50,601 nt of DNA, taken from assembly GCA_036381125.1 (NCBI GenBank), contig DASVDK010000141.1:1-50601 (forward strand), read 5' to 3'. Origin of the DNA: Thermodesulfobacteriota bacterium. Its GTDB lineage: Bacteria > DASVDK01. Below are positions 1 to 50,601 of the stretch, piece by piece. The number at the start of each line of letters is the position of its first letter. Positions within the stretch are counted from its first letter, which is position 1. Under the pieces are notes generated by a model. The model made no database searches. It had not been told where the DNA came from and was given only the letters and a program-made list of their open reading frames with translations. The position numbers were made by a program, and so were the translations under genes.

Positions 1-623
1 AGATCTTCGGCGAGCGGACCGGCACGCCGGACGTCGCCCTCATGCTCGCGGCGAAGAACCTGCGGGTGATCCACGTCACCTCGCACGTCTCCCTCCGGGG
101 GGCCATCGACGCCCTGTCGGTGCCTCGCATCGTGACCACGGTTCGCCTGGCCGATCGGACGTGCCGCCTCCTGGGCGTTGCCAGACCGCGCGTGGCCGTG
201 GCGGGACTCAACCCCCACAACGGCGAGCATGGGCTCTTCGGGGACGAGGAGGGCCGGATCATCGAGCCGGCGGTCGCGGCGGCCCGGGCCGAGGGCCTCG
301 ACGCGGAAGGGCCCATCGCCCCGGACACCGTCTTCCACAAGGCGCTCGAGTTCCGTCAGTACGACATCGTGGTCTGCATGTACCACGACCAGGGTCACAT
401 CCCGTTCAAGACGCTCAACTTCGACTCGGGGGTGAACGTGACCGCCGGCCTGCCGATCGTGCGGACCTCGGTCGACCACGGCACCGCCTTCGACATCGCC
501 GGCCGGGGGCTGGCCAGGGCCGACAGCATGGCCGAGGCCATCCTGATGGCGGGTGAGATGGCGCGTGCGCGCGCCGCGGCGGCGCGCCCGGGGGGCGTCA
601 GAGGACCATCGCCAGCACGCTGA
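1..623 (+). CDS. pdxA: 4-hydroxythreonine-4-phosphate dehydrogenase family protein (PdxA/PdxA2), 5' truncated by window edge
   Basis: Motifs HVTSHVSL, GLNPHNGE, MYHDQG, GVNVTAGLPIVRTSVDHGTAFDIAG; frame is open to the window start. Sugar-acid context is compatible with PdxA2. Confidence 0.93.
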   Translation, partial: IFGERTGTPDVALMLAAKNLRVIHVTSHVSLRGAIDALSVPRIVTTVRLADRTCRLLGVARPRVAVAGLNPHNGEHGLFGDEEGRIIEPAVAAARAEGLDAEGPIAPDTVFHKALEFRQYDIVVCMYHDQGHIPFKTLNFDSGVNVTAGLPIVRTSVDHGTAFDIAGRGLARADSMAEAILMAGEMARARAAAARPGGVRGPSPAR

Positions 624-741
624 CGGCGAGGATGAGGCCGAAGGAGAGCGGCAGGGCGTCGGAGGCCTGGCCAGGGGGGATCCTCACGGGCACCTCCGGC
701 GGCTCCGGGTGCAAGGGACCTGCCGGACCGCGGGGGGTGCC

Positions 742-1764
742 CTACCCTCGATGCGCGGTCGCGCCGATCCGGCGCCTGGCCGCGGCGGCCACCGACGCCC
801 CGGCCAGGACGGCGCCCGCGAGCGCGAGCGGCAGCCCCATGCGGCGCGCCGCGACCAGGGGGAGCGCGCTCCCACGCGACGCGGCATGCGGCGTGCGGGC
901 CGCGCGGCAGGCCGCCGCCCGCGGCACCTCGAAGGCGAACGTCTCGCCGCGCCGCAGGACGACCACCCGGTCGCGCAGCCCCGCGGCCTCGGCCGCCCGG
1001 AGGAAGTCGACCAGCGGGCTCTTGAAGACCGTGTAGTCGTCGTAGTGGATCGGGATGGCGACCTCGGGTCGGACGATCCGTACCGCCTCGACCCCCTGCC
1101 CGTCGTCCATCGTGACCAGGACGCCGAGCACCCGGGTGCCGCCGAGGTGCAGGAGCGCGAGGTCGATGCCCGGGACGCGGCGCGGGATCTCGTACAGGTC
1201 GTCGTGGACGAGCGTGTCGCCCGAGATGTAGAGCCGCAGGCGCCGCAGGCCGGCCACGTCCTGGAAGTCGAGGAGGCTCCCCATCACCTCGGGCAGGAGG
1301 CGCGAGACGAGCGGGGGCCCGTGCCGCCCCGGCAGCGCCGTCACCCGAAGCGTCGCCGGGCCCCTGGCGACGCACGCCGACTCCCAGCGCCGCAGGGGGA
1401 GCGCGCGCCGGAAGCCCCGGCGGCTCAGGTAGGCCGCCGCCTCCGGCGTGGTCAGGATCGGCACCTGCCGGTCGAGCCTGGCCTCGGCGATCCGGTCGAA
1501 GTGGTCGCCATGGAGGTGGGAGAGGACGACCAGGTCGATCGGTGGGAGGTCCTCGATCTCGAGCGCCGGGTCGGTGAGCCGCCTCGCCACGAGCCCGTAG
1601 CCCAGGTGCACGTGGTCGCCGGCGTGGAGGAAGTTCGGGTCGGTGAGGACCGTGAAGCCGGCGCATCGGATCAGGACCGTTGCCGTGCCCACGAAGAAGA
1701 CGCTTCCCCGTCCGGTCTCCGGCGGCTCGCCGTCGGGGAGCTGGAGGCGATGGCGGTCCCCCAT
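742..1764 (-). CDS. MBL-fold metallo-hydrolase with C-terminal hydrophobic segment
   Basis: LTDPNF, LSHLHGDH, ISGDT, IPIHYDD motifs; start placed at ATG 1764 (uncertain). Confidence 0.85.
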   Translation of the reverse strand: MGDRHRLQLPDGEPPETGRGSVFFVGTATVLIRCAGFTVLTDPNFLHAGDHVHLGYGLVARRLTDPALEIEDLPPIDLVVLSHLHGDHFDRIAEARLDRQVPILTTPEAAAYLSRRGFRRALPLRRWESACVARGPATLRVTALPGRHGPPLVSRLLPEVMGSLLDFQDVAGLRRLRLYISGDTLVHDDLYEIPRRVPGIDLALLHLGGTRVLGVLVTMDDGQGVEAVRIVRPEVAIPIHYDDYTVFKSPLVDFLRAAEAAGLRDRVVVLRRGETFAFEVPRAAACRAARTPHAASRGSALPLVAARRMGLPLALAGAVLAGASVAAAARRRIGATAHRG

Positions 1765-1834
1765 GGCGTCGCCGGTAGCAAGAGCGACGCCGATCCCCCG
1801 GTCATGACCGGCTCGCCGCCGGAGCGTCCACACC

Positions 1835-2800
1835 CTACTCCCCGATCCCCCGCTGCCCCCGGTTCTTGATGGCCACCGCGCGCGTGATCCCGCCGCTGCC
1901 GTCGACGATCTTCGCGTTCAGCGAGACGTAGAACGCGCCGCGGGCCGGCAGGCGGCCGACGTTGATCACCTGCTCGTCCCAGGTCATCCCGTACTTGAGC
2001 CCGGCCACGTGGGTCGGCTGGCCGCCCTCGACGTAGCCCATGCTGGGGCTGTCGATGGCGAGGTGCTGGATCCCTTTCGAGTGGAGGTACTCCATCGTCT
2101 CGGGCGAGGGGGCCGGCCAGCCGGGCGCGCTCTTGAGGATGAGCGGCTCGAAGGCCAGGCGGTTGCCCTCCGGGAAGGGCTTGTAGTACCGGTCGGTGTA
2201 GCCCGAGTGGAAGACGACGATCTCGCCCGGCTGGAGGGCGCCGTTCGCCGCCTCCCAGTCCTGCACCATCTTCGGCGTGATGACCGGGCTCTTGCCGTTG
2301 TCGGCCTGATCGAGGATCGCCCGCACGTCGATCACCGCGGCCGGCCCCATCCACCGGGCCGGATCGACCTTGTCGCAGGTGGTGAGCCCCACGGGGCTCT
2401 CGAACGGCATGCCGCTGCCGGGCGGCGGGATGAAGTGCGCGGGGCAGTCGGTCTGCGTGCCGGTGTGGTCGTCGATCACGACCCGCTGGCCGTAGTACGG
2501 GAAGACGCTCTGGGCGAGGTTGTCGCCGTACGCCCCCTTGACCGGCTTGAACCAGTTGAAGGTCCACCGCTGGAACGGCGCGTGGGCCGGCCAGTGGGCC
2601 GGCATCTGCTCGGAGATGAGGACCGTCAGGTCCACCACCTCCGCCTCCTTCATCGCGTCGGCCATCATCTGGCCGACGCTGGCCCCCTGGGCGAGGGCCG
2701 CCCCCGGGCCCGTCCTCGTGCTGCTCCCGGCGACCCACCCGAGCCCCAGAGCGACGACGACGAGGCATCCGACGAGAGTCCTGCGGAGCGACGAGCGCAT
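1835..2800 (-). CDS. Cyclase family (kynurenine formamidase-like) protein with N-terminal signal peptide
   Basis: VVDLT, HTGTQTDCPAHF, GPAAVIDV, AIDSPS, GSGGITRAVA motifs; basic plus hydrophobic N-terminus. Confidence 0.85.
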   Translation of the reverse strand: MRSSLRRTLVGCLVVVALGLGWVAGSSTRTGPGAALAQGASVGQMMADAMKEAEVVDLTVLISEQMPAHWPAHAPFQRWTFNWFKPVKGAYGDNLAQSVFPYYGQRVVIDDHTGTQTDCPAHFIPPPGSGMPFESPVGLTTCDKVDPARWMGPAAVIDVRAILDQADNGKSPVITPKMVQDWEAANGALQPGEIVVFHSGYTDRYYKPFPEGNRLAFEPLILKSAPGWPAPSPETMEYLHSKGIQHLAIDSPSMGYVEGGQPTHVAGLKYGMTWDEQVINVGRLPARGAFYVSLNAKIVDGSGGITRAVAIKNRGQRGIGE

Positions 2801-2812
2801 GACAGCTTCCCC

Positions 2813-3640
2813 CTAGTCCTTCAGCGCGCCGGACAGCCCGGCGACGTAGTACTCGACGAAGAAGAAGTAGAGGATGACGACCGGCAGGCAGCCGAGCAGG
2901 GCGCCGGCCATGAGCGGCCCCCACTGGTAGAGGTCCCCGCGTACGAGTTCCGTCGCGAGGCCGACCGGAACGGTCTTGAGTTCGGGCGAGGACATGAAGA
3001 CGAGGGCGTAGAGGTACTCGTTCCACGAGAGCGTGAAGCAGAAGATGACGGCCGAGATGAGCCCCGGCACGCTGAGCGGCAGGACGATGGTCGTCATGAT
3101 CCGCAGCCGCCCCGCCCCGTCCACGTAGGCCGCCTCCTCCAGCTCCTTCGGGATGCTCTTCAGGTAGCCGATGAGGAGCCACGTGGAGAACGGGATCAGG
3201 AACGTCGTGTACACCGGGATCAGCGACCAGAGGCGGTTGAACATGCCCAGCTTGAGCAGGATGTCGGCCAGCGGAATGAAGAGGATGGCCGGCGGGATCA
3301 GGTACGCCATGTAGATCCCGATGCCGACCGTCTCGTCCCCCCGGAAGCGGACGCGGGCGATCGCGTACGCCGCGAGGTAGCTCGCGAAGACGCTCACCAC
3401 GGTCGCCCCGACGGAGACGAACATGGTGTTCCAGAACCAGCGCGGGTAGCGCGTCTGGGTGAGCAGGTACCGGATGTGCTCGAGCGTCGGGTTCACGACG
3501 ATGAAGGGGTTGGCCGTCACGCTCACCAGCTCGTTGTTCGGCTTGAGCGACGTGAGCAGCATCCAGTAGAACGGGAACAGCAGGAAGACGACGAAGGCGC
3601 CGAGCGGCACGTAGAGGGTGAGCCAGCGGCGGGCGGTCAT
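2813..3640 (-). CDS. Carbohydrate ABC transporter permease (MalG-like)
   Basis: EAA motif ELEEAAYVDGA, SWNEYLYA, multiple TM segments. Confidence 0.95.
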   Translation of the reverse strand: MTARRWLTLYVPLGAFVVFLLFPFYWMLLTSLKPNNELVSVTANPFIVVNPTLEHIRYLLTQTRYPRWFWNTMFVSVGATVVSVFASYLAAYAIARVRFRGDETVGIGIYMAYLIPPAILFIPLADILLKLGMFNRLWSLIPVYTTFLIPFSTWLLIGYLKSIPKELEEAAYVDGAGRLRIMTTIVLPLSVPGLISAVIFCFTLSWNEYLYALVFMSSPELKTVPVGLATELVRGDLYQWGPLMAGALLGCLPVVILYFFFVEYYVAGLSGALKD

Positions 3641-3641
3641 G

Positions 3642-4541
3642 TCACATCTGCCTCCGCAGCGCCCGAAGGGCTGCCCACGCGAGGATCAGCAGGAGCGGCA
3701 GCGTGAAGCCGGCGATCGCCGCCCCCTCGCTCATCGCGCCGCCCGGGATCGCCCGCTGGTAGGCGAGCGTGACGAAGAGGTGCGTCGCGTTGGCCGGCCC
3801 GCCGCGCGTGATCGTCCAGATGAGCTGGAAGTCGGTGAAGGTGAAGATCGTCGAGAAGACCGTCAGGATCGTCGTGAGCGGGATCAGGAGCACCCAGGTG
3901 ATGCTCCAGAACTGCTGCCACCTCGAGGCGCCGTCGATCTCCGCGGCCTCGTAGAGGTCCTTCGGGATCGCGGCGAGCCCCGCGAGGTACCCCACCGTGA
4001 AGAAGGGGATCCCCCGCCAGATGTTGGCGACGATCAGCGACCAGCGGGCGGGCCAGGCGTCGCCGAGGAAGTTGATGCCGCGGTCGAGGATGCCGAGCCT
4101 GAGCAGGCTCCAGTTGATGAAGCTGAAGCTCGGGTCGAGGATCCACCACCAGGCGAAGGCCGAGAGCACGGTCGGCACGATGTAGGGCAGGAGCAGCACC
4201 GACCGCCAGAAGCGGTACCCCGCGAACTTCTGGTTCAGCAGGATCGCGAGCCAGAGCCCGAGCGCGAGCTTGAAGACGACCGTCACGCCGGTGTACAGGG
4301 CGGTGTTGAAGGCGGTGACCCTGAGCACGGGGTCCGTGAGCAGGTACTGGTAGTTCTCGAGGCCGACGAAGACCCCGGGAGAGCCGATGGTGCTGTCCTT
4401 GAAGCCCAGCCAGACGCCGAGCACGAGCGGGTAGGCGAGGAACGCGCCCAGGAGGATGGCGGTCGGCGCCATGAGCATCGGCCCGAGCCACCCGCGCCGG
4501 TCGACGCCGCCCGACACCCGCGCCATGAACCCCGGCTTCAC
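3642..4541 (-). CDS. Carbohydrate ABC transporter permease (MalF-like)
   Basis: DLYEAAEIDGAS motif, GLENY, TRGGPANAT; GTG start with GGAGG RBS. Confidence 0.95.
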   Translation of the reverse strand: MKPGFMARVSGGVDRRGWLGPMLMAPTAILLGAFLAYPLVLGVWLGFKDSTIGSPGVFVGLENYQYLLTDPVLRVTAFNTALYTGVTVVFKLALGLWLAILLNQKFAGYRFWRSVLLLPYIVPTVLSAFAWWWILDPSFSFINWSLLRLGILDRGINFLGDAWPARWSLIVANIWRGIPFFTVGYLAGLAAIPKDLYEAAEIDGASRWQQFWSITWVLLIPLTTILTVFSTIFTFTDFQLIWTITRGGPANATHLFVTLAYQRAIPGGAMSEGAAIAGFTLPLLLILAWAALRALRRQM

Positions 4542-4560
4542 TCGTGTCGCCTCCAGAGAT

Positions 4561-4595
4561 GCGCGGGGGGGCGGCCTCGGGCCGTCCCCCCGTGC
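4561..4595. other. GC-rich stem-loop between substrate-binding and permease genes (possible mRNA stabiliser or attenuator)
   Basis: GCGCGGGGGGGCGGCC-TCG-GGCCGTCCCCCCGTGC inverted repeat; no clear U-tract. Confidence 0.45.
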
Positions 4596-4689
4596 GTTCG
4601 GTCCCGTGTGAGCGAAACGCCGCCGCCCCGGCGCCGCGCCCGGGTACCCGTCGGCCCTGCGATCGCGAGGGCGGACGGGTGTTCGGCCG

Positions 4690-6012
4690 CTACCGGTAGA
4701 TCCGGCGCAGCCGCGTCTCGGCCCGCCGGGCGGCGTCCTTCGCGCTCATCCGGTTCGCCGTGGCGTCGGCGAACATGTCGACGACGATGAACTCCGCGAG
4801 CGCCGCGGCCGCCTTCTGGCCCGGCGCGCCGGCGTACCCGTTGTGGAGCGCCCGGTCGAGGCCGTCGCGGAACGGCGTCGCCTTCGGGTCCCTGGTCCAG
4901 ACGGGGTTGTTCTTGAACGACTTGAGCGCCGGCGTGACGTAGCCGTTCATCGCCTCGACCCACGGGTTGGCCTGCGGGGCGTCGAGCATGAAGTCGATGT
5001 ACGCCTTGGCCGCGTTGGGGTAGGCCGAGTGCTTGAAGATGAACGCCTGCGTGAAGAGGTGCAGCTCGGTGTGCCGGCCGCTCCTGCCCTTCGGGAACGC
5101 CGCGTGGTTCATGTCCTCGGCGATCTGCGGGAAGTCCTTCTTGGCCGCGTAGTAGATGCTGATGCCGTTGTTGGTGACGGAGATCTCGCCCGCCAGGAAC
5201 GCGCGGTTGTTGTTCGGGTCGAGCCAGGACCCGGCGCCCGGCGCGAACTGCTCGTACAGCTCCTTCGCGTACTCGAGGGCGTCCCAGGTCGGCTGCTGGT
5301 TGATGGCGATGGTCTTCGTGTCGGCCTCGACCGCCTTGCCCCCGAAGCTCCAGAGCAGCCAGTGCGTCCACACGTTGCCGTCGCCGACCGCCCGGCCGAG
5401 CGGGAACCCGATGGGGTGGTTCCTCGCCTTGAGCCCCTTCGCGAGCCGCATGAAGCCGTCGAGGTCGTCGGGGAAGGTGTCGAAGCCGGCCTCCTTCATC
5501 CAGGAGACGCGGTAGTTGAGGCAGCCGATCGGCGAGCCGATGGGGACCGCGATCCAGCGCTTCTGCGCCTCGCTGTAGCCGTAGGTGCGCGCCACGTCGT
5601 ACCACCCGCCGAGCCGCTTGCCGAGCCCCTCGGCGACGTCGGACACGTCGACGAGGCTGTTCGGGTAGATGTGCGGGTCGTCGTACCAGCCCATGACGAT
5701 GTCCGGGCCGGAGCCGAGGTTGGCCGCGAGCGCCGCCTTGGGCCGCACGTCCTCCCACGTGATGTACTCGACCGCCACGCCGACGCCGGTCTGATCGGTG
5801 AACTTCTTCGTGTGAGCGTTCCAGACCTCCTCGTCCGACTTGACGAAGCCCGACCACCGGAGCAGACGCAGGTTCGCGCCCGGTTCGGGCTTGAACGGAC
5901 CCTGGGCCATCCCCTGGGCGTGGGCGCGCGTGGCGAAGATCCGGCTGCCGAGGCTCGCCCCGGCAAGGCCGGCGCCCCACCCGAGGACCGTGCGCCTGGT
6001 GACGTGTCGCAT
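4690..6012 (-). CDS. Carbohydrate ABC transporter substrate-binding protein with Tat signal
   Basis: TRRTVL twin-arginine signal, SGPDIV, DPNNNRAFLAGEISVTNNGISIY; ATG 6012 follows GGAGG. Confidence 0.92.
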   Translation of the reverse strand: MRHVTRRTVLGWGAGLAGASLGSRIFATRAHAQGMAQGPFKPEPGANLRLLRWSGFVKSDEEVWNAHTKKFTDQTGVGVAVEYITWEDVRPKAALAANLGSGPDIVMGWYDDPHIYPNSLVDVSDVAEGLGKRLGGWYDVARTYGYSEAQKRWIAVPIGSPIGCLNYRVSWMKEAGFDTFPDDLDGFMRLAKGLKARNHPIGFPLGRAVGDGNVWTHWLLWSFGGKAVEADTKTIAINQQPTWDALEYAKELYEQFAPGAGSWLDPNNNRAFLAGEISVTNNGISIYYAAKKDFPQIAEDMNHAAFPKGRSGRHTELHLFTQAFIFKHSAYPNAAKAYIDFMLDAPQANPWVEAMNGYVTPALKSFKNNPVWTRDPKATPFRDGLDRALHNGYAGAPGQKAAAALAEFIVVDMFADATANRMSAKDAARRAETRLRRIYR

Positions 6013-6139
6013 CACAGCCTCCTCCATTGCGAACTACGTTCTGGAACCTCCGAAGCATTGTTATGCGCGCCCGCGACCGCTGTCAACAACGCCAGGCGCT
6101 GCGCTACCCTGGTCGCCTGGCACAAGGGAGGTGGCTGAC

Positions 6140-6889
6140 ATGGCGGAGATGCGGGAGCGGGTTGCGCTCGTGACCGGGGGGTCGCGGGGGATCGGGCGGG
6201 CGATCGCGGAGCGGCTGGCGGCGCGAGGCGTGCGGCTGGCCATCGCCAACCGCGATCCCGGGCCGGCGGTGGACGAGCTGCGGCGCGAGGGGATCGAGGC
6301 GCTGGCCGTGCCGACCGACCTCGCCGTCGACGACCCTGCGGCGGCGGTCGAGCGGACCGTGACGCACTACGGGCGGATCGACATCCTGATCCACTCCGCC
6401 GGCACCAACATCCGGAAGCCGGCCCTCGAGTTCACGCTCGAGGAGTGGCGGCGGATCCAGCGCCTCAACGTCGAGGCGGCGTTCGTGGCCGCCCAGGCGG
6501 CGGCGCGCCACATGCTCCCCCGCCGGTGGGGCCGCGTCGTCTTCGTGGCGTCCATCATGTCCTTCCACGGCGGCCTGCCGGCGGTGCCGATCACCGCGTA
6601 CACCACGAGCAAGGCGGCGCTCCTCGGCCTCACGCGCGGCCTCGCCAAGGAATGGGCGGCGGCCGGCGTGACGGTGAACGCGCTCTGCCCCGGCTACACG
6701 CGGACCGAGTTCACGGCGGCCGTCCAAAAGAACCCGGCCCTCGACGAGGCGATCACGCGCCGCATCCCGGCCGGCCGCTGGGCCGAGCCGGACGACGTCG
6801 GCGAGGCCGGCGCCTTCCTCTGCTCCGACCAAGCCGGGTACATCACCGGTCAGAGCCTCGTCATCGACGGCGGCTTCCTCGTGAACTAG
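6140..6889 (+). CDS. Short-chain dehydrogenase/reductase, KduD-like
   Basis: TGGSRGIG, YTTSK catalytic motif, GRWAEPDD, IDGG; GGAGG RBS before ATG 6140. Confidence 0.9.
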   Translation: MAEMRERVALVTGGSRGIGRAIAERLAARGVRLAIANRDPGPAVDELRREGIEALAVPTDLAVDDPAAAVERTVTHYGRIDILIHSAGTNIRKPALEFTLEEWRRIQRLNVEAAFVAAQAAARHMLPRRWGRVVFVASIMSFHGGLPAVPITAYTTSKAALLGLTRGLAKEWAAAGVTVNALCPGYTRTEFTAAVQKNPALDEAITRRIPAGRWAEPDDVGEAGAFLCSDQAGYITGQSLVIDGGFLVN

Positions 6890-7251
6890 ACGGGCCCGGC
6901 CGTCTCGCGGCGCACGCGTCGACCGCGACGACGGGCTTCGCCGGCCGGCCGAGCAGACGCCGGCACGTTCACGCGTCCTGGCCGGTGCCGCGCGAGGAGC
7001 GGCGGCGGTGCTGCTCGAGCCGTGCATCGGCCTCGGCGGCGTCCGCGGCCGCCTGGTCGGTGCCTCCCGCCCGGTCGAGGCCACGTCGGCGCGTGGTCCC
7101 CAGGGGCCGGCGCCGGCGCGGCGCTTTACACCCGGGGCCCCCCGTGATAGCCTCGGCGCCAACTCACCTGCTGCACGCCGGCTCGCCCCCCGCACTGCGC
7201 GTCGTGGGGGGCGCTGCCGATCACGAACCCATCTCGCCGACGGAGGTGCGC

Positions 7252-8985
7252 GTGACGACGCGTGCCCTGAGAAGCCGCACCTGGTTCGGGCGCACGGACC
7301 TCGACGGCTTCATCCACCGCTCCTGGCTCAAGACCGAGGGCTTCAGCGATGTCCTCTTCGACGGGCGCCCCGTCGTCGGCATCGCCAACTCCTGGTCCGA
7401 AATGACCAACTGCAACGCCCACCTGCGCCAGGTGGCCGACGCGGTGAAGCGGGGGGTCCTCTCGGCCGGCGGCTTCCCGCTCGAGTTCCCCACGATCTCG
7501 CTCGGCGAAGTCCTCATGAAGCCGACGACGATGCTCTTCCGCAACCTCATGGCGATGGACGTGGAGGAGTGCATCCGGGCCTACCCGATGGACTCGGTGG
7601 TGCTCCTGTCGGGCTGCGACAAGACGACGCCGGCCATGCTAATGGGGGCGATCTCCGCCGACATCCCGTCGATCATGCTCACGGGCGGCCCGATGCTCCG
7701 GGGGGAGTGGCGGGGCGAGCGGCTCGGCTCGGGGACCGACGCCTGGCGCCTCTGGGCGGAGCGGCGGGCCGGGAACCTGACCGACGAGGAGCTGTCGGAG
7801 GCCGAGAGCTGCATGCATCGCTCGGCCGGGCACTGCATGGTCATGGGCACCGCGTCCACCATGGCCTCGGTCGTCGAGGCGCTCGGCATGACGCTGCCCG
7901 GCAACGCGGCCGTCCCCGCCCCCGATTCGCGGCGGCTGCGACTGGCCGAGCTGACCGGCCGCCGGGCCGTGGAGCTGGCGCTCGCCGGCGGGCCCCGCCC
8001 CTCGGAGATCCTCACGTCCCGGGCGTTCGACAACGCCATCCGGGCGCTCCACGCCATCGGCGGGAGCACCAACGCGGTCATCCACCTCATGGCCTTCGCC
8101 GGCCGGCTCGGCCTGCCGCTCCGGCTCGAGCGGTTCGACGAGCTGTCGCGCACGACCCCCTTCCTCGTGAACCTGAAGCCGTCCGGCACCTACCTCATGG
8201 AGGACTTCTACTACGCCGGCGGCCTGCCCGCGGTGCTGAACGAGCTGATGCCGCTCCTCCACGGCGACGCGCTCACGGTCAACGGCAAGACGATCGCCGA
8301 GAACAACGCCGGTTCGCGCTGCCACAACCGCGACGTCATCCGGCCGCTCGCCGAGCCGCTCGGCGCCGAAGGCGGGCTCGTCGTCCTCTTCGGCAACCTC
8401 TGCCCCGACGGCGCCATCCTCAAGCAGTCGGCCGCCTCGCCGCACCTCCTGCGCCACCGCGGCAAGGCGGTGGTGTTCGCGGACCACGCCGACCTGCACC
8501 GCCGCATCGACGACCCGAACCTCCCCGTCGACGCGCGTTCGGTGCTCGTGTTGCAGCACGCAGGGCCCAAGGGGGCACCCGGCATGCCCGAGTGGGGGGC
8601 GGCGCCGATTCCCAGGCGCCTCCTCGAGCAGGGGGTGCGCGACATGGTTCGCATCTCGGACGCCCGGATGAGCGGCACCTCCTACGGGACGGTGGTGCTG
8701 CACGTGGCGCCCGAGTCGGCCGTGGGCGGCCCCCTGGCCCTCGTGAAGGACGGCGACGAGATCGAGCTGGACGTGCCGGGCCGGACGCTCACGCTGCGGG
8801 TCCCCGAAGAGGAGCTGGCGCGGCGGCGAGCCGCCTGGCGGCCGCGCCCACCCCGCTTCACGCGCGGCTACGGGCACCTCTTCCTCGAGCACGTGCTCCA
8901 GGCGAACGAGGGCGCCGACTTCGACTTCCTCAAGGGACGGACGCCGGTGAAGCCCGAAGACACGGCCGGCCCGTCGCACTCGTAG
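7252..8985 (+). CDS. IlvD/Edd-family sugar-acid dehydratase (L-arabonate/pentonate dehydratase-like)
   Basis: CNAHL, MLFRNLMAMDVEE, GCDKT, GHCMVMGTAST, GGSTN, SDARMSGTSYG; GTG 7252 after GGAGG. Confidence 0.92.
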   Translation: MTTRALRSRTWFGRTDLDGFIHRSWLKTEGFSDVLFDGRPVVGIANSWSEMTNCNAHLRQVADAVKRGVLSAGGFPLEFPTISLGEVLMKPTTMLFRNLMAMDVEECIRAYPMDSVVLLSGCDKTTPAMLMGAISADIPSIMLTGGPMLRGEWRGERLGSGTDAWRLWAERRAGNLTDEELSEAESCMHRSAGHCMVMGTASTMASVVEALGMTLPGNAAVPAPDSRRLRLAELTGRRAVELALAGGPRPSEILTSRAFDNAIRALHAIGGSTNAVIHLMAFAGRLGLPLRLERFDELSRTTPFLVNLKPSGTYLMEDFYYAGGLPAVLNELMPLLHGDALTVNGKTIAENNAGSRCHNRDVIRPLAEPLGAEGGLVVLFGNLCPDGAILKQSAASPHLLRHRGKAVVFADHADLHRRIDDPNLPVDARSVLVLQHAGPKGAPGMPEWGAAPIPRRLLEQGVRDMVRISDARMSGTSYGTVVLHVAPESAVGGPLALVKDGDEIELDVPGRTLTLRVPEEELARRRAAWRPRPPRFTRGYGHLFLEHVLQANEGADFDFLKGRTPVKPEDTAGPSHS

Positions 8986-8995
8986 GCCGGGCGCC

Positions 8996-10027
8996 GTGCC
9001 GGTCGTCACCATCGGCGAGGCGATGGTGTCCCTGGTGCCGCTCGCGTCCGGGCCCCTGCGGCACGTGCGAACGTTCGACAAGCACGTGGGCGGCGCCGAG
9101 TTCAACACGGCGGTGGCGCTCGCGCGGCTCGGCACCCCCTCGCGCTGGGTGAGCCGCGTCGGCGAGGACGAGTTCGGGCTCGAGATCGTCCGCACGGCCC
9201 GGGCGGAGGGGGTGGACGTCACGTTCGTCCGCGCCGACCCCGAGGCGCCGACCGGCGTCTACTTCCGCGAGTACGGCGGCCCGGCCGGCACCCGCGTCTT
9301 CTACTACCGCCGCGGCTCGGCCGCCTCCCGCATGACGCCGGACGACCTCGACGGCGCCTTCGCCGACGCGACGGCGCTCCACGTCTCGGGCATCACCCCC
9401 GCCCTCTCGGCCTCCTGCCGCGACACGGCGCTCGCGGCGGTGCGGCTCGCCCGCGAGGCGAAGGTGCCGGTGAGCGTCGATCCGAACATCCGGCGCAAGC
9501 TCGTCGCGGCCGCCGACGTGCAGCGGCTCCTGCGGCCCCTCGCCGACGCCGCGGACGTCCTCGTCGCGGGCGAGGAGGAGCTCGAGGCGCTCTACGGCGC
9601 CGGCCACGCCATCGCCGTCGACCCGAGCGGCGTCGCCGGCGCCGACTTCGCCGACACCGACGAGGCGCACCTCGCCCGCCTGTACCCCCTCCTCGAGCGG
9701 ACGCGCGCGGCCGGCCCGGCCGTCGTCGTCTGCAAGCTCGGCCTCGACGGCGCAGTCGCCTGCTCGGCGGACGGCCTGGTCGCGCAGTCGGCCCTCCCCT
9801 GCCCCGAGGTCGTCGATCCCATCGGCGCGGGCGACGGCTTCGATGCGGGCTTCCTGCACGTCTGGCTCGAGTCGCGGAACGTGGCCGAGGCGCTCCGGTG
9901 GGGGGTGGTGGTTGGGGCCTGCGCCGTCGCCGTGCGCGGCGACTTCGAGGGCTACCCCGACGCCGCCCGCGCCGCCGCCCTGGTGGCGCGCCTCTCGGCC
10001 GCGCGGCCCGTCGACGTCGAGCGCTGA
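8996..10027 (+). CDS. kdgK: PfkB-family sugar kinase, 2-keto-3-deoxygluconate kinase-like
   Basis: GGAEFNTA, VFYYRRGSAAS, SGIT, DPNIR, DPIGAGDGF; follows the dehydratase. Confidence 0.8.
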   Translation: MPVVTIGEAMVSLVPLASGPLRHVRTFDKHVGGAEFNTAVALARLGTPSRWVSRVGEDEFGLEIVRTARAEGVDVTFVRADPEAPTGVYFREYGGPAGTRVFYYRRGSAASRMTPDDLDGAFADATALHVSGITPALSASCRDTALAAVRLAREAKVPVSVDPNIRRKLVAAADVQRLLRPLADAADVLVAGEEELEALYGAGHAIAVDPSGVAGADFADTDEAHLARLYPLLERTRAAGPAVVVCKLGLDGAVACSADGLVAQSALPCPEVVDPIGAGDGFDAGFLHVWLESRNVAEALRWGVVVGACAVAVRGDFEGYPDAARAAALVARLSAARPVDVER

Positions 10028-10029
10028 CC

Positions 10030-10098
10030 GGGGTCAGGTCTTTCCATTTTCCCGCGGAAAGGGTTGAAGCCTGGACCCGCTGGTAGAGACCTGACCTC
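10030..10098. repeat. REP-like intergenic element (GGGGTCAGGTCT ... AGACCTGACC inverted pair)
   Basis: 10030-10052 is the exact reverse complement of 23 bp of the unit duplicated at 29067-29115; partial inverted partner at 10087-10096; lies between convergent genes. Confidence 0.7.
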
Positions 10099-10110
10099 GG
10101 GCGGCGCGGG

Positions 10111-11238
10111 CTAGCGGTCGGCGAGGAATTCTGCCACCGCCTTCACCCCGGCGTCCGTGTGGTCGGTGAAGAAGCCGTCGATGCCGGCCTCGAGGAAGGC
10201 GCGGATCTCGGTCTCGATGTCGCCGCGCGCGTTCGGGTCGGCGGAGCTTCGGAGGTTGGTCGGCAGGAACGTGTTCTCCGCGCGGAAGGTGTACGGGTGC
10301 ACCACGAGGCCGGCGGCGTGCGCGTTCCGGACGAAGTCGGTGGCGTTGGCCGGGTCGAGGACGCCCCCGACGCGCGGGATGACGCAGGACTTCTCGGGGC
10401 CGACGCCGCCGGCGTGCCGGGCGATCTCGTGCAGGCCGGCCGGGGTCGCCATCCGGCCGTAGGTGAGGGTGCCGCCCGCGGCCACGACGTCGAACGGCCG
10501 GCTGTTCGCCCCGCCGAAGAGCTGCACGAGCGGGATCCTCGTCATGCGGCCCAGCTCCTCGAGGTTCGAGATCTCGAAGGACTGGATGAAGACCCGGTCG
10601 CGCTTCCCCTCGTACCCGTTCTTCTCGAGGATGCGCACCAGCGGCTCCTCCATCGAGAGCCCCAGGCTGTCGAAGTAGGTCGGGTGCTTGGTCTCGGGAT
10701 AGATGCCGATCTTCCGGCCGGTCGCCTTCTCGAGCGCCTTGACCAGGTCGATCACCTCCTGGAGCGTCGGGATCTCGAACTGGCCGTCGAGGCGCGCGTT
10801 GCCCGGGCGCGTCCGGGGGATCCGCTCCCTGGCCCTGAGCGTCTTGATCTCGGCGAGCGTGAAGTCCTCGCTCCACCAGGCGGTGATGGTGTTGCCGTCC
10901 AGGACCTTGGTCGCCCGCCGGTCGGCGAACTCGGGGTGGTCGGCGACGTCGGTGGTCTCGTCGAGGACGTTCTCGTGGCGCGCGATCAGGTGGCCGTCCT
11001 TCGTCATGACGAGGTCGGGCTCGACGAAGTCGGCCCCCTGGAGGACGGCGAGGGCGTACGCGGCCAGGGTGTGCTCCGGGACGTAACCGCTCGCGCCCCG
11101 GTGGCCGATGACGATCGGCGCGCGGTCGCGCGGCCCGTGGTGGCGGTGGTGCCGGCCGGCAGACGCATCGCGGGCCAGGCCGGACTGGGCGAGCAGCGCC
11201 CCGCCCGCCGCGAGGAACAACGCCATGGCACGCATCAT
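10111..11238 (-). CDS. glpQ: Glycerophosphodiester phosphodiesterase with signal peptide
   Basis: IGHRGASGYVPEHTL, EPDLVMTKDG, ARHEN, YPETKHP, IQSFE, HPYTFR, DGFFTD. Confidence 0.9.
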   Translation of the reverse strand: MMRAMALFLAAGGALLAQSGLARDASAGRHHRHHGPRDRAPIVIGHRGASGYVPEHTLAAYALAVLQGADFVEPDLVMTKDGHLIARHENVLDETTDVADHPEFADRRATKVLDGNTITAWWSEDFTLAEIKTLRARERIPRTRPGNARLDGQFEIPTLQEVIDLVKALEKATGRKIGIYPETKHPTYFDSLGLSMEEPLVRILEKNGYEGKRDRVFIQSFEISNLEELGRMTRIPLVQLFGGANSRPFDVVAAGGTLTYGRMATPAGLHEIARHAGGVGPEKSCVIPRVGGVLDPANATDFVRNAHAAGLVVHPYTFRAENTFLPTNLRSSADPNARGDIETEIRAFLEAGIDGFFTDHTDAGVKAVAEFLADR

Positions 11239-11335
11239 GTCGGGCTCCTGTCGTGAAGGTCGATTCACGGTACGCGGTACCGGTGACGGAGACGACAACG
11301 GAGTCTGAAGAGATCATGACACGGCGGGCGCTATC

Positions 11336-11986
11336 ATGAGGACCATGCAGCCTCTCGACGCCATCCGGGAGCCGGGCATCGTCGCGATCGTGCGCCACGT
11401 CCCCGCGGACCGCATCGGGCCGCTCGCGCGGGCCCTGCAGGCGGGCGGCGTTCGTGCCATCGAGGTCACGCTCAACACCGAGGGGGCCATCGAGGCCATC
11501 GGCCGCCTCGCCGCGGAGCGTCCGGGCGACGTGGCGATCGGGGCCGGGACCGTGATGACGGCCGCGGAGGTGAACTCGGCCGTCGACGCCGGCGCCGCCT
11601 TCATCGTCTGCCCGCACACCGACGACGAGGTCATCGGCGCGGCCCGCGAGCGCCGCGTGCCGGTGATCCCGGGCGCCTACACGCCGAGCGAGATCGTCCG
11701 CGCCTGGCGCGTCGGCGCAGCCATGGTGAAGCTCTTCCCCGCCTCGAACGGCGGCCCGAGGTACCTGCGCGAGGTCCGGGCGCCGCTCGCCGACATCCCG
11801 ATCGTCCCGACCGGCGGGGTCGGCCTCGACACCGCCGCCGACTTCGTGCGGGCCGGGGCGGTGGCGATCGGCGTCGGCTCGTCGCTCACGCCGAGGGACC
11901 GTATCGCCGCGGGCGACTGGCAGGCCATCACCGACCTCGCCGCCCGCTTCGTCGCCGCGGTGCGCGAGGGGCGGGCTGGCTCGTAG
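11336..11986 (+). CDS. eda: KDPG/KHG aldolase
   Basis: IEVTL, GAGTV, TPSEI, VKLFPA, PTGGV motifs. Confidence 0.92.
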   Translation: MRTMQPLDAIREPGIVAIVRHVPADRIGPLARALQAGGVRAIEVTLNTEGAIEAIGRLAAERPGDVAIGAGTVMTAAEVNSAVDAGAAFIVCPHTDDEVIGAARERRVPVIPGAYTPSEIVRAWRVGAAMVKLFPASNGGPRYLREVRAPLADIPIVPTGGVGLDTAADFVRAGAVAIGVGSSLTPRDRIAAGDWQAITDLAARFVAAVREGRAGS

Positions 11987-12079
11987 CGCGCCCGGGCAGG
12001 GCGTCACCTGCGGCTTCATCGTCCCGGCGGGCACACGCCGTCGGCGCCGACGCTCCGCTCCGCGCAGGTCGTGGCGCAG

Positions 12080-12331
12080 ACCCCGCCTGACCGACGACGC
12101 GCCCGATCGCGTCCTCGCGCAGGCGGGTGAAGCGGTCCGGGCCGTCGAGCATCGGGTAGTGGCTCACGCCAGGCATCACGATGAGGTCGAACCGTGGCGC
12201 GTACCGGCGGGCCGCTCCGAGATCGGCCGGAAAGCGGTCGCCGTTGACGGCGACGACTCGCCATGGCCCGCAAGGTCCACGGCCCACCCGTGGAGGAGGA
12301 CGACGTCCGGCTCTCCGGCCCCCGCGACTAC
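12080..12331 (-). pseudogene. Internally deleted alpha/beta-hydrolase remnant
   Basis: GEPDVVLLHGW abuts AVDLAGHGES, then a frame change to the C-terminal MPGVSHYPMLDGPDRF; the nucleophile region is missing. Confidence 0.65.
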
Positions 12332-12471
12332 TCTTCGACCAGCATGAGCCCCAGGAGACCGGCGAGGACCGCCGCCAGCCCGAGCAGGCGCTCCGGGGAG
12401 ACGCCCCGGACGACGATGTCGAGCATCGCGGTCGCGCCCACCAGCATCCCCAACCTCGCCATGCGCGCCAC
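12328..12471 (-). CDS. Small hydrophobic (two-TM) hypothetical protein, about 47 aa
   Basis: GTG 12471 preceded by GGAGGGG; two hydrophobic segments; sigma54-type motif upstream. Confidence 0.5.
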   Translation of the reverse strand: MARMARLGMLVGATAMLDIVVRGVSPERLLGLAAVLAGLLGLMLVEE

Positions 12472-12516
12472 GCTCGCCCCTCCGTCCATCGCCGCGGTAT
12501 CGTCGCCGTACGGGGG

Positions 12517-12532
12517 AGCAGGGTTCATGCCA
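12517..12532 (-). promoter_or_regulatory. Putative sigma54 -24/-12 promoter
   Basis: TGGCATGAACCCTGCT (GG-N10-GC) about 45 bp upstream of the small membrane ORF. Confidence 0.5.
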
Positions 12533-13001
12533 GCGCGCAAACGCGCACCAGGCACGTGCGGCGCGCGGCGCGGGCCTCGCCGCGCGATTCAGGTCGAAAC
12601 GTCGATCGTTCAGGATGGAGCGGAGAGATGCGCATGGGCATCGAGATCTGCGGCTCTGAGATTCATCTGCGGCCAGCGCCGTCCCAAGCATTCGCGCCTC
12701 GCGGCCACGTCCTTGACATTCCACGCGCGCTCCTCCGCAAACGTGTAGCATCTCCCAGGATCCCTGGATACGCGTCGGACACCGAGGAAAGTCTGCGGTG
12801 ACGCCATGCCCCTGGCGGCTCCCCCGCGTTGCCGCGAGTCTTGCCCACCCCGTACACCTCGGCGCGATGGCGGGGCTCCGCTTGTCGACCGCGGACGTGC
12901 GGGCCCGCGCCAGGCGCCTTCCCGCTAGCGGCTCCTTTCGGCCGACCTGCGCTCTCGCGGGCCGGAGCGCTAGCTAGTCTGCTAGCCCACCCACGTTGCC
13001 C

Positions 13002-13037
13002 TTGACAGGGGCGGAAATTCCGTCCAATATTATTGGC
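13002..13037 (+). promoter_or_regulatory. Sigma70-type promoter overlapped by two palindromes; probably leaderless transcript
   Basis: TTGACA (13002-13007), 17 bp, CAATAT (13025-13030); palindromes CGGAA-A-TTCCG (13012-13022) and CCAATA-T-TATTGG (13024-13036); ATG at 13038 without RBS. Confidence 0.65.
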
Positions 13038-13679
13038 ATGAAAACGCCGCGGATCCCGACGGCCGAGGACGTTCTCCCGACAATAGACCCACTCCTCCGC
13101 GCAATCTATGCCGCGCTAGAGGCGGGAACGCAGTCGGCGCGAGACTTCTTCGATTCTTTGGGGCAGCCGATTGATCCGTCCCTGGCACCAGCGTTAGTCC
13201 GCTATCACGCCAAGCTGTATCTCGATTCGGCAGGCCATCAGGTATCGGTCGTCGAGTTTGAGCGCGAGCCACTAGCGAACAACGGCTTGTGCCTGCATAC
13301 GCCGGCGCACTCGATCCGTATCCTGAAGGCAGCCCTCAACGGGCGACCTCCGGTGCCTGGCCCCTCGAGGGCCAGAATAGCATTCTACAATCAGCAGCCA
13401 TATCTCTTCCCATTCATGGAAGAGGAGCTAGCCCGAGCTCCGCTGAACCTTCTCGTGCTCTGGGACGTGACCCCGGCGTACGCTCTTAGGAGCCTTTCCC
13501 TCGTTTGTCCGAAGTCCGGGGACACCACGCGCGAATCGGTCGACTGGCATTGGCGCGTGGCGCTGGATCATCCCGCACTGGCTGTCCCGGTGTCCGACGC
13601 GGGAACGAGCCCCGACGACGACCTCGACATGCGCCTTGACGTACCCCAGGACGACGCGGGCAGCGAGCCGGGTGCATGA
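13038..13679 (+). CDS. Hypothetical protein, candidate toxin partner of the XRE-IrrE protein
   Basis: 213-aa ORF whose stop overlaps the next start (ATGA); function inferred from context only. Confidence 0.7.
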   Translation: MKTPRIPTAEDVLPTIDPLLRAIYAALEAGTQSARDFFDSLGQPIDPSLAPALVRYHAKLYLDSAGHQVSVVEFEREPLANNGLCLHTPAHSIRILKAALNGRPPVPGPSRARIAFYNQQPYLFPFMEEELARAPLNLLVLWDVTPAYALRSLSLVCPKSGDTTRESVDWHWRVALDHPALAVPVSDAGTSPDDDLDMRLDVPQDDAGSEPGA

Positions 13680-14794
13680 TCAACGGCAATCGAGTTCGGC
13701 TCGCTCGCGAGCTGCGTGGACTAACGCAGACGGAGCTCGGACGTCGGGTAGGTCTTGCCCAACCGTCGATTGCTCAGGTCGAGGCGGGGCTCTTCGAGCC
13801 TTCTGACAGGGTACTCAAGCTGATTGCGCTTCAGACGGGATTCCCTCCGGCGTTCTTCCGTCGCACAGAGGACGCGGAGTTCCCAATGGGCTCTCTCTTG
13901 TTTCGCTCCCATGTAAGCGCATCGGCACGACTTCGGACTCAGGCGTATCAGCACGCAAGGATCATCTACCAAGTCATCATCGGCCTAGCCAGGCGCGTTC
14001 CGCTTCTTCCTATCGGGCTTCCCCGATTGAGTGAGGAACCTGGGGCTGCCGCGGCGATTGCCCGTAGCGCGCTTGGATTCTCACCAGAAACGCCGATCAA
14101 GAACCTTATCCGAGCACTCGAGCGAGCGGGCGTGCTCGTCATCGCATTGCCGACGGAAATAGAGGACGGCATTGACGCGTTCTCAGCCTGGGTGGGCGAC
14201 GATACGAAGCGCCCGGTGATCGGCGTTGTTCCGGATCGCCCGGGCGATCGGCTGAGGCTCAGTGTGGCGCACGAGGTTGGCCACCTCGTCTTGCACAGCA
14301 CGCCGCGTCCTCCTGGCAAGGAGCTTGAGGCTGAGGCGTTCGGCTTCGGAGCCGAGCTCCTCATGCCTGAAGCAGCTATGCGCGCCGAACTTGTTCCGCC
14401 GCTAACGCTGACCCACCTCTCGATGCTCAAGGCGCGGTGGGGAGTTGCTATCGCGGCGTTGATTCGTCGTGCACGGGATCTCGCCATCATCTCGCCTCGG
14501 CAGTACAGCTATCTCTTCGAGCAACTTGGCGCCAAAGGGTGGCGTACAAGGGAACCGGTACCGATCCCGGTGGAGAAGCCTCGCGCGCTCCGGAAGATGG
14601 CTGAGCTGGTCTACGGTTTGCCGATTGACTACCGGCGTATGGCTAACGACTTCGACCTGCCAGTTGGGATGGTCAGAGATATACTTGAAAATTACGCTGA
14701 TCGCGGAAACGGCCTGGAGCGGGCCACTCGCGGATCTCGTCCAAAGGTCCTTCCGCTTCGTTCATCTGAAGGAGATCGGACGGGGCGCGATTAG
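13676..14794 (+). CDS. XRE helix-turn-helix plus ImmA/IrrE-family Zn metallopeptidase
   Basis: ARELRGLTQTELGRRVG HTH; IDAFS; RLRLSVAHEVGHLVLH (HExxH); EAEAFGFGAELLMP. Confidence 0.93.
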   Translation: MINGNRVRLARELRGLTQTELGRRVGLAQPSIAQVEAGLFEPSDRVLKLIALQTGFPPAFFRRTEDAEFPMGSLLFRSHVSASARLRTQAYQHARIIYQVIIGLARRVPLLPIGLPRLSEEPGAAAAIARSALGFSPETPIKNLIRALERAGVLVIALPTEIEDGIDAFSAWVGDDTKRPVIGVVPDRPGDRLRLSVAHEVGHLVLHSTPRPPGKELEAEAFGFGAELLMPEAAMRAELVPPLTLTHLSMLKARWGVAIAALIRRARDLAIISPRQYSYLFEQLGAKGWRTREPVPIPVEKPRALRKMAELVYGLPIDYRRMANDFDLPVGMVRDILENYADRGNGLERATRGSRPKVLPLRSSEGDRTGRD

Positions 14795-14860
14795 TTCAAG
14801 TGGTGCAGGCAGCCTCACCTTCGCCAAGGACGCCGGGCGAGTGCCCGATGTGGGAGCCAT

Positions 14861-14934
14861 TGGCTGCGAGCGGAGGACTCGAACCTCCACTTCTGGGGTC
14901 AAAGCCCAGCGGCCTCCCGTTAGCCGAGCCCGCA
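14861..14934 (-). tRNA. tRNA-Gln (anticodon TTG), CCA encoded
   Basis: Cloverleaf read by eye: acceptor TGCGGGC/GCTCGCA, D-arm GGC/GCC, anticodon arm CTGGG-CTTTGAC-CCCAG, T-arm GGAGG-TTCGAGT-CCTCC, G73, CCA; U1-A72 as in bacterial tRNA-Gln. Confidence 0.9.
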
Positions 14935-15128
14935 ATGAAAGCGCCGCCACTTGGAACCTGGAAGGGCTCCTCGACCTTCTGGTCCGTCACCCCGGCAGTC
15001 GTCCCGCGCCCTGGGATCGCGGCGTTGACACGACCGCGCTGTTCTCGCTGCGCGGCAAGGATCCACGTATTCACGTTACGTCGCGCGGCCATGAGGACTG
15101 TACTGCAGGATGGGGTGCGAGGCGCAGG

Positions 15129-15302
15129 CTACCGCGACTTTCGCCCGGACTGCGCAGTGTGTGTCTTCGCGGCCTCGATCACGCGCGTTCCGGCGCCGAC
15201 GCGCTTGAGTGCGTCGATATAGTCGGCTTTGATCTTGTCCATGCTTGCCGACTTAGGGGTCTGGGTCGCTGAGCCCGACTTCTTCTCATTTGGCTGCGAC
15301 AT
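15129..15302 (-). CDS. 57-aa basic hypothetical protein (absent from the ORF track)
   Basis: MSQPNEKKSGSATQTPKSASMDKIKADYIDALKRVGAGTRVIEAAKTHTAQSGRKSR; strong AAGGAGG RBS overlapping the upstream TAA. Confidence 0.65.
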   Translation of the reverse strand: MSQPNEKKSGSATQTPKSASMDKIKADYIDALKRVGAGTRVIEAAKTHTAQSGRKSR

Positions 15303-15315
15303 GCTTCCCCCCTCC

Positions 15316-16062
15316 TTACCTCGCCTGTTTACAGAGTACCGCTATTGTGCTGGCCGTTTGCGCCAAGAGGCCCCTCACATAGCCATCGCTGTTCCAGAGA
15401 GCCCCGAAGGTCTCACCGGGGGCGTCCACAGAAACGCAACCGATAAACTTGCCTTTGGCATCGAGAATCGGAACAGCTCCAACGGCACCGTAGTGCTTAA
15501 CCTTTTGGAACTCCTCATACGACAGGCCTATGCGCTCGTCAGGCGCCAACGCCCTCCACTGCTCTTTCGTACAGTATCTAAGCTTACCATGGACCTTCTC
15601 AAGGTCCAAGCCATATTCCTGTCTCCGTTCCCAGCACTTGCCGATCACCCCCTTTCCGCGTGTCCATCTTATGTGCGACGGCGTGTGTATGGCGACGCTC
15701 TCCCTCGCGATTCGGTAGAGAATCGGCTCCCATGGGCGCCGAAGCGGCCGCCGGACGAGAAAGGCGTTCACGCTCAGCTCGATCGCCACATCCCAATCTA
15801 GCTTCAGGACTCGTACGATCAGATACAGCGCTCCTTTCAGGCTCTGACGGACGTCGTTCTCAAATTGGAGCCGACGGCTCAGCCGGCGGTCGACGAAAGC
15901 CGCAGCCCAAGGCTCAACGATTCCAACGGCCAGCCCGGCTACAGCCGAGTGTACGACGTACTCGGGCATCGACACGATCGGCCATTTGATCTGATGCGCG
16001 GCGAGCGCGGCCATGGATACCGCGCCTACCGAACCGCACAACAATCGGAGCCAAGTGAACAT
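15316..16062 (-). CDS. Membrane protein with two N-terminal TM segments and a C-terminal GAF-like domain
   Basis: Two hydrophobic helices, then GKGVIGKCWE and AVPILDAKGKFIGCVSVDA GAF-type signatures; no enzymatic output domain. Confidence 0.75.
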   Translation of the reverse strand: MFTWLRLLCGSVGAVSMAALAAHQIKWPIVSMPEYVVHSAVAGLAVGIVEPWAAAFVDRRLSRRLQFENDVRQSLKGALYLIVRVLKLDWDVAIELSVNAFLVRRPLRRPWEPILYRIARESVAIHTPSHIRWTRGKGVIGKCWERRQEYGLDLEKVHGKLRYCTKEQWRALAPDERIGLSYEEFQKVKHYGAVGAVPILDAKGKFIGCVSVDAPGETFGALWNSDGYVRGLLAQTASTIAVLCKQAR

Positions 16063-16221
16063 CCGCCATGTCCCCAAGGACGATGCCGAAAGCTCTCTAG
16101 AAGCCTCGCCTTTCCGATCGGTGCCATCGGTTGGACTCTCGCACAGAGTGGGACTCGTGTCACTCGGTTTTTTGCTGAACGAGCAATGTCGGTGTGGGAA
16201 CTGCTCGACATCCCCTCGGTA

Positions 16222-16322
16222 CCCAGAGCCCTCGCCCAGCCGCCAGCGCCTTCCGCCGCGCGGCCTTGAAATGGTCCTAGTGGTGGTAGGGGAACCCGCG
16301 CGTATACTGGAAGCTGTAGTAG
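16222..16322 (-). pseudogene. Possible C-terminal remnant of a thermonuclease (SNase-like) gene at the IS21 target site
   Basis: YTRGFPYHH*DHFKAARRKALAAGRGLW resembles the SNase C-terminal helix (A..A.RGLW); in-frame TAG. Confidence 0.4.
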
Positions 16323-16384
16323 TGTCAAGCGACAGGAGAGCCTAACCCCCTTACGTCAGTAAATCTGACCCCCTCGGATCGGGC

Positions 16385-17163
16385 TCAAGTCCTCGTCGTG
16401 GTGACTCCGAAGAGCCCCGCCTTGCGCTTCTGCTTGAGTCGATAGCTGTCGCCCTGGATGAGCAGCGTATGGCTGTGGTGCAGCAGGCGGTCGAGGATCG
16501 CGGCCGCCAGCACCTCATCGCCGAAGACCTGCCCCCATTGCGGCACGAGCTGGTTAGTCGTGATGAGCAGGCTGCCCCGCTCGTAGCGTCGGGCCACGAG
16601 CTGGAAGCAGAGATGGGCGCTGCGCCGCTCGAAGGGGAGGTAGCCGAGCTCATCGATGATGAGCAGCTTGGGCTTGGCGAAGAAGGTCAACGTGTCGGCC
16701 AGCTGCCCCTCGCTCTCGGCCTTGGCCAGTCGGGCCAGCAGCGCCGTCGCAGACACGAACAGGGTCGAATGCCCGGTTTCCACCGCGGCGCGGCCGAGGG
16801 CGATGGCCAGATGGGTCTTGCCGACGCCGGGGGGCCGAAGATGAGCACGTTGTCGGCGCTCGCGATGAAGCGCCCCGTGGCCAGCTCGCGGACGAGCTTC
16901 TGGTCGATCGCCGGCTGGAAGCGGAAGTCGAACTCCTCGAGCGTCTTGACCGCGGGGAAGTGCGCGATCTGGATGCCCATGGCGACGCGCTTGCGCTGCT
17001 TGGCGGCGACCTCCTCGTCGACGACCTGGGCGAGGAAGTCGAGGTAGGCGGGCTGACTCCTCGCCGCCTCGGCCAGGAGCGCATCGAGCCGGAGGGCGAC
17101 GTGGCCCAGCCGCAGTCGCCCGAGGGCGTCGACGACCCGCGCGTGTGTCAGCTCGACACTCAT
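16385..17163 (-). pseudogene. istB: IS21 helper ATPase IstB, frameshifted in Walker A
   Basis: KTLEEFDFRFQP...NVLIFGPP in one frame, GVGKTHLA...IIDELGY...AILDRLLHH in another; one base missing in the run at 16829-16834 (could be a sequencing error). Confidence 0.88.
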
Positions 17164-18443
17164 CGCCCCGCCTCCTCGACCACGGCGGCGTAGTCGGCCA
17201 GCTGCCGGCCGAGGGCCGCCAGCGGGCTCGCCCCCGCCTCAGGGAGGGCTGGCGGCATCGGCCGCCGCCACAGCCCGGCGTAGTGGGCCGGGTCGGTGAC
17301 CCGGACATGCGGCTCGCGGGCGCGGACGTGCTCGGCCACCAGGGCCGCGCCGTGATAGATCCGCACCGTCGTCTCCCCGACGACGACCTCGACCCGGTCG
17401 CGCACCAGCCGGTGCGGCACGCTGTAGCGGACGGTGTCGACGTCGACCAGGGCGTCGGCGGCCACCCGGCGCACGAGCCGCCGCTCACGCGTCGGCAGCG
17501 GGCGGGCCGGCAGCGGGCGCAGCGCTGCCTGCTCGGCGCGCGTGAAGCGGTCGGCGGGCCGCTCGTGGGTCGTGCCGTGGAGGCGCTGATCCGCCTCGGC
17601 CATCCACCGGGCGAGGTGGGCCTCGAGGGCGGCGAGGCTGTCGAAGGTCCGGCCGGCCAGGCCATTGTGCTTGACGTAGCCGATGCCCGACTCGATCTTG
17701 CCCTTGGTGCGCGCCCGGTACGGGGCACAGGCGCGGGGCTCGACGTCCCAGTCGCGGCAGAAGGCGAGGAAGCTGGGATGGAAGCGGACGGCGCCCGTCA
17801 CACGGTCGCGCTCGAGGACCAGCGGGCGGGCGTTATCGACCAGGAGCGTCCGGGGCACCCCGCCGAAGTGCCGGAAGGCGGCGGCGATCCCCTCGCGCCA
17901 GTCGTCCTGGCGCTCAGCCAGGAAGCGGCGGACGAAGAGCCGGCGTGAGTAGCCGAGCACCGTGACGAGCAGATAGACGCGCACGCGCTGGCCGGCGATC
18001 AGGACGCCCTGCTCCCCGAAGTCGACCTGCAGCTGGGCGCCGGGGGCGGTCTCGAAGCGCACCGTGGCGAGCGCGGCCGCCCGCTGCTGCCGACGCCGCT
18101 CGGCCACGGCCCGCTGCACCGTCCGGACACTCACCCACACGCCCTGGTCCGCCAACAGCCGCGTCACGACCACCGCATTGCCGGCGGCCGTCGTCTCGAA
18201 GAGGCGGACGGCCTCGGCCTGGGCGGCGGGATCGAGGCGCCGGCGTCCGGGCCGGGTCTGCACCTGGGCCGCCGGCCCGCCCCGGAGATAGCGCCGGACT
18301 GTATTACGCGCGACGCCGAGCGCCCGGGCGATCCGCTTGGCGCCCCAGCCCCGCTCGGCCAGGATCCGCACCTGGCGCACCACCTCCGGCTCGATCATCG
18401 GCACCTCCGGCAGAGGTGCCACCGTACCCCCTCGCGTCTCCAT
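17160..18443 (-). CDS. istA: IS21 transposase IstA
   Basis: N-terminal HTH, RFETAPGAQLQVDFG, LLVDN, RARTKGKIE, RLHGTT; GGAGGAGG RBS. Confidence 0.95.
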   Translation of the reverse strand: METRGGTVAPLPEVPMIEPEVVRQVRILAERGWGAKRIARALGVARNTVRRYLRGGPAAQVQTRPGRRRLDPAAQAEAVRLFETTAAGNAVVVTRLLADQGVWVSVRTVQRAVAERRRQQRAAALATVRFETAPGAQLQVDFGEQGVLIAGQRVRVYLLVTVLGYSRRLFVRRFLAERQDDWREGIAAAFRHFGGVPRTLLVDNARPLVLERDRVTGAVRFHPSFLAFCRDWDVEPRACAPYRARTKGKIESGIGYVKHNGLAGRTFDSLAALEAHLARWMAEADQRLHGTTHERPADRFTRAEQAALRPLPARPLPTRERRLVRRVAADALVDVDTVRYSVPHRLVRDRVEVVVGETTVRIYHGAALVAEHVRAREPHVRVTDPAHYAGLWRRPMPPALPEAGASPLAALGRQLADYAAVVEEAGR

Positions 18444-18745
18444 CTCTGCCTCCTCCGGTCGACGAGGGGGTCAGGATTACTGTCGTCAGGGGGATCGTAT
18501 TACTGGCGCCTGTCAAGTAGTTCGTGTACCGCCCGCGACTACCAACTCAGCGAAGTCAGGATCGTTGGGCAGGATCAGTCAGGATCAGTTTAGGGGACAA
18601 GCCGCCAGAGGACGTCCCATGCCGGGCCTACCCGCACTGCCCAGCTTCCCCTGGGCCTATGGTGGTTGAGGGATACGGGGGAACTGGAGCGGGCTGAAGA
18701 TGGCGCAGCCCGCGACGCAGCCGTAGCAGCTGCGTGCGCTACCAG

Positions 18746-19118
18746 CTAACCATCTTCGACCATATCCGGGGAGTCTTCCGGAAATCCTGAGGGCATCATC
18801 AACGATTCGCGCGTTCGCCACGGTACCCGGTTCGGCTCCGGTTGCTCCGTCCACTCCAGGAGCCACCGCCGAGTCACGTGTGGGTACCCACCCGGCTGTG
18901 TCCCATCGATGGAGGGCCTCTTGAGGTGCTCGGCGACGGCCTTGAGCCACGTGTAGGCCCCGATGACCTGCTTGCCGACGTCCTCGCCCAGGCCGAGCTC
19001 GGCACCCGTCGCGTGGTAGACGGTGATGCAGCCTAGCTTCGTCCGATCCCCGAAGACGTGGAAGACCTTGGGCTCTCTGTACTTCGATATCAGGTCGTGG
19101 ATGGCCGCCGCGTAACTC
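18746..19118 (-). pseudogene. C-terminal fragment of an unknown island gene fused in frame to the IS256 transposase
   Basis: About 120 aa of ordinary composition ([23 protein letters not shown]...) continuing past the expected transposase end; no start of its own. Confidence 0.4.
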
Positions 19119-20420
19119 CAGGCGGCCGCTGCGGCGGGCGCGGCCGGCTCCAGCACGGTCATGTCGAGATACCGCCGGTCGCCCCAGATCGTGGTGACCT
19201 CGAGCGCCACGGCGGTCACCAGGCGCAGCGCGCTCGCCCGGTCCGGGAACGCCCCGACGGCCTTCACCCGGCGCTGCACCTCACCGTGCAGCCGCTCGAG
19301 GGTGTTGGTCGTGCGGATCCGGAGCCAGTGGGCCTTCGGGACGGCGTAGAACTGGGTGGCGGCGGTGCAGCCGCCCTCCAGCACCGCCATCGCCTCAGGC
19401 AGCTGGGGGCGCCAGCGTCGGAGCACCGCGTCAAGCCGCCGCTTCGCCTCGGCCAGACTCGGCGCGTCGAAGAGGGGGCGGAGTTCCCGCGCCAGGCGGG
19501 CGCGCAGGCGCGGGGGTGTCTGCGTGAGGACGTTGCGGAGCAGATGCCCCGTGCACCGGTGCTGGCGGGCCTCCGGGAGCCACCGGCGCACCGCCGCGGC
19601 CAGGCCCTTGTGGGCGTCGGCGATGATCAGCTGGACGCCGTGGAGCCCGCGGTCCACCAGCTGCGTGAGCAGCTCGCTCCAACTCGCCTCCGCCTCCGAC
19701 GGCCCGAGGGCGACGCCCAGGAGCCGGCGGTGCCCATCGGGGCCGACGCCGTAGGCGACCAGCGCCGCCACGTGCTCGACCGTCCGCGCCCATCGGGCCT
19801 CGAGCAGCGTGGCGTCGAGGTAGAGGTACGCGATCGGCTCGGCGATCGGCGCCGTCCGCAAGGCCGCGATCCGCTCGTCGAGCCGCTTCGTCACCCGGCT
19901 CACCGTCGAGCGGCTGACGGCCTCGCCCAAGAGCGCCTCGGTCACCGTCGCCATCTTCCGCTGGGAGACGCCCTGCACGTAGGCTTCCGTGATCGCCGCA
20001 TCGACATCGCCGGTGCGCCGCGGGTAGCGGCCCAACACCTCGCCGGCGCTGCCTCCCTCGCGGGCGCGGGGGACCTGGAGCTCGACCAGGCCCATCGACG
20101 TCATCAGGCGTCGCAGGTAGGTCCCGTTACGCACGTCCTTGCGCTCGCCCAGGCGCTGCCAGCGCCCGGCGCCGACCAGCTCCCGGATCTCCTCCTCGAG
20201 CAGCGACTCGAGGGTGGCGGATGGCCCCCCGAAAGAGCGCCCGCAGATCGGTGCGGATCGCGTCTTGCGTCGGAACCTGAACCTCGCCAGACTCGTCCAT
20301 GGGAAGCCTCCTCCCCCTCGCCGCCAGCGAGGGCCGGTCTCGAGAGAACCTTGGAGGAGCTTCCCCCTTCCCCAGGCAGTCGTCCAGTACTGCCTTTTAC
20401 ACAATTATCGGGACACCACC
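19119..20420 (-). mobile_element. IS256-family element, frameshifted and lacking its downstream end
   Basis: Terminal sequence GGTGGTGTCCCGATAATTGTGTAAAA at 20395-20420; ATG 20300 with RBS, frameshift near 20218; motifs [27 protein letters not shown]; no second inverted repeat seen. Confidence 0.88.
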
Positions 20421-20422
20421 AG

Positions 20423-21334
20423 ATGATGCGCATCGGCATCGACCTCGGCGGCACCAAAATCGAGGGGCTCGCGATCGACGAGGCGGGCGCCGAGCGGGGG
20501 CGCGTCCGGATGCCGACGCCAAGGGACGACTACGAGGCCTCGCTCGCGGTCATCGCGGACCTCGTGGCGCGCCTCGAGGGCGAGGCGGGCGATCGGGGGA
20601 CCGTCGGCGTCGGCGGCCCGGGTGCGATCTCGCCCGTGACCGGTCGCGTCAAGAACGCCAACTCGGTCTGGCTGAACGGCCGGGCGATCGACCGCGACCT
20701 CTCGGCGCGGCTCGGCCGGCCGGTGCGCTACGCCAACGACGCCAACTGCCTGGCCGTGTCGGAGGCGACCGACGGCGCCGCGGCCGGGGCCCGCCTGGTG
20801 CTCGGCGTGATCCTCGGGACCGGAGCGGGCGCCGGCATCGCCATCGACGGCCGCCCTCACGAGGGGCCGAACCGCGTGGCCGGCGAGTGGGGGCACAACC
20901 CCCTCCCCTGGCCCTCTCCCGAGGAGCGGCCGGGGCCGCCCTGCTGGTGCGGCCGGTCGGGCTGCCTCGAGACCTGGGTGTCCGGGACCGGCCTCGAGGC
21001 CGACTACCGCCGCGCCGGCGGCGGGGCGCTCTCCGCCGCCGAGATCGCGCGCCGGGCGGAGGCGGGCGAGGCGCTTGCCGCCGCGCGGCTCGCGGCCTAC
21101 GCGGATCGCCTCGCCCGCGGTCTCGCCCACCTGGTCAACGTCCTCGACCCGGACGTGATCGTGCTCGGCGGCGGCCTGTCCAACGTGAGCCGCCTCTACT
21201 CCGCCCTCCCCGAGCGACTCCCGGCGTACGTCTTCGGCGGCGAGTGCCGGACGCCGGTCGTCCCGGCCCGCCACGGCGACTCGAGCGGCGTCCGGGGCGC
21301 GGCGTGGCTCTGGCCCCGCGGCGCGTCATGGTAG
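20423..21334 (+). CDS. ROK-family sugar kinase (fructokinase Mak-like)
   Basis: [47 protein letters not shown]. Confidence 0.92.
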
Positions 21335-21342
21335 GGGGTCGC

Positions 21343-22305
21343 ATGGCCACCGCCGTGGTCCTGCCGCACGTCTTCGACGACCTCGCGCCCGAGCGCGCGG
21401 TCCTCGAGCCGCTCGGGATCGCCGTGATCGACGCGACCGGGCTCGACGCCCAGGCGACGCTCAACCTCGCGGCCGGCGCCGACGCGCTCCTGGTCCAGAC
21501 CCCGGTGCGCGCCGACGCGGCGCTGATCGCCCGGCTCGCGCGCTGCCGGGTGATCGGGGCCTACGGGGTCGGTTACGACCACATCGACGTGGCGGCCGCG
21601 GCCTCGCGCGGGATCCAGGTCGTCCACGTCCCCGACTACGGCACCGAGGAGGTCGCGGAGCACACGCTGGCGATCGTTCTGGCCTGCCTGCGGGGCCTGC
21701 CGCGCCTCTCGGCCGGCGTCGCGGCCGGCCGCTGGGACTACATGGACGCAGGGCCGCTCCACCGCATCTCGGGGCGCACCCTCGGCATCGTCGGCCTCGG
21801 CCGCATCGGCGGCCGCGTGGCGGACAAGGCCCGGGCGTTCGGCTTCCGCCTCCTCGCCTGCGATCCGTACGTCCCGGCGGAGGCCTTCGCCGCCCGGGGG
21901 GCCGAGCCGAGGACGCTCGAGGCGCTCCTGGCCGAGTCGGACGTGGTGACGCTCCACACCCCGCTCACGCCCGAGACGCGGGGCCTCATGAACGCGCGGG
22001 CCTTCGCGCTCATGAAGCGCGGCTCGGTGCTCGTGAACGCCGCGCGAGGGGCGGTCGTGGACGAGGCGGCGCTCCTGGCGGCCCTCGACGAGGGGCGGAT
22101 CGCGTCGGCCGGGATCGACGTGCTCCCCGAGGAGCCGCCGGCGCCCGACCACCCCCTCCGGCGCGACCGGCGCGTCATCCTCACGCCGCACGCCGCCTGG
22201 TACAGCGAGGAGTCGAAGGTCGCGCTCAAGCGCCTCCTCGCCGAGGACATCGCGCGGGTCCTGGCCGGCGAGCCGGCCCGCTGCCCGGTCACGCCCACGC
22301 GCTGA
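21343..22305 (+). CDS. D-isomer-specific 2-hydroxyacid dehydrogenase
   Basis: GVGYDHID, EEVAEH, GLGRIG, NAARG, TPHAAWYSEES. Confidence 0.92.
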   Translation: MATAVVLPHVFDDLAPERAVLEPLGIAVIDATGLDAQATLNLAAGADALLVQTPVRADAALIARLARCRVIGAYGVGYDHIDVAAAASRGIQVVHVPDYGTEEVAEHTLAIVLACLRGLPRLSAGVAAGRWDYMDAGPLHRISGRTLGIVGLGRIGGRVADKARAFGFRLLACDPYVPAEAFAARGAEPRTLEALLAESDVVTLHTPLTPETRGLMNARAFALMKRGSVLVNAARGAVVDEAALLAALDEGRIASAGIDVLPEEPPAPDHPLRRDRRVILTPHAAWYSEESKVALKRLLAEDIARVLAGEPARCPVTPTR

Positions 22306-22318
22306 GGAGGGGATCCAC

Positions 22319-22510
22319 GTGGAGACGGCGCTCGGGCGGACCGGCCGCATCGACAGGCTCGTCGACAACGCCGGCGTGGCCGGGATGGCGAGGCCGAAGG
22401 AGGGCAACCCCGACATGGCCGCCTACGCGGCCGCCGGGGCGGGCGTGCCGGGGTTCACCAGGGCGCTCGGCGCGGTCTTCGACATCTCCGGAGGGAGGGC
22501 GACCTGCTGA
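22319..22510 (+). pseudogene. Internally deleted SDR remnant
   Basis: 63 aa joining GRIDRLVDNAG, KEGNPDMAAYAAA..GVPGFTRALG and the C-terminal AVFDISGGRAT; no NAD-binding motif and catalytic Lys lost. Confidence 0.75.
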
Positions 22511-23022
22511 TGGGCGTCACGACTCGCCTCGCGCGGCCGGACGACGCGGCCGCCATCGCGCGCATCTACAACGAGGGCATCGAGGACCGGGTCGCCACGT
22601 TCGAGACGGCGCTGCGAAGCGCCGAGGACATCGCGCGCCTCCTCGCCGAGCGCGGCGACCGCTATCCCACGGTCGTGGCCGAGCGAGACGGCGCGGTCGT
22701 CGCCTGGGCCGGCTGCGGCCCCTACCGCAGCCGCGCCTGCTATGCAGGGATCGGCGAATTCTCCGTGTACGTCGGCCGGGAGGCCCGAGGGACGGGCGCC
22801 GGCCGCGCCGTGCTGGCGGCGCTCATCGCGGAGAGCGAGGCGCGCGGTCTCTGGAAGCTCCTCTCCCGGATCTTCCCCGAGAACGCCGCGAGCCTCGCCC
22901 TCTGCCGGCGGCTCGGCTTCCGCGAGGTCGGCGTCTACCGCCGCCACGCCAGACTCGACGGCGCCTGGCGCGACGTCGTCATCGTCGAGCGCCTCCTCTG
23001 CGAGGCGCTGTCGGATCCCTAG
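22510..23022 (+). CDS. GNAT N-acetyltransferase (phosphinothricin / ArsN1-like)
   Basis: IYNEGIEDRVATFE, EFSVYV, RGTGAG, IFPENAASL, GFREVG, WRDV. Confidence 0.9.
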   Translation: MGVTTRLARPDDAAAIARIYNEGIEDRVATFETALRSAEDIARLLAERGDRYPTVVAERDGAVVAWAGCGPYRSRACYAGIGEFSVYVGREARGTGAGRAVLAALIAESEARGLWKLLSRIFPENAASLALCRRLGFREVGVYRRHARLDGAWRDVVIVERLLCEALSDP

Positions 23023-23405
23023 ACCTTCGCGGCCACCGCCTCCACCTCGACGAGCCACTCGGGGTTCGCGAGCCCTGCGACGACGACGAGCGTGGAGGCG
23101 GGCTTCAGATCCCGGAGGTGGCGCGCGCGCACCTCGCGGAACGTGCCGACGTCCTCCTGCCGCACCAGGTAGGCGTTCAGCCGGACGATGTCGGAAGGCC
23201 CCATTCCGCCGTCCGCCAGCACGGCCAGCACGTTCCTGAACGCCTGGTCGATCTGGCCTTCGATCCCCTTCACCACCGTCCCGTCCGGCCTGACGCCCAC
23301 CTGCCCCGAGACGACGAGCCACCGAGCCCCGGGCGGCACCTCGGTGGCGTGGCTGTACGGCGAGGCAGGTGTGTGGACCGTCGTCGGGTTGCGCCTGGTC
23401 AGCAT
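23019..23405 (-). CDS. RidA/YjgF family protein
   Basis: PYSHA, SGQVG, PASTLVVVAGL, LVEVEAVA; own GGAGG RBS before ATG 23405. Confidence 0.9.
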   Translation of the reverse strand: MLTRRNPTTVHTPASPYSHATEVPPGARWLVVSGQVGVRPDGTVVKGIEGQIDQAFRNVLAVLADGGMGPSDIVRLNAYLVRQEDVGTFREVRARHLRDLKPASTLVVVAGLANPEWLVEVEAVAAKV

Positions 23406-24094
23406 CTGCGACCTCCGTTCGAAGACGGCGCTCGGGCGAGGCTCGCCGAGGGCGTACGGCGTCTCGCCCGTCGCTCCGTACAGCGCCTGCGTCGCGAAGC
23501 CGGCCGCTTCGACGAGGCGCCGGACCTCGGCCACAGTGTAGACGGCATGCCGGAGCGCCGCCGCCGCACCGCCTCGGCCCTGCTCTTGCCGAAGCAGGAG
23601 GCGCCGTCGAAGGGAGCGGCGTGCCGACTGGCGCGGCACCCGGTTGACGAGCCAGAGGGCCGTGCCGGCGAGCACGCCGCCCCCGAGTTGCGAGGCCTCG
23701 AGCCGCTCGCCCAGGACGGCATACGAGAGGAGCACGGTGAAGAGCGGCGCGAGGAAGAGGAAGGTGCTGGTCCGCGCGGCCCCGCCCCACTGGAGGGCCA
23801 GGAACCAGAGGCCGAACGAGTCCGAGGAGGCCGGGACGGCGACGACGAACAGGCCGGCCGAGCCGACCAGCATCTGCCACAACGTGAGCGTCGAGGCCGG
23901 CACCGGCGCCCGGAGCCGCCTGGCGACGATGGCCGCGCCGGCGAACGCGAAGGCCGAGCCGAGGGCAGGAGGTCGCCCGCCAGGGCCGAGATCCCCTCCG
24001 CCTTCCCGATGGCCAGCGCCACGATCGCGATGCCGCCCCAGGCCGCCCGGGGCGGGAGGAGGCCGTCGCGCAGCGCCAGCGGCAGGAGCGCCAT
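23406..24094 (-). pseudogene. Collapsed remnants: EamA/DMT transporter plus possible methyltransferase C-terminus
   Basis: FGLWFLAL..GAARTSTFLFLAPLFTVLLSYAVLGE (EamA) after a frameshifted, deleted N-terminus; then YTVAEVRRLVEAAGF...YG typical of class I methyltransferase ends. Confidence 0.65.
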
Positions 24095-24273
24095 GGTTGA
24101 CGACCATGATACAGGCACGCTCGCAGCCCGCCGGCATCGCGGCTCCAGGATCGCGCCACGCGACGGCCGCGCCGGCGACGTGTCGCGGCCCCGTTCGCCG
24201 GCGCGTGCGTTTTTGTACGGCGCGCGAGATCACGGCTCGCATAACTCATCGAATACACGGAGGTTTCCTTCCC

Positions 24274-24289
24274 TGGCACGCCTGATGCT
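24274..24289 (+). promoter_or_regulatory. Putative sigma54 -24/-12 promoter
   Basis: TGGCACGCCTGATGCT (GG-N10-GC) 25 bp upstream of ATG 24315. Confidence 0.55.
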
Positions 24290-24314
24290 CCCATGGCACC
24301 CGAGGAGGTGCCTC

Positions 24315-24554
24315 ATGTTGATCGAGGTGGTCGAGGAGATCCTCCGGGACATCGCGCTCGCCGTCCTCTGGCTGACGGCCGGGGTCGTCGTGCTGAGCCT
24401 GGCCTCGTCCGTCGCCATCGTCGGCATCGGCAGCGTCCTGCGCGGCCGTGCCGCCCGCGCGGAGCCGGCCGTGCCGGCCGCCGCCGCGGCCCTCTGCCCG
24501 CCGCAGGCAGCCGCGGCGCTCTGCCCGCCGGAGCCGCCGCAACCGCGCCCGTAG
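24315..24554 (+). CDS. Small membrane protein, 79 aa, with duplicated AAAALCPP tail
   Basis: GAGGAGG RBS; long hydrophobic stretch; tandem repeat near the 3' end. Confidence 0.6.
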   Translation: MLIEVVEEILRDIALAVLWLTAGVVVLSLASSVAIVGIGSVLRGRAARAEPAVPAAAAALCPPQAAAALCPPEPPQPRP

Positions 24555-24603
24555 CAATCCGCCGCGGCCCGCCCTATTCTCAGAACCCGGGGAGGCTGCG
24601 GGC

Positions 24604-25035
24604 ATGGACAAGCGGGCAGTGATGGGCTTCGTCGCCGGGTTCGTCGCGGTCCTGGTCTTCCACCAGGCGATGGTCGGGATCCTCTACGTTCTCGGCGTGA
24701 TCGGGGCGCCGCCCTACCGGCTCGCGCCGGTCCCGCCGTTCGGCGTGCCGTCGGTGATCAACTCGGCCTTCTGGGGCGGCGTCTGGGGGATCGTCTTCGC
24801 GCTCGTCGAGCGCCGCTTTCCGAGGGGCGGCGGCTACTGGCTCGCCGCGCTCGTCTTCGGCGCCGTGGGGCCGCCGCTCGTCGCGTGGTTCGTCGTGGCA
24901 CCGCTCAAGGGGCTGCCGGCCGGCCCGCCTGCCGGGGCGCGCCTGCTCATCGCGCCGCTCATCAACGGCGTCTTCGGGGTCGGGATCGGCCTCTGCCTGC
25001 GCGTGCTGCGGGCCGGCGTCTCACGCCGCCGGTAG
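24604..25035 (+). CDS. Hypothetical four-TM membrane protein
   Basis: AGFVAVLVFHQ, PPFGVP, AFWGGVWG, WFVVAPLKG; fully hydrophobic profile. Confidence 0.8.
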   Translation: MDKRAVMGFVAGFVAVLVFHQAMVGILYVLGVIGAPPYRLAPVPPFGVPSVINSAFWGGVWGIVFALVERRFPRGGGYWLAALVFGAVGPPLVAWFVVAPLKGLPAGPPAGARLLIAPLINGVFGVGIGLCLRVLRAGVSRRR

Positions 25036-26004
25036 CTCCCGCGCGTCGAGGCGGCCGGCCTTCCGGAGGGCCTGGAACTCCTCGATCGTCTGCCGCAGGC
25101 CGTCCGCGAAGCTCGTACGCGGCCTCGGCCCCAGGTCCCGCTGGTAGCCCTCGTCGGAGAGGGCGGCCGGGAACGGGATCGGCGTCGGGTCGTAACTGAT
25201 GAGCCCCTTCGCGCCCGGCAGCGTCGCCTCGATGAGTCCGGGGATGTCGGCGATGGCGACCGACTCGCCGTGGAGGTTGTAGACGCGGGCGCCGTCGAGC
25301 GAGCTGTTCGCCGCGGCGATCAGCGCGGCGGCCACGTCGGCCGTGTAGACGAGGTCGCTCGCGCCTCCCCAGCGGATCCGGAAGGGCCGCCCGAGGACGG
25401 CCGCCTTGATAGCGAGCGTCGGATCGGCCGTGAGGCCGAAGTCGCGCCCCGGGCCGTACACCGAGAGCGGCCGGAAGCCGATGGAGGGGATCCGGCTCTC
25501 CGCCCAGTAGACCTTCGCGCAGTCCTCGTTGGCCACCTTGTAGACGCCGTAGTGCGTGGCCGGCAGGCGGGCGGCGTCGTCGCCGACCGGGCCGTCGTAG
25601 AGCGACGCCGGTCCGAACACCGCGGCCGAGGAGACGTAGACCACCCGCTCCACCTGCCCCGGGTTGGCCTTCACCGCCTCGAAGACGTTGTTGGTGCCGA
25701 TGACGTTCACGCGGGCGCCGCCCACCGGGTCCTGCCGGCAGAGCGGCACCTGCCAGGCGGCCAGGTGGATGATGCGGGTGATCCGGTGCTCGCGGACGAC
25801 CCCGGCGAGCCGCTCGCCGTCGGCGATGTCGCCCTGGAGCAGCGTCGCCTGCCGCAGGCGGTCGTCCCCGGCGATCATGCGGACCCGCCACGGGTCGGTC
25901 CCGAAGTCGAGCAGCACCGGCCGCTCGCCGGCGTCGACCAGACCGCGGACGACCCAGGCGCCGATGCAGCCGAACGCGCCGGTGACGAGGGTCCGCGGCA
26001 TCAT
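25021..26004 (-). CDS. NAD-dependent epimerase/dehydratase
   Basis: TGAFGCIG, IHLAA, NVIGT, SSAAVFG, YGVYK, VYGPGRD; start overlaps the upstream stop (ATGA). Confidence 0.9.
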   Translation of the reverse strand: MMPRTLVTGAFGCIGAWVVRGLVDAGERPVLLDFGTDPWRVRMIAGDDRLRQATLLQGDIADGERLAGVVREHRITRIIHLAAWQVPLCRQDPVGGARVNVIGTNNVFEAVKANPGQVERVVYVSSAAVFGPASLYDGPVGDDAARLPATHYGVYKVANEDCAKVYWAESRIPSIGFRPLSVYGPGRDFGLTADPTLAIKAAVLGRPFRIRWGGASDLVYTADVAAALIAAANSSLDGARVYNLHGESVAIADIPGLIEATLPGAKGLISYDPTPIPFPAALSDEGYQRDLGPRPRTSFADGLRQTIEEFQALRKAGRLDARELPAA

Positions 26005-27323
26005 CGGACCCCCGCCCAGGCGGCCAGCCCGTGCCGGAAGGCCGGCAGCGGGAGGTCGGCCAGGTGCCCCTCGGCCGTGAAGGCCATCGGCTGCGGATCG
26101 GAAAGCGGCTCGAGGCCCGCGCGGCCCTGCCCCTCGGTCTGCCAGAGCGACTCGGACACCCACATCTCCTCGAGGTGAAGCGTGCTCTCGATGCGCACGA
26201 GCCGCGCGGTGGCCGGCTCGACGCGGTTCGCGGTGGCGACGGCGAGCGCGATGGCGTCGCGATCGTTCATCATCCAGATGGGGGTCTTGCCGCCCCCCAG
26301 CTCCGTGCTCGTGATGATGTTGGTCCAGTACTTCTGGTAGTCGATGTTCTCGAGCACCGCCCGGGTCGTCACGTCGGCCAGCCCGAGGCCGCAGGCGTTG
26401 CCGTGCGTCCGCTCGGTGAGGCGCAGGACGACGAGCTTCTGCGGGTTCCTCGGGTCCTGGATGTGGCGGACCGAGTACCGGCCGGTGACGTTGGGGTCCA
26501 TGCCGGCGCCGCTCACGTCCTTGCCGAGGTAGTCGACGACGAGCACGTCGAGCCGGCCGAAGGGGATCGTCGCCATGAGGTCCCGCGACATCTTCAGGAG
26601 CTCCGGCTCGCGCGCGAGGATCCGCTCGGCCGGCACCGCCTCGATGCGCGCCACGTCCTCCCGCGCGTTCTCCACCGTGGCGATCCCGCCGAGCACCTTG
26701 CCGGTGTCGAGGATGAGCCGCGCGGCGGCCGGGATGGTCTCGTGGAAGGTGTCGAAGCCCCGCTTGTGGATCACGGCGGCGCCGGTGTGCTTCCCGTAGC
26801 CGATGACGAGCATCTTGCAGAGCCCGCTCTCGACCGGCCCGTGGAAGTCGGTGTGGACCTTGATGCGGTTGACGGGGAGGAGGAAGTCGGCCTCGAGCGC
26901 CGCCTTCGACTGGTGGACCGGGAAGCCGCCCGGCGTGACGCCGATCTGGACGGTGTCCATCTCGGCGCGGAACGGGACCCCCATCGTCTCGGGCGTCACG
27001 CCGTAGCCGGCCAGGACCTCCATCTGCCCCTCGGGCGTCCCGCCGCCGTGACTCCCCATGGCGGGCACGACGTAGGGCTTCGCCCCCCGGGCCTTCAGCT
27101 CGTCGACGACGGCGCGGGTGATCTCGGCGATCCGGGCCACGCCGCGGCTGCCGACACCGACCGCCACGGTCTGGCCGGGGCGGATCCGGCCGTCGAAGAC
27201 CTTCATCTCGCGGGCGACCGCGTCCCTGACCGGCGCCTCGCGCGTCGCGTCGAGCCGCTGGCGAATGCGCCGCACCTCCGGAAGGGGCAGATCGAGGCCG
27301 CCGTCTACGACGTTGAATGCCAT
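26001..27323 (-). CDS. Lactate racemase (LarA)-domain protein, paralog 1
   Basis: VGSRG, PAMGSHGG, NRIKVHTDF, ESGLCKML, GKDVSGAGMDPNV, HGNACGLG. Confidence 0.8.
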   Translation of the reverse strand: MAFNVVDGGLDLPLPEVRRIRQRLDATREAPVRDAVAREMKVFDGRIRPGQTVAVGVGSRGVARIAEITRAVVDELKARGAKPYVVPAMGSHGGGTPEGQMEVLAGYGVTPETMGVPFRAEMDTVQIGVTPGGFPVHQSKAALEADFLLPVNRIKVHTDFHGPVESGLCKMLVIGYGKHTGAAVIHKRGFDTFHETIPAAARLILDTGKVLGGIATVENAREDVARIEAVPAERILAREPELLKMSRDLMATIPFGRLDVLVVDYLGKDVSGAGMDPNVTGRYSVRHIQDPRNPQKLVVLRLTERTHGNACGLGLADVTTRAVLENIDYQKYWTNIITSTELGGGKTPIWMMNDRDAIALAVATANRVEPATARLVRIESTLHLEEMWVSESLWQTEGQGRAGLEPLSDPQPMAFTAEGHLADLPLPAFRHGLAAWAGVR

Positions 27324-27506
27324 GGGGCCCTCCTGCTGTGCCGGGCGCCTCCGGCACCGGGTCCGACCTGATGGTAGCGCCGAGGCCGACCAGGGCGCGA
27401 CTTGCGGGCGAGGCCCCCCATTGCGTAAGATGCGACACCGATGCCGTCCAGAACGGCGTTCTCAAAAAAGGCAGCGATCCATGTCCAACCGGGAGAGGGC
27501 AATCTC

Positions 27507-28052
27507 ATGAGCAGATCGACTGGCATCCGCCTCGCGGCCGTCGGCGTGGCCCTCGGCCTCCTCGCGCCGATCGCCGCGCTGGCACAGTCCAGGGCGCACG
27601 CGGCGCGGAAGATCGAGCGAGGCAAGTACCTGGTGATGATCGCCGGCTGTCACGACTGCCACACGCCGGGCGGCCTCTACGGCGCGCCCGACATGTCCCG
27701 CGCGCTGGCAGGCAGCGAGGTCGGCTGGCAGGGGCCGTGGGGGGTCAGCTACGGCAGGAACCTCACGCCCGACCCGGAGACCGGCATCGGCAAGTGGAGC
27801 GAGGCGGACATCGTGCGCACGCTGCGCACCGGCTCCCGGCCAGACCGCACGCCGCTGCTGCCGCCCATGCCGTGGCCCAACGTCGCCCACATGACGGACG
27901 CCGACCTCGGGGCGGTCGCCGCCTACCTCAAGTCGCTGCCGCCGGTGAAGCACGCCGTCCCGGCCAGCGTGGCCCCGGGCGGGCAGCCGGCCGGCGCGGT
28001 GATCCCGTTCCCGCCCCCGCCCGCCTGGGACGCGCCCCGCGCGTCCCAGTAG
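27507..28052 (+). CDS. Exported monoheme c-type cytochrome
   Basis: Signal peptide, RGKYLV..AGCHDCHTP, NLTPDPETGIG, PPMPW, AYLKSLPP. Confidence 0.9.
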   Translation: MSRSTGIRLAAVGVALGLLAPIAALAQSRAHAARKIERGKYLVMIAGCHDCHTPGGLYGAPDMSRALAGSEVGWQGPWGVSYGRNLTPDPETGIGKWSEADIVRTLRTGSRPDRTPLLPPMPWPNVAHMTDADLGAVAAYLKSLPPVKHAVPASVAPGGQPAGAVIPFPPPPAWDAPRASQ

Positions 28053-28061
28053 ACCCGCGCC

Positions 28062-28859
28062 TCAGTCGAGCAGCGAGTCGAGCCCGCGCCGCAGGCCCGG
28101 TCGCTCCCCCACTCTGCGGATCGCGAGCAGTGTGCCGGCCACGTACGGCCGTGGGCTCGACCCGGCGTCGTGCCGGATCGTGAGCCGCTCGTCCGGGGCG
28201 CCGAACACCGCCTCGCAGGCGAGCACGTACCCCGGCAGCCGCACCGAGTGCACGCGCGTGCGGCCGACCTCGGCCCCGCGCGCCTCCCGCGGGCCGAAGA
28301 GGTGCTCGATCGGGACGGAGGTCGGGTCCTGGCGCACCTCCGAGAGCCGCTCGGCCAGTTCCCGCGCCGTGCCGCTCGGCACGTCCGGCTTGCCGGCCGA
28401 GGCGTAGTCGAGCACCTCGACGTCGGCGACGTAGCGCGCCGCCATGAGGGCGAAGCGCTGCATGAGCGTCGCCGTGATGGAGAAGTTGCCGGCGGCGAGG
28501 ACGCCGACGCCGCGATCCCGGGCGGCGCGATCGATCTCCTCGTAGTCGGCGGCGGTGAGCCCCGAGGTGCCCACCACGACCGACCGGCCCGCGGCGACGG
28601 CGGCCAGCACGTGGCCCTTCACGGCGTCGGGCCTCGTGTAGTCCACGACCACGTCGCTCGGCGTGGCGAGCGCCTCGGCAAGGGTCGGCACGACCGTCAC
28701 CCCCAGTGGCGATCCGCCGGTCGCGACACCGACGTCTTGCCCGGCCGCACCGCGGGCAACCGCGGCGGCGAGCGTGAGGTCGGGCGCCTCCGCCACGGCG
28801 CGCACCAGCTCGCGTCCCACCCACCCGGTCGCCCCCCCCAGCGTCACGGCAATGGTCAT
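28062..28859 (-). CDS. dapB: 4-hydroxy-tetrahydrodipicolinate reductase
   Basis: GATGWVG, VVDYT, VVGTSG, NFSI, KPDVPSGTA, HSVRLPG, IRHDA. Confidence 0.88.
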   Translation of the reverse strand: MTIAVTLGGATGWVGRELVRAVAEAPDLTLAAAVARGAAGQDVGVATGGSPLGVTVVPTLAEALATPSDVVVDYTRPDAVKGHVLAAVAAGRSVVVGTSGLTAADYEEIDRAARDRGVGVLAAGNFSITATLMQRFALMAARYVADVEVLDYASAGKPDVPSGTARELAERLSEVRQDPTSVPIEHLFGPREARGAEVGRTRVHSVRLPGYVLACEAVFGAPDERLTIRHDAGSSPRPYVAGTLLAIRRVGERPGLRRGLDSLLD

Positions 28860-29066
28860 GGGACGACGCTACTGGAGGACGAACCGCATGTCCACCAGAG
28901 GATCCGCGAGCGTCTCCGACCCGCGGCCCGGTCCCCGACCAGCCGCCTGCCTGCAGGGCGGATCGATACGCTGGCAGCCGGTCGATCCTGGTCGACGAAG
29001 ACGAAGGTGGAGCCCGGCGGCACGAGGCGCGGGGCGGACCCGCTTCGGCCCGTGGAACCGGCCGTC

Positions 29067-29115
29067 TGGAAAATGGAAAGACCTGACCCCATGGAAAATG
29101 GAAAGACCTGACCCC
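29067..29115. repeat. Tandem duplication of a 24-bp REP-like unit
   Basis: TGGAAAATGGAAAGACCTGACCCC at 29067-29090 and 29092-29115, abutting the stop codon of the LarA-domain gene. Confidence 0.85.
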
Positions 29116-30446
29116 TAGGAGCGGCGCTCGTCCGTCCACGGCGCTCGCCCGTGCCGGGTCCGCGGGGCCGGCAGGTCGGCGAGGCGGCCGTCGGCCCCGA
29201 AGGCCATCGGCTCCGCCTCGGCGAGCGGCTCGATCTCGGGGTGGTGGCGCCCTTCAGCCTGCCAGAGCGCCTCGGACACCCAGAACGTCTCGAGCTCGAG
29301 CGTGGAGCCGATCCGCACGAGGCGGGGGGCGCTCCGGTCGACGCCGGGAGCGGTGAGCAGGGCGAGGGCGATCGCCTCCCGGTCGGTCGGCACCCAGAGC
29401 GGCGTGCGCGCGGCGTCGAGCGACTGCGAGGCGACCGCGTTGGTCCACCCCTTCTGGTAGTCGATCGACTCGACCACGTCGCGCGTCGTGATGTCCGCGA
29501 CGCCGAGGCCGTGCGCGTTGCCGTGCGTCCGCTCGGTGAGGCGGAGCACCACGATGCGCTGGGGCGCGAGCGGATCGACCCCGAGGTGACGGGCGGTGTG
29601 GCGGCGGGTCACGTTGGGGTCCATGCCGGTGCCGCTCACGTCCTTGCCGATCCGGTCGACGATCAGCACGTCGAGCCGGTCGAAGGGGATCCGCGGCAGG
29701 AGGGCGCGGGCCCGCTCGAGCAGCTCCGGCTCGCGCGCGGCGATCGCCTCCCCCGGCACCAGCTCCACGAGGGCCACCTCGTCGCGGGCGTTCTCGACGG
29801 TGGCGAGCCCGCCGAGGACGCGGACCTCCCGGAGGACCACGTCGAGCGCCGCCGGGATGGTGTCCGCGAGGCGGTCCATCCCCCGCTGGTGCAGCTCGGT
29901 CGCCCCGGCGTGCTTGCCGAAGCCGACGGTGAGCATCTTCGCGAGCCCGCTCTCGAAGCGCCCGTGGAAGCTCGTGTGCGGCTTGACGCGGTTGACGACC
30001 AGCACGGCGTCGGCCGCGAGCGCCGCCCGGCCGAAGTGCACGGGCAGGTCTCCATCGGCCACGCCGATCCGCACGGTCTCCATCGAAGGATCGATCGGCG
30101 CGCCGACCGACTCGGGCGTGACGCCGTACTCGGCCAGGACCCGGAGCTGCCCCTCGGGCGTGGCGCCGCCGTGGCTCCCCATCGCGGGCATGACGATCGG
30201 CCTTGCGCCGCGCGCCTCGAGCGCCTCGACGGTCGCCCGGACGAGCGCCGCGAGCGAGGCGAGCCCCCGGCTGCCGACGCCGATCGCCACGGTCATCCCG
30301 GGCCGGATGCGCCCGTCGAGCTTCGCCATCTCGCGGCGCACCGCCGCCGCCACGTCGGCCTCCCGTGTGGCGTCGAAACGCTGGCGGACGTGCCGCCAGG
30401 CCGGCAGCGGGAAGTCGAGCGGTTCGCTCGTGATGGTGAACGGCAT
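29115..30446 (-). CDS. Lactate racemase (LarA)-domain protein, paralog 2
   Basis: Same motif series as 26001-27323: PAMGSHGG, NRVKPHTSF, ESGLAKML, GKDVSGTGMDPNV, HGNAHGLG. Confidence 0.8.
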   Translation of the reverse strand: MPFTITSEPLDFPLPAWRHVRQRFDATREADVAAAVRREMAKLDGRIRPGMTVAIGVGSRGLASLAALVRATVEALEARGARPIVMPAMGSHGGATPEGQLRVLAEYGVTPESVGAPIDPSMETVRIGVADGDLPVHFGRAALAADAVLVVNRVKPHTSFHGRFESGLAKMLTVGFGKHAGATELHQRGMDRLADTIPAALDVVLREVRVLGGLATVENARDEVALVELVPGEAIAAREPELLERARALLPRIPFDRLDVLIVDRIGKDVSGTGMDPNVTRRHTARHLGVDPLAPQRIVVLRLTERTHGNAHGLGVADITTRDVVESIDYQKGWTNAVASQSLDAARTPLWVPTDREAIALALLTAPGVDRSAPRLVRIGSTLELETFWVSEALWQAEGRHHPEIEPLAEAEPMAFGADGRLADLPAPRTRHGRAPWTDERRS

Positions 30447-30455
30447 GGCGCACTC

Positions 30456-32243
30456 CTAGCCCGCGATCCGCGCCTCCTCGGCGTCGCGGAACTGGCGGCG
30501 GTAGAGCCGCTCGTAGAGGCCGCCCCGGGCGAGGAGCGCGTCGTGCGTCCCCTCCTCCACCACGCGGCCCCGGTCGAGGACGACGAGGCGATCGGCCCGC
30601 CGGACGGTGGAGAGCCGGTGGGCGATGATGAGCGTCGTGCGGCCGGCGAGGAGCCGCTCGATGGCCTCCTCGACGAGCCGCTCGCTCTCGGCGTCGAGGC
30701 TGCTCGTGGCCTCGTCGAGGATGAGGATCGCCGGGTCCTTGAGGATCACGCGCGCGATGGCGATCCGCTGGCGCTGGCCGGCCGAGAGCGTGACGCCGCG
30801 CTCGCCGACGAGGGTCGCGTACCGGTCGGGGAGCCGCTCCACGAACTCCGCCACGTGCGCGGCGCGTGCCGCCTCGGCGATCTCGGCGTCGCTCGCCGAA
30901 GGCCGCCCGTAGGCGATGTTGTCGCGGATCGTGCCGCTGAAGAGCGCCGGCTCCTGCGGCACCAGGCCGATGGCCCCGCGCAGGTCGGCGAGCCGCAGGC
31001 GCCGGACGTCGACGCCGTCGAGGGTGACCTGTCCCTCCGTGGGGTCGAAGAAGCGCGGCACGAGCGAGGCGAAGGTGCTCTTGCCCGCGCCGGACGGCCC
31101 GACGAGCGCCACCACCTGACCCGGCGCGATCGTGACGCTCACGTCGCGGAGCGCCCAGGGGGCCTCCCCCTCCCCGTAGCGGAACGACACGCGCTCGAAG
31201 CGCACCTCCCCGCGCAGCGGCGCCGGCAGCGGCACCGGGCGGGACGGGTCGGCCACCACCGGCGCCACGCCGAGCAGCTCGAAGACGCGCGACGCCGCGC
31301 CCACGGCCTCCTGGTACCCGGTGAAGTAGCCGGCCAGCGCCCCCACGGCGCCGGCCACGTACACCGTATAGAGGAGGAACGAGACCAGCTCGCCGGCCGT
31401 GAGGCTCCCGGCGAGGACCAGGCGCCCCCCCTGCCAGAGGACGGCGAGGCAGCCGGCGAACGTGGCGAACGTCACGGCGGCGAAGAAGAGCCCCCGCACG
31501 CGGGCCCGGCGCATCGCCGTCCGGAGCGAGGCATCCACGCGGGCGTCGAACCGCACGGTCTCGTCCGCCTCCCGCACGAAGCTCTGCACCACGCGGATCT
31601 GACCGAACACCTCGTCCGCGAGCGCCACCGCGTCGGCCACGCGGTCCTGCACGGCGCCGCTCACGCGGCTGAGGCGCCGGCCGAAGAGGAGCGCGACGCC
31701 GGCGACGAGCGGGCCCACGGCCAGGGCTGCCACGGTGAGCTGCCGGTGGGCGACGGCGAGCAGCACGACGCCGCCGATGAACGTGAGCCCCTGCCGGACG
31801 AAGCCCGAGAGCTGCTGCGAGAGGAAGGCCTGCAGGAAGCCGACGTCGGCGGCCAGCCGGCTCGTGAGCTCGCCCGTCCGCCGCGTCGCGAAGAAGCCGG
31901 GCGGCAGCCGGACGAGGTGTGCGAACAGGTCGCGCCGCAGGCCGGCCACGACCCGCTCGGCCGCGCCCGAGAGCAGGTAGGCCTGGACGAACACCACCCC
32001 GGCCTGCAGGACGAGGAGCCCCGCCAGGAGCAGCGTGAGCCGGTTGAGCTGGCCGCCATCGCCCGCCAGGAACGCCGAGTCGAGGAGCCGGCGGATGAAG
32101 AGCGGGAAGACGAGCGTGACCGCCGTGCTCGCCAGGACGCAGACGGCCGCCGCCGCGAGCGGCCAGGCCTCGGGGCGGACGCGCCGCCAGAACGGCGCGA
32201 GGGCGGCCGGCGAGGGGAGCCGGCGGCGCCCCGAGGCGGTCAC
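30456..32243 (-). CDS. ABC exporter, fused permease/ATPase (MsbA-like)
   Basis: TM domain, GPSGAGKST, LSAGQRQR, ILDEATSSLD, IAHRLST; GTG overlaps the upstream TGA. Confidence 0.93.
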   Translation of the reverse strand: MTASGRRRLPSPAALAPFWRRVRPEAWPLAAAAVCVLASTAVTLVFPLFIRRLLDSAFLAGDGGQLNRLTLLLAGLLVLQAGVVFVQAYLLSGAAERVVAGLRRDLFAHLVRLPPGFFATRRTGELTSRLAADVGFLQAFLSQQLSGFVRQGLTFIGGVVLLAVAHRQLTVAALAVGPLVAGVALLFGRRLSRVSGAVQDRVADAVALADEVFGQIRVVQSFVREADETVRFDARVDASLRTAMRRARVRGLFFAAVTFATFAGCLAVLWQGGRLVLAGSLTAGELVSFLLYTVYVAGAVGALAGYFTGYQEAVGAASRVFELLGVAPVVADPSRPVPLPAPLRGEVRFERVSFRYGEGEAPWALRDVSVTIAPGQVVALVGPSGAGKSTFASLVPRFFDPTEGQVTLDGVDVRRLRLADLRGAIGLVPQEPALFSGTIRDNIAYGRPSASDAEIAEAARAAHVAEFVERLPDRYATLVGERGVTLSAGQRQRIAIARVILKDPAILILDEATSSLDAESERLVEEAIERLLAGRTTLIIAHRLSTVRRADRLVVLDRGRVVEEGTHDALLARGGLYERLYRRQFRDAEEARIAG

Positions 32244-34129
32244 CGCGCCGACTCGAGCACCGCGGCCGGCCGCTCCGGCGCCGCCTCGACGCGGGTGCTC
32301 GGGACGAGCCTGTCGAGCGCCATGGCCGCGAAGAGGAGCGCCAGGTAGAGAAGCGAGAAGCGGTAGAGCCTCCCCGCGGTCGGCTGCAGCGACTCCGACC
32401 GGATGAGCTTCACGCAGTACCAGATGAGCCTGAGGCCGAGGAGCATGGCTGCCGTGGCGTAGAGCGCCCCGAAGGCGCCGAAGAGGCTCGGGACGAGCGT
32501 GAGCGGCACGAGCATGACGGCGTACAGGAGCATCTGCCACTTCGTCTCGCGCTCGCCGCGCACGACCGGGAGCATCGGGACGCCGGCGCGCGCGTAGTCG
32601 TCCTGCTTGAGGAGCGCGAGCGCCCAGAAGTGCGGCGGGGTCCAGTAGAAGACGATGGCGAAGAGGTAGATGGCCGCCAGGTCGATGGTGCCCGAGCCGG
32701 CCGCCCAGCCGACGAGCGGCGGGAAGGCGCCGGCCGCGCCGCCGAGGACGATGTTGAGCGGCGTCGACCGCTTGAGCCACATGGTGTAGATGAAGACGTA
32801 GTAGAGCAGTCCCGCCAGGGCGAGCCAGGCCGAGAGCGGGTTCACGAACGCCCAGAAGGCGGCGAAGGCGGCCAGGCCCTGCACGACGCCGAACGCCAGC
32901 GCCGCGCGAGGGGCGATGCGCCCGGAGGGGATCGGCCGCCAGGCGGTCCGCCCCATGACGTGGTCGATGTCGCGGTCGAACCACATGTTGATCGTGTTCG
33001 CGCCGCCCGCCATGAGGTAGCCGCCGACGAGCGTCCAGAAGACCACCGAGGCCGACGGCACGTCCGGGCTCGCGACGAAGAGCGGGATGATCGTCGTGAG
33101 GAGCAGGAGCGAGATGATGCGCGGCTTCGTGAGGGCCACGAGGTCGGACGCGACCCGGCGAAACCCCGACGCCGCCGGCGAGGGTTCGCGCGGCACGGTC
33201 GCCACCTCGCCCTCGGGCTGATCGGTGGCGTGCCCGGCGGTGTGCACGAGCACCACGAGAACCGCCCAGAGTCCGGTGCCGACCGCCAGGTGCAGGGCGC
33301 GCAGCGAGGGCGGCAGGAAGTGCGCGACCATGGCGGCGGCGACGATGACCTGCAGGCCCGTGAGGGCGAGCACCGAGAAGGCCGCGGCGGCGAGCGCCGG
33401 CCCCTCGCGCCGCACGCGGAGCGCGAAGACCAGCGCCCAGGCCGCGAACGCGTACGCGATCATCCGGTGGGCCCAGTGGACCACCACGGGCACGGCGAAG
33501 GCCGGGTTCGGCAGCCAGGAGCCGTTGCAGAGCGGGAAGCCCTGGCAGGCCGGCCCCGCGTCGAGGTTGGCGACGAGCGCGCCGGCCAGCACCGCGACGA
33601 ACCCGAGCCCCGCGGTCCACCCGGCCGCGCGGCGCGCCGGCGAGGCCCGCCCCTCCCGCGGGGCGTCGGCGGCCTCGCCCGCCCGCAGGGCGACCAGGAT
33701 GAACGCCGCGAGGATGAGCATGGCGTTCGCGAGGTGGAGCACCACCGACCAGGCCGGCAGCTCGAGCTTGACCGTGACGGCGCCGAGCAGGACCTGCACG
33801 ACGAGCAGCACGACCGCCCAGGTGGCGGGCCGCAGGAGCCCCCCGTCGCGCCGGTACCGGAGCCACGCGAGCGCCGCCACGGCGAAGGTCACCGCGCTCA
33901 CGAGCGCGGCCGCGAGCCGGTGCCCCCACTCGATGAACGTCGGCAGGTCCATCGGCGGGATCAGGTGGCCGTTGCAGAGCGGCCAGTGGTCCCCGCACCC
34001 CATGCCGGAGCCGGTGATGCGGACGACGCCGCCGAAGACGATGAGCGCGTAGGTCGAGAGGACCGCGGCCCAGGCAAGCCACCGGAAGGCGAAGCCGGCG
34101 CGGCGCGGGGTACGAGCGTGCGTGGACAT
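32240..34129 (-). CDS. Fused heme A synthase (CtaA) and protoheme IX farnesyltransferase (CtaB/CyoE)
   Basis: N-half GSGMGCGDHWPLCNG, EWGHR; C-half LTKPRI, DRDIDHVMGRT..RP, YTMWLKR, FYWTPPHFWAL, DYARAGVPM. Confidence 0.93.
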   Translation of the reverse strand: MSTHARTPRRAGFAFRWLAWAAVLSTYALIVFGGVVRITGSGMGCGDHWPLCNGHLIPPMDLPTFIEWGHRLAAALVSAVTFAVAALAWLRYRRDGGLLRPATWAVVLLVVQVLLGAVTVKLELPAWSVVLHLANAMLILAAFILVALRAGEAADAPREGRASPARRAAGWTAGLGFVAVLAGALVANLDAGPACQGFPLCNGSWLPNPAFAVPVVVHWAHRMIAYAFAAWALVFALRVRREGPALAAAAFSVLALTGLQVIVAAAMVAHFLPPSLRALHLAVGTGLWAVLVVLVHTAGHATDQPEGEVATVPREPSPAASGFRRVASDLVALTKPRIISLLLLTTIIPLFVASPDVPSASVVFWTLVGGYLMAGGANTINMWFDRDIDHVMGRTAWRPIPSGRIAPRAALAFGVVQGLAAFAAFWAFVNPLSAWLALAGLLYYVFIYTMWLKRSTPLNIVLGGAAGAFPPLVGWAAGSGTIDLAAIYLFAIVFYWTPPHFWALALLKQDDYARAGVPMLPVVRGERETKWQMLLYAVMLVPLTLVPSLFGAFGALYATAAMLLGLRLIWYCVKLIRSESLQPTAGRLYRFSLLYLALLFAAMALDRLVPSTRVEAAPERPAAVLESAR

Positions 34130-34243
34130 GGACCCTCGGGGAGGCGTACGGGACGCCGGTCGGGGAAACAGCAGAACGGTAGCGGAGGGCCTACGGGAGG
34201 TCAAGCCGGGCGGCGCCGGGGCGGGCGCGCCGCGCCCGGCCGG

Positions 34244-35191
34244 TCACGAATCGGTCCAGCGGGCCTTGATGCGGTTCAGGTTGTTGTAGAACGCCACCCG
34301 GTCGCACTGGTAGACGACCCGGATCCCCGACGGGCCGAGGTCGATCCCCTCGGCGGCGAGCGCCGCCTTGATGCGGCCGACCAGCTCGCGGTCGACGGCC
34401 CAGTGCTGGTTCGGCAGGATGCGCACCGTGGCCCGCACGAAGGGGGGGGCGCCCGACGGCAGCGGCCGGGTCACGTGCGGCGGCGCGAGGATCACGTCCA
34501 GCTCCTCGTCGAGCCGCCGCCCGACGGCGCCGACCAGCGCCTCGACCCGGTCGAGCGCCTCGGCCTTCTCGGGGAAGACGTCCACGAGCGCCTCGGTGAA
34601 GCCCTTCGGGTAGTTGCCGACCTGCAGCACCGTGCGGTTCGGGATGAGCCGGAGGGCGCCGTTCACGTCGCGCACGCGCGTCACGCGGATGCCGACCTCC
34701 TCGACGAAGCCCGAGACGGGGCCGATCTCGACGAAGTCGCCCACGGCGTACTGCTTCTCGACGAGGACGAAGAGGCCGGTGACCACGTCCTGGACGAAGC
34801 CCTGCGAGCCGAAGCCGATGGCGATGGCCACGAGCCCGCCCGCGCCCACCAGGAACGGCGACGGATCGAGGCCGAACCGCGCGAGGACCACGACCACGGC
34901 CAGCACGTAGATCCCGTAGGCGACGGCGCTCCTCAGGAACTGCCGCACCGTGGCGACCTGCTTGGGGTCGACCTCGAGGCGGGCGATCCGCTCCGGAAGC
35001 GTGACGCGCAGCACCAGCCGGCTCGCGACCGCCACCGCGAGCCGGGCGACGAGCGCCACGGCGAGGACGAAGAGGATCGGATCGAGCCAGTCCATCATCC
35101 GGCGGGCCGCGTCGGCGGCGAGGACGAGCGGCTCGTCGAAGGCCCTCACGATCGCCTCGATCACCTGCGGGACGCGGGGACCGTCTTCCAT
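34244..35191 (-). CDS. MscS-family mechanosensitive channel
   Basis: AIGFGSQGFVQDVVTG, YAVGDFV, GFVEEVGIRVT, IPN. Confidence 0.88.
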   Translation of the reverse strand: MEDGPRVPQVIEAIVRAFDEPLVLAADAARRMMDWLDPILFVLAVALVARLAVAVASRLVLRVTLPERIARLEVDPKQVATVRQFLRSAVAYGIYVLAVVVVLARFGLDPSPFLVGAGGLVAIAIGFGSQGFVQDVVTGLFVLVEKQYAVGDFVEIGPVSGFVEEVGIRVTRVRDVNGALRLIPNRTVLQVGNYPKGFTEALVDVFPEKAEALDRVEALVGAVGRRLDEELDVILAPPHVTRPLPSGAPPFVRATVRILPNQHWAVDRELVGRIKAALAAEGIDLGPSGIRVVYQCDRVAFYNNLNRIKARWTDS

Positions 35192-35245
35192 GACGACAGG
35201 AGTCTAGCGCGCCTTTTTCTTGGGCGGCCGCTCGGCCGGGCGGGG

Positions 35246-35251
35246 TATAAT
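35246..35251 (+). promoter_or_regulatory. Sigma70 -10 element for the XRE-cupin gene
   Basis: Perfect TATAAT in a GC-rich divergent intergenic region; no clear -35. Confidence 0.5.
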
Positions 35252-35277
35252 CGGGTTCGTTGCACTGGAGAACGCCC

Positions 35278-35886
35278 GTGAAGCTCGGCCGCAAGATCAA
35301 GCGCGTGCGGACAGGCAAGGGCATCACGATCCAGGACATCGCGGAGCGCTCGGGGCTGTCGAAGGGGTTCCTGTCGCAGGTGGAGAACGACAAGACCTCG
35401 CCCTCCCTGAACACCCTCGAGCGGATCGCGGACGCTCTCGAAACCCCGCTGACCTACCTGCTCCTCGGCGAGCGGCAGCAGCCGACCCTCGTACGTCGGG
35501 GCGAGCGTCAGGTGCTCATCGACGAGGCGAGCCAGGGACGCGTCGAGTACCTGTCGCCCATCTCGGGGCGCTCGCTGCAGCTCGTCGTCGTCGAGCTGCC
35601 GGCCGGGTGCGCCGTGGGGGACGACGCGCACGCGCACGAGGGCGAGGAGGCCTGCTGGGTCCTCGCCGGCAGCGTGCGGATGCGCCAGGGGGAGTACGGC
35701 GCGGTGCTCGCCGAGGGCGACGCGTACCACTGGGACGCCAGCGTCCCGCACATCATCGAGAACCCTGGTCCCGCCCCCGCACGCCTGCTCGTCGCCATGA
35801 CGCCGCCCGCCGCGATGCGCGTCGTGCCGATCCACCAGCTCGACGCCGCGATCCAGGCCCTCCCCACCGCTTCCCGGGTCGCGTAG
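35278..35886 (+). CDS. XRE-family transcriptional regulator with cupin domain
   Basis: IAERSGLSKGFLSQVEN..SPS HTH; HAHEGEE and GDAYHWDASVPH cupin motifs. Confidence 0.92.
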   Translation: MKLGRKIKRVRTGKGITIQDIAERSGLSKGFLSQVENDKTSPSLNTLERIADALETPLTYLLLGERQQPTLVRRGERQVLIDEASQGRVEYLSPISGRSLQLVVVELPAGCAVGDDAHAHEGEEACWVLAGSVRMRQGEYGAVLAEGDAYHWDASVPHIIENPGPAPARLLVAMTPPAAMRVVPIHQLDAAIQALPTASRVA

Positions 35887-35898
35887 CCGCCCCGCGCG

Positions 35899-37281
35899 TC
35901 AGTCGCGCTCCCGCGCGAGGTTCTCGAAGGCGGTGAACTGCCCCAGGAAGGCGAGGCGGACGAAGCCGGTGGGCCCGTTGCGCTGCTTGCCGACGATGAT
36001 CTCCGCGACCCCCCTGTCTTCCGTGTCCGGGTGATAGACCTCGTCGCGGTAGACGAAGAGGATCACGTCGGCGTCCTGCTCGATGGCGCCCGACTCCCGC
36101 AGGTCGGATAGCTGGGGCCGCCGATCGCTGCGCGACTCGACCTGACGGTTGAGCTGCGAGAGCGCCACGACCGGCACCGACAGCTCCTTGGCGATCGCCT
36201 TGAGCGTCCGCGAGATGTCCGAGATCTCCTGCTCGCGCCGCTCCACGTTCGGGCGCCCCCGGAGGAGCTGCAGGTAGTCCACGACGATGAGCCCGAGCTG
36301 ATGCTCGGCCTTGAGGCGGCGTGCCTTGGCGCGAAGCTCGGTCACCGGGAGCGCCGGGGTGTCGTCGACGAAGATCGGCGCGCGCGCGAGCGTGCCGGCG
36401 GCGCGCGTGAGGCGGGGCCACTCCTCGCGGCCGAGGGCGCCGCTGCGGAGCTTGCCGAACTCGATCCTCGCCTCCGTGCCGAGGAGGCGGAAGGCGATCT
36501 GCTCCCTCGCCATCTCGAGCGAGAAGACCGCCACCGGCACCTGCGCCTCCACCGCCGCGTAGCGAGCGATGTTGAGGCAGAAGGCGGTCTTGCCCATGGA
36601 CGGCCGCCCGGCCACGATGATCAGGTCCGAGGGCTGCAGACCGGCGGTCATCTTGTCGAGGTCGACGAACCCGGTCGGCACGCCGGTGACCAGCTCCTTG
36701 CGCTCGTAGAGCCGCTCGATCTGCCGGAAGGCGCTCCGCACCGCCTCGCGCGCCGGGAGGAACGACACCCGGATCCGGTCCTCGCTGATCTTGAAGATCG
36801 CCTGCTCGGCGTCGCGCAGGAACGGCTCCGCCTCGCCCTCGTGGTCGTACGCCCGCTCGGCGATGCCGGTGGCGGTCTCGATGAGCCGCCGCACGATCGC
36901 CTTCTCCTTCACGATCCGCGCGTAGTACGCGACGTTGGCGGCCGTCGGCACGCCCTCGGCGAGGTACGTCAGATAGGCGAGCCCGCCGGCCGCCTCGAGC
37001 TGACCCTGGCTCTCGAGCGCCTTGCCGAGCGTGATGAGGTCGACCGCCTCGTTGCGCTCGAAGAGCGCCGTCATGGTCTCGAAGATGAGGCCGTGCGCCG
37101 CGCGGTAGAAGTCGGCGGCGGAGACGAGGTCGCGCGCCGCGGGCAGGGCGTCGGGGTCGATGAGCAGGCCGCCCAGGAGGGCGCGCTCCGCATCGAGGTT
37201 GTGCGGCAGGCCCTTCTCGAGGAGCCCGGTCCGGAGGGGCACTGGCCTCGGGCGCTCTGCGTCGCGCGGGGCGAGGGTCAC
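35899..37281 (-). CDS. dnaB: Replicative DNA helicase
   Basis: PHNLDAE, GRPSMGKT, FSLEM, VVDYLQL, LSQLNR, DLRESGAIEQDAD, KQRNGPTG; GTG 37281 after CAGGAG. Confidence 0.97.
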   Translation of the reverse strand: MTLAPRDAERPRPVPLRTGLLEKGLPHNLDAERALLGGLLIDPDALPAARDLVSAADFYRAAHGLIFETMTALFERNEAVDLITLGKALESQGQLEAAGGLAYLTYLAEGVPTAANVAYYARIVKEKAIVRRLIETATGIAERAYDHEGEAEPFLRDAEQAIFKISEDRIRVSFLPAREAVRSAFRQIERLYERKELVTGVPTGFVDLDKMTAGLQPSDLIIVAGRPSMGKTAFCLNIARYAAVEAQVPVAVFSLEMAREQIAFRLLGTEARIEFGKLRSGALGREEWPRLTRAAGTLARAPIFVDDTPALPVTELRAKARRLKAEHQLGLIVVDYLQLLRGRPNVERREQEISDISRTLKAIAKELSVPVVALSQLNRQVESRSDRRPQLSDLRESGAIEQDADVILFVYRDEVYHPDTEDRGVAEIIVGKQRNGPTGFVRLAFLGQFTAFENLARERD

Positions 37282-37321
37282 GCGGCGGTCTCCTGCGATG
37301 GGGGGCGCGGGTCGTCGACGA

Positions 37322-37349
37322 AGTATAGGGTACCTCGCCCCCCTTGCCA
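37322..37349 (-). promoter_or_regulatory. Putative sigma70 promoter of dnaB
   Basis: TGGCAA, 16 bp, TATACT about 40 bp upstream of the dnaB start. Confidence 0.55.
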
Positions 37350-37720
37350 GCGGCACGGCGGAGCACCGCAGGCAAGTCGCGGGAATGCGCCCCGCGATCG
37401 CCTCCACGATGGCGGGCACCGACTCGTCGAACCGGTCGCCCGGGCAGGTGGCCGGGCGGCCGCGCCGGTGCTCGCGCGTCCAGGCCTCGAAGGCGTCCGG
37501 CCCGCCGACGTAGAGCACTCGCGCCGCCGTCACGGCGATCGGACCCCAGACGCGGCGGTCCTCGGGGGGTCGGCGCGACGCCGACGACCACGACGACCGG
37601 GGCCCGGTCGACGGCCTCCGCGTACCGCGCCTGGAGACGCCCGAGCACGGCCGGCGCGGGCGGCCGCCTCCTCGAAGAGGCAGTCGTGGTCGAGCGACGC
37701 GAAGCGGACGGCCGGCGGCG

Positions 37721-39514
37721 TCACGGCCTCGCTCCCCGCCGAGCGGCCAGCCAGGCGCGCAGCTCCGCCTCGGTCCTCGTGTTGAGCAGCGCCTCCCGAC
37801 CGAGGCCGGCGCGCCGCACGAGCGCGACGCCGATCTCGAGCGACCACATCTCCTGCACGGCGCGCGCGCCGCTGCCGAGGGCGAGCGGGACGTGCAGCGC
37901 GGCCGCCCGCCTCAGGTCCGCCGGGCCGAGGAGGCCGCCGGCGGCGTGGGCCGGCACGAGCAGCCCGGCGCCGGCCGAGGAGGCGGCCGCGAGGATCGCC
38001 CCGAGGTCGACGAAGGCCGCGAGCGGCCGCACGCCCGCCCGACCCTCGGCCGGGGCGTCGGCACCTCCCTCGCCGAGCGCCTGCCCGAGGTCGGCGCCGC
38101 CCCGCGGCGAGCCGGTCGGGTCGGGCGCGAGCGCCACCAGGTCGGCCTCGCGCTCGAGCAGGACACGCACGACCGCCGCGGTCCGCTCCGCGCGGGAGCA
38201 CGCCGCGAGCGGGCCGCCGGGGTCGAGTACGGCGATGCGCAGCTCGGCGCCCGCCAGCACGGCGGGATCGGCTTCGAGGACGCCGCCCTGCGCGACCGGC
38301 GCCTCGACGCCGGCGACGAGGCCGCAGGGCACGGCCGGGCGGGCGGCGGCGAGCGCCTCGGCCCGCCGGGCGGCGCGATCGGCGTCGAGGCCCGAGGGGC
38401 GGCGCGGGCCGCGAGCCGGGTCGACGACCGCGAGCCACCTGAGCCCGGCCGAGGCCGCCGCGGCGGCGAGCCGCTCGGGCGGGTGGGCGCCCCCCGTGAA
38501 GTCGCTCTGCACGCGGAGGTCGCCCTCGAGCTCCTCGGCCTCGACCACGCGAGGCAGCCGGCCCTCCCGCGCGGCCTCGACCTCGCCCCGCCCCTCGCGC
38601 AGCTCGGGCGGGACGAACGCGAGGCGGGCGGCCTCGTAGACGTCCCGCTCGTCCTCGAACTCGCGCGGCGCCGCTGGGCGCTCGCCGCGTCGAGGCCTCG
38701 AGAGGATCGCCTCGACCTGCTCGACGTGCCGCGCGTGCCCGGTCGCGCGCCAGAGGGTGCCGCCGAAGGCCGCGGGCGCCGCCGCGTGGAGCACGACGAC
38801 GAGCCCCTCGTCGATGGCGACGCGCGCGGCGCCCGGCGCGGGCGGCGGCAGGACGAGACGGACGTGGGGGTCCGCGCGGAACGCGGCGAGGAGCGCCTCG
38901 GGCGACTCGGCCGCCGCGGCGAGCGCCAGCTCGCCGACGATGCCGCGTCCGCGCCGCACCTCGCCGGCGATGCGCACGCGCAGCACGTCGGGCAGGGACG
39001 CGAGCCGCTCGGCGATGGCGCGGGCTCTCGGCAGCACGTACCCGAGCGGGCGCGCGCCGGCGCCGAGACGGGCGAGTTCGAGCGACCGGGCGATGGTCTC
39101 GAGGTCCGCGGACGCGACCCCCGCGTGCGCGAGCTTGCCGTCGCGCAGGGCGCGGTCGAGGTCCGACAGGGAGGCGACGCGGGCCACCGCCAGGAAGCGG
39201 GCGGCGCGGCGCGGCCCCACGCCCGGCAGCGCGATGACGTCCCGCACGCCGCGCGGCAGCCGGTCGCGCGCGTCGTCGAGCGCGGCGAGGCGGCCGGTGC
39301 GGGCGAGCTCGCCGAGAAGCCGCGACACCCACGGCCCCACCCCCGGCAGCGTCTCGAGCCGCCCCTCGCGCGCGAGCCGCTCGACGTCCTCCGCGCAGGC
39401 CTCGATCGACGCGGCCGCCTTCCGGTAGGCGGCCACCCTCGGCAGCTCCGCCTCCTCGAACTCGAGCAGGTCGGCCAGCTCCCGCAACGCCGCTGCGAAC
39501 TCGCCGTTCTCCAT
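37721..39514 (-). CDS. PolX/PHP-family protein with degenerate polymerase and PHP catalytic motifs
   Basis: MENGEFAAALRELADLLE, AYRKAA, LPGVGP twice (HhH), GEVRR, ATG, PPELREGRGE, GDL, GVE. Confidence 0.88.
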   Translation of the reverse strand: MENGEFAAALRELADLLEFEEAELPRVAAYRKAAASIEACAEDVERLAREGRLETLPGVGPWVSRLLGELARTGRLAALDDARDRLPRGVRDVIALPGVGPRRAARFLAVARVASLSDLDRALRDGKLAHAGVASADLETIARSLELARLGAGARPLGYVLPRARAIAERLASLPDVLRVRIAGEVRRGRGIVGELALAAAAESPEALLAAFRADPHVRLVLPPPAPGAARVAIDEGLVVVLHAAAPAAFGGTLWRATGHARHVEQVEAILSRPRRGERPAAPREFEDERDVYEAARLAFVPPELREGRGEVEAAREGRLPRVVEAEELEGDLRVQSDFTGGAHPPERLAAAAASAGLRWLAVVDPARGPRRPSGLDADRAARRAEALAAARPAVPCGLVAGVEAPVAQGGVLEADPAVLAGAELRIAVLDPGGPLAACSRAERTAAVVRVLLEREADLVALAPDPTGSPRGGADLGQALGEGGADAPAEGRAGVRPLAAFVDLGAILAAASSAGAGLLVPAHAAGGLLGPADLRRAAALHVPLALGSGARAVQEMWSLEIGVALVRRAGLGREALLNTRTEAELRAWLAARRGARP

Positions 39515-39546
39515 CCCGGCGTGGATGGTACCGCCCGGCGGAGTCG

Positions 39547-40410
39547 CTAGACGAGCGCCCAGCCGAGCCGGCGGCAGAGGTCCGGCGCCAGGGCGCCCTC
39601 GAAGACCTCCTCCACCGGCCCGTCGAGCCTGAGCGCGAAGTCGGCGCCCACCTCGACGTCGAGGCGGCCCCCGGGCAGGTGCACGGCGACCCGCCGGTCG
39701 GCGAGGCCGCGCTTCACGGCGGCCGCGGCCACGGCGCAGGACGACGACCCCGAGGCCATCGTGGGCCCGGCGCCGCGCTCCCAGACGAGCACCTCCAGGC
39801 GGTCGCGCGCCGCCACGCGGGCGAGCTGGACGTTCGTGCGGCGCGGGAAGGCCGGGTGGCGCTCGAGCCGCGGCCCCAGGTCGTGGAGCAGGGCCTCCTC
39901 GAGACGGTCCACGAAGACGACGCAGTGGGGGTTGCCCACCGACAGCGCCGTGATCCGCACCGTCCGGTCGCCCACGCCGAGCGGCTCGTCCACGACCTCG
40001 CGCGGCGGCCCCAGCACCGGGATGGACGCCGCGTCGAACGTGGCGCGGCCCATGTCGACCGCGACCGAGACGACTCGCCCCTCCTCGCGCCGCACCTCGG
40101 CCCGCACGTCCCCGCCGGCCGTGCGGATGCCGAAGGCGTCGGCCGCGGCCACGCCGTGCTCGACGAGGTACTTGGCGAAGATCCTGAGGCCGTTGCCGCT
40201 CTTCTCGGCCTCGGAGCCGTCCGGGTTGAAGATGCGCAGGCCGTAGGGCTCGGCGCGCGAGGTGGCGAGGAGGATGCCGTCGCTGCCGACCCCGAGGTGT
40301 CGGTGGCAGAGGAGCCGCACCGCCGACGGGTCGAGCGGCTGCGGGAGGTCCCACTCGGCGAGGACCAGGTAGTCGTTGCCGAGGCCGTGGCCTTTGACGA
40401 TGGGGATCAC
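39547..40410 (-). CDS. dapF: Diaminopimelate epimerase family protein (Cys-to-Ser variant)
   Basis: KGHGLGNDY, GVGSDG, FNPDGSEAEKSGNG, VGNPHC, FPRRTNV, WERGAG, PGG.L. Confidence 0.8.
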   Translation of the reverse strand: MIPIVKGHGLGNDYLVLAEWDLPQPLDPSAVRLLCHRHLGVGSDGILLATSRAEPYGLRIFNPDGSEAEKSGNGLRIFAKYLVEHGVAAADAFGIRTAGGDVRAEVRREEGRVVSVAVDMGRATFDAASIPVLGPPREVVDEPLGVGDRTVRITALSVGNPHCVVFVDRLEEALLHDLGPRLERHPAFPRRTNVQLARVAARDRLEVLVWERGAGPTMASGSSSCAVAAAAVKRGLADRRVAVHLPGGRLDVEVGADFALRLDGPVEEVFEGALAPDLCRRLGWALV

Positions 40411-40411
40411 G

Positions 40412-41902
40412 TCACCTCCCGCTGGCGGACATGGCGGCCTGGACCGCGGCCTCGAGCCGCTCGATCTCGTCGTCGGTCAGCTCCGGGAACTCGGCGCGCC
40501 GGGTCCCGGCGAGCCGGCCGCCGTTGCCCATGCAGAGCTGGACGAAGCGAGACGCCCGACGGTCGGGCATGTCGACGATCTCCTTGACCGCCTCGAGCGC
40601 CCGATCGTACACGGTGACGAAGTCCAGCTCCGCCTCGAGGTCCCGGCGCACCGTGTCGGCCACCCGATCGTACAGGTACTCGGCCAGCGGCGTCGCGTCG
40701 AAGTACCGGTAGAGGTCCGCCGTGTCGTTCTCGACGACCAGCCGCCGCTCCGGCGTGAAGTGCCAGTCGATGCACTCGAAGAGCGGCTTCGAGAAGGTCT
40801 CGAGTGCCGCATCGTAGCTGCGGCGATCGCGCAGGATCGCCGCCGACACCGGGAAGATCGTGCCGGGCGGGCTCATCCCTCGGCGCGCGAGGACATGGTG
40901 GATCAGGAACCGGTGGATCCGGCCGTTGCCGTCCTCGAACGGGTGGATGAAGACGAACGCGAAGGCCGAGACCGCCGCCGCGACGACCGGATCGACGAGG
41001 TCGTCGGCTTCCAGACGGCGCGTAAGGCGCATCCAGGCCGCCATGAGATCGGGAACGTCTTCGGGGCGTGGTGGGATGAACTCCACGGCCTCGCGGTACC
41101 CGGCCGCCACGCCGCCCACCCAGTTCTGGGAGTCGCGCCAGTCGCCGGCCGCGTACCGCGGATCGACGATGACGCCCTGCAGCCGGACGATGGCCGCCTT
41201 GTCCGCGGGGTCGAAGTCGAGTGCGGACCTGAGCGCGGCGACGAACCGCTCGGTCCGGCTCGGGCTCGGCGTCTCCCCCTCGATCGCGAAGGAGGAGCGA
41301 GTCTCCTTCGTATAGAGGTACGCGACCGCCCGCGCCAGCACGGCGGGATCGTACCGGGCGGTCAGGAGGCGGGCCTCGTCGCCGAGGCGCGCGGCCATCG
41401 ACGTCTCGAGCCGGCGGGTGCGCCGGACGACCGGGCAGAGTCCGGCGTCCCCGAGCAGGTTGTCGTTGACGCGGTGTCTGGGGGAGCGGCGCCGGGTCGC
41501 GACGACGTGCCGGTCGGGGTCGAGCGCGTCGACGTAGTTTCCCGTGGTCACGTCGGGAAGGTCGAGGGTGCGGCCCGTGAACGTCTCGTAGAAGAACCAG
41601 GTGCGGCGCGCGAAGGCACCCGTCGGCTCCCGGCGCACCCAGGCGACGATCTCGGTGGGGTCGATGGCCTCGAGCGCCGCGACGAGGACGCGAAGATCGA
41701 CCGGTTCGTGGCGGAGCGCGAACCGCAGGTGAGAGACGGTGGACTCGCCGGGGTCGTACCGCTGCGGAAAGAACTCGACGACGTGGCTGTCGTGGATCTC
41801 CGTCCGGCGCGCACCCGCGACGAGGTAGCTCCGGACCGCCGGAGGCGGAACCCTGAGTCGCAGGCGCTCGCGAAGCGCGGCCTGGCCCAACGCGGTGCTC
41901 AT
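40412..41902 (-). CDS. Fic-family protein with N-terminal extension
   Basis: Canonical HPFEDGNGRIHR; ETRSSFAIEGE inhibitory-helix-like motif. Confidence 0.92.
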   Translation of the reverse strand: MSTALGQAALRERLRLRVPPPAVRSYLVAGARRTEIHDSHVVEFFPQRYDPGESTVSHLRFALRHEPVDLRVLVAALEAIDPTEIVAWVRREPTGAFARRTWFFYETFTGRTLDLPDVTTGNYVDALDPDRHVVATRRRSPRHRVNDNLLGDAGLCPVVRRTRRLETSMAARLGDEARLLTARYDPAVLARAVAYLYTKETRSSFAIEGETPSPSRTERFVAALRSALDFDPADKAAIVRLQGVIVDPRYAAGDWRDSQNWVGGVAAGYREAVEFIPPRPEDVPDLMAAWMRLTRRLEADDLVDPVVAAAVSAFAFVFIHPFEDGNGRIHRFLIHHVLARRGMSPPGTIFPVSAAILRDRRSYDAALETFSKPLFECIDWHFTPERRLVVENDTADLYRYFDATPLAEYLYDRVADTVRRDLEAELDFVTVYDRALEAVKEIVDMPDRRASRFVQLCMGNGGRLAGTRRAEFPELTDDEIERLEAAVQAAMSASGR

Positions 41903-42093
41903 CGTGGGGACTCCCTTACGGCCGTGGCAATTTGCTTATTTTGACGCATTGTGATGGAAAATCAATTACAGAGCCGGCTCGGAAGGGCAGGACAGGACTT
42001 TACGGGGTCTCCAGGGATGACAAGGCTCTTATCCGGCAGGAAATACAATTACGGCGACACCCATTGATGGCATATCGATTACATCGCCATCCG

Positions 42094-43419
42094 TCAGTCG
42101 TCCTCGTCCCGCGCCGCGCCGACGAGCGCCTCGATGGTCGACCGCACCTCGCGGTCCCCGATGCGGTCGGGGAAGCAGAGGCGGATGATGTCGCGGCGAT
42201 CGCGGGCAAGGCCCTCGACCGCGGGCGAGAGGTCGCGGATCTCGACGAAGGCCGGCGTCCGGGCCGGGCGATGGACCGCGATGGTCCCGCCGGGGGAGGC
42301 CTCGGAGTCGGCGCCGTAGGTGCGGTAGGGGGTGTCGGCCGCGCGGTCCACCTGGAGGTAGTAGCGCGGGTCCCCCCCCGCCTGCCGGATGACCTCGCCC
42401 GCCTCGGCGGCGAGCGCCGGCAGGTCCTGGTACCGTGCCGGCGGGACCTCGACGGTCTTGAAGAGGCGCCGGTCGAGGAGGCGCGACGCGAGGTCGGCCA
42501 GGACCGGGTCGGGATCGGCCGCCCACACGCGCATGGCGTGGAGGAGCGTGGCGTCGTCGAGCGCCAGGAAGTCGCGCGGCGCGAGCGAGGCCCCGTCGCC
42601 GAGGGCGCGCCCCAGGGGCGAGCCGGCCGCCGGGAAGGCGAGCGCGCCGCCGCGCGCGAGGTCGACGGCCCGGCCGATCAGCGCCCTGAGCATCACGTCC
42701 GCCGCGCGCACGGTCTTGTGGAAGTAGACCTGCTGGTACATGTGGTGGCGCGCCTGGAGGTAGGCGACCACCGCGAGGTGCCCCTTCTCGTGGACGACGA
42801 TCCGGTCGCCCGCGGGGTCGACCGCGAGCGTCTCGAGGATCCACTCGAGATCGTACTGCCCGTAGGTGACGCCGGTCATGAGCGAGTCGCGCAGGAGGTA
42901 GTCGAAGCGGTCGGCGTCGAGCTGCGACGCGACCAGGTCGGCCAGGAACCGCGGCCGGCCGCCGTGACGCATCCGCTCGGCGACGGCCGCCGGGAGCCGC
43001 GGGTCGAGCGCCGCGAGCCGGCGGTGGAGGGCGCCGTCGGGGTCCTCCACGAGCCGGACGCTCCATCGCTCGTGCCGCTCGCCGACGATGTCCTCGACGA
43101 CGTGGCTGAACGGCCAGTGGCCGACGTCGTGCAGCAGCGCGGCGGCGGCGGTGACGAGCCGGTCCCAGGGGTCGATGGCGTGGTCGCGGCCGAGGCGCGA
43201 GAGGATGCGTCGGGCGACGTGCATGACGCCGACCGAGTGGCTGAAGCGGCTGTGGTCGGCCCCGGCGTACGCGTAGACGGCCAGGCCGAGTTGCCGCACG
43301 CGGCGCAGCCGCTGCACCTCGGGGCAATCGACGAGGTCGATGAGCAGCCGGTCCTCGCGATCGCCCCGGTCGAGGGCGATGATGTTGTGGACCGGATCAC
43401 GGTAGATCTGCGTCGGCAT
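42094..43419 (-). CDS. HD-domain phosphohydrolase, SAMHD1/YwfO-like
   Basis: RDPVH, QRLRRVRQLG, HSRFSHSVGV, LLHDVGHWPFSH, QLDADRFDYLLRD, MYQQVYFHKT; start overlaps the sbcC stop (TGATG). Confidence 0.92.
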   Translation of the reverse strand: MPTQIYRDPVHNIIALDRGDREDRLLIDLVDCPEVQRLRRVRQLGLAVYAYAGADHSRFSHSVGVMHVARRILSRLGRDHAIDPWDRLVTAAAALLHDVGHWPFSHVVEDIVGERHERWSVRLVEDPDGALHRRLAALDPRLPAAVAERMRHGGRPRFLADLVASQLDADRFDYLLRDSLMTGVTYGQYDLEWILETLAVDPAGDRIVVHEKGHLAVVAYLQARHHMYQQVYFHKTVRAADVMLRALIGRAVDLARGGALAFPAAGSPLGRALGDGASLAPRDFLALDDATLLHAMRVWAADPDPVLADLASRLLDRRLFKTVEVPPARYQDLPALAAEAGEVIRQAGGDPRYYLQVDRAADTPYRTYGADSEASPGGTIAVHRPARTPAFVEIRDLSPAVEGLARDRRDIIRLCFPDRIGDREVRSTIEALVGAARDEDD

Positions 43420-46400
43420 CACACCACCCGGTAGACGGACCCGTACTCGGGGTGCTTGGTCACCTCGATCCGGGCCGGGAAGCGGTCCTTGAGGTCCTCG
43501 AGGTGCGTGATGACCAGGATCTTCGCGAAGTCCCCCTCGACGGCCTGGATCGCCTCGACGACCTTCTGCTTGCCGCTGCCGTCCTGGGTGCCGAAGCCCT
43601 CGTCGACGACGAGCGTCTGCAGGCTCGCTCCCGCGCGCCTGGCGAGCAGGCGCGACAGGGCGATCCGCAGCGCGAAGTTCACCCGGAAGGCCTCGCCGCC
43701 CGAGAAGGTCTCGTAGGGCCGCGTCCCCTGCTCGTCCGAGATGCGGATCTCGAGCGTCTCGGCGACGCCGCCGGTCTTCTTGTCCCGCTGCGTCTCGAGC
43801 TTGATCCGCATCGCGTAGTCGGTGAGGCGGCCGAGCAGGCGGTTCGCTTCGTCCTCGATCTCGGGCAGCGCGTTCTCGATGATGATCGCCTGGACGCCGT
43901 TGCGCCCCAGGATCCGCGCGAGGTCCGCGTACGTCCGCCGCGTCTCGCCGAGCGCCTGGACCTGCGCGCGGGCCGTGTCCAGCTCGCGCTGCTTCCGGCC
44001 GAGCTCGGCGAGCCGCGCATCGGCCCGCCCCACCCGCTCGCGCAGGTCGCCCACCTCGCGACGCCGGTCCGCGACCCGCGCCTCGAGCGCGGCGATCTCG
44101 CGCTCCACCTCCGGCAGCCGCGCCGCCTCGGCCAGGCGGGCCGCCCGCTCCTCGGCGAGCCGTGCGGCCAGCTCGCGCGCGGCGCCCGCGTCGGCACGCG
44201 CCTCGGCCTCGGCGGCGCGGGCGCCGGTCACCTCGTGGACGGCCTGCGCCAGCTCGGCGGCCCGCCGCTCGAACGGCTCGTGCTCGGCGAGCGCCCTGCG
44301 GCAGGCGTCGTGCTCGGCGGCGTCGTAGGCCACCTCGGCGATCTCCTCGGCGATGCGCGCCAGCTCGGCTCGCTCGGCCTCGGCGTACGCCTCCGAGGCG
44401 AGCGCGCGGTCGAGGTCGGCCAGCTCCGCCGCCACCGCCGCCAGCTCCTCCCGCAGGCCGGCCGCGTCGCGTCCGGCCTGCTCGAGCCTGGCGGCCCGCA
44501 TCTCGAACGGGCGCATGTCGGCCACCCGCTCGCGCACCCGGTCGTGCGCCGCGCGGTCGTAGCCGAGCCCGGCAAGGGCCGTGCGCGCTTCGGCGAGGGC
44601 TGACCGGACCTCCGGCGCGATCGCGCCGTCGGAGAGGGCCGCGTCGGCGGCACGCACCCGCTCGGCCAGCTCGGCCAGCTCGCCGGCCGCCGCCTCGGCG
44701 TCGGCCACCGCGGCCGCCACGCGGGAGCGCTCCTGCTGGAGCGCCTCGCGCGCCGCCAGCTCGCGGCCGAGCCGCACGTACTCCTCGCGCAGCCGCCGGA
44801 CCTCCCGGTCGAGCGCCGGGGCGATCCGCTCCAGCTCGGCGAGCTTCGCGCGCCGCGGCTCGAGCTCCTCGCGGGTCATCCGCTCCACCACGGCCTCGCG
44901 CCGATCGTCGGGAAGCGGCTGGTCGCAGAGCGGGCAGTCCCCCGCGGCCTGCCGGAGGTCCGCGAGGCGCGCCTCGACGGCCTGGATCTCGCCGGTGAGC
45001 CGCGTGACCTGGTCGGGGATGGCCTCGAACCGCGTCCGCGCCGCCGTGCCCTGCTCGAAGACCTCCTCGCGCCGACGCGCCGCGACGTCGAGCGCCGCGA
45101 GCTGGCGGTCGATCGCCGCAAGCCGGGCGCGTTGCTCGCCGGCTCCCTCGGCGCGCCGCGTCAGGTCGGCCAGACGCGTGGCGAGCCGCTCGCGCTCGAG
45201 CCGCCGCGCCATCTCCGCCTCGGCCACCCGGCGCTCGAGGTCAGCCGCGAGGCTCGTGAGGCGCAACGACTCCTCGAGCCGTCCGGCGAACGCACGCTCC
45301 TCGCCTTCGGCGGCGCGGAGGGCCTCGAGCCCGGCCTCGATCTCGTCGCGCGCCGCCAGGAGCCCCTCGGCCTCGGCGAGGCGGCCGGCGAGCCCGGCGT
45401 GGGCCTCGGCCACCGTCGCGCGCCGCACCTCGATCCGGCTCCTCGCCTCGGCGACCGCGGCTGCGAGCCGGGTCCGCCTGGCGTCGAGGGCCCGCTCGCG
45501 CTGGAGGCGCTCGGCCATCGCCTGCTCGGCCGCCCTCAGCTCGCGCAGGCGGGCGAGCCCGGCCTCGATGCCCGGAGCCTCCGCGACGACGCGCTCGTAG
45601 GCGGCCACCCGGGCCGCCTCTCGTGCGGCCCGCGCCTGCGACTCGTCGGCCCGGCGCAGCGCCTCGTCGATCCGCTCGCCGAGCCTCGCGGCGTCGGCCT
45701 CCGCCTGGGCGAGCGCCGCGCGGGCGGCACGGGCGGCCGCGAGCGACGCCTCGTCGGCCGCCAGGGCCGCCTCGGCCGCAGAGAGGTCCGCCGCGAGGCG
45801 CTCGCGCTCGGCCTCGGCCGCCGGGCGGTCGGCCAGCGCCGCCTCGAGCGCGGCGATGCTACGGTTCGCGGCGGCTACGACCTCCTCGGCCTCCCGCTGC
45901 TTCGCCCGGGCCCTCGCCTCGAGGTCGTCGAAGACGCCGAGGGAGAGGATCTCGCCGAGGATCCGCTTGCGCTCGGCCGGCGTCTTCTGCGTGAAGGCGT
46001 CGGCGCGCCCCTGCAGGAGGAACGAGGCGTTGACGAACGTCTCGTAGTCGAGGCGCAGGACCTCGGCGATCCGCTCCTCGGTCTCGCGGATGCCGGTGCC
46101 GGTGAGGGACCGGAAGGCGCCGGTCGCCGGGTCCCGGACCTGGAACTGGAGGTCGGAGACGCCGGTCTTGCGCGAGATGTCGCGCTTGCGGATCACGCGG
46201 TAGACCGCGCCGTCCAGCTCGAACTCGAACTCGACCCACATCTCCGTCTGGCCGCGGCGGACCAGGTCGTCGGCGCCGGCGCGCGCCTTGCCGAAGAGGC
46301 TCCAGGTGATGGCGTCGAGGAGGGCGCTCTTGCCGTGGCCGTTGTCGCCGGTGAGGCACGCCACGTGGATCGCGGAGAAGTCGAGCGGCTCGACCCGGTC

Positions 46401-46445
46401 GCCGTAGGAGAGGAAGTTGCGCAGGGCGAGGCGTCTGGGGATCAT
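43419..46445 (-). CDS. sbcC: SbcC/Rad50 SMC-like ATPase
   Basis: LRNFLSY, GDNGHGKS, Q-loop LLQG, coiled coil with CPLC Zn hook, FSGGE, VVDEGFG, VITH. Confidence 0.93.
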   Translation of the reverse strand: MIPRRLALRNFLSYGDRVEPLDFSAIHVACLTGDNGHGKSALLDAITWSLFGKARAGADDLVRRGQTEMWVEFEFELDGAVYRVIRKRDISRKTGVSDLQFQVRDPATGAFRSLTGTGIRETEERIAEVLRLDYETFVNASFLLQGRADAFTQKTPAERKRILGEILSLGVFDDLEARARAKQREAEEVVAAANRSIAALEAALADRPAAEAERERLAADLSAAEAALAADEASLAAARAARAALAQAEADAARLGERIDEALRRADESQARAAREAARVAAYERVVAEAPGIEAGLARLRELRAAEQAMAERLQRERALDARRTRLAAAVAEARSRIEVRRATVAEAHAGLAGRLAEAEGLLAARDEIEAGLEALRAAEGEERAFAGRLEESLRLTSLAADLERRVAEAEMARRLERERLATRLADLTRRAEGAGEQRARLAAIDRQLAALDVAARRREEVFEQGTAARTRFEAIPDQVTRLTGEIQAVEARLADLRQAAGDCPLCDQPLPDDRREAVVERMTREELEPRRAKLAELERIAPALDREVRRLREEYVRLGRELAAREALQQERSRVAAAVADAEAAAGELAELAERVRAADAALSDGAIAPEVRSALAEARTALAGLGYDRAAHDRVRERVADMRPFEMRAARLEQAGRDAAGLREELAAVAAELADLDRALASEAYAEAERAELARIAEEIAEVAYDAAEHDACRRALAEHEPFERRAAELAQAVHEVTGARAAEAEARADAGAARELAARLAEERAARLAEAARLPEVEREIAALEARVADRRREVGDLRERVGRADARLAELGRKQRELDTARAQVQALGETRRTYADLARILGRNGVQAIIIENALPEIEDEANRLLGRLTDYAMRIKLETQRDKKTGGVAETLEIRISDEQGTRPYETFSGGEAFRVNFALRIALSRLLARRAGASLQTLVVDEGFGTQDGSGKQKVVEAIQAVEGDFAKILVITHLEDLKDRFPARIEVTKHPEYGSVYRVV

Positions 46446-47728
46446 CGCGGGAGGGTCGCCTCGTCGCGCTCGCGCAAGAGGTCCCGGAGGGCCTCGAGGA
46501 GGCGATCGCGGCGCGGCAAGAGGTCGGGCTGGGACTCGATGTACCGCTCCACGGCGTCCGCCGGACCGAGGCGCTCGGTGAGCCGACTGTCGCGCGAGCG
46601 GACCGCCTCGCCCGTCACCTCCCGCGCGATGCCGGCCAGGTAGTAGACCCCCGCCTCGTCGAGCCGGCGGCGGATGGGCCGGTCGTCGAACGTCTCGCGT
46701 CCCGCCCGGACGGTGCAGAGCACGCGCACGACCGCGTCGCGCAGCCCGCCGCCCGGTCCGTGCTCCCGCTCGCGCGCGGCGAGGCAGGCGCCGATCGCCG
46801 CCTCGGGGTCGGGCGCCTCCGCGTCGAGGTCGAGCCGCAGCGTCACGAAGGGCCTCGCGGGCAGCTTCACGAACTCGTACGACGCGCGCCCCCGCTCGAC
46901 CTCCACCATGCAGAAGCCCTTCTCCTCGCGCTCCTCGCCGAAGTCGATCCGCTCGATGGAGCCCGGGTAGACCACCGGCGGCTGCCGGCCCTCGTTGAGA
47001 TCCTGGTGGCGGTGGATGTGGCCGAGCGCCACGTAGTCCCACGCCGAGCGGCCATGCGCGTCGCGCACGTCGATCGCGCCGTACGGAATCACCAGGTCGT
47101 GCCCGACCATGACGCCTCGCTCGCTCCCGAAGACCGCCCCGCCGACCGAGCCGTGATAGGCGAGGACGGTCGGCAGGTTCGGGTCGAGCTGCGACGCGAG
47201 CTCCCGCAGCGCGTGCTCGCACTTCTCCGCCATCGCCCGGTTCACCTCCTCGACCGGCAGGCTCTTGTAGGCGTCCTTGTCGAGGAGGAAGGCGCGGCTC
47301 ACGTACGGGAGCGCGGCGACCTGGAGCGGGCCGTGGAACGTCTCGATGACCTTGACGCCGGGCCGCTCGAAGAGGGTGAGGCGGGCGACGCCGAGGCTGC
47401 CGAAGACGGCGAGCGCGTGGGCGCGGCCGATGGCGTTCGGCGTATCGTGGTTGCCGAGGACGATGACGACCGGGATGCGCCGGTCGAGGACCTTCCTGAG
47501 GCAGCTCGCGAACTCGCGCTGGTGCGTGGCCTGGGGGTCGCGCGTCCTGAAGCAGTCGCCGGCGATGAGGACGAGGTCGACGTCTCGCTCGAGGGCGTGG
47601 TCGATGGCCCGCCCGAACTGCTCGCGGAAGTCGACGAGCCGGCGGTTCATCCCGGTCGCCGGGTCGATCCGGCCGTAGTTCTCCATCCCGAAGTGGAGAT
47701 CGGCCGTATGGAGGAGCCGGATCGGCAT
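46442..47728 (-). CDS. sbcD: SbcD/Mre11 nuclease
   Basis: HTADLHFG, AGD, GNHD, YH, ALGHIH, YPGSIERIDFGE; ATGA overlap with sbcC. Confidence 0.93.
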   Translation of the reverse strand: MPIRLLHTADLHFGMENYGRIDPATGMNRRLVDFREQFGRAIDHALERDVDLVLIAGDCFRTRDPQATHQREFASCLRKVLDRRIPVVIVLGNHDTPNAIGRAHALAVFGSLGVARLTLFERPGVKVIETFHGPLQVAALPYVSRAFLLDKDAYKSLPVEEVNRAMAEKCEHALRELASQLDPNLPTVLAYHGSVGGAVFGSERGVMVGHDLVIPYGAIDVRDAHGRSAWDYVALGHIHRHQDLNEGRQPPVVYPGSIERIDFGEEREEKGFCMVEVERGRASYEFVKLPARPFVTLRLDLDAEAPDPEAAIGACLAAREREHGPGGGLRDAVVRVLCTVRAGRETFDDRPIRRRLDEAGVYYLAGIAREVTGEAVRSRDSRLTERLGPADAVERYIESQPDLLPRRDRLLEALRDLLRERDEATLPR

Positions 47729-47865
47729 TATCCGCGGGGGCCCGCTCCGCCGCGGCCCCGCCGTGTGTCTGCTCGCATCGCCCCCGCACCCCCGCGCGCC
47801 CACCGGCATGACACGCAGCCTGCCGAAGGCAGGCGTTTCGCGAGCCGGGGCCGCGCCTGGCGATT

Positions 47866-49602
47866 CTACCGACTGCCGAAGAGGTCGTCGATGGCCCGGG
47901 CGCCCCGGCTGCCCCGGCTCGGCTCCTCGTCCTCGGCCCCCATCGCCCTGTAGAACGCCGCGTCGTAGTCGCGCGTGCGGATCACCACCGGCATCGGCAC
48001 CGCGTGCCCCATGAGGAGCGCCTGCTGCCGGGTGTCGAGCGAGGCGAGCACCGAGCGGAGCCACTGCGCGTTCGAGACGCCGGTGAGGACCGCGGCGATG
48101 TCCTTCTCGTCGGAGAGGAGCGCCGTTACGCGGGTGCCGAGCTGGGAGAGGATCTCGTCGTCGATCCCCGAGGGGCGCTGGTCGACGACGAGCAGCGACA
48201 CGAAGTACTTCCGGAGCTCGCGTGCGATCGTGCCGAAGATCGTCTGGCGCGCCGCCTGCGGGTTCAGGAACTTGTGCGCCTCCTCGATGGTGATGACGAG
48301 CGGGTGCGGCCTGTCCTGCGGCCGCTTGGTGGCGAGGTAGGTCTCGGTCTTGCGCACGTAGCGCTCGCGGATCTCGCGGGTGAGGATGTTCGCCACCAGC
48401 ATGTAGACGAGCAGATCCGTGCGCGTGCCGAACTCGAGGACGACGTGCTGGCGCCGATCGAGCGCCTCCATGATCCGATCGACCGCGTCGTCGGGCGCCC
48501 GCGGCACCAGGAAGTCGAGGCGCTTGAGGCGCGACAGCTTGCGGTGCACCGCGGCGAACGACTCGGCGTGCGCGCCGAGGTCCCTGGCGAGGTCGCGGAC
48601 CTCCTCGGCCCCCATGCCGAGGAGCCGCTCGAGCCACTCCGACCCGTACTGCGCCTGGACGAGGTAGAGCGAGTCGGCCGCGGTCGGGTTGAGGTTCAGC
48701 TCGTCGGCGAGCGGGAGGATGTCCTCCACGTCGATCCGGTCGTAGGGGATCTTGACCTCGACGTCGGGCGAGACGCCGCGGCGCCGGGACGACTCGGGGT
48801 CGAGGCTGAAGACCGCGACGCGCGACGCCCCGAAGAGCTGCCGGAGCCCCTTGGCCTCGGCGTGGTCCCCTTCGCGCCGCGCCCCCCAGCCGTACTCGGA
48901 GTGCATGTCGAAGACGAGCGCCGACGCCTTGCCGCTCTTCACGAGCCCGGAGAGGATGAGCCGGGTGAGGAACGTCTTGCCGGTGCCGGTGCGGCCGAAG
49001 ATGCCGTTGCTGCGCTCGACGAAGCGGTCGAGGTCGAGGCAGACGGGGGTCTCCATGTCGAGCGGCCGGCCGATGTGGTAGTAGCGGCGGTCCTGCTCCT
49101 CGCTCCCGAAGACGAGGTTGACGTCGGCTTCGGTCGCCTCGGCAACGATCGAGAAGTGCCTCGGCACGGTCTTGACGATCTGCGTCGTGGAGGGCAACGC
49201 GCCCCCGAGACCGCCGGAAGGCCGAGCCGCCTCCCCCGACACCCCCCGATCGGCCGCCCGGCCGGAGCCCTCGCTCCCTGCCCTCGTGTCGTCCTTGCCC
49301 GGCAGCATGAGCATCGGCTTCAGCATAACGGTCCCGTACGTGCTCGTGCCCGAGAGGACCTGGCGCATGAGCGCGTCGGCCTCGTCGTCCTGGGCGGCCG
49401 GCGGGTCGACGAGGATGGCGGGATTCGTGGCGTCGAGCCGCACGTCGGTGATCATGCAGAAGAAGGCCGACTTCTCGCCCTCGATCACGACGAACTTCCC
49501 GGCGCGGACGTCCTCGACCGACTCCCCCTCGTCGAGCCGCATCTCGAGCCCCTCGGTGAGGGAGCCCCGCACGATCACGCCGATCCGACGGCGCTCGCTC
49601 AT
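47866..49602 (-). CDS. herA: HerA DNA helicase/translocase with N-terminal HAS barrel
   Basis: GRTGTGKT, FDMHSEY, IEEAHKF, IARELRKY, DQRPS; next to nurA. Confidence 0.9.
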   Translation of the reverse strand: MSERRRIGVIVRGSLTEGLEMRLDEGESVEDVRAGKFVVIEGEKSAFFCMITDVRLDATNPAILVDPPAAQDDEADALMRQVLSGTSTYGTVMLKPMLMLPGKDDTRAGSEGSGRAADRGVSGEAARPSGGLGGALPSTTQIVKTVPRHFSIVAEATEADVNLVFGSEEQDRRYYHIGRPLDMETPVCLDLDRFVERSNGIFGRTGTGKTFLTRLILSGLVKSGKASALVFDMHSEYGWGARREGDHAEAKGLRQLFGASRVAVFSLDPESSRRRGVSPDVEVKIPYDRIDVEDILPLADELNLNPTAADSLYLVQAQYGSEWLERLLGMGAEEVRDLARDLGAHAESFAAVHRKLSRLKRLDFLVPRAPDDAVDRIMEALDRRQHVVLEFGTRTDLLVYMLVANILTREIRERYVRKTETYLATKRPQDRPHPLVITIEEAHKFLNPQAARQTIFGTIARELRKYFVSLLVVDQRPSGIDDEILSQLGTRVTALLSDEKDIAAVLTGVSNAQWLRSVLASLDTRQQALLMGHAVPMPVVIRTRDYDAAFYRAMGAEDEEPSRGSRGARAIDDLFGSR

Positions 49603-50186
49603 GACCGGACCCTCCGGAGGACCGACGAGAGCGTCTCGTAGTCGTCCTTGAGCAGGCGGGCCAGCTCCTTGCCGGCCCGCACGAGGAACCCGCGGTCGCC
49701 GCCGTGCGCCTCGAGGGCCTGCCGGAGCGCCGCGGCGATCAGCTCGTCGGCCGGCGCGCGGCCCGGCGCCCTGGCCCCGGCCAGGAGCAGCCGCAGGAAG
49801 CCGAGGTCGGCCGTCACCCGCTTCACCTCGAGCGCCTGGAGCGGGTAGACGAACGCGTGGATCCGCGGCGGCTTGGTGGGGAGCTGTGCGCGCACGACGT
49901 CCTTGCCCTTGTAGCCGACGATGACCGCCTCGAACTTGGTCTTGAGCAGCTCGAAGATCTGCGGCTGCTCGGCGCGCAGCTCGAGCTCCGACCGGTGGTA
50001 GGCCACGGCCAGCCGGTTCGGCTCGAGGCTGTGCGTGTACGCCGCGAAGACCACGCCGTAGACCGTCTCGTCCCGCCCGTCCACGCGCACGAAGGCGCCG
50101 AACGCCGGCGACTCGTAGAGCAGGTGCGCCTGCGCGATGAACTCGGTGTTGGACGAGCCGATGACCTCGCCGATCTCGCCGTTCAT
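49599..50186 (-). CDS. Stand-alone HAS-barrel protein
   Basis: IGEVI, PAFGAFVRV, EQPQIFELL, LPTKPPRIH; ATGA overlaps with both nurA and herA. Confidence 0.75.
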   Translation of the reverse strand: MNGEIGEVIGSSNTEFIAQAHLLYESPAFGAFVRVDGRDETVYGVVFAAYTHSLEPNRLAVAYHRSELELRAEQPQIFELLKTKFEAVIVGYKGKDVVRAQLPTKPPRIHAFVYPLQALEVKRVTADLGFLRLLLAGARAPGRAPADELIAAALRQALEAHGGDRGFLVRAGKELARLLKDDYETLSSVLRRVRS

Positions 50187-50601
50187 ACCGTGAGCCCGAC
50201 CTTGTGCAGCACCTTGGGCGACCGCCATCGCCTCACCCCCCGTTTGACCAGCGCCTCCTCCACCATCCGGTAGAAGAGGGTCCGCTCGGCGCCCCGCACG
50301 ACGGCCCGTTGATGGGCCTCGGCGAGCGCCACCGGGTAACCGTTCCCCTTGCGGGCCTGATCGACGCAGACGGCGTGCACCAGGCCGAGGAGCGCCGGGT
50401 CCCGGGCGACCCAGCGGGGGACTTCGATCCGGGCCAGCTCCGGCCCGACGTTCAGGTAGCAGAAATCGATGGTCTGCGTCTCGCCGTAGCGCTTCGCGAG
50501 CACCGACGACCGGCTCCCGAAGAGGGGGCTTCGCTCGCCCACCCCCAGCACGCTCTCGAAGAGCCGACGGTCGAGCACCCCGGCGATCACCTCGCAGGGG
50601 A
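50183..50601 (-). CDS. nurA: NurA nuclease, C-terminal part (5' end beyond window)
   Basis: FCYLNVG.ELARIEVPRW, DQARKGNGYPVALAEAHQRAVV (NurA GYP..L.EAH motif). Confidence 0.9.
   Translation of the reverse strand, partial: PCEVIAGVLDRRLFESVLGVGERSPLFGSRSSVLAKRYGETQTIDFCYLNVGPELARIEVPRWVARDPALLGLVHAVCVDQARKGNGYPVALAEAHQRAVVRGAERTLFYRMVEEALVKRGVRRWRSPKVLHKVGLTV

Follow-up and report, generated by a model that had tools for sequence, protein, structure and literature searches.

RosmerTA systems combine a Zn-peptidase antitoxin, which usually carries an N-terminal HTH domain, with a variable toxin (Millman et al., 2022, 10.1101/2022.05.11.491447; PMC10440598). In the RmrTA pair of the Gordonia phage Kita, the toxin (D5) is described as membrane-depolarising (PMC10440598). 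The NetFlax work describes toxFtsL(D9) from Gelidibacter mesophilus as a validated toxin of about 250-280 residues with predicted transmembrane helices, a long alpha-helical stalk and a GAF domain, which is neutralised by PanA in a two-gene unit (PMC10440598).

We analysed a locus in which a RosmerTA system and a GAF protein of comparable architecture lie on either side of a tRNA gene (Table 1). The window, by which we mean the whole 50,601-nucleotide stretch of DNA analysed, had been the subject of a preliminary description, which suggested that five parts of this locus form one defence or stress cassette with its own tRNA and kept independent cargo as a fallback. All five parts are present where that description placed them, packed within 3.1 kb of one low-G+C block. 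Our results support the view that they are three separate units that were carried as independent cargo: a complete RosmerTA system, a second intact tRNA-Gln(UUG) gene, and a coupled module of a membrane GAF protein and a mini-protein.

Table 1. Features of the island and its borders, in window coordinates.
Feature	Positions	Strand	Details
Foreign low-G+C block (~60-65%)	12300..16345	.	Between a degraded alpha/beta-hydrolase gene and the IS21 element
Promoter-like site TTGACA-18-AATATT	13002..13031	+	Directly before the rmrT ATG; 10/12 matches in consensus scan
rmrT, Rosmer toxin candidate	13038..13679	+	213 aa; 227 aa from TTG 12996; PADLOC PDLC03939
rmrA, Rosmer antitoxin	13676..14794	+	N-terminal XRE HTH, M78/ImmA-IrrE Zn-peptidase, C-terminal region
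tRNA-Gln(UUG), intact, CCA encoded	14861..14934	-	ARAGORN; Rfam RF00005, 56.2 bits against a gathering score of 29
57-aa partner ORF	15129..15302	-	Basic N-terminus, then conserved helical hairpin (residues ~21-48)
Shine-Dalgarno AAGGAGG	15311..15317	-	Overlaps the TAA that ends the GAF gene; 8 nt before the ATG of the small ORF; read from sequence
Membrane-anchored GAF protein	15316..16077	-	253 aa from TTG 16077; 248 aa from ATG 16062
Promoter-like TTGACA-16-TATACG	16301..16328	-	Upstream of the GAF gene, just inside the IS21 end; by eye
IS21-family element	16346..18493	-	31-nt inverted repeats, 87% complementary; Pfam rve/Mu-transpos_C_2 and IstB_IS21
IS256/Mutator-type transposase gene	18746..20404	-	Pfam Transposase_mut, E 1.4e-97

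The composition of the block departs from that of host genes. The G+C content is 0.60-0.65 across positions ~12,500-16,500, compared with 0.70-0.77 on both sides and a genome-wide value of 0.732. The four genes of the island have a GC3 of 0.64-0.79, whereas neighbouring host genes have values of 0.96-0.98, and CAA accounts for 6 of the 26 Gln codons in the island genes versus 5.2% genome-wide. Thus, the block is of foreign origin. A contig from a sister species matches the window until position ~12,262, diverges, and then ends. The surroundings are housekeeping sugar-catabolism genes. The block is bordered by the IS21 element, in which istA occupies 17160-18443 and istB is broken across two frames; the IS256/Mutator-type transposase is present in one copy only in the assembly. 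The picture of two convergent units in an AT-richer segment beside two IS elements therefore holds. Transposases of the IS21 and IS256 types were the only mobility genes among the window ORFs scanned, with no integrase or recombinase family. We think it likely that this is mosaic DNA acquired by horizontal transfer, in which the three units work independently.

The plus-strand pair is supported as a RosmerTA-type system with an HTH/Zn-peptidase antitoxin by its profile matches. It had been described as a hypothetical gene coupled to an XRE-IrrE gene and likened to RosmerTA, and a PADLOC search bore this out. The rmrT product matches the RmrT model PDLC03939 (E 4.3e-12, profile positions 5-201 of 212) and no Pfam or NCBIfam family. 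The rmrA product matches PDLC03953 with 225.6 bits (E 2.8e-67, profile positions 6-355 of 373) as well as 13 further RmrA models, and Pfam recognises HTH_3 (E 2.8e-10) and Peptidase_M78/IrrE (E 8e-14) in it. Its HExxH metal-binding motif is HEVGH, which lies inside '...LSVAHEVGHLVLH...' (translation of 13676-14794). The toxin gene is upstream and shares 4 nt (ATGA) with rmrA. An independent RmrT/RmrA pair in one Actinomycetota genome has the identical order and the identical 4-nt overlap. The RmrT family (PDLC03939) occurs in just this 1 of 401 Actinomycetota genomes, and a word-based search returned three relatives of rmrT. The gene beside the Actinomycetota pair reads, from its translation alone, as a type I restriction specificity gene (HsdS).

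The most likely start of rmrT is the ATG at 13038, because TTGACA-18-AATATT is directly upstream and the collection's gene call is 213 aa long. This promoter-like site is a pattern match; a transcript that began there would be leaderless or have a very short leader. By analogy with published Rosmer systems, RmrA would hold RmrT in check through its XRE-HTH and ImmA/IrrE Zn-peptidase architecture, and infection or stress would free RmrT, which would be toxic and lead to abortive infection. The predicted fold of RmrT gives a weak hint at its target: it weakly resembles the restriction endonucleases NaeI (Z 5.7), SfiI (5.4) and SwaI (5.3), scores that fall under the level that the tool counts as meaningful. 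The predicted fold shows no sign of a tRNA-directed enzyme.

The minus-strand protein is clearly, from its predicted fold, a GAF domain behind a membrane-anchoring N-terminus. The AF2 model (pLDDT 84) has helices at residues 2-27 and 37-90 followed by an alpha/beta domain, and it has no output domain besides the membrane anchor. Foldseek returned 83 matches at E <= 0.001, and the top ones are GAF domains with a probability of 1.0 (5w10 at E 3.7e-6, 1f5m, 3ci6 and 2qyb). In the ESM Atlas, a structural neighbour of the protein is a cluster with a CAP12/PCTIR TIR domain (TM 0.66 by query). Neither NCBIfam nor PADLOC matches the window protein, nor does Pfam at default thresholds, and Pfam GAF and GAF_2 do not match it even at E <= 10. 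Among 77 members of its family, Pfam at E <= 0.01 finds GAF in 6 and GAF_2 in 3; PHROGs matches 0 of the 77. The earlier label '2TM-GAF' stands in its GAF half, through the predicted fold and not through Pfam. The 2TM half fits the family better than the window copy, in which one segment (residues 44-62) exceeds the hydropathy threshold: at least two hydrophobic segments occur in 46 of the 77 members, a single one in 29 and none in 2, so that N-terminal segments are found in 75 of 77. The promoter-like site upstream of the GAF gene is absent from the consensus scan list because its second hexamer does not end in T.

ORFs of at least 30 aa are frequent by chance in high-G+C DNA. The 57-aa ORF, which is present on the minus strand as had been described, is supported as part of a real and conserved two-gene unit with the GAF gene. 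In all 29 related loci whose sequence extends beyond the GAF gene, a candidate ORF begins immediately after it. The partner proteins share a core motif (alignment A3); mean column identity among them is 19%, which is weak similarity. When a partner HMM was built without the window, the window ORF ranked third of 53,522 genome ORFs with 14.8 bits, and partners at two independent loci scored E 6e-9 (L057) and 9e-8 (L058). Additionally, the Shine-Dalgarno sequence of the small ORF overlaps the GAF stop codon, which suggests that translation of the two genes is coupled.

The two proteins are predicted to bind each other. The complex model reached an ipSAE of 0.74 (runs 0.72, 0.74 and 0.74), and the best of three controls 0.00; it passes a mark that 116 of 157 solved complexes reach, as do 2 of 215 mismatched pairs. 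The pLDDT of the partner is at least 63, and at least 93% of contacts agree between runs. In the model, the hairpin would clamp two helices, the one at residues 75-90 that runs into the GAF domain and the C-terminal one at 233-251, and the N-terminus of the 57-aa protein is probably disordered.

The evidence supports the GAF protein and its mini-protein as a widespread two-gene unit without a name, and we believe that it is the part of this locus most worth following. An exhaustive search placed GAF relatives in 1,020 representative clusters when the cut-off was E <= 0.001, in 795 when it was 1e-10 and in 240 when it was 1e-30. Of the 150 relatives listed, most are 230-280 aa long. At default thresholds, four family libraries gave no match to the relatives. 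No Panacea gene adjoins the GAF gene in the window or in 17 annotated loci. The sole SocA_Panacea gene seen is 3.5 kb away from the GAF gene at one locus (L018). No CBASS- or Pycsar-type cyclase or nucleotidyltransferase was found in the island or among 136 neighbour ORFs of the 17 loci (Pfam E <= 1e-5). A PF04199 'Putative cyclase' gene is located at window positions 1835-2800, ~12.5 kb away and outside the GAF operon.

Two readings of this unit have to be weighed. We propose, at close to but below an even chance, that it is a toxin-antitoxin-like pair of the toxFtsL(D9) type. The GAF protein would be an effector directed at the membrane or at cell division, and the mini-protein would neutralise the GAF protein by binding over its stalk. 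In other GAF proteins, the stalk is a surface for dimerisation and signalling. The toxicity of the GAF protein, its neutralisation and any role in phage defence are putative. Alternatively, the GAF protein may be a harmless sensor in the membrane that, for instance, responds to a small ligand in its GAF pocket, with the mini-protein as its regulatory or adaptor subunit. GAF domains are classical small-molecule sensor domains, and the fold matches include GAFs that bind cAMP, nitrate and methionine sulfoxide. Consistent with a sensor, of the 103 neighbour ORFs only two match PADLOC at E <= 1e-8, one being a generic FtsK-type ATPase and the other a ParB-methylase, and that set shows no clustering of known defence genes. 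Furthermore, about half of the annotated GAF loci lie among housekeeping genes, where many copies are single, and the mini-protein has no recognisable DNA-binding antitoxin domain. However, a sensor would be expected less readily from a protein with no output domain besides its membrane anchor, and from a family so patchy that it occurs in 6 of 401 Actinomycetota genomes. Some copies also lie in phage- or plasmid-like contexts (one beside a terminase, a resolvase and WhiB, L012; others on a viral contig, L020/L042; another with AAA_25 and ParB-methylase genes nearby, L015), and the window pair arrived with foreign DNA. Last, the same architecture is a validated toxin in G. mesophilus (PMC10440598). 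We therefore consider the sensor reading unlikely. Against our proposal, the GAF pair was found by tblastn in only 1 of 50,697 records of cultured phages and in none of 72,556 plasmids.

The third unit is the tRNA gene, the intactness of which was confirmed by both ARAGORN and Rfam. The genome has two Gln(UUG) genes; the window copy and the other one, on contig C346, are identical at 54 of 74 positions. Because of this second gene, the window tRNA is supernumerary. Most simply, it is a landmark or a passenger of the island insertion. Its 3' end points at rmrA from 66 nt away, so that it abuts the Rosmer pair as in tRNA-targeted islands. That it marks the integration site is unproven because neither an integrase nor an att-like repeat of the tRNA 3' end was found; 25-nt and 16-nt patterns of that end, searched across the 50.6-kb window with as many as 3 mismatches allowed, hit the tRNA and nothing else.

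The window tRNA may also be native and not imported. The gene would then be a hot spot at which foreign DNA has gathered on both sides, and the C346 copy would be the extra one. We judge this possible, though somewhat less probable than its opposite. The window gene is closer to the genome's tRNA-Gln(CUG) (57/74 identical positions versus 45/74 for the C346 gene), particularly in its acceptor stem and D-arm, and the sister species has this tRNA-Gln(CUG) gene with 100% identity. Across 301 Actinomycetota genomes, the window tRNA has no closer match, the best being 75-79% identical. The convergent arrangement with the Rosmer pair also recurs in the two other tRNA-bearing RmrA loci. However, G+C content within 500 nt is 0.60 and 0.63 in the flanks of the window tRNA, as opposed to 0.69-0.70 around the C346 gene, and sequence that lies ~0.8 kb from the C346 tRNA shares 95% identity with the sister species. 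The lack of an att-like repeat and an integrase in the searches above also speaks against a native hot spot. As the assembly of the sister genome contains neither tRNA-Gln(UUG) gene, synteny gives no verdict.

Whether imported or native, the tRNA raises the question of the five-part cassette, in which the extra tRNA-Gln(UUG) would have a function, perhaps as a spare or decoy against a tRNA-directed toxin or phage attack, and would serve the Rosmer pair, the GAF pair or both. Besides the tight packing in one block and the supernumerary tRNA, its orientation is suggestive. The tRNA is 194 nt downstream of the 57-aa ORF on the same strand, and a scan detected no terminator-like site between them, so co-transcription with the GAF operon is possible in this island. 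A contig from another sample spans both the tRNA and the 57-aa ORF with 1 mismatch, which shows that the arrangement is not an assembly artefact confined to one sample.

The co-occurrence survey, however, speaks against the cassette and favours independent cargo. No tRNA was found in 38 GAF-homologue loci (33 loci covering 192.7 kb, and 5 more), and none of the 33 loci has a tblastn match to RmrT, RmrA or the small ORF at E <= 0.05. The RmrT and GAF families are found together in 0 of 401 Actinomycetota genomes, and in the sole genome with both an RmrA-like gene and a GAF gene, the two lie on different contigs. A tRNA gene is present within 1.5 kb of RmrA-type genes at 2 of 21 Actinomycetota loci; these are Glu and Ser tRNAs, never Gln, with their 3' ends facing the Rosmer genes, and the frequency is about what island insertion beside tRNA genes would lead one to expect. 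Each pair is also found alone and complete elsewhere, and the predicted fold of RmrT does not suggest an attack on tRNA. GAF, Rosmer and tRNA genes are thus not recurrently together in these samples, which on the computational side is the pattern that the preliminary description had named as speaking against its cassette, and we regard the five-part cassette as extremely improbable. Very improbable, too, is a composite in which the tRNA is read through from the GAF operon as a spare (for CAA decoding after tRNA-directed attack, or as a buffer against the island's own toxin) while the GAF pair is a new and widespread class of membrane-acting abortive-infection systems whose hairpin caps the stalk. 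Without the tRNA link, the idea that the GAF pair is a new toxin-antitoxin-like or defence class is much more plausible, although we put it rather below even. Under our preferred explanation of independent units, the tRNA is probably a working part of neither neighbouring pair.

The three units can each be set beside a known system. Like RosmerTA, the plus-strand pair combines an M78 and HTH antitoxin with an otherwise unannotated toxin, in adjacent, overlapping genes that both match PADLOC models. It differs from the Kita system in that its RmrT belongs to a rare family and is soluble, with a predicted fold that is weakly restriction-endonuclease-like, whereas Kita D5 is described as membrane-depolarising. 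Islands that target tRNA genes resemble this locus in that a foreign gene pair abuts the 3' end of an intact tRNA, as in the 2 of 21 other RmrA loci that are likewise convergent. Here, in contrast, no integrase and no direct repeat of the 3' end was found, and the DNA 5' of the tRNA is foreign too.

In CBASS 2TM-SAVED and Pycsar transmembrane effectors, a small membrane anchor is joined to a domain of the nucleotide-sensor type, and there is no enzymatic output. The window GAF protein is similarly a small membrane anchor with a sensor-type domain and no enzymatic output, but the sensor is a GAF and not a SAVED or cNMP-binding domain, and its conserved neighbour is a mini-protein in place of a cyclase. 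Among described systems, toxFtsL(D9):PanA comes closest to the GAF pair, compared here by its architecture as described and not by sequence. Both have transmembrane helices, a helical stalk and a GAF domain, which in the window protein are predicted, as is the binding of a partner. They differ in that partner, which is the Panacea-domain protein PanA in the described pair and a helical hairpin of ~57 aa in the window.

The five parts that the preliminary description had assigned to one low-G+C block are all present there, beside an IS21 and an IS256/Mutator-type element.

Coordinates of the island genes and the adjoining insertion elements in the window
Feature	Position	Strand	Product or remark
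rmrT ORF	13038 or 12996 to 13679	+	213/227 aa
rmrA ORF	13676-14794	+	372 aa; ATGA overlap with upstream rmrT ORF
tRNA-Gln(UUG)	14861-14934	-	CCA encoded; Rfam 56.2 bits
Mini-protein ORF	15129-15302	-	57 aa
GAF-protein ORF	15316-16077	-	253 aa
IS21 element	16346-18493		31-nt inverted ends
IS256/Mutator-type transposase gene	18746-20404	-	

The proposal that these parts form one cassette carrying its own tRNA is not supported. We collected 33 loci with homologues of the GAF protein (9 genomic, 1 viral and 23 metagenomic). No tRNA was found in these loci (192.7 kb) or in 5 further ones, making 0 of 38, and none of the 33 contained an RmrT, RmrA or small-ORF match in tblastn at E <= 0.05. The GAF family was present in 6 of 401 Actinomycetota genomes, and none of the 401 combined it with the RmrT family. 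RmrA-type genes were found in 21 of these genomes, and the sole genome with both an RmrA-like gene and a GAF gene carries them on different contigs. A tRNA lay within 1.5 kb of the RmrA-type gene in 2 of the 21 cases (Glu, in genome G377, which is flagged as unpublished, and Ser); both tRNAs are convergent with rmrA, like that of the window. The RmrT locus L055 has no tRNA. This pattern is the one expected for islands landing beside tRNA genes, not for a tRNA-using system, and the absent co-occurrence of the three units supports the other possibility raised at the outset, that they are independent cargo. When a tRNA and defence-like genes lie close together on an island, this does not count as evidence that they are functionally linked.

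The source genome is assembled as 4.33 Mb in 382 contigs with 73.2% G+C, and the window is its contig C141. In the composition profile of the window, G+C drops to 0.60-0.65 between about 12,500 and 16,500, and GC3 of the four island genes is 0.64-0.79 compared with 0.96-0.98 in neighbouring genes. The block is therefore foreign DNA. The flanking host genes belong to sugar catabolism (an Edd/IlvD-type dehydratase, a PfkB kinase, a KDPG aldolase and a ROK kinase), and no integrase was found among the window ORFs scanned. Pieces of the island recur as short near-identical contigs in 4 public DNA runs from 3 studies; no RNA run was listed among the public runs holding island sequence. Several joints between about 11.95-12.2 kb and about 19.5-20.9 kb in these DNA-run contigs were rejected as an empty site because the stated flank of one was only 21 nt on the shorter side and, in the others, a few unmatched letters lay between the two sides. 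Reconstruction of an empty site from the sister genome failed as well: its contig stops at about window position 12,330, which is the island edge. The closest ROK homologue in the sister genome is 38% identical.

Several further features of this region were observed. At the left border lies a degraded alpha/beta-hydrolase gene (11928-12750, minus strand); its G-H-S-M nucleophile elbow is retained in the sister species, whereas the window sequence has a deletion there and then diverges. The istB gene of IS21 is split across two frames on the minus strand (16385-17163). In its N-terminal part, 158 aa (16687-17163) align with positions 3-102 of the IstB profile. The Walker-type and DNA-binding parts belong to the C-terminal half, which runs on in a second frame that ends at 16385. 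Either the gene is a frameshifted pseudogene or the assembly is in error here. The IS256/Mutator element, present in one copy in the assembly, has a transposase ORF that extends about 145 aa past the Pfam domain into lower-G+C DNA (18746-19180, minus strand), an extension that resembles read-through past the IS end into what remains of another island gene. Further along the window, at 40412-43422 and 47866-50228, genes for a Fic/DOC-domain protein, an HD-domain protein and a HerA-type helicase (DUF87 and HAS barrel) may be other defence- or toxin-antitoxin-related genes. The search for relatives of the source genome returned one same-genus genome and otherwise only matches labelled 'same domain'; the lineage looks very sparsely sampled. 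According to ARAGORN, the source genome would carry five genes for tRNA-Ala(CGC) and two for tRNA-Arg(GCG), an unusual set.

The plus-strand genes, described at first as a toxin-antitoxin-like pair and compared with RosmerTA among others, are a RosmerTA system by their family matches. The 372-aa protein has HTH_3 and Peptidase_M78/IrrE domains in Pfam, with the motif HEVGH in its translation, and it matched 14 RmrA models of PADLOC (best E 2.8e-67, over nearly the whole profile). The upstream 'hypothetical' protein matched the PADLOC RmrT model PDLC03939 with an E value of 4.3e-12 (profile positions 5-201 of 212). A pattern scan detected a sigma-70-like site, TTGACA-18-AATATT, at 13002-13031, directly 5' of the ATG at 13038. 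In the available parts of the two sources, Rosmer is described as a Zn-peptidase antitoxin with a toxin without known function (Millman et al. preprint), and protease-containing RmrA proteins are paired with differing RmrT toxins (PMC10440598). The window pair fits these descriptions, as it consists of a Zn-peptidase antitoxin beside an otherwise uncharacterised toxin.

The RmrT family of the window is rare: a word-based search returned three relatives, and the family was present in 1 of the 401 sampled Actinomycetota genomes. In that genome, the pair keeps the gene order and the 4-nt overlap seen in the window, and the adjoining gene was interpreted, from translation alone, as encoding type I restriction specificity. 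The predicted RmrT fold (pLDDT 68) matched nothing in Foldseek at E <= 0.001. In a wide structural search, restriction endonucleases ranked top with Z scores below the tool's meaningful level (NaeI 5.7, SfiI 5.4, SwaI 5.3), and for this reason the likeness is a lead only; no (D/E)xK motif was evident at the invariant K97. The Rosmer pair joins an established defence family as an ordinary new member.

The tRNA-Gln(UUG) may have been imported, or it may be native. Import is suggested by its flanks, both of which are low in G+C compared with 0.69-0.70 around the second tRNA-Gln(UUG) gene of the genome on contig C346 (54 of 74 positions identical to the window copy). Additionally, DNA about 0.8 kb from the C346 gene is 95% identical to the sister species. 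The other Gln tRNA gene of the genome, a CUG isoacceptor on C326, points to a native origin: the window tRNA is identical to it at 57 of 74 positions, compared with 45 of 74 for the C346 gene, and the sister species has the CUG gene in identical form (100%). A native origin is also consistent with the survey of 301 Actinomycetota genomes, in which no closer match was found (best 75-79% identity, including the unpublished G116 and G122). Neither copy of tRNA-Gln(UUG) was found in the sister assembly, which breaks at the island edge. No att-like repeat of the tRNA 3' end was found in the window, and the tRNA region had no blastn match in cultured phages. CAA accounts for 6 of 26 Gln codons in the island genes compared with 5.2% genome-wide, an increase due to their lower G+C, and this usage is at best a slight reason for retaining a UUG tRNA. 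As a scan detected no terminator-like site between the small ORF and the tRNA, transcription may read through from one into the other, in the window island alone; the spacer between them has no unusual RNA structure (z = -0.32).

The useful result of this analysis is the GAF and mini-protein pair. The 253-aa protein matched no Pfam, NCBIfam or PADLOC model, and it belongs to a family of about 1,000 clusters. An exhaustive profile search found 1,020 representative clusters at E <= 0.001, of which 795 stayed at a cut-off of 1e-10 and 240 at 1e-30; the length is 230-280 aa in most of the 150 cluster representatives listed. These clusters come mostly from Actinomycetota and are named 'hypothetical' or 'GAF domain-containing' in the Atlas. 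Among 77 family members, Pfam GAF was reached by 6 and GAF_2 by 3 at E <= 0.01, all weak matches, and none matched PHROGs; a PDB sequence search with the family profile gave nothing below E 0.05. The AF2 model (pLDDT 84) has N-terminal helices at residues 2-27 and 37-90 followed by an alpha/beta domain whose best structural matches in Foldseek are GAF domains (5w10, E 3.7e-6; 83 matches at E <= 0.001). Among the conserved positions are W138, G141-K142-G143, G146, C148, W174, A201, P203, G213 and D218. A crude hydropathy scan found one TM-like segment in the window copy (residues 44-62) and, across the family, at least two in 46 of 77 members, one in 29 and none in 2. We read the 253-aa protein as membrane-anchored, with a GAF domain; the large family to which it belongs has no name.

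The 57-aa ORF matched no Pfam, NCBIfam or PADLOC model. One of the 33 GAF loci (L043) fell below the script threshold and was dropped, and 3 end inside the GAF gene. All 29 evaluable loci have a same-strand ORF of at least 30 aa that starts -10 to +250 nt from the GAF stop. An alignment of 24 sequences (the window ORF and 23 non-redundant downstream ORFs, excluding the near-duplicates L022, L028, L031, L035 and L042 and the cut-off L039) has the common core [FY]-h-x-x-L-R-x-x-G/D-x-x-x-h-h-x-h-A, with a mean column identity of just 19%. Because ORFs of this size often arise by chance in high-G+C DNA, the similarity of the small proteins was tested in two ways. When an HMM was built without the window sequence, the window ORF ranked third among 53,522 six-frame genome ORFs of at least 30 aa (14.8 bits). 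In 5 further loci outside the training set, the same HMM matched the ORF directly behind the GAF gene with E 6e-9 and 9e-8 in two, weakly in two that are possibly copies of one sequence (E 0.41), and not at all in one. PDB matches of the mini-protein profile were discarded, as they were de novo designed helical proteins only and reflect idealised helix-turn-helix composition, not homology.

In the window, a Shine-Dalgarno sequence, AAGGAGG, shares nucleotides with the TAA of the GAF gene, and its end lies 8 nt 5' of the small-ORF ATG. Prediction of the complex with both alignments scored 0.74 (runs 0.72, 0.74 and 0.74), while the best of three controls scored 0.00; solved complexes reached the mark for this score in 116 of 157 cases and mismatched pairs in 2 of 215. 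The partner had a pLDDT of at least 63 in these runs, and contacts agreed to at least 93%. The predicted interface places mini-protein residues 21-48 against GAF-protein residues 75-90 and 233-251. Binding of the mini-protein to the GAF stalk is thus predicted with high model confidence, and we take the model as support only. In sum, the 57-aa ORF is a conserved, translationally coupled partner of the GAF protein.

The genomic contexts of the pair, surveyed by scanning 136 neighbour ORFs of 17 GAF loci with Pfam, are mixed. Some are housekeeping (PGK/TIM in L011; EF-G and Sua5 in L013) and others are mobile (resolvase, AAA_25, terminase and WhiB in L012; AAA_25 and a ParB-methylase in L015; the viral contig L020/L042). 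There is no enrichment of known defence genes: PADLOC matches at E <= 1e-8 were limited to 2 of 103 neighbour ORFs, both generic. In tblastn, the GAF protein had one weak record among cultured phages (MT835568, 30.6% identity over 47% of the query) and none among plasmids. Two loci deserve separate mention. In Cellulomonas biazotea (L013:5028-7201), the pair is flanked by a full-length Sua5/YrdC gene and by a second, partial one that matches positions 82-178 of the Sua5 profile, and it looks as if the pair was inserted with partial duplication of its target. On a metagenome contig rich in hypothetical genes, a DUF4238 protein (L038:8426-9445) lies about 3.4 kb from the pair; DUF4238 is listed among candidate defence genes, and this protein gave no PADLOC match at E <= 1e-8.

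The part of the island that merits experiment is the GAF and mini-protein pair, a variant not yet described of a kind about which little is known. We tentatively propose, at somewhat less than an even chance, that the pair is toxin-antitoxin-like. In that case the mini-protein would sit on the stalk helices of the membrane GAF protein and so neutralise it. As the main alternative, which we consider less likely, the GAF protein would be a harmless sensor and the mini-protein its small regulatory subunit. Should the pair prove toxic and neutralising, it would be a simple system for how a GAF sensor controls a membrane effector.

We found no account of this pair in the texts consulted, and the available part of a lactococcal plasmidome survey does not describe it. 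In the available texts, our search found one described protein of such architecture, toxFtsL(D9) from Gelidibacter mesophilus, and met it only in PMC10440598 and the preprint of that paper. This toxin has 281 aa and combines TM helices and a GAF domain with a helical region like that of FtsL; its likeness to the 253-aa protein is one of architecture. According to the part of that paper available to us, toxFtsL(D9) causes filamentation and lysis in E. coli and is neutralised by a Panacea-domain antitoxin (PMC10440598), whereas a Panacea gene was adjacent to none of the GAF-family members examined. If toxic and neutralising, the GAF and mini-protein pair would add a new antitoxin type to toxFtsL, the sole described membrane-GAF toxin.
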